From: Octopus sinensis
Taxonomy: Eukaryota
Reading direction: 5' to 3'
Assembly: GCF_006345805.1 (NCBI RefSeq)
Contig: NW_021826228.1
Location: 1 to 36,197 of the forward strand
Length of the DNA: 36,197 nt
In this document: piece after piece, positions 1 to 36,197 of the stretch
Layout of the letters: each line of letters opens with the position of its first letter
Numbering within the stretch: position 1 is the stretch's first letter
Program-made: the position numbers and the translations under genes
The notes under the pieces: generated by a model
The model's database searches: none
Seen by the model: the letters and a program-made list of their open reading frames with translations, nothing else
What the model was told of the DNA's origin: nothing

Positions 1-299
1 GTGATCAATGCAACAAATGTGAGTGGAGAGGGACAATGTTAAAAATGAAAGATGGATGTTACGTGAAGTGGTTCTGGCAGGTGAGAAGATAACTGCTTTC
101 ACAGAAAAGATGATAAAATGTGTAGTTCTCTCCTCATTCAACTACAGCATTAGAATAATGTACTTAGATATATGATAGATAATGAGGGGCTGGAGAAGAA
201 GTTTTGATGAGAAAATTAAATAAACGGTCTAATTGTGTATATAAATATTGTATTTCTGAAATTCAGTTTTGCTGAGATGGTTGGGTTTCCTTGAGCATA

Positions 300-520
300 A
301 CATGTTACCAATCAACCCATCTTCAACCCTAGCTTCATTCCGTTCTAGTCTTCGTATGTCCTCTGCCGTCGAGGTTCGTGTCTCACTACCATACACCATT
401 GCCGTTTGAATACAAATATCATACATTCTACTTTTTTCTCTAAGAGGGAAATTTCTTTCTAACTACACAGTTAGAAACTCTCTGAACTTTCTCCGTCCTA
501 TTCTTATTCCGTCAACTCTG
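300..520 (-). mobile_element. RTE-type LINE fragment (C-terminal ORF remnant)
   Basis: Minus-strand translation MYDICIQTAMVYGSETRTSTAEDIRRLERNE resembles the 'LY..CVRS.MLYGSETW......RLERNE' region downstream of RT in RTE LINEs. Confidence 0.7.
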
Positions 521-977
521 ACAATTTTGTGTGACTGTTCTTTTCAATTTGATACAAGTCTTTATTCTTCAGTTGTCCATTCTTACTCTGTGTTGACTGT
601 ATTTTCTGACAGTTTAGTTCTTTGAAATTTCTGTCTTCCGATGAAGTGGTAAAAATTTGCCACAAAAACAATTGTAAAGAATGAAATTTGGAATAAATAT
701 TTCTCTCTCTTATTACAAAATATGGATTTGTATTCTATGGATATTGCAAGCAACGAACATAGATATTGGAATTGTCTTCATAGCTACATTTCTGGGATTG
801 TAATAGACTTTACTGTGTGCATGTATGTGTGTGTCTGTGTGTCCAAAGTATCTCCAAAGCAACATAATTTTGGAAAGATCTATTTTGACAACAGATCACC
901 AAAATTATTTTTATGATTCAAAACTAAATCATGGAGAAAATAAGAAAACGATGTTGTTGGTTATTACTACCATATTG

Positions 978-1023
978 TCATCGTGTCACACTGCCATTAC
1001 TATGGCATATTTGGACATTTGAC
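978..1023 (-). CDS. Possible terminal exon of the ankyrin-repeat gene (W-SNVQICHSNGSVTR*)
   Basis: AG acceptor (aaacag|G) is phase-compatible with the phase-2 donor at 1090 and would give 'AVEWSNVQIC', resembling ankyrin 'GNxEIV'. It implies a short 67-bp intron; there is no other support. Confidence 0.3.
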
Positions 1024-1090
1024 CTGTTTGGAATTGGAAGAAATTTAGAAACACAACAAATCTGGAGATTTTAGTCAATTCTGAACTTAC

Positions 1091-1242
1091 CACTCCACAG
1101 CATGATCAAGAGCTGTTTTGCCATCTCCACCCTTCATATCCAAATCAGCTCCAGCCTCGATTAAGAAATTTATAAGATCTGTTTTGCCCACTTGGCAAGC
1201 TGCCATCAGATATGTCACACCTTGTGAACTTATTTCGTTAAT
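1091..1242 (-). CDS. Internal exon of an ankyrin-repeat protein gene
   Basis: 152-bp exon with a pyrimidine-rich acceptor (cttcacttcag|) and GTAAGT donor. It encodes INEISSQGVTYLMAACQVGKTDLINFLIEAGADLDMKGGDGKTALDHAVE, matching the ankyrin consensus (G.T.L..A...G......LI..GAD.....DG.TAL..A). Confidence 0.8.
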
Positions 1243-1380
1243 CTGAAGTGAAGAAAGGGAAGGCATGTAAAATATATTAAAGAGAGAAGAAGAGAGAGTA
1301 CGGAAGAAGATGCTTGGGTGAGGATATAGGGATATGAAAGAGAAAGAAAGATGAAGAAGACAGATTGATATATATATAAT

Positions 1381-1436
<56 letters not shown>

Positions 1437-1619
1437 CATACAAACACACACATATATATGTCATATTGGATGGTTTCCCTCAAACTCAGATTGGACTTAT
1501 TTAGAATTCCTGTCGTCCTAAAAGGGCCAGGAGAGTTCATATGTACATATACACTCTACATTTCCAGTCTGGAATCTTCATTTTTTTTTTTACCAGAATA
1601 TCAACTTACTGGAAACTTC

Positions 1620-1960
1620 CAGAGATGTGCAACTACACAAATACCCTCTCTCACTCATTTATCATATCTTAAATGTATTGCTTCTCTGAGCATCAACACA
1701 CAAAAATCTTTAATTCCTTGCAGCTAACTTGCTAGAATTCCACAGATTTATCCACCATCTTTCCAACAACATTTCTGACCACCTCTGGAATTCAATATTT
1801 CTACCATTTCAGACATGCTCATAAAATCAAAATTAGCCAAGCTACAATGATTTTCAGAAACGTTTATTTCACATTAAAATTGCCAAAGCATGGAACAAAC
1901 TATCTACGTTGGTTGTTAGTTGAACCCTTCAAAATAGCAGACTTCCTAAAATCCATTAAC
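1620..1960 (+). mobile_element. Degraded CR1/L2-like LINE 3' fragment
   Basis: Frameshifted remnants RHAHKIKISQ..FRN..F and IAKAWNKL, typical of the C-terminal region of CR1-group ORF2. Confidence 0.45.
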
Positions 1961-2479
1961 ACTACTTCTGATGTTCCTATGCACCCGTTCCTCTTTCTAC
2001 CCCTTTCATTGCTCTCTTTTCTGCCTATGGGTGTTTTACCCTATGTACTATGTCATACACTTTAGGCTGCCATGGGTGTTTCTCTCTACATGACTTTGTG
2101 TTGCTTTCTGACCTTACATGGGATGGGGGAAGATCCATAATTAGGGGAATCATACAAATCTACCAATTCATTTTAAAGGAAAAAGCGTTTCTTATTAAAC
2201 GTAAGATGTCTGTCTTAGTTACAACCTCACTTTTGTCTGACTGAAGTGGTGGGGGAAAATCACTTCACAGATCCCCCAGTATATTACTGTTACATTTGAT
2301 ATCAAATAGGAAGCGAAAGAAAACACTGAAAAGATTTCAAGTGTGAGACGCTGACACGAGACATGCTGCTAAATATACAGAGACTATCTGAACAAACCAA
2401 CTGTAGAGATTAGACCATAAGATGGTGTGTAAAGTAATTGAATAGGTAAAGATCTATAACGGGTGAAAACCCTTAGGAA

Positions 2480-2600
2480 TAATTGTGGTGAGTTGATGCA
2501 TTGAAAACCTCTTTAAGTTGGTCATTGAAGCTATTACAAAGGAAATATTTGTGACTTGATATCTGTGGGAAGTTCTGAAGGACATCAGGCTCTTCTAAAT
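2480..2600 (+). mobile_element. Degraded RTE RT remnant
   Basis: VIEAITKEIF..WEVL resembles the segment preceding the YADD motif in RTE RTs; the motif itself is decayed. Confidence 0.3.
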
Positions 2601-3599
2601 ATGTCCAAAGTGTGAAAAAGTAGACGCAAAAGAAAGGAAGTGACAGAGAGAATTATAATATTAAGAAAGCAGGGAGTAGTTTGAGGAATCTTAATAAGGC
2701 AGCAGTATCAGGGCTTGCATTAGTTTGTAGTCATACGGTATGTAAAAATGTGTGAGTGGTTCATACCCAACTGTATTACAGCTGTACAGACAAGCAACAC
2801 TATCAACTTCACCTGGAGGAAAACACCTAGCCTCACTAACTGGCAGACATTCACCCACCGTTGAAATACATGTCTGATGGTCAACAAAAAACGTAAGGAT
2901 TGTTTCTGTATTTCACCATCTGTCAGCTCTTTTCCCTCCCAAATTACAGCCTAGATTTCTGGTCTCTTACCAAGAATTATCTCCATAAATTAAGCAGAAT
3001 CCTTTTACCCACCACTCTCTAACTGTGGAGAGGCTCTATACCTGTAATTCTCAAAAATTTCCTATGGCCCCTTTTTCTTTTGCTAACAACTTTTCAAAAG
3101 CTTTTCCCCTTGCTATAATTCAGTGTCCCTCGTTTTAAATGTATATAATACCAGGTGAGAGTATTTTCTTTCTGGGTCCCTGTCTTGACATGGGTGAATA
3201 CTAACCACAGGCCCACCCCACAATAAATGAATATTTGATACATCACCCCTTCACTTTAGTTACTGATTGAACCTTTACTCAGGTAAATATTATTTGTGTT
3301 TCATATATACATACTCCCATTTGTTCCTCATAAAATTTTCCACAGCCCCCAACCAGGGGTAGTATTAATCTCTTTGGAAAAGGCCTGCTCTATATTCTTG
3401 TAGAGAGTATCTCATCTGCTGACTACCAGCCTACTATTCGAATGTCCAATATTTCAACTATGAAGTAAAATGTCATAAACAGCCATCATCTTCATCCTTT
3501 CGGTATCTTCCTCTATTCAATGAACTCCAGAATAGTTCTGTAAAGCCAGATCGAGCAGATGGTAGGGTCGATTCCTATGTGACACCCCAGTGTTTTCAT

Positions 3600-3816
3600 A
3601 TATTTGACAGAAAAGAGAAATGGTGTAACCCTTGACATCAGTAAAACTTTCAATTGTTTCTGGCGAGAGAACGTCATGACAAAGTCACCACCCATCTACT
3701 GGCTCCATCTGTCTCTCATCTCTTGGACTGAATATTTCCTGCCAGAATACTCCATTGCAGTGAGTGATGGTTGGCTTCTATCTCATTCACATTCCATCAA
3801 CTCGGACATGCTTTAA
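3600..3816 (+). mobile_element. Degraded non-LTR reverse transcriptase fragment
   Basis: VTLDISKTFNCFW...LISWTEYFL..SIAV.DG..S.SHSINS matches the LDISKAFDRVWH...LISWI..FL..RSI.V.VDG..S....INAGVPQG pattern. Confidence 0.65.
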
Positions 3817-4959
3817 GGTTTGGCTAAATATTTATGAAATCTAGTAATGATGATTAGAGATGAAAGAAAAGAAATACCTGTGTTTATTTAGGAACAATTA
3901 ATATTGTGTATAAAATAGCAATCAACTTTGAGAAGACAATACACAGAACAACTTACTTTTTGTGAATTCTTTTTAATATATTCTTGAATATTTTGAGTGT
4001 CGCCAAGCAAAAGTTTGCTTATATTCTTATCAACTTCCATCTTTTAAATGAAATATGCTAGAAAACGAAAGAAATCAAAAATGTCAAAACCTTATAAAAT
4101 GAGGTAAACAACAATATAAAGAAGACTGTGTTTCTCACATTTCTCATAAAATATTACAAATATTGGAAACTTCAGTTCCTCTAAAATATCATTTACATCT
4201 GGATGTCCTTCCTGGCATTAATAAACCTAACAACAGTCATTGTGTTGTGTCTCTTGGTCAGCTACATTACTCTGCTTATTACAGTCTGATTGGTGACAAT
4301 TAAACCCTGAATATTGGAATGTACAGTTTGTTGGTCAGCCAGGTGGAGACACTGTTCCTGTTGAGCTTGGATTTGTGGATCATACCTCAGCTAAGTGGAG
4401 ACACTGTATACCTTGCGCTATAGATCATTCCTCAGAGAGGTGTAAATACAGTACCCTTTGAGCTGAGGGCCTATGGATAACACCTTGTTGTTATTCAACT
4501 CACTGATTACGGGGCGCAGGTGTGTTTGATCAGAACTTACCTGGAGCTACTCAACAACAAATTCCAAGAACTTAGAAGTGATGGAAACAGTTATAAACAA
4601 CTAAATGCTTTATCAATTTCGATATCATTTCCCATTCTGTGACCATCACTATGGTTCCATATTTTCAAAACACACACATATGCTTTTTGGTTATTTTTTC
4701 ATGTTAGTCAGTATCAGAAAGCATCACCCAATAATGAAGTTTGCTCAACATATCAGAAGATGAGATTAACAAAGATTTTAATTACCAAGAATATTATGTT
4801 ATTAAAATATATTTTATAATGAAGGATCCATCACATAGTATGAGATAATAATTTATTTATTCATAGAACGGATTAAGATACAAAATACTTAATACTTGAA
4901 GTAAGACACAAAATTTACAACAATATTAAAGCTTGAGTTGATAGAAATCTTAGGCTGCC

Positions 4960-5130
4960 GGACAAAATGCTTAATGGCATTTCTTCCGAATTTACATTCT
5001 GAGCTCAAATGCTGTCATGCTTCAGTTTGCCTTTCATACTTTTGGATGGAATAATTGCCAGTACATGTAATCGACTTGACCCCCTTCCTCCTAATTCCTG
5101 GCCTTGTGCCAAATCTTGAGACAAATATTA
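4960..5130 (+). mobile_element. Degraded SINE fragment
   Basis: ggacaaaatgcttaatggcatttc...ctgagctcaaat...tttgcctttcat...gtaatcgactt resembles a cephalopod SINE family (recognition only). Confidence 0.45.
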
Positions 5131-5949
5131 AAGCATGAAATTTGGAAGACAAGGAAAGATTATTTGTTCTTAAGGTCATCCGTCTTCAAGATCATTCCTG
5201 ACATGACAGAAATATAGAAAGAACGCAAGAAATACAACAAAATATTGATTCTATAAAAGAAGAGAAATTAATAAAAGAATCGATAGAAAATGGTTCATGC
5301 GCAATAAACCTTTCAGGATTCATCTTTGATTTGATCTCATCTCTTTCGATTCTAGTCTGAACCACACCACCAACAAGTGACACTATAGAGTTTTATAAAA
5401 TATATCTTTAAAGCTATTAATATAATTTGGACAATTGTTTAATGAATATGGCTTACAAACACACCCACATATGTATATATGTGCGTATATGTATTACAGA
5501 TGTGTCGTAGGCAGTTTTTAGTTCAGTGCCAAGGCGTGGCACACTGGGCAAGGGTATATAGGCACACACACACACACACAAGTACTTGTGTTTATATCTG
5601 ACTGTGTGCCTGCGTGCGTGTGTGTGTGTGTGTGTGTGTATGTGTGTGTGTGTGTGTGTGTGTTTGTTTGTTTACGTTTTGTATCTCTGAAAATTATCCA
5701 GCTCAGAATAATAATGTTCTTATTATCTTCCTTATTAGCAAAAGGACATTTGACAGAAGTGATCCCTTACTTGAGCAGCAGATAAAGGTTCATGTTTGGA
5801 AGGGATCAAACTGCAAACTATGCCTTAATGATGTATCCATCTAACACCTGCTAGCAAGCCAGCATGAGAAAAAAGGTGTAAAAACGAATAACATATATAA
5901 ATATAGGTACATGCTTACATGTATATATGTATATATATGGATATTTATA

Positions 5950-6329
5950 TTCAGCCATTTGACTGCGGCCATGCTGGAGCACCGCCTTTAGTCTAGCAAC
6001 TCGACCCCGGGACTTATTCTTTTTGTAAGCCCAGTACTTATTCTATCGGTCTCTTTTTACCGAACTGCTAGGTGACGGGGACGTAAACACACCAGCAATG
6101 CTAGAGGAACAAACACGGACACACAAAAAACGCACATATATATATATATATATATACATATATACGACAGGCTTCTTTCAGTTTCCGTCTACCAAACCCA
6201 CTCACAAGGCTTTGGTCGGCCCAGGGCTATAGTAGAAGACACTTGGCAAAGGTGCCACGCAGTGGGACTGAACTCGGAACCATGTGGTTGGTTAGCAAGG
6301 TACTTACAACACAGCCACTCCTGCGCCTA
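5950..6329 (-). mobile_element. tRNA-derived SINE (octopus-type), near full length
   Basis: The minus-strand head aggcgcaggagtggctgtg...ggttccgagttcagtcccactgcgtggc has A/B-box-like motifs; there is an internal (TA)n/(CA)n tract and a tail gcatggccgcagtcaaatggctgaa. Related copies occur elsewhere in the window. Confidence 0.85.
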
Positions 6330-6348
6330 TGTATATGTATGTATATGT

Positions 6349-6412
<64 letters not shown>

Positions 6413-6480
6413 TACATATGTATGTATTATATGTATGTATATGCATATATATATATATGTAATAAATATATATGATATAT

Positions 6481-6790
6481 ATTGGTAAAAACGGTAAGAT
6501 AACAAAAGAAAGAAAGAGACCTCAATATTATGTAAATAGAGGAAATTTATCTGTAAAATAATATGTGACAATTATTCAATAGCCAAGATAAAACTCTGAG
6601 TTTCAGATGCCGAGGTGGAAATCCACAACACCATCTCTTCGGTTATCTGGCCATCTATATTCTATGTTCTTTCTATGTTTCTGTCATTTCAGATAACCGA
6701 AGAGATGGTGCTGTGGATTTCTCCCTCGGCATCCGAAAATCAGCGTTATATCTTGGCTATTGGATAATTGTCACATATTATTTTACAGAT
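6481..6790. mobile_element. Penelope-like pseudo-LTR remnant in inverted (head-to-head) arrangement, between (TA)n tracts
   Basis: ~100-bp inverted repeat (6549-6649 vs 6690-6790, 40-bp spacer); each arm carries a hammerhead-like motif; (TA)n on both sides. Confidence 0.65.
6586..6648 (-). ncRNA. Minimal type I hammerhead-like motif (second, more decayed copy at 6691-6753 +)
   Basis: AGAUAA-CCGAAGA-GAUG..GUGGA UU UCCAC..CAUC-U-GAAA-CUC A GAG-UU-UUAUCU. Stem I is AGAUAA/UUAUCU and stem III has a 1-nt loop. The core has U4C and an extra U before GAAA. Confidence 0.55.
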
Positions 6791-7204
6791 ATATATATAT
6801 ATATTTATATATATATATATATATACATACATACATATATATATATATATATGTATAGATATATGAATATGTATATACATACATATATACTGGCTTCATT
6901 CCCCCACCTTTGCATGTCTCAGGTCCCTCTAGCGTATAGCATTGCTGTTTGTATATATACATCGTAGAATCGTCCTTTCACCCGGCGAGAGAAACTTTTG
7001 GTTGCCAAGAGGTAAAGTACGTATGAATTTTCACTATCCTATTCTTATTCTAGCAATTACACTTTCCATACATCATCCCCCATTGCTAATTGGGGCCCTT
7101 AGGTAGCAGAAATTATTCACTAGCTCTAAAGGGCTTCCGGGCGCGTATGAGAAAATCGATTTCCTGAGTATCTGTAGTTTTTATGACTCCTGTGCACCTT
7201 CCAC

Positions 7205-7460
7205 ATATATATATGAAACTGAGAATGTGTGTCTGTCTGTCTGTGTGAATCCCTAAAACTTGAGAACTACACAACCAATTTCATTAAACTTTTACACACG
7301 CTTTACTTAGGGTCTACGAAGTGTCATGGGCAAATTTATTTTAACTTCTTGCCTAGGGTGAGCCCACAGCAATATCATATATTCTCTACTATTTCAGTAT
7401 AACGCGACAAAAGTGAAAGAAAAAACATCTCTCTATTGTAATGTCAGATGCTTTCACTTT
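7205..7460 (+). mobile_element. Non-autonomous Helitron/Lep1-HINE-like interspersed repeat
   Basis: atatatatgaaactgagaatgtgtgtctgtctgtctg...ccctaaaacttgagaactacacaaccaatttcattaaactttt has the TCTG-microsatellite plus 'aaaactac..aaccgatttt.atgaaatt' layout. Related copies at ~25915-26150 (-) and ~31080-31320 (+). Confidence 0.5.
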
Positions 7461-7689
7461 AATACTGAAGCTATTAATGTCAAACTATTATATGATAGAG
7501 ATGAACTGTAACTGGACATCCATTCTGCTAGAAGATCTGCTATGGTCTTATATGCCACACCACTGGTTTTAAATGCATACTAATCAAATTAATATTCAAT
7601 TTTTTACCCTTATTATTTTAAATTGAAATTTACATGTATATATATATATGTGTGTTGTGTGTGTGTGTGTGTGTATATACATACAGATG

Positions 7690-7733
<44 letters not shown>

Positions 7734-7843
7734 TGTATATATATACATATATATACATGTATATATAGATGTATAAGTGTACATATATATACATGTATAT
7801 ATAAATGTATAAGTATACATGTATATGTATACATGTATGTGTA

Positions 7844-7889
<46 letters not shown>

Positions 7890-7966
7890 CACATATATAT
7901 AGACACACATATATACATGCATACATATATGCACCCATAAACACATACACACGCACATACACATAT

Positions 7967-8295
7967 ATAGGTGCAGGTGTGGCTGTTTGGTAACAAACTT
8001 GGTTCCAAAACACATGGTCCTGAGTTGATTCCCACTGTGGGGTAACTTGGTATGCGTCTTCTGCTATAGCTTCAAACCAACCAAAGTCTTGTCATTTGAT
8101 TTTGTAGATAAAAACTGAAAGAAATCAATTGTATTTATATGTATGTATATATGTAAGTCTATGTGTGTGCCTTTGTGTTTCTTTCTCATCACTGCTTCAC
8201 AACTGGTGTTCGTTTATTTACATCACCATAACTTACTGGTTTCACAAGAAGAAAGTGATAGAATAAGTACCAGGCTTATGAAAATAAAAAAAACC
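7967..8295 (+). mobile_element. Degraded SINE (same family as 5950-6329)
   Basis: Head ataggtgcaggtgtggctg..., body gatagaataagtaccaggctt. Confidence 0.7.
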
Positions 8296-8369
8296 ACTAG
8301 GCTGTGTCTCATATTTTTGTTTGCCCACTCATTTGTATCTATCAATTTATCATTGTATGTGTGTGTGTA

Positions 8370-8622
<253 letters not shown>

Positions 8623-11600
8623 TATATAGAGGGCATTATACATACATGCCAGGAGGCATTCTACATACACGCCATACGCTAAGAGGGACAATCAGTCATT
8701 TCTACCAAAAATATTACTAATCCCACCGAATGCAATTTTTCAAAGAAAGACATTTAAAAATATATAGACCTGTATCACAGTGATTTCATACTTACGTAAT
8801 CATCAGCAGGCCTGAATATACCATAAATAAACAACGACCCCGCTTCGCTTAAGCCGATCAGCTAACTGATCAACATCAACGAAGCACATGCACATATTTT
8901 TTTTATATACTATATCCGGATGAATGGCAAACTTTTACGAATTGCATTTCGGGAGAGGAAAAGTTTTTTCGGAATAAAAATTTAGCAATTAAGGACAACT
9001 ACTACTAATAAGGAAAACTTAACAAGAAATGTCAGGTAGATAGCGTAAAAACCTCATAAGAGAAAAATTTCGAAAATAATTATTTCTTATTGAACATATT
9101 AATTTATATATATATAGAGGGCATTATACATATATGCCAGGAGGCATTCTACATACACGCCATACGCTAAGAGGGACAATCAGTCATTTCTACCAAAAAT
9201 ATTACTAATCCCACCGAATGCAATTTTTCAAAGAAAGACATTTAAAAATATATAGACCTGTATCACAGTGATTTCATACTTACGTAATCATCAGCAGGCC
9301 TGAATATACCATAAATAAACAACGACCCCGCTTCGCTTAAGCCGATCAGCTAACTGATCAACATCAACGAAGCACATGGTTGAATTTATATATACTATAT
9401 CCGGATGAATGGCAAACTTTTACGAATTGCATTTCGGGAGAGGAAAAGTTTTTTCGGAATAAAAATTTAGCAATTAAGGACAACTACTTAATAAGGAAAA
9501 CTTAACAAGAAATTGTCAGGTAGATAGCGTAAAAACCTCATAAGAGAAAAAATTTCGAAAATAATTATTTCTTATTGAACATATTATTTATATTATATAG
9601 AGGGCATTATACATACATGCCAGGAGGCATTCTACATACACGCCATACGCTAAGAGGGACAATCAGTCATTTCTACCAATATTACTAATCCCACCGAATG
9701 CAATTTTTCAAAGAAAGACATTTAAAAATATATAGACCTGTATCACAGTGATTTCATACTTACGTAATCATCAGCAGGCCTGAATATACCATAAATAAAC
9801 AACGACCCCGCTTCGCTTAAGCCGATCAGCTAACTGATCAACATCAACGAAGCACATGGTTGAATTTATATATATACTATATCCGGATGAATGGCAAACT
9901 TTTACGAATTGCATTTCGGGAGAGGAAAAGTTTTTTCGGAATAAAAATTTAGCAATTAAGGACAACTACTTAATAAGGAAAACTTAACAAGAAATTGTCA
10001 GGTAGATAGCGTAAAAACCTCATAAGAGAAAAAATTTCGAAAATAATTATTTCTTATTGAACATATTAATTTATATATAGAGAGGGCATTATACATACAT
10101 GCCAGGAGGCATTCTACATACACGCCATACGCTAAGAGGGACAATCAGTCATTTCTACCAAAAATATTACTAATCCCACCGAATGCAATTTTTCAAAGAA
10201 AGACATTTAAAAATATATAGACCTGTATCACAGTGATTTCATACTTACGTAATCATCAGCAGGCCTGAATATACCATAAATAAACACGACCCCCCCGCTT
10301 CGCTTAAGCCGATCAGCTAACTGATCAACATCAACGAAGCACATGGTTGAATTTTATATACTATATCCGGATGAATGGCAAACTTTTACGAATTGCATTT
10401 CGGGAGAGGAAAAGTTTTTTCGGAATAAAAATTTAGCAATTAAGGACAACTACTTAATAAGGAAAACTTAACAAGAAATTGTCAGGTAGATAGCGTAAAA
10501 ACCTCATAAGAGAAAAAATTTCGAAAATAATTATTTCTTATTGAACATATTAATTTATATATATATAGAGGGCATTATACATACATGCCAGGAGGCATTC
10601 TACATACACGCCATACGCTAAGAGGGACAATCAGTCATTTCTACCAAAAATATTACTAATCCCACCGAATGCAATTTTTCAAAGAAAGACATTTAAAAAT
10701 ATATAGACCTGTATCACAGTGATTTCATACTTACGTAATCATCAGCAGGCCTGAATATACCATAAATAAACAACGACCCCGCTTCGCTTAAGCCGATCAG
10801 CTAACTGATCAACATCAACGAAGCACATGGTTGAATTTATATATACTATATCCGGATGAATGGCAAACTTTTACGAATTGCATTTCGGGAGAGGAAAGTT
10901 TTTTCGGAATAAAAATTTAGCAATTAAGGACAACTACTTAATAAGGAAAACTTAACAAGAAATTGTCAGGTAGATAGCGTAAAAACCTCATAAGAGAAAA
11001 AATTTCGAAAATAATTATTTCTTATTGAACATATTAATTTATATATATAGAGGGCATTATACATACATGCCAGGAGGCATTCTACATACACGCCATACGC
11101 TAAGAGGGACAATCAGTCATTTCTACCAAAATATTACTAATCCCACCGAATGCAATTTTTCAAAGAAAGACATTTAAAAATATATAGACCTGTATCACAG
11201 TGATTTCATACTTACGTAATCATCAGCAGGCCTGAATATACCATAAATAAACAACGACCCCGCTTCGCTTAAGCCGATCAGCTAACTGATCAACATCAAC
11301 GAAGCACATGGTTGAATTTATATATACTATATCGGATGAATGGCAAACTTTTACGAATTGCATTTCGGGAGAGGAAAAGTTTTTTCGGAATAAAATTTAG
11401 CAATTAAGGACAACTACTTAATAAGGAAAACTTAACAAGAAATTGTCAGGTAGATAGCGTAAAAACCTCATAAGAGAAAAATTTCGAAAATAATTATTTC
11501 TTATTGAACATATTAATTTATATATATAGAGGGCATTATACATACATGCCAGGAGGCATTCTACATACACGCCATACGCTAAGAGGGACAATCAGTCATT

Positions 11601-14034
11601 TCTACCAAAATATTACTAATCCCACCGAATGCAATTTTTCAAAGAAAGACATTTAAAAATATATAGACCTGTATCACAGTGATTTCATACTTACGTAATC
11701 ATCAGCAGGCCTGAATATACCATAAATAAACAACGACCCCGCTTCGCTTAAGCCGATCAGCTAACTGATCAATCAACGAAGCACATGGTTGAATTTATAT
11801 ATACTATATCCGGATGAATGGCAAACTTTTACGAATTGCATTTCGGGAGAGGAAAAGTTTTTTCGGAATAAAATTTAGCAATTAAGGACAACTACTTAAT
11901 AAGAAAACTTAACAAGAAATTGTCAGGTAGATAGCGTAAAAACCTCATAAGAGAAAAAATTTCGAAAATAATTATTTCTTATTGAACATATTAATTTATA
12001 TATATAGAGGGCATTATACATACATGCCAGGAGGCATTCTACATACACGCCATACGCTAAGAGGACAATCAGTCATTTCTACCAAAATATTACTAATCCC
12101 ACCGAATGCAATTTTTCAAAGAAAGACATTTAAAAATATATAGACCTGTATCACAGTGATTTCATACTTACGTAATCATCAGCAGGCCTGAATATACCAT
12201 AAATAAACAACGACCCCGCTTCGCTTAAGCCGATCAGCTAACTGATCAACATCAACGAAGCACATGGTTGAATTTATATATACTATATCTCCGGATGAAT
12301 GGCAAACTTTTACGAATTGCATTTCGGGAGAGGAAAAGTTTTTTCGGAATAAAAATTTAGCAATTAAGGACAACTACTTAATAAGGAAAACTTAACAAGA
12401 AATTGTCAGGTAGATAGCGTAAAAACCTCATAAGAGAAAAAATTTCGAAAATAATTATTTCTTATTGAACATATTAATTTATATATATATAGAGGCATTA
12501 TACATACATGCCAGGAGGCATTCTACATACACGCCATACGCTAAGAGGGACAATCAGTCATTTCTACCAAAAATATACTAATCCCACCGAATGCAATTTT
12601 TCAAAGAAAGACATTTAAAAATATATAGACCTGTATCACAGTGATTTCATACTTACGTAATCATCAGCAGGCCTGAATATACCATAAATAAACAACGACC
12701 CCGCTTCGCTTAAGCCGATCAGCTAACTGATCAACATCAACGAAGCACATGGTTGATTTATATATACTATATCCGGATGAATGGCAAACTTTTACGAATT
12801 GCATTTCGGGAGAGGAAAAGTTTTTTCGGAATAAAAATTTAGCAATTAAGGACAACTACTTAATAAGGAAAACTTAACAAGAATTGTCAGGTAGATAGCG
12901 TAAAAACCTCATAAGAGAAAAATTTCGAAAATAATTATTTCTTATTGAACATATTATTTATATATATAGAGGGCATTATACATACATGCCAGGAGGCATT
13001 CTACATACACACGCCATACGCTAAGAGGGACAATCAGTCATTTCTACCAAAAATATTACTAATCCCACCGAATGCAATTTTTCAAAGAAAGACATTTAAA
13101 AATATATAGACCTGTATCACAGTGATTTCATACTTACGTAATCATCAGCAGGCCTGAATATACCATAAATAAACAACGACCCCGCTTCGCTTAAGCCGAT
13201 CAGCTAACTGATCAACATCAACGAAGCACATGGTTGAATTTATATATACTATATCCGGATGAATGGCAAACTTTTACGAATTGCATTTCGGGAGAGGAAA
13301 AGTTTTTTCGGAATAAAAATTTAGCAATTAAGGACAACTACTTAATAAGGAAAACTTAACAAGAAATTGTCAGGTAGATAGCGTAAAAACCTCATAAGAG
13401 AAAAAATTTCGAAAATAATTATTTCTTATTGAACATATTAATTTATATATATATAGAGGGCATTATACATACATGCCAGGAGGCATTCTACATACACGCC
13501 ATACGCTAAGAGGGACAATCAGTCATTTCTACCAAAAATATTACTAATCCCACCGAATGCAATTTTTCAAAGAAAGACATTTAAAAATATATAGACCTGT
13601 ATCACAGTGATTTCATACTTACGTAATCATCAGCAGGCCTGAATATACCATAAATAAACAACGACCCCGCTTCGCTTAAGCCGATCAGCTAACTGATCAA
13701 CATCAACGAAGCACATGGTTGAATTTATATATACTATATCCGGATGAATGGCAAACTTTTACGAATTGCATTTCGGGAGAGGAAAAGTTTTTTCGGAATA
13801 AAAATTTAGCAATTAAGGACAACTACTTAATAAGGAAAACTTAACAAGAAATTGTCAGGTAGATAGCGTAAAAACCTCATAAGAGAAAAAATTTCGAAAA
13901 TAATTATTTCTTATTGAACATATTAATTTATATATATATAGAGGGCATTATACATACATGCCAGGAGGCATTCTACATACACGCCATACGCTAAGAGGGA
14001 CAATCAGTCATTTCTACCAAAAATATTACTAATC
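8623..14034 (-). mobile_element. Hammerhead-bearing tandem array (putative non-LTR retrozyme), 11.2 units of ~483 bp; ribozyme-sense strand is minus
   Basis: Unit starts (gagggcatt) at about 8629, 9117, 9600, 10082, 10568, 11050, 11529, 12007, 12492, 12969, 13456, 13941. Units are near-identical (mostly homopolymer indels), with one hammerhead per full unit and no conserved ORF of note. Confidence 0.85.
8760..8822 (-). ncRNA. Type I hammerhead ribozyme, first of 11 minus-strand copies
   Basis: GGUAUAU-UC-AGGCCUG-CUGAUGA-U-UAC GUAA GUA-U-GAAA-UCAC U GUGA-UA/CAGGUCU-AUAUA. Other copies at about 9248-9310, 9728-9790, 10213-10275, 10699-10761, 11180-11242, 11659-11721, 12136-12198, 12621-12683, 13102-13164, 13587-13649. 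Predicted cleavage between 8773 and 8772. Confidence 0.85.
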
Positions 14035-14047
14035 TTACTAATATTAC

Positions 14048-15535
14048 TAAGTTTTCCTTATTAAGTAGTTGTCCTTAATTGCTAAATTTTTATTCCGAAA
14101 AAACTTTTCCTCTCCCGAAATGCAATTCGTAAAAGTTTGCCATTCATCCGGATATAGTATATATAAATTCAACCATGTGCTTCGTTGATGTTGATCAGTT
14201 GGCTGATCGGCTTAAGCGAAGCGGGGTCGTTGTTTATTTATGGTATATTCAGGCCTGCTGATGATTACGTAAGTATGAAATCACTGTGATACAGGTCTAT
14301 ATATTTTTAAATGTCTTTCTTTGAAAAATTGCATTCGGTGGGATTAGTAATATTTTTGGTAGAAATGACTGATTGTCCCTCTTAGCGTATGGCGTGTATG
14401 TAGAATGCCTCCTGGCATGTATGTATAATGCCCTCTCTATATATAAATTAATATGTTCAATAAGAAATAATTATTTTCGAAATTTTTTCTCTTATGAGGT
14501 TTTTACGCTATCTACCTGACAATTTCTTGTTAAGTTTTCCTTATTAAGTAGTTGTCCTTAATTGCTAAATTTTTATTCCGAAAAAACTTTTCCTCTCCCG
14601 AAATGCAATTCGTAAAAGTTTGCCATTCATCCGGATATAGTATATATAAATTCAACATGTGCTTCGTTGATGTTGATCAGTTAGCTGATCGGCTTAAGCG
14701 AAGCGGGGTCGTTGTTTATTTATGGTATATTCAGGCCTGCTGATGATTACGTAAGTATGAAATCACTGTGATACAGGTCTATATATTTTTAAATGTCTTT
14801 CTTTGAAAAATTGCATTCGGTGGGATTAGTAATATTTTTGGTAGAAATGACTGATTGTCCCTCTTAGCGTATGGCGTGTATGTAGAATGCCTCCTGGCAT
14901 GTATGTATATGCCCTCTATATATATATAAATTAATATGTTCAATAAGAAATATTATTTTCGAAATTTTTTCTCTTATGAGGTTTTTACGCTATCTACCTG
15001 ACAATTTCTTGTTAAGTTTTCCTTATTAAGTAGTTGTCCTTAATTGCTAAATTTTTATTCCGAAAAAACTTTTCCTCTCCCGAAATGCAATTCGTAAAAG
15101 TTTGCCATTCATCCGGATATAGTATATATAAATTCAACCATGTGCTTCGTTGATGTTGATCAGTTAGCTGATCGGCTTAAGCGAAGCGGGGTCGTTGTTT
15201 ATTTATGGTATATTCAGGCCTGCTGATGATTACGTAAGTATGAAATCACTGTGATACAGGTCTATATATTTTTAAATGTCTTTCTTTGAAAAATTGCATT
15301 CGGTGGGATTAGTAATATTTTTGGTAGAAATGACTGATTGTCCCTCTTAGCGTATGGCGTGTATGTAGAATGCCTCCTGGCATGTATGTATAATGCCCTC
15401 TATATATATAAATTAATATGTTCAATAAGAAATAATTATTTTCGAAATTTTTTCTCTTATGAGGTTTTTACTATCTACCTGACAATTTCTTGTTAAGTTT
15501 TCCTTATTAAGTAGTTGTCCTTAATTGCTAAATTT
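14048..15535 (+). mobile_element. Inverted part of the same array, 3.1 units; ribozyme-sense strand is plus
   Basis: Reverse complement of the 483-bp unit, starting at taagttttcc and ending at gctaaattt. Confidence 0.9.
14242..14304 (+). ncRNA. Type I hammerhead ribozyme, first of 3 plus-strand copies (others 14724-14786, 15207-15269)
   Basis: CTGATGA 14258-14264, GAAA 14277-14280, stem III ATCAC-T-GTGAT, cleavage after A14291 (AUA triplet), stem I AGGCCTG/CAGGTCT. Confidence 0.85.
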
Positions 15536-15550
15536 ATATTTGTATATATA
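15535..15550 (+). repeat. Right copy of the 16-bp direct repeat (putative TSD)
   Basis: TATATTTGTATATATA, identical to 8607-8622. Confidence 0.75.
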
Positions 15551-15703
15551 ATACATTACGGAGAGGTACTTGCATACAAGTGACTTGATCTGAGATCGTA
15601 TGCTGGAACGAAAACTTGTAGTGCATCTAACGGTTTTGTGTGTTTCGTAAATGGCTTATAAACACTTTCCACGCTGCAATTCTTATATATAATATACATA
15701 TAT

Positions 15704-15737
<34 letters not shown>

Positions 15738-16971
15738 AACCTAATTAACACCCAAATGTTAGTCATTTCTTTTATGATCCAAAACTAGGTCAAAAGTACT
15801 GAATGGATCTTTATGAAATTTGGAAATTATATTCTATGCATAAGGGCCATAACCCCCATGACAATTCATATATTTTTGCTGTTGATGAAATTTTAACCAT
15901 AGATATTAGACACAAATGAAGTAATATTTATAACAATTCATCTTCTTATAAGTTAGAAAGACCCCTCCATGGAGACTTAACACCCACAATTTTGTCATCT
16001 TATCTAAGCACAGACGAATACAGTTGTACTCTTGGAAGCTGTGGGGTCATCCGAGCATAGAAGAAGAGCATTATTTGTAATTCAATGGTACACCAGTGTA
16101 ACAGTTTGCTTTGACATACACTTACATTGGGATTTCTGCAATGTGGTGCATAAATTGTCAAATAAATGAGAGGCATCTTTGCCTCCACTGATTCAGTTGC
16201 AAAGTGTTGAGTAAAGTTATTTGATTGCAGACCTCCTTTCAGTCTTTTTACCATCACTGGGTCACACATAGTAACAATGATTTAAAGGGCTTTCCAGATG
16301 AGTGACTGGTTATTAAAAGACATTTATGGTTCGTAATCTTATTCTGTCCAGTTACGTATCAGTATAGAGGTCATTTTCAAACTCCAGAGGTGACACTTTC
16401 ATTTCTCCTAGCCCACACGTCACACATTTGTTAATGTGTTATTTCAGTTGAGTCACGCCCTTCTAATTGCTATAGATTCGTAATGTGCCTGTCACCTGGA
16501 TGGTGAGGAATCCTACATTGGGAGTGGTAACGACTAGTGTAGGGTAGCTGACTGCTTATTGTTATCATTCATCTTTTGGTTTCCTGTAGCTTTGCTCTCT
16601 TTTACAATCCAGCGAACATATATTTCCTATTTCAAAGAAATTCAAACAATAGATATAAGACCCAAATTAAAAAAAATTCTCAACAATTCAAATTCTCTGG
16701 TCGACATTAAAATACTCACACCCAACAGGGGCCTTAAATCTCACACTAAAGTGCTCCATGACCGTCTATTTTAAGGTGCAAGATCCTTTTAACAGGTACA
16801 ATATGACTGGAATTTTGGAATATGCCTATAAAAATCAGTATTATGGGATACATGTGGCACGATTACAATTTTGTTTGGGAGCGTAAAGAGGGACATAACC
16901 TTCATCTGCAATTTTGATGAAATTCGAAAGATAGATATTCCAGTTCATTACAGAAATTATAACAGAAAAGT

Positions 16972-18120
16972 TTAGCCAATAAAAACACACGCACTATATA
17001 TTTGGTGTTATTTTGCTTCAGTGATATTTATTTTTTACATTAATCTTAATCTTATTTCGGCCAGAGTTCTTTCGTCACACTCCTGTGACCGCATCAGTGG
17101 TCCTTTGTTTTCTTCTTTCGTATTTGTGTCTCTCCTTACTATTTGTGTCTCTCCGTCAGCTATTTTGTATTTCTATTGTATGTCTTCATTTGAGCATGCT
17201 TATATTTCTATGTGCCTCTATGTTTATTTAGTGTGTGTGTGGGGGGATGCCTGTAATATTTGTATCTTCTGTTTATATACATTCATGTAATTTGTATTTT
17301 GTTTTTGTTGTTGTTGCTTTTGTTCTAATTTTGTTCATGTGTTTACATCCACCCATTATTATCATTACATATGCTTGTATGTATGTATAACAACAATATT
17401 AGTAATAATAATAATAAATCTAATCGAAAAAAAAATATATATATACATACATATACATACATAGATATATATACATATATATATAGTTATTCATATATAT
17501 ATATATACATATACATACATAGATATATATACATATATATAGTTATTCATTTCTATTTGTTTATTTATCTGTGTATTTATTTATTATGTTTTCGGGATCC
17601 TCTATCGTCATATGTTGTGGTGTGTGCTATTGATCCATTCTAGTTTTCTATTCAGGCTAGGTTTATTTTCTATTATATGTGTAGCTTCTGTAATTTGTCT
17701 AATTGTTGCATCTGTTCTATGTGTGGACAATATCTTAATCTCTATGTTATTGATTGATCCCCCTTTTCCTGTTCGGCGTGTCGGTACAGAATCGACGAGC
17801 TTTTACCTTCCTTCAGTTGTCTACAATGTCATTCACCCGCTCTCCTATGCTTCTTGCGTTCCCCTACGTATGTTATTGTCTTGTGTACTACTGCATCGTC
17901 CCTCTATACATCTTATACTATAGACTACATTTCTGGCTATACAGTTTGTTTGTGGGCTAAATCTACATACAGTGCAATAGTTATCCGTACAGAGGGTTCT
18001 ACTAAAAGGATAGGTTCTACCAATTATAGATTTGATAGGGTTGCCTGGCTTTTCAACAACCTTAATTCTTAGTTTAAGTTTATCTAGGGTTCTTCTAAAG
18101 CGGTACGCCAGTTCACCTCC
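16972..18120 (-). mobile_element. Penelope-like element: GIY-YIG endonuclease region plus 3' UTR/pLTR (frameshifted copy)
   Basis: Reverse complement of 33440-34578; small deletions near 17760 and 17850 break the frame; degenerate hammerhead at 17059-17103. Confidence 0.85.
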
Positions 18121-18124
18121 ACTG

Positions 18125-18609
18125 AACTCTGGCTAGAAATTGTGAAAAATAAAACCCAAATCCTTCATTCATACTATGCAAAACCTATGGCCTCAAAATA
18201 CCTGATCCACCGGAACTCAGCCATTGCGGGCAATGCCAAATTCAATATTTTGATGGAAGACCTCGTCAGAATAATGAGAAATGTGTCACGCATGTGCGAG
18301 CCTACAGAATTAAAGAGACACATACAGTATTTCATTCACCGCATGCAGTTCTCAGGTTACAGCCATAAAGAAAGTATCAGAGTATACAAAGGAGTCTTGA
18401 AGAAATTTGATAATATATTATGTAATGATAGGAATGGGATTTGCCCACCCTATAGGACAAGTCATGGAACACTATAGAAAGGACAAAAAAGAAAATAGGG
18501 AAGGCCAACTCTTGGTATGATAGCCATAAATACCAGAGTGTCATGTTCGTTGACACCACCCCTGGAGGTGAACTGGCGTACCGCTTTAGAAGGACCCTAG
18601 ATAAACTTA
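18125..18609 (+). mobile_element. Inverted 5' segment of the same PLE (RT C-terminal/thumb region)
   Basis: YYAKPMASKYLIHRNSAIAGNAKFNILMEDLVRIMRNVS...MQFSGYS...YQSVMFVDTTPGGELAYRFRRTLDKL. It shares a 46-bp inverted overlap (18564-18609 vs 18075-18120) with the EN segment. Confidence 0.8.
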
Positions 18610-19709
18610 TAGAAGTTTCTTGCCCCGAATGCCACGAAATGGGACTGAACCTGGAAACTCGCAGTTGGAAAGGAAAGCTCTTACCCCACAGTCGTGCAAA
18701 TAGTGATAATGATAATGATGATTATTGCTTACTGATTTGCGCAGTTATTTTGTTTTTTCTTTAGAAAAGTGTCTTTGTGTTAATGTTCAGTCAAACGTAA
18801 TAACAACAACTAGAACATTCTTTGTAATAAAGGCAAAATATTGCACACACCCATTCATTTCTTTGAAATCGTTTGGTAAATAGACAACGATTTATGCATT
18901 ACACACGCGCTCGCGCAGACACACAAACACACAAACAAACACATATCTTCCTGGTTGGTTATTGTTACAGAGGAGATGGTGTCATTGCAGAGACTAAATG
19001 TATGAGAGAAAAATATGAAGGATATTTTAGGAAAGAGAGAAAATTGGGATTAAAAAAGGCTGACAGAGGGATTGGAGAGTGAAAGGTGTGCGGAGAAGCA
19101 GAGTAAATTCAATATATTTCAGGTGTTTCGTGTTATTTCAATCAATTTGACCATCTCGCAGATAACTGTGGATTTAAATTTCCTAAAACGAAATGGTGGT
19201 GGTGGTGGGAAAGAGCATTGGTGGTGTATCGTCTGCTGTTTCTTGCAATTCACGTAGCCATTATTTGCCGCAATGCTTTACACAGGCAAAGCAGTCCTAT
19301 AAAACACTGCCCTGCCGAGTTTCATTATTCATAACTCTAAAGAAATTGGGTTTTTAAAATAAACTTTTTTTTTATGAATATACTCCTAATATTGTACGTT
19401 CCAACTATATCGGATTTTCTTGTGAAAACTCATTTTTTGCTCCCGTCAAAGCCGAATCGTTTCATTCCCCCAAATTTCAGCCGAATTTCGAAACATGCTT
19501 TTCAAAACAATTTCAAATACAATCGGACTGCAAACCTTCTGACACATTTTTGAATAAAATTTCATTCAAAAATATTCTTTTTTCTAAAGGTTAGGGAACA
19601 AATTCTTTGCGGTACAGTTGTGTGGATATGGTGGTAGGTGATAATTATATAAACATATATAGGAACATGCAGTAAGACTGATATTTCTACATTTACATAT
19701 ATATACATT

Positions 19710-19780
<71 letters not shown>

Positions 19781-19879
19781 ATATACATACATTCTTTCCT
19801 ATATTGTTAAAAATATAACTCATAGATGTATTATTTTATAACATATTACAGTTTTATATACATTTGTACATACATACAT

Positions 19880-20220
19880 GGAGACATGCGTGGTATCTTG
19901 AGTAAGTGTCTTCTACTATAAAATTAGGCAGACGAATGCTTTGGGAGTGTAATTGATAGACGGAAACTGAAAGAAGCCCCGTCGTATATGTTTATCCATG
20001 TGTGTCTTTTTGTCTGCGATTCTCACCCATTACCGCTTGATAACGAGTGTTTCTGTGTTTACGTTTCGGTGACTTAGTAGTTTGAGGAAAAGAGACTGAT
20101 AGACTGACTACTAGGCTTTACGAAAAGACTATTCCTTGAGTCGATTTACTCAACTACATAGCCTGATGGCAGTGCCCCATCATGGCCGCAGTCAAATGAC
20201 TGAAACGAATTAAAGAATAT
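19880..20220 (+). mobile_element. Degraded SINE (paralog at ~28955-29290, -)
   Basis: agtgtcttctactata...cggaaactgaaagaagccc...catggccgcagtcaaatgactgaa, same family as 5950-6329. Confidence 0.7.
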
Positions 20221-21749
20221 ATATACTAGTACCAATACAACAACCAACCAATACAGCAAACACCACAACCACAGAGACATCTCCCCTACAACTATCATGA
20301 CCACCACCACCAATACTAACAATACTCCTTTTCTAGAATGCGCGGAGGGATGGACCCTTTGCATATACAAAAGAGCACATCCCAACTGTTTTCATTCTAT
20401 AGAAAAGCACCCCCTAGTGTCACGAATGAATTCTTCTTCTCATAGGTATCTTCTTGTTTTTCCATGCATCGAATTCATTGGACAGTCGATAGCATTGTGC
20501 TTTAGGACTATGGTCTTATCTGATGATAGCCTCTAAAAGAATATCTGTCCAAATAAACTGGCGAAAATAATCCCAAGCACACAAACCAAGTTTCTCTGAG
20601 GCCAAATCTGCAATTTTTAACGCTAAGTCAAAATCCCGATTCTCCGTTGACGGCCACACGCATTTTGCAATTGTCCACGAATTCATCTTATCCACAACAC
20701 ATTTTCACATTGTAATAATTAATGCCAATTAAAGTCTAATTTAAAAAGAAAATTAAATGAATTATTATAATGAATTCCACCGTTGCTAGAAATAGCAGCC
20801 AAATCTACACTGAAATGACAACATATTGCCTTCCAAATCTCCATCTATATTTATATATGAGCCGATGAAATTTCAATTGTAATAGATAGAGCTGTTAGAA
20901 CTAGCAGCCAAATAACTCCTGTTCTTCTGAAGTTCACTGCAGTTTATAAACAAATAAACAACAACAGGTTCATTTAACCGCGCCATTTCATACGCTAGAA
21001 ACGGCAGCAAAACTTTATCAAATATATATGCGAGGATGGAAGCAAAGAAGCCAGAATTTTGCTGTAAGCCCCTTATATAAACACTCAAAATTATCTTATT
21101 TTCTGGACTTTTCGGAAGCGTTTTGAGAATTTGTGTTCATGCAATTATTCAACTCCCCACAGCCAAAAGGTGTTTCTCGTGTGTTTCAAAGGTCCTTCGT
21201 ATATCTCACACATTTGCCAGCATCGAATTGCATGTTGATTCCTTCTGACCATTTTTATGTGGCGTCTATGTCTTTCTGTTGAAGATTCGCTTAAGAGGGT
21301 TCTTTAACTCCATTTGTGTTGTTGGCGTTCCTGATTGGTGTGGATGTCTCACACAAACACACACACACATACACATACACGCATAACCTCACACACACAT
21401 ACACGCCCAACCCTCACACACACGTGCAAAATACACACACGTACACACACAGACACACATATGCATGTATTCCTATATATATCCAGACACATGAACTCAT
21501 GCATGGGACACTGCAATATATAACACACTTCCGGAAAACCAATCTACAGAAATTACGCTTCTCAGGAACAGAAAGGAGAAAGCTAATTCGAAGGCTCACA
21601 CACAATCCGTCACAGGAACTGTAAAAATATGTAAAGTTTTCAAGAAGTTCATTGTTTATATATATGCGGATATCTAGACATGCAACTATATGCATGAGAT
21701 TACATACATACAGAAAAACATCCAAATCTAGAGCAAAATATGAGACACA

Positions 21750-21923
21750 TCCCAGTGATTTTTTTTATGTTGATAATCCTAGTAGGTATCCTTTCACATT
21801 TTTCTTGTGACACCAGGAAGTTATGGGGATGTAAATAAATGAACGGCAGTTGTGAAGCAGTGATGAGGGAGAAACACAGAGACAAAGACACACACATACA
21901 CTTACATGTATACATACATATAT

Positions 21924-21985
<62 letters not shown>

Positions 21986-22149
21986 GATTGATCTGTTTCA
22001 GTTTCTATCTACAGAATCCATTGGCAAGGTTATAGTTGATCTGAAGCTATAGCAGAATATACATGCCAAGTCACTACACAGTGGGACTGAACCCAGGACT
22101 ATGTATTTTGGAACCAAATTTGTTACCACACAGCCACACCTTCACCTAT
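21750..22149 (-). mobile_element. Degraded SINE (paralog at ~27361-27710, +)
   Basis: gctatagcagaa...cagtgggactgaacccagg...cacacagccacac, same family as 5950-6329. Confidence 0.7.
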
Positions 22150-22464
22150 GTATATGTCTGTGTGTATGTGTGTATATGTGTATGCTTGTATATATGTATG
22201 CATGTATATATGTATATATGTGTAGATATTACAGGTACATCTATATATATATATATGCATCCACGCATATTTATATAATTTATATCTACAAATATATAAA
22301 CATATACACATATGCCTGTATACATATACATCTATATCTATAGAAATACATCTATACATATACAGGCATACATATATAGCTATATATTTACATATATACT
22401 TATACATCAATCTATTTATCTATCTATCTATCTATCTGTCTGTCTATCTATCTATATATCTATA

Positions 22465-22531
<67 letters not shown>

Positions 22532-22676
22532 ATATGTATATATATATACATATATATATATATAAATACATGTATATATATATACTAGGATATATAAAAA
22601 TATAGTTATGTACATCTGTATGTATTTGTATATACATTTCTGCAGATGTATACATACATACATACATATATATTAG

Positions 22677-23532
22677 TCTCCTGAAGGAATGTAGATACCA
22701 ACTTGCAGTCCCTCTGACGAACCTCTGGAAAAATTCGTTAGACGCAGGTTATATACCGAAACAGTTTCTATGCCAGTCAGTCATCCCGGTTCTCAAACAG
22801 TGAAACAGATCCCTCGTAGTCAACTATCGCCCAATCTCACTCACCTCACACAATATTAAAGTATTTGAAAGAGTGTGAAGATTAAGGATAGCTGACTTCC
22901 TGGAGATCCACAAACTTTGAAATGCAAATCAGCATGGCTTTCGCTGTGGCAGGGACTGTCTAACACAGCTCTTACACCACATTGAAGATATACTCAAAGC
23001 CTTGGGAACAGGTTCGATTTCTGATGTCATATATCTTCACTTCCGTAAAGCGTTCGACAGAGTAGACCATAATATCCTACTCTCAAAATTGGCAAATGTT
23101 GGATTCCGTGGAAAAGTTCTACACTGGATTAAGTATTTCCTTGCGTGTAGAACACAACATGTTGTAGTTGATGGAGTCCACTCAAGCCCAGCAAAATTCA
23201 CCAGCGGTGTCCCCCAGGGGACTATCTTGGGCCCGCTACTCTTTATAATTTATATAAACGACATTTCCAGTGTCGTACGTTACTGCAAAGTGAAAATATT
23301 TGCTGATGACACTAAGCTCCAGCAAATCGTCAATGAAGAAGCAGTCCAAACTCAACTGCAGTCTGATCTATATGCTGTGAGTCAATGGGCAGACAGAAAC
23401 AAAATGCAACTGAACGAGGGAAAATTTGAGCTGATGCATTTTGGAAGAAATTCCTCACTAAAACAGCTATACTCTCTTCCTTCAGGGGAACCGCTCACAG
23501 CCTCTAACAATATCAGAAACATGGGTGTAATT
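22677..23532 (+). mobile_element. CR1/L2-group LINE A, 5' part (RT domain), 5'-truncated, with stops
   Basis: NYRPISLTS, NQHGFR, YLHFRKAFDRVDH, SGVPQGTILGPLLFIIYIND, IFADDTKL motifs. Confidence 0.92.
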
Positions 23533-25118
23533 AGTTAGTTAGTTAGTTAGTTAATTTGGCTCAAAAGCAAATAGCAAGGCCATGTAGGGGAACATGGAGT
23601 TAAGTACAGGGTGGTGTTCATGTAAAGAGTGCAGGCCACTTGAGGTCCAGGGAGGCTTTGAACAAAGCGGTCGTCGGCATCTTCACCATCTCGTCTGACA
23701 GCTTGTTCCACGGATCCGCAAACCGGACGGAGAAAGCTCCTCTCCTTCGATTGAGATGAAATCGTCGCAGGTAGAGCTTTTCGGAATGACCCCGCAGCCG
23801 ACGCTCTGGAGCAGGAGTGAAGAACAGCTCTTTCGAGAGGTTACACTTTCTGCTTATGATGTTGTGGGCGAGAATGAGATCACCAAGGCGGCGGCGTTTT
23901 TCAAGAGAATAAAAGTCGAGCGTCCTCAGCCTTTCTACGTAGGACAACTTTTTGAGACCATGAACCATGCGGGTAGCCAGCTTCTGGACTCTTTCGAGAT
24001 GCTGTATGTCTTTGGGGAGATAAGGAGAAGAGGCTTGAATCCCATACTCCAATATGGGTCTCACCAGCGTGACATAGAGTGGTAGGAATATGGCTGCTGT
24101 GAGCATTCCGAATGACCGTCGAATCAAGAACAGAATTCCGCGTGCTTTGTTGGCAGCATGGACGCACTGGGCTGAAGGCGAAAAGGGGGAATCCACCAAC
24201 ATACCCAGGTCCTTTACCTGATGGGTCCTCTCCAGCAGCAGTTGCAGAAGTAGAGCCGACAGGCAGATGACAGCACTTTGACACGTTCAGACACAGGTCC
24301 CAATAGTTAGACCACTTCCAAATTTGGTGGAGGCATCGACGAAGATCCTTTATATTACCGCGAGGAGCGACCAGTTTGATATCGTCGGCAAATAGAAGGG
24401 TGTGTTGCGTGAGGTCGTCGGGCAAGTCATTTATGAAGACTAAGAACAACAAGGGCCCAAGCACTGAACCTTGAGGCATGCCACTGCTCGCACTGGAGAC
24501 GTCGGACCGCGAACCATTAACTTGGACTTGGAAGGAGCGATCTGAGAGGAAGGCACCAACCCATCGTACAATATCCGGATGGAAACTATATGCTTGAAGC
24601 TTGACAAGTAATAGGCGGTGGTTTACCGAGTCAAAAGCTTTGGCAAAGTCCAATAAAAAGAATTTCAACAGCATCACTATCATCGAGGATGCGCGTCACC
24701 AATTCTTCCATTACTAGTAAGTTGGTCAAGCATGATCTCTTCGGCACGAAGCCGTGTTGGGAATCAGAGATAGAGGCTGTGTTTAGGAGGTGGAGCATCA
24801 TACTTTTCTTAGTTAAGCGGGTCTTCGCGGCTCCCTTTCTTGAAAATTGGGCAGATTATCGCTGTTCTCCAGTCTGCAGGTATAACACCCGTCGCCAATG
24901 ACATATTGAATAGTCGTGTTAAGGGCTCGCACATGACCGGAGCCAACGCTTTGATAACCCGTGGGTGTATGCCGTCAGGGCCGTGACCCTTGTTGACATC
25001 GAGGCCTTGAATAACACGTTTGACTTCGTCACGCGTGATGACCAATCGAAGCATTGGAGGTACCGATCTAACAAAGGGAGGGGGTTCACGACCATCATCT
25101 TGTTTGAAAATAGTTTAA
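23533..25118 (-). mobile_element. CR1/L2-group LINE B inserted into LINE A; 5'-truncated, (TAAC)n tail
   Basis: KGHGPDGI, DFAKAFDSVNH, GMPQGSVLGPLLFLVFINDL, FADDIKL, RPILEYG motifs; (TTAG)n at 23533-23552 is its 3' tail; AATT repeated at both junctions. Confidence 0.92.
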
Positions 25119-25122
25119 AATT

Positions 25123-25865
25123 GTTGATGACGATCTCAGTTGGAGTGCACACATCAACAAGAAGGTCGATATAGCTCGTAGGATGAGTTCCTGGGTCTTA
25201 AGAAGTTTCCCGTCCAGAGAACAAGGTGTCATCACACCACTTTTCTCCTCATTTGTACGGCCACACCTCGAATACTGCTGCCCACTGTGGTCTCCCCATA
25301 CAAGACAAAACATATCGAGGATTGAATTACCCCAGAGGGCACTCACTAAACGAATTGAAGGCATGGCTGCTCCCGATTATTGGGATCGCCTAAAAGCCTT
25401 GAAACTCTACTCACTCCAGCGTCGCCGTGAGCGGTACATCATTTGTACGATGTGGAAAATATACCGCCAACTTTGCCCAAATGACCTGAAAATTAGCTTC
25501 AAGATTCATCCAAGACTTGCACCACGGGCCATACATCTCCTGCCCAATTCAAAACCACAGCATACATGTACACTGCAACATAATTTCTTTTATTCAAGAG
25601 GCCCTGCCATATTTAACATTGTCCCGAAAGAGATTAAAGAGGAAAAGGATCCCATCAATTTTAAACGGAGTCTGGATAGATTCCTTCAAGGAATACCAGA
25701 TAAGCCACCCATAATTGGACAACAACTCACCCAACAGAAACTCACTACGTGAATGGACAATAAACAAAACTTGACTTAAACAGGATTCAGATAATCCTAC
25801 CAGGTGGTGCTATTAAGTTAGTCATGGCCTGGACCAATCTTTGGTCGAAATATATCTAAGTTTTA
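25123..25865 (+). mobile_element. LINE A, 3' part and 3' UTR
   Basis: VDDDLSWSAHINKKVDIARRMSSWVLRSF...VRPHLEYCCPLWSP...YSLQRRRERY, in the same frame as 23002-23532; 3' stem-loop GACCA-ATCTT-TGGTC and ATCTAAGTT tail repeat. Confidence 0.92.
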
Positions 25866-25872
25866 TCTAAGT

Positions 25873-25905
<33 letters not shown>

Positions 25906-25909
25906 GTGA

Positions 25910-26560
25910 AAGTAAATGGCATTACAATACAGAGATTATATTGTTTCACTTTTGACACGTAATACAGAAATAGTGGAGAAGGTATGTAATTGCTGCGGGC
26001 TCGTACTAGGCAACAAGTTAAAATTGTTTGCCCTATGACACCAAAAGGAAACTAAGTAAGGCATGTGTAAAGTTTGAATGTAATTGGTTGTGTATTTGGC
26101 ATGTTTTAGGGATTCACTCAGACACACAGACAGACACACACACATACATAAATCTACATCGGATGTGATAAAGAAAAGGCGACGACGTACCAACGATGTT
26201 GCGCTTGTGATTGCAGACAGGCAGAGAGAGAGACAAAGAATTTTATAAATATTGATTAAGCACATGTAATAAATGTTATTTAACGGTTAATATATGTAAT
26301 TGTATATATCTTGCAACTGCATACATATTTATATATATACATATGTATACACACACACATTATAATTTACAATAGAATATACTTATATCAGCATCTACGT
26401 ATAATAATAAAAGAAGAAAGTGATCATTATGCATTAACGATATTTTATTTCAAATTAGAGGCTAATCTATCGATCATTACCAATGTTAAGGAACGAAAAG
26501 AGTCATGTCGTCATAAAATTTATAACTTATAAATACCTTGCCACTGCATACATACCTATA
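25910..26560 (-). repeat. Older inverted paralog of 30640-31300
   Basis: Colinear reverse-complement match including unique segments (gcagacaggcagagagagagacaaagaattttataaatattgatt; taccttgccactgcatacata); visibly more diverged than the main arms. Confidence 0.8.
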
Positions 26561-26896
26561 TATATAAATAGATGTACGTAAATGCATATGTATACACACA
26601 CATACACATATAAAAATATATATATATATATTTATATATATATATATATGCGTGTGTGTGTGTTTATGTATGTATATATATATGTACTAGTATCATGGTT
26701 CCGAATGTAAGCTACTTACCAGACATCGCTGTTCTATAAGTTTCTGCGCATGACAGGCACCTTGAAAGCTAAACTCACTTTTACTTACAAGAATGCACCA
26801 AGACAAAGCTACTCACAGGAAATACTTCGTAAATTAAAGTAACAAACCTGCCGTCTCTTTTTTTCTTATGCTCCTCTCTCTCTCTCTCTCTCTCTG

Positions 26897-26979
<83 letters not shown>

Positions 26980-29397
26980 TGTATGTATTTATACATCTAC
27001 AATAATATATATACATATATATAGAGATGAACATAAATAAATGTATATATATCCATATATATATATATATGTAGTTAAATAGATATATGTATATGTATAT
27101 ATATACATATATAGCTGTATATGTATACATGTATAATGTATAGATGTATTTCTATAGATATAGATGTATATGCATACATTTATATGTGTATAAATTTACA
27201 TATGTGTAGATATAGATATATATACATATATATGAGTAGATGTATATATATATATATAATATATATAGATGTACCTGTAATATCTACATATATATATCCA
27301 CATATATAGCATACATATATACAACTATAAACACATACACACATGCACACAGACATATACATAGGTGACGGTTTGGCTGTGTGATAACAAACTTGGTTCC
27401 AAAATACATAGTCCTGGGTTCAGTCCCACTGTGTAGTGACTTGGCATGTATATTCTGCTATAGCTTCAGACCAACTATAGCCTTGCCAGTGGATTTTGTA
27501 GACAGAACCTGAAACAAATCAATCGTACAAATATATATATATGTATGTATACATGCAAGTGTATGTGTGTGTCTTTGGCTCTGTGTTTCTCCCTCATCAC
27601 TGCTTCACAACTGCCGTTCATTTATTTACACCCCCATAACCTACTGCCTTCAAAAGAAAAAAAGGGATAGAATAAGAACCAGACTTATCAACTTAAAACA
27701 ATCACTAGCATATGTCTCATTTTTAGCTTTAGATTTGCATGTTTTTCTGTATGTATGTAACCTCATGCATATAGTTGCATATCTAGATATCCGAATATAT
27801 TTACACAATGAACTTCTTGAAAATTTTAAATATTTTTACAGTTCCTGTGACGGATTGTGTGTGTAGTCTTCGAATCAGATTTCTCATTACTGTTTCTGAG
27901 AAGTGTAAATTCTGTAGATTGGTATTTCAGCAGTGTGTTATATATTGCAGTGTCCCATGCATGAGTTCATGTGTCTGGATATATATAGCAATACATGCAT
28001 ATGTGTGTCTGTTTGTGTGCGTGTGTATTTTCTCGCATGTATGTGTGAAGGTGTGCGTGTATACGTATGTGTGAGGGTGTGTGTGTGAATGTTTATGTGA
28101 GACAGCCACACCAATCAGGAACGCCAACAACACAAAAGGAGTCAAAGGACCCTCTTAAGCGAATCTTCAACAGAAAGACATAGACGCCACATAAAAATGG
28201 TCTGAAAGAATCAACATGCAACTCGATGCTGGCAAAAGTGTGAGATATACGAAGGACCTTTGAAACACACGAGAAACACCTTTTGGCTGTGGGGAGTTGA
28301 ATAATTGCATGAACACAAATTCTCAAAACGCTTCCGAAAAGTCCAGAAAATAAGATAATTTTGAGTGTTTATATAAGGGGCTTACAGCAAAATTCTGGCT
28401 TCTTTGCTTCCGTCCTCGCATATATATTTGATAAAGTTTTGCTGCCATTTCTAGCGTATGAAATGGCGCGGTTAAATGAACCTGTTGTTGTTTATTTGTT
28501 TATAAACTGCAGTGAACTTCAGAAGAACAGGAGTTATTTGGCTGCTAGTTCTAACAGCTCTATCTATTACAATTGAAATTTCATCGGCTCATATATAGAT
28601 AAAAATGGAGATTTGGAAGGCAATATGTTGTCATTTCACTGTAGATTTGGCTGCTATTTCTAGCAACGGTGGAATTCATTATGATGATTCCTTTAATTTT
28701 CTTTTTAAAATAGACTTTAATTGGAATTTAATTATTAAAATGTGAAAATGTTTTGTGGATAAGATGAATTTGTGGAGAATGGCAAAATGCGTTGTATCTG
28801 CAAAGGGCCCATCCCTTCGCGTATTCTAGAAAGGGAGTATTGTTAGTATTGGTGGTGGTGGTCATGATAGTTGTAGGGGAGATGTCTCTGTGGTTGTGGT
28901 GTTTGCTGTATTGGTTGGCTGTTGTATTGGTACTAGTATATATATTCTTTCATTCGTTTCAGTCATTTGACTGCGGCCATGCGGGAGCACCGCCCTCAGG
29001 CTATGTCGTTGAGTAAATCGACTCCAGGAATGATCCTGTTTTAAAGCCTAGTAGTTATTATATCAGTCTCTTTTCCTTAAACTGCTAAGTCACCGATACG
29101 TAAACACACGAACACTTGTTATCAAGCGTTAATGGGGGAGAATTGCAGACACAAAGACACACATGCATAAACATATACAACGGGCTTCTTTCAGTTTCCA
29201 GTGTATTAATTCCGCTCCCAAAGCATTCGTCTGCCTAATTTTATCGTAGAAGACACTTGCTCAAGATGCCACGCATGTATCCATGTATGTATGTGCCTAT
29301 GTATATAAAACTGTAATATGTTATAAAATAATACATCTATGAGCAATATATTTAAAAATATAGGAAAGAATGTATATATATATATATATATATATAT

Positions 29398-29705
29398 CAG
29401 CGTGATCACCGCGACCAGCCAGGCTTTCAGATGATGCTACACATCGCCGGTCACAATTCGCTTCGCACTGCGTTAGCCTTCAAATGTCGCTTCCACGCTG
29501 GCTATACAATAAGGCTGACGTAAGGAAGAGTGAGAGAAGTTGTGGCGAAAGTGTACAGCCCAGATCAACACCACCACTCTCCTTGTCGGTGTCTCGTGGA
29601 GCTTTAGGTGTTTTCGTTTAATAAACACTCAAAATGCCCGTATGGGAATCAAAACCGTGATCGTACGACCGAGAATCCCCTGCTCTAAACACTGGATCAT
29701 TGCAC

Positions 29706-29708
<3 letters not shown>
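29398..29708 (-). mobile_element. Second tRNA-derived SINE family (head-only copy at 31634-31762)
   Basis: Head gaggcgcaatggcccagtggttagggcggcggatcgcggtttcgattcccagac in the 31634-31762 copy shows an A box (TGGCCCAGTGG) and B box (GGTTTCGATTCC). Confidence 0.8.
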
Positions 29709-29739
<31 letters not shown>

Positions 29740-32640
29740 TATACTCACACATATGTATAGGCATAAATAAATCTACGTGAGTGTTATGTTTATACGTCAG
29801 AATGTAAATGTAGAAATATCCGTCTTACTACATGTTCCTATATATTTTTATATAATTATCACCTACCACCATATCCACGCAACTCAGCTGCAAAGAATTT
29901 GTTCCCTAACCCTGAGAAAAATGGATATTTTTGAATGAAATTTTATACAAAACTATATCAGGAAGTTCATAGTCCGATTCTATTTGAAATTGTTTTGAAA
30001 AGCACGTTTCGCACTTCGGGAGAGATTTTGTGGAATTAAACGATTCGGCTTTGACTTGCGCAATAAAATGAGTTTTCACAAGAAAATCCGATATAGTTGT
30101 AACGTACTACATTAAGAGTGTATTCATAAAAAAATTATTTATTTTCATATCTCCATTTTCAGAGTTAGCTTTTAGAGTTATGAATAATGAATCCCGACAG
30201 GGCATTGTTTTATTGGACTGACTTGCCTGTGTAAAGCATTGCGGCAAAATAATGGCTCCGTGAATTGCAAGAAACAGCAGACGATACACCACCAATGCAC
30301 TTTCCCACCACCACCACCATTTCGTTTTAGGAAATTTAAATCCACAGTTATCTGCGAGATGGTCAAATTGATTGAAATAACACGAAACACCTGAAATATA
30401 TTGAAATTTATTTCATTAAATTTACCCTGCTTCTCCGCACACCTTTCACTCTCCAATCCCTCTGTCTGCCTTTTTTAATCCCAATTTTCTCTCTTTCCTA
30501 AAATATCCTTCATATTTTTCTCTCATACATTTAGTCTCTGCAATGACACCATCTCCTCTGTAACAATAACCAACCAGGAATAATATGTGTTTGTTTGTTT
30601 GTTTGCTTGTGTGTCTGCGCGAGCGCAGACCTATATACATATATAGATATGTATGCAGTGGCAAGGTAATTATAAATTATACATTTTATGAAGTTGTGAC
30701 CCATTACCTTCCTTAACATTGTTAATGATCGGTAGATTAGCCTCTAATTTGGCGGAGAATATCGTTAATGTATAAGGATCAGTTTCTACTGTTATTATTA
30801 AAAGGAAGAGGCTGATATAAGTATATTCTATTGTAAATTATAACGTGTGTGTGTATATACATATGTATATACGTATATCTATGTATTTATAACAGTATGT
30901 ATGCAGTTGAAATATATTTACAATTACATATATGAACCGTTAAATAAACACCTTTTACATGTGTTTAATCAATATTTATAAAATTCTTTGTCTCTCTCTC
31001 TCTGTCTGCCTGCAATCACAATCGCGACATCGTTGGTACGTGGTCGCTTTTTCTTTAACAAATCTGATGTAGATTTATGTATGTGTGAGTGTCTGTCTGT
31101 GTGTCTGAGAGAATCCCTAAAACCTGACAAATACATAAATTACATTCAAATTTTGCACATGCCTTACTAAGGGTCCTTTTGGTGTCATAGGCCAAAAAGT
31201 TTTAACTTATTGTCTAGTGCGAGACCGCAGCAGTTACATAGCTTCTCCACTATTTCAGTATATGTGTCAAAAGTGAAACAATTGCATCTCTCTATTATAA
31301 TGTCAGTCACTTTCAATTTCATAAAAATATATATTTATGTATATATATATGTATATATATATATGTATGCATGTATGGTATACATCTGCAGAAATATATA
31401 TATATATATATATACATATATAAATACAGATGTACAGAAATACATGTATATATATTCTTGTATATATATATACATGCATTTATATATATGTATATAAATA
31501 TATATATATATATACATAGATGAATAGATAGATGTATAAGTATATATGTAAATATATAGCTGTATATGTATAGCTCTATATGTATAGATGTATTTCTATA
31601 GATATAGATGTATATGCATACATGTATATGTGTACAACACCACCACTCTCCTTGCCGGAGCCTCGTTGAGCTTTAGGTGTTTTCGTTCAATAAACATTCA
31701 AAATACTCGTCTGGGAATCGAAACCGCGATCCGCCGCCCTAACCACTGGGCCATTGCGCCTCTTGCACACACACACACACACTTACACTCACACATATGT
31801 ATAGGCATATATAAATTTACGTGAGTGTTATGTTTATACGTTAGTATGGAAATGTAGAAATATCAGTCTTACTGCATGTTCCTATATATTTTTATATAAT
31901 TATCACCTACCACCATATCCACACAACTGTGCCGCAAAGAATTTGTTCCCTAACCTTGAGAAAAAAGAATATTTTGAATGAAATTTTATACAAAAACGTG
32001 TCAGAAGGTTTGCAGTCCGATTGTATTTGAAATTGATTTCAAAAGCATGTTCCGCAATTCGGAAGAAATTTGGGCGAATGAAACGATTCGGCTTTGACGG
32101 GAGCAAAAAATGAGTTTTCACAAGAAAATCCGATATAGTTGGAACGTACAATATTAGGAGTATATTCATAAAAAAAACTTTATTTTAAAATCTCCATTTT
32201 GTTTAGTGTTATGAATAATGAAACTCGGCAGGGCAGTGTTTTATAGGACTGCTTTGCCTGTGTAAAGCATTGCGGCTAAATAATGGCTCCGTGAATTGCA
32301 AGAAACAGCAGACGATACACCACCAATGCTCTTTCCCACCACCACCACCATTTCGTTTTAGGAAATTTAAATCCACAGTTATCTGCGAGATGGTCAAATT
32401 GATTGAAATAACACGAAATACCTGAAATACATTGAATTTAATTTCATTAAATTTACCCTGCTTCTCCGCACACCTTTCACTCTCCAATCCCTCTGTCAGC
32501 CTTTTTTAATCCCAATTTTCTCTCTTTCCTAAAATATCCTTCATATTTTTCTCTCATACATTTAGTCTCTGCAATGACACCATCTCCTCTGTAACACTAA
32601 ACAACCAGGAAGATATGTGTTTGTTTGTTTGCTTGTGTGT
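29560..32640 (+). repeat. Diverged direct duplication inside the right arm: copy A ~29560-30640, copy B ~31634-32640
   Basis: Both copies run SINE head, ataattatcacctaccaccatatcc, cttctccgcacacctttcactctcc, gcgcgagcgc. The left arm has only one copy (~18880-19700), closer to B. Confidence 0.85.
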
Positions 32641-32949
32641 CTGCGCGAGCGCGTGTGGAATGCATGAATCGTTGTCTATTAACCAAACGATTTCAAAGAA
32701 ATGAATGGGTGTGTGCAATATTTTGCCTTTGTTACAAAGAATGTTCTAGTTGTTGTTATTACAGTTGTCTGAACATTAACACAAAGACACTTTTCTAAAG
32801 AAAAAACAAAATAACTGCGCAAATCAGTAAACAATAATCATCATTATCATTATCACTATTTGCACGACTGTGGGGTAAGAGCTTTCCTTTCCAACTGCGA
32901 GTTTCCAGGTTCAGTCCCATTTCGTGGCATTCAGGGCAAGAAACTTCTA

Positions 32950-33436
32950 TAAGTTTATCTAGGATCCTTCTAAAGCGGTACGCCAGTTCACCTCCAGGGG
33001 TGGTGTCAACGAACATGACACTCTGGTATTTATGGCTATCATACCAAGAGTTGGCCTTCCCTATTTTCTTTTTTGTCCTTTCTATAGTGTTCCATGACTT
33101 GTTCCTATAGAGTGAGCAAATCCCATTCCTATCATTACATAATATATTATCAAATTTCTTCATGGCTCCTTTGTATACTCTGATACTTTCTTTATTTCTG
33201 TAATCTGAGAACTGCATGCGGTGAATGAAATACTGTATGTGTCTCTTTAATTATGTAGGCTCGCACATGCGTGACACATTTCTCATTATTCTGACGAGGT
33301 CTTCCATCAAAATATTGAATTTGGCATTGCCCGCAATGGCTGAGTTCCGGTGGATCAGGTATTTTGAGGCCATAGGTTTTGCATAGTATGAATGAAAGAT
33401 TTGGGTTTTATTTTTTACAATTTCTAGCCAGAGTTC
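32950..33436 (-). mobile_element. PLE RT C-terminal segment (paralog of 18125-18609)
   Basis: MQFS.Y...RNKSWNTIERTKKKIGKANSWYDSHKYQSVMFVDTTPGGELAYRFRRILDKL. Confidence 0.8.
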
Positions 33437-33439
33437 AGT

Positions 33440-34000
33440 GGAGGTGAACTGGCGTACCGCTTTAGAAGGACCCTAGATAAACTTAAACTAAGAATTAAGG
33501 TTGTTGAAAAGCCAGGCAACCCTATCAAATCTATAATTGGTAGAACCTATCCTTTTAGTAGAACCCTCTGTACGGATAACTATTGCACTGTATGTAGATT
33601 TAGCCCACAAACAAACTGTAAAGCCAGAAATGTAGTCTATAGTATAAGATGTATAGAGGGACGATGCAGTAACAAGACAATAACATACGTAGGGGAAACG
33701 GCAAGAAGCATAGGAGAGCGGGTGAATGAACATTGGAGACAACAGAAGGAAGGTAAAAGCTCGTCGATTCTGTACCAACACGCCGAACAGGAACACGGGG
33801 GATCAATCAATAACATTGAGATTAAGATATTGTCCACATATAGAACAGATGCAACAATTAGACAAATTACAGAAGCTACACATATAATAGAAAATAAACC
33901 TAGCCTGAATAGAAAACTAGAATGGATCAATAGCACACACCACGAACATATGACGATAGAGGATCCCGAAAACATAATAAATAAATACACAGATAAATAA
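33440..34000 (+). pseudogene. PLE GIY-YIG endonuclease, uninterrupted 186-codon frame without a start codon (Neptune-like Cys-rich linker)
   Basis: My translation: GGELAYRFRRTLDKLKLRIKVVEKPG...CTDNYCTVC......C..RNVVYSIRCIEGRC....YVGETARSIGERVNEH...LYQHAEQEH...RQITEA.HI...PSLN. This gives VVY/YVG, catalytic R, E and N, and the CCHH motif. Confidence 0.88.
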
Positions 34001-34443
34001 ACAAATAGAAATGAATAACTATATATATGTATATATATCTATGTATGTATATGTATGTATATATATATGAATAACTATATATATGTATATATATCTATGT
34101 ATATATATGTATGTATATATATATATTTATTTTTTTCGATTAGATTTATTATTATTATTACTAATATTGTTGTTATACATACAAGCATATGTAATGATAA
34201 TAATGGGTGGATGTAAACACATGAACAAAATTAGAACAAAAGCAACAACAACAAAAACAAAATACAAATTACATGAATGTATATAAACAGAAGATACAAA
34301 TATTACAGGCATCCCCCCACACACACTAAATAAACATAGACGCACATAGAAATATAAGCATGCTCAAATGAAGACATACAATAGAAATACAAAATAGCTG
34401 ACGGTTAGTAATGAGAGACACAAATACGAAAGAAGAAAACAAA

Positions 34444-34488
34444 GGACCACTGATGCGGTCACAGGAGTGTGACGAAAGAACTCTGGCC
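34444..34488 (+). ncRNA. Degenerate minimal hammerhead in the PLE 3' pLTR (paralog 17059-17103, -)
   Basis: GG-A-CCA CUGAUGC G GUCAC AGGAGU GUGAC GAAA G AA C UC/UGG-CC; stems I-III form, but A9 is C and there is an extra G. Confidence 0.5.
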
Positions 34489-34833
34489 GAAATAAGATTA
34501 AGATTAATGTAAAAAATAAATATCACTGAAGCAAAATAACACCAAATATATAGTGCGTGTGTTTTTATTGGCTAAACTGGCAATATGACCATTCCGAAAT
34601 ATAACAATATCTGTTTCAACACACGACTTCACATAAAAAATCTTGCACAACAAATATTTAAACGTATATATATATATATATATATATACAAAAAGCAATA
34701 AAGATTCAAGTTAATTTAAATGAATTTACTTGAATATGGTACCTAACTTAGATGCACCAAAAAACTATACGGTTTTAACAATACAGTAATGTGGGGTGAT
34801 TATAAGCGAGAAAGAAGCAACAAGAATGGATAG

Positions 34834-34929
34834 GTTTTTAGTACAATTGTTTCATACAAGGACAGGCTTTATTAAAAGTTGCAAAAATTGCAGCATATAA
34901 ACGTGTCCCGTACTCATCAGCTAAAATAC
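34834..34929 (-). ncRNA. Type I hammerhead ribozyme with intact core and enlarged stem II, in a probable PLE pLTR remnant (~34690-35115)
   Basis: GU-A-UUUUAG CUGAUGA GUAC GGGACA[39 nt]UGUCCU U GUAU GAAA CAAUUG UA/CUAAAA-AC; palindromic stem III ACAAUUGU; GUA cleavage triplet. Confidence 0.7.
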
Positions 34930-35903
34930 ATGTGAGTTCTCTAGACATCCTAGTGGTTGAGGCTATACTCATGAAGTAATGTAGATAATTAAGTAACATA
35001 AACAGATTTCCAAAGTTCATTAAAGTTCTTTAAAGATGATGTAGAGTCTTATCACAGAATTTTAAAAAGGTTTTAATAGCATCACAGAGAAGGTGACTTA
35101 ATCCATAGTGTACGTATCCCAATGTAGGATTCCTCACCATCCAGGTGACAAGCACATTACGAATCTATAGCAATTAGAAGGGCGTGACTCAACTGAAATA
35201 ACACATTAACAAATGTGTGACGTGTGGGCTAGGAGAAATGAAAGTGTCACCTCTGGAGTTTGTAAATGACCTCTATACTGATACGTAACTGGACAGAATA
35301 AGTTTACGAACCATAAATGTCTTTTAATAACCAGTCACTCATCTGGAAAGCCCTTTAAATCATTGTTACTATGTGTGACCCAGTGATGGTAAAATGACTG
35401 AAAGGAGATCTGCAATCAAATAACATTACTCAACACTTTGCAACTGAATCAGTGGAGGTAAAAATGCCTCTCATTTATTTGACAATTTATGCACCACATT
35501 GCAGAAATCACAATGTAAGTGTATGTCAAAGCAAACTGTTACACTGGTGTACCATTGAATTACAAATAATGCTCATCTTCTATGCTCGGATGACCCCACA
35601 GCTTCCAAGAGTACAACTGTATTCGTCTTTGCTTAGATAAGATGACAAAATTATGGGTGTTAAGTCTCCATGGAGGGGTCTTTCTAACTTATAAGAAGAT
35701 GAATTGTTATAAATATTACTTCATTTGTGTCTAATATGTATGGTTAAAATTTCATCAACAGCAAAAATATATGAATTGTCATGGGGGTTATGGCCCTTAT
35801 GCATAGAATATAATTTCCAAATTTCATAAAGATCCATTCAGTACTTTTGACCTAGTTTTGGATCATAAGAGATATGACTAAAATTTGGGTGTTAATTAGT
35901 GTT

Positions 35904-35939
<36 letters not shown>

Positions 35940-36076
35940 ATATATATAAAGAATTGCAGCGTGGAAAGTGTTTATAAGCCATTTACGAAACACACAAAAC
36001 CGTTAGATTCACTACAAGTTTTCGTTCCAGCACACGATCTCAGATCAAGTCACTTGTATGCAAGTACCTCATCGTA

Positions 36077-36187
<111 letters not shown>

Positions 36188-36197
36188 GATAGATAGA

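What the first reader, a model, noticed from the sequence alone, without database searches (positions are those of the whole stretch)
8623..15535. Cephalopod-type retrozyme: 14 identical type I hammerhead ribozymes in a 483-bp tandem array
Seen: the apparent satellite has one complete hammerhead per unit, with core CUGAUGA, GAAA, AUA cleavage triplet, 7-bp stem I (AGGCCUG/CAGGUCU) extended by UAUAU/AUAUA across a UC bulge, and a GUAA-capped stem II. The core is invariant in all 14 copies and the unit has no meaningful ORF. Known: tandem non-coding units with a type I hammerhead define non-LTR retrozymes (newt satellite 2, Schistosoma Sm-alpha, and coral, mussel and axolotl retrozymes), which self-process multimeric transcripts into monomers that circularise. 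Inference: this family yields a ~483-nt circular RNA, on the long side for such elements. I cannot tell whether it has already been reported.
Basis: partly seen in the sequence, partly recalled or inferred. Interest (0 to 1): 0.95.

Follow-up and report, generated by a model that had tools for sequence, protein, structure and literature searches.

The report
Hammerhead-ribozyme repeat inserted into a microsatellite
A 6.9-kb block of fourteen near-identical 483-bp non-coding units, each with a complete hammerhead self-cleaving RNA motif, is a recent mobile-element insertion of the known "non-LTR retrozyme" kind, and its layout shows how it probably got in.

Summary
There are 14 exact copies of a 48-nt hammerhead motif, one per ~483-bp unit, with no ORF over 54 codons and 33% GC.

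Corrections:
- The array is not one head-to-tail run. 11.2 units lie on the − strand (14034→8619) and 3.1 units on the + strand (14048→15535), joined 5′-to-5′ through a 13-nt filler.
- No Rfam hammerhead model matches, even at E≤10 on 111 nt. The 10.1–11.1 pair is U·U and helix II has only 3 bp.
- The host ("cephalopod") could not be verified.

New evidence:
- A 95–96% identical inverted paralogue at the window's right end is an empty site: the array's left flank runs straight into its right flank.
- The insert (8623–15534, 6912 bp) sits in a (TA)n tract between two copies of a 16-nt duplication.
- Both blocks have their 3′ ends outward and 5′ ends inward, as expected from reverse transcription primed from both nicked target strands on a circular or multimeric RNA.

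Verdict: a new member of a known kind (metazoan non-LTR retrozyme). Ribozyme activity and the ~483-nt circular RNA are inferred, not shown. The unusually complete insertion footprint gives it moderate interest.

The parts
8607..8622 (+). Left copy of the 16-nt target-site duplication TATATTTGTATATATA. Its last 4 nt overlap the first unit-derived bases (microhomology).
   Evidence: The exact 15/16-mer occurs only here and at 15535-15550 in the whole window. The empty-site paralogue has pure (TA)n at this place.
8619..14034 (-). Block A: 11.2 units of the 483-nt repeat, hammerhead-sense on the - strand. Sense 5' end at 14034 (unit position 51), sense 3' end at 8619 (unit position 154).
8766..8813 (-). 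Hammerhead 1 of block A (48-nt helix I-core-II-III motif). Cleavage between 8773 and 8772 on the - strand.
9254..13640 (-). Ten further identical hammerheads of block A at 9254-9301, 9734-9781, 10219-10266, 10705-10752, 11186-11233, 11665-11712, 12142-12189, 12627-12674, 13108-13155 and 13593-13640. The nucleotide 5' of each cleavage site is at 9261, 9741, 10226, 10712, 11193, 11672, 12149, 12634, 13115 and 13600.
14035..14047 (.). 13-nt filler TTACTAATATTAC at the 5'-to-5' junction of the two blocks. It is part of a local 9-nt slippage repeat (AATATTACT x3.2, 14022-14050).
14048..15535 (+). Block B: 3.1 units, hammerhead-sense on the + strand. Sense 5' end at 14048 (unit position 240), sense 3' end at 15535 (unit position 281).
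14251..14298 (+). Hammerhead, block B copy 1. Helix I 5' strand 14251-14257, CUGAUGA 14258-14264, helix II with GUAA loop 14265-14276, GAAA 14277-14280, helix III 14280-14290, A17 at 14291, helix I 3' strand 14292-14298. Cleavage after 14291.
14733..14780 (+). Hammerhead, block B copy 2. Cleavage after 14773.
15216..15263 (+). Hammerhead, block B copy 3. Cleavage after 15256.
15535..15550 (+). Right copy of the 16-nt target-site duplication TATATTTGTATATATA.
8374..8606 (.). Target context: microsatellites (TATC)n, (TC)n and (TA)n immediately left of the insertion.
35900..36197 (-). Empty-site paralogue. Read on the - strand: (TCTA)n-(TC)n-(TA)n running directly into ACATTACGATGAGGTACTTGC..., that is, the left flank joined to the right flank with no 483-bp units. 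It is part of an inverted segmental duplication (15529-16523 = 36105-35117 at 96.3%; 16969-19738 = 34578-31795 at 95.3%).

Best explanation
This is a recent, complete insertion of a non-autonomous, non-coding retroelement of the metazoan non-LTR retrozyme kind.

Shown:
- A 6912-bp insert (8623-15534) consists only of 483-bp units.
- It lies in a (TA)n microsatellite between two copies of a 16-nt target-site duplication, and it is absent from a 95-96% identical paralogue in the same window.
- Each unit carries one type I hammerhead motif with 13 of the 15 conserved positions canonical (U.U at 10.1-11.1), three helices and an AUA|C cleavage site.

Inferred:
- Transcripts of hammerhead polarity cut themselves once per unit after A17. 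Host ligase closes the 483-nt monomers into self-paired circular RNA.
- A reverse transcriptase supplied in trans (Penelope-like or LINE-type) copied such a circular or multimeric RNA round and round at a staggered break in the (TA)n target.
- One cDNA was primed from each nicked strand ('twin priming'), giving 11.2 units one way and 3.1 units the other. Their 3' ends sit at the flanks and their 5' ends are joined in the middle through a 13-nt slippage filler.
For: - Array, 14 exact motifs and their strands.
- Motif beyond chance: a descriptor hits only the 14 copies, against 1 hit in 43.4 Mb of shuffles.
- Class features met: 483-bp unit, 33% GC, no ORF over 54 codons, and a circular monomer far more self-paired than shuffles (-120.3 vs -91.5 +/- 5.6 kcal/mol, z -5.2).
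- Hammerhead fold accessible: it is only 2 kcal/mol above the MFE, both in the 73-nt piece and in the full circle. Helix I forms with p 0.9-0.99.
- Precedent for U.U at the base of helix II: axolotl HHR_Amex2, which cleaves 22% in 1 h as a monomer and much better in dimeric constructs (PMC7229834).
- Insertion: empty-site paralogue and a 16-mer found only at the two edges. Both copies share two substitutions relative to the paralogue's pure (TA)n.
- Geometry: sense 3' ends at 8619 and 15535, 5' ends at 14034 and 14048 at different unit phases (51 vs 240).
- Units of the two blocks are indistinguishable: p2 differs from m1 at 2 columns and p1 from m8 at 3.
- Literature: metazoan retrozyme TSDs are larger than 4 bp, and multimers are thought to arise by reverse transcription of a circle (PMC7229834, PMC7761336). 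PLE insertions are partial tandems, often with an inverted 5'-truncated copy at the 5' end, and favour microsatellites (PMC8557442). Retrozymes have been proposed as PLE derivatives (10.64898/2026.07.22.740005).
Against: - No Rfam hammerhead model matches at any threshold tried.
- Helix II is weak: 3 A/U-rich bp plus a U.U mismatch.
- In the nearest-neighbour ensemble of the full circle, helix III forms with p ~0.01-0.02. A rival pairing of core U4-U7 with A15.1-A15.4 has p ~0.17.
- The self-complementarity is not strand-specific: the antisense circle also has z -4.1.
- No related copy from another locus or species could be obtained, so there is no covariation or cross-species conservation.
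- Invariance of the core within the array is weak evidence (P ~0.02-0.04).
- No Penelope-like element is in the window; the only reverse-transcriptase fragments are LINE-type.
- There are no RNA data.
Confidence: 0.68

Rival explanations
1. A mobile or dispersed minisatellite whose hammerhead-like motif is a chance or decayed resemblance and does not cleave. On this reading the units spread and amplify at the DNA level, for example by unequal crossing-over or reintegration of extrachromosomal circles.
For: - Rfam hammerhead models do not match.
- U.U at 10.1-11.1 and a 3-bp helix II.
- Helix III is rarely formed in the predicted ensemble.
- No comparative support was obtainable.
- The descriptor does occur by chance at about 1 per 43 Mb, so a Gb-sized genome would hold tens of chance hits.
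Against: - The chance of such a motif in one given 483-bp unit is about 2e-5.
- Every other class feature of non-LTR retrozymes is met.
- The same U.U variant is active in axolotl.
- A 16-nt TSD with 3'-ends-out geometry points to target-primed reverse transcription rather than DNA-level amplification.
Confidence: 0.17
2. The units are the terminal (pseudo-LTR) repeats of an autonomous Penelope-like element, or a remnant of one, and not an independent retrozyme family.
For: The tandem-plus-inverted architecture and the microsatellite target are described as typical of PLE insertions (PMC8557442). Vertebrate retrozymes are homologous to PLE pLTRs.
Against: - The whole 6912-bp insert consists of 483-bp units with no ORF over 54 codons.
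- No GIY-YIG domain or PLE reverse transcriptase is in the window.
- PLE hammerheads are described as minimal variants lacking helix III (PMC7761336), whereas this one has a 4-bp helix III.
Confidence: 0.08
3. This rival concerns the layout only. The head-to-head arrangement arose after insertion by a DNA inversion with one breakpoint at the array edge, or it is an assembly artefact, and not by twin priming.
For: Inverted tandem repeats are hard to assemble (noted for PLEs in PMC8557442). An inversion with one breakpoint exactly at the right edge of the array would give the same picture.
Against: - The junction is asymmetric: unit phases 51 vs 240, a 204-nt spacer between the complementary arms and a 13-nt slippage filler. 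A fold-back chimera would not look like this.
- The outer end of the short block abuts an exact copy of the TSD. For an inversion or a misjoin this would need a coincidence.
Confidence: 0.2

Closest known systems
Metazoan non-LTR retrozymes (coral Acropora, mussel Mytilus, axolotl; Cervera & de la Pena 2020, PMC7229834)
   Same: - Non-coding tandem units of a few hundred bp with low GC.
- One type I hammerhead per unit.
- A predicted highly self-paired circular monomer.
- A TSD larger than 4 bp, and multimeric copies.
   Different: - The unit (483 bp) is longer than the ~170-400 nt quoted for invertebrates.
- The unit sequence has no detectable relative in the collections I could search.
- The array is two opposed blocks; I did not find an inverted arrangement mentioned in those papers (0 occurrences of 'inverted' in PMC7229834).
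- No RNA or cleavage data exist here.
Axolotl HHR_Amex2 hammerhead (PMC7229834)
   Same: A type I hammerhead in a retrozyme repeat with a U.U mismatch at the base of helix II and a real helix III.
   Different: Helix III here is 4 bp with a 3-nt loop, against 2 bp with a tetraloop. The sequences are unrelated as far as can be judged. The axolotl motif has measured activity and this one has none.
Penelope-like element insertions (Craig et al. 2021, PMC8557442)
   Same: Partial tandem copies with an inverted 5'-truncated copy abutting the 5' end, insertion into microsatellites, and a hammerhead in the repeated part.
   Different: No reverse transcriptase or GIY-YIG ORF is present. No 30-40-bp 'tail' was seen. 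PLE hammerheads are minimal and lack helix III.
L1 'twin priming' inversions
   Same: Two cDNAs primed from the two nicked target strands, with 3' ends at the flanks, 5' ends joined internally by microhomology or filler, and the whole flanked by a TSD of about 15 bp.
   Different: Here both arms are multi-unit copies of one short sequence, which needs a circular or multimeric template. There is no poly(A) tail.
Newt satellite 2 and Schistosoma Sm-alpha hammerhead repeats
   Same: Tandem genomic repeats that encode type I hammerheads.
   Different: Those motifs are matched by Rfam's Hammerhead_1 family (from my own knowledge). This motif is not.

Membership tests
Hammerhead ribozyme, type I | Conserved catalytic core: C3 U4 G5 A6 N7 G8 A9, G12 A13 A14, A15.1-U16.1 and H17 (not G) | tested here: met
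   CUGAUGA, GAA, A15.1-U16.1 and A17 are present in all 14 copies.
Hammerhead ribozyme, type I | G10.1-C11.1 pair closing helix II (part of the 15 highly conserved nucleotides) | tested here: not met
   U.U at 10.1-11.1. The same deviation is reported in the active axolotl HHR_Amex2 (PMC7229834), so it weakens the case but does not exclude membership.
Hammerhead ribozyme, type I | Three helices around the core, with helix I open-ended and helices II and III capped by loops | tested here: met
   Helix I is 7 bp, helix II is 3 bp with a GUAA loop, and helix III is 4 bp with a CUG loop. The hammerhead fold is 2 kcal/mol above the MFE.
Hammerhead ribozyme, type I | Match to the Rfam covariance model (Hammerhead_1 or other hammerhead families) at the gathering score | tested here: not met
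   No hammerhead hit at gathering score, at E<=10 on 7.4 kb, or at E<=10 on 111 nt.
Hammerhead ribozyme, type I | Tertiary contacts between an internal loop of helix I and loop 2 | tested here: inconclusive
   A UC bulge follows 7 bp of helix I and loop 2 is GUAA. The helix I extension beyond the bulge is not favoured in the full-length ensemble. Tertiary pairs cannot be predicted with these tools, and mussel retrozyme hammerheads also lack the archetypal contacts.
Hammerhead ribozyme, type I | Site-specific self-cleavage | not testable with these tools
   Needs in vitro transcription.
Metazoan non-LTR retrozyme | Short non-coding tandem repeats (150-450 bp in PMC7229834; 51-972 bp in 10.64898/2026.07.22.740005), from dimers to large multimers | tested here: met
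   483-bp unit, 14.3 units, no ORF over 54 codons.
Metazoan non-LTR retrozyme | Low GC (<45-50%) | tested here: met
   33% GC.
Metazoan non-LTR retrozyme | One type I hammerhead per unit | tested here: met
   14 motifs, one per unit. See the hammerhead rows above for the caveats.
Metazoan non-LTR retrozyme | Mobile element: an insertion with a TSD larger than 4 bp | tested here: met
   16-nt TSD and an empty-site paralogue.
Metazoan non-LTR retrozyme | Monomer predicted to fold as a highly self-paired circle | tested here: met
   Circular MFE -120.3 kcal/mol, z -5.2, 63% of bases paired. The antisense circle also has z -4.1, so this is not strand-specific.
Metazoan non-LTR retrozyme | Expressed as unit-length linear and circular RNA | not testable with these tools
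   No RNA data are accessible.
Metazoan non-LTR retrozyme | Co-occurrence with Penelope-like elements in the same genome | not testable with these tools
   Only 36 kb of the genome is available. It contains LINE-type RVT_1 fragments and no PLE.

The most novel reading that the evidence does not exclude
This locus is an intact record of one retrozyme integration event. Reverse transcription was primed from both strands of a staggered break in a (TA)n tract, and each cDNA ran several times round a circular 483-nt RNA. If other insertions of the family confirm this, it would be direct structural evidence for how non-LTR retrozymes integrate (rolling-circle, target-primed, twin-primed). It would also tie their footprint to the tandem/inverted footprint of Penelope-like elements in an invertebrate, a link so far argued from co-distribution and pLTR homology in vertebrates. 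A further, more speculative corollary is that read-through transcription of the ~1.5-kb inverted arms would give hairpin double-stranded RNA that could feed small-RNA silencing of the family.
Probability: 0.4. Interest if true: 0.6.

Novelty: new member of a known kind. Interest (0 to 1): 0.45.

Why it matters
Non-LTR retrozymes are known, but reviews still describe their integration step and their helper enzyme as unresolved (PMC7761336; 10.64898/2026.07.22.740005). This locus offers filled and empty sites side by side, an exact TSD, a microsatellite target and a 3′-ends-out double block. That makes the integration model concrete and testable genome-wide. It also shows that a hammerhead with a complete core can be invisible to Rfam-based annotation, so counts such as "235 Hammerhead_1" in a squid genome (PMC6962438) may miss whole families.

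Tried and rejected
no hammerhead hit at gathering score on the window, at E≤10 on 8400–15800, or at E≤10 on 14215–14325. Only noise appeared (microRNA-like hits in TA tracts, snoZ7 at 14 bits).
- **Other copies through protein-indexed assemblies:** exact look-ups of two unit ORFs found nothing on record. A homology search with the longest stop-free stretch (54 aa) found no candidate at all. I ran no further search on another frame. The neighbouring RT fragment finds nothing closer than ~56% identity, so the host genome and its near relatives are evidently not in that collection.
- **DNA pattern scans** of metagenome, viral and prokaryotic genome collections with three different 22–24-base-specific patterns: no match.
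- **Other copies in the window:** only TA-rich low-complexity matches.
- **Host identification:** the nearest RT relatives come from one unnamed fragmented NCBI assembly, GCA_052426985.1. There are no tRNA genes. The host remains unresolved.
- **Strand-specific RNA structure as evidence for a functional sense RNA:** rejected, because the antisense circle is also far more stable than its shuffles.
- **Core invariance as evidence of selection:** kept only as weak support, since many variants are indels in homopolymer or TA runs.
- **Block-specific variants to date an inversion:** none found; most variants are private.
- **Literature:** no paper in the library reports a cephalopod retrozyme.
Full report
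**1. What is there**

Tandem Repeats Finder reports two adjoining arrays: 8617–14034 (period 485, 11.2 copies, 98% matches) and 14048–15540 (period 482, 3.1 copies, 98%). AT skew changes sign at about 14000.

The 48-nt string AGGCCTGCTGATGATTACGTAAGTATGAAATCACTGTGATACAGGTCT occurs exactly 14 times. Eleven copies are reverse-complemented on the + strand (hammerhead-sense on the − strand, starts 8766 to 13593). Three are on the + strand (14251, 14733, 15216). The array is nevertheless not a single head-to-tail run.

Cutting at the putative cleavage site gives 12 complete units of 477–488 nt and a 483-nt consensus. GC is 33%. The longest stop-free stretch in any of the six frames of the circular consensus is 54 codons (ORF list).

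**2. The motif**

On the sense strand the motif reads as follows:
- Helix I 5′ strand: AGGCCUG
- Core: C3UGAUGA9
- Helix II: U10.1, then UAC, GUAA loop, GUA, then U11.1
- G12AA14
- Helix III: A15.1UCA, CUG loop, UGAU16.1
- A17, then the cleavage site
- Helix I 3′ strand: CAGGUCU

Of the 15 conserved positions (PMC6155905), 13 are canonical. The 10.1–11.1 pair, normally G–C, is U·U, which leaves helix II with three Watson–Crick pairs.

[quoted passage not shown] That motif cleaves 22% in one hour as a monomer and much better in dimeric constructs (PMC7229834).

A descriptor requiring the core, helix I ≥6 bp, helix II ≥3 bp (base mismatch allowed) and helix III ≥4 bp hits only the 14 array copies in the window. 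It hit once in 43.4 Mb of dinucleotide-shuffled sequence. That is about 2×10⁻⁵ for one given 483-bp unit. In a Gb-sized genome such a motif alone would not be decisive; its position, one per unit of a non-coding repeat, is what counts.

**3.

No hammerhead family (type I, II, III, HH9 or HH10) is reported at the gathering score on the window, at E≤10 on 7.4 kb, or at E≤10 on a 111-nt piece. I attribute this to the U·U, the short A/U-rich helix II and the helix III format, but I could not test that attribution. This element would escape Rfam-based annotation.

**4. Folding**

- The 73-nt motif alone has an MFE of −13.7 kcal/mol, not better than shuffles (z −0.98).
- That MFE uses helices I and II but pairs core U4–U7 with A15.1–A15.4.
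- The hammerhead fold is −11.7 kcal/mol, 2 kcal/mol higher.
- In the full circular monomer the MFE is −120.3 kcal/mol against −91.5 ± 5.6 for shuffles (z −5.2, 63% paired). This fits the "highly self-paired" circles described for retrozymes (PMC7229834, PMC7761336).
- The antisense circle is also far more stable than its own shuffles (z −4.1). This is a property of the DNA sequence and not evidence for one RNA polarity.
- In the ensemble of the circle, helix I forms with p 0.9–0.99, helix II about 0.25, helix III 0.01–0.02 and the rival pairing about 0.17. Enforcing the hammerhead costs 2 kcal/mol.

The catalytic fold is therefore accessible but not dominant. This is compatible with cleavage during transcription followed by a stable, non-cleaving circle. 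That last step is inference.

**5. Variation**

Units are 98–99.5% alike. There are 47 variable alignment columns (about 25 events), mostly private indels in homopolymer or TA runs. A 119-nt stretch enclosing the hammerhead is identical in all 14 copies. Under a uniform model P(no event in the 73 hammerhead columns) ≈ 0.019 and P(a gap ≥118) ≈ 0.039. This is weak support only. Units of the two blocks are not distinguishable (p2 vs m1: 2 differing columns; p1 vs m8: 3), so both blocks come from the same recent source.

**6. Geometry**

In unit coordinates, with 1 as the first base after the cleavage site:
- Block A runs on the − strand from its sense 5′ end at 14034 (unit position 51) to its sense 3′ end at 8619 (position 154).
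- Block B runs on the + strand from its 5′ end at 14048 (position 240) to its 3′ end at 15535 (position 281).
- Between them lie 13 nt, TTACTAATATTAC, part of a local 9-nt slippage repeat (14022–14050).

The blocks are therefore joined 5′-to-5′ with their 3′ ends outward. They form a near-perfect inverted repeat of about 1.5 kb with a 204-nt spacer.

**7. It is an insertion, and the empty site is in the same window**

A self-comparison shows a large inverted segmental duplication:
- 15529–16523 = 36105–35117 (96.3%)
- 16969–19738 = 34578–31795 (95.3%)
- 19764–20370 = 29397–28792 (91%)
- 20658–22596 = 28792–26897 (86%)

Read on the − strand, 36197→35900 is (TCTA)n–(TC)n–(TA)n followed directly by ACATTACGATGAGGTACTTGCATACAAGTGACTTG…. 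This aligns with the array's left flank (8480–8622) joined to its right flank (15551 onward), with no 483-bp unit between them.

At the filled site, the 16-mer TATATTTGTATATATA stands at both edges (8607–8622 and 15535–15550, same orientation). The 15/16-mer occurs nowhere else in the window. The paralogue has plain (TA)n there, so the two copies share two substitutions that the paralogue lacks. In a TA-rich context this is the strongest argument that they duplicate one another, that is, a target-site duplication.

The insert is 8623–15534, 6912 bp. The duplication arms differ by 4–5% and the units by ≤2%, so the insertion is probably younger than the duplication (inference).

**8. Mechanism**

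A 16-nt TSD indicates a staggered break repaired by fill-in, as in target-primed reverse transcription. Both blocks have the sense 3′ end abutting a TSD copy. The left one has 4 nt of TA microhomology to the unit's UAUAUAUA tract. The 5′ ends meet internally at unrelated unit phases through a slippage filler.

This is the layout produced when both nicked target strands prime cDNA synthesis ("twin priming", from my own knowledge of L1). [quoted passage not shown]

cDNAs of 11.2 and 3.1 units need a circular or multimeric template. That is what the retrozyme model proposes (PMC7761336).

The helper enzyme cannot be named. The window holds only LINE-type RVT_1 fragments 8 kb away and no Penelope-like element. 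The Penelope link is supported by published work on vertebrates (10.64898/2026.07.22.740005). That work did not use insertion architecture as evidence.

A post-insertion inversion with one breakpoint exactly at the array edge, or a misassembly, could mimic the layout. The asymmetry of the junction and the TSD at the outer end of the short block argue against both.

**9. Comparison with what is known**

All the sequence-level features given for metazoan non-LTR retrozymes are met:
- short non-coding tandem units
- low GC
- a type I hammerhead per unit
- a TSD larger than 4 bp
- a self-paired circle (PMC7229834)

The unit is longer than the ~170–400 nt quoted for invertebrates but inside the 51–972 bp reported in 2026. 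[quoted passage not shown]

The hammerhead has a real helix III, like invertebrate retrozyme motifs and unlike the minimal Penelope motifs.

Expression, cleavage, circularity and co-occurrence with Penelope-like elements could not be tested.

I found no report of this family, nor of retrozymes in cephalopods, in the library. There is only an Rfam count of 235 Hammerhead_1 loci in the giant squid (PMC6962438; searches). The library does not hold most subscription-journal papers.

The "cephalopod" origin is unverified.

**10. Verdict**

The feature is real and is a new member of a known kind. Confidence that it is a retrozyme-type element inserted by reverse transcription, with a hammerhead that is or recently was active, is about 0.68. 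The insertion itself is near certain; ribozyme activity and the circular RNA are the inferred parts. Interest is moderate. It rests mainly on the unusually complete insertion footprint, which makes the integration mechanism of these elements testable.

Noticed in passing
window 15529-22596 vs 36105-26897 (also 8480-8622 vs 36197-36106): A large inverted segmental duplication, 86-96% identical and more diverged towards the centre. Its arms face each other across a 22.6-26.9 kb centre. One arm carries the retrozyme insertion and the other does not.
   Followed up: partly
window 23002-25752: Nested or opposed LINE-type reverse-transcriptase fragments (Pfam RVT_1, E 6e-20 and 2e-22) in the GC-richest part of the window (41-50% GC). 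They sit at the centre of the inverted duplication. The best database relatives are only ~50-60% identical, and the two looked up both come from assembly GCA_052426985.1.
   Followed up: partly
window 1087-1250, - strand: An ORF end with a clear ankyrin-repeat match (Ank_5 E 3e-07, Ank_2 E 1.6e-06), probably an exon of a host gene. The array may therefore be intronic or near a gene.
   Followed up: no
window 29566-30626 vs 31635-32652; 30178-30456 vs 32209-32487: A direct repeat of about 1 kb at 87.6% identity. Each copy carries a similar 92-aa ORF (MESERCAEKQGKFNEI...) with no Pfam match, possibly an unclassified transposable element.
   Followed up: no
window 8866-8900 (unit m10, leftmost full unit): The unit nearest the 3' end of block A is the most divergent, differing from the others at 14-24 columns. 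It has a local replacement (GCACATATTTTTTTTATATA for GGTTGAATTTATATATA) of unexplained origin.
   Followed up: no
window 14255-14294: The hammerhead core region gives a weak snoZ7 C/D-box snoRNA match in Rfam (14.3 bits, E 2.8), because UGAUGA resembles a C box. It is almost certainly noise.
   Followed up: no
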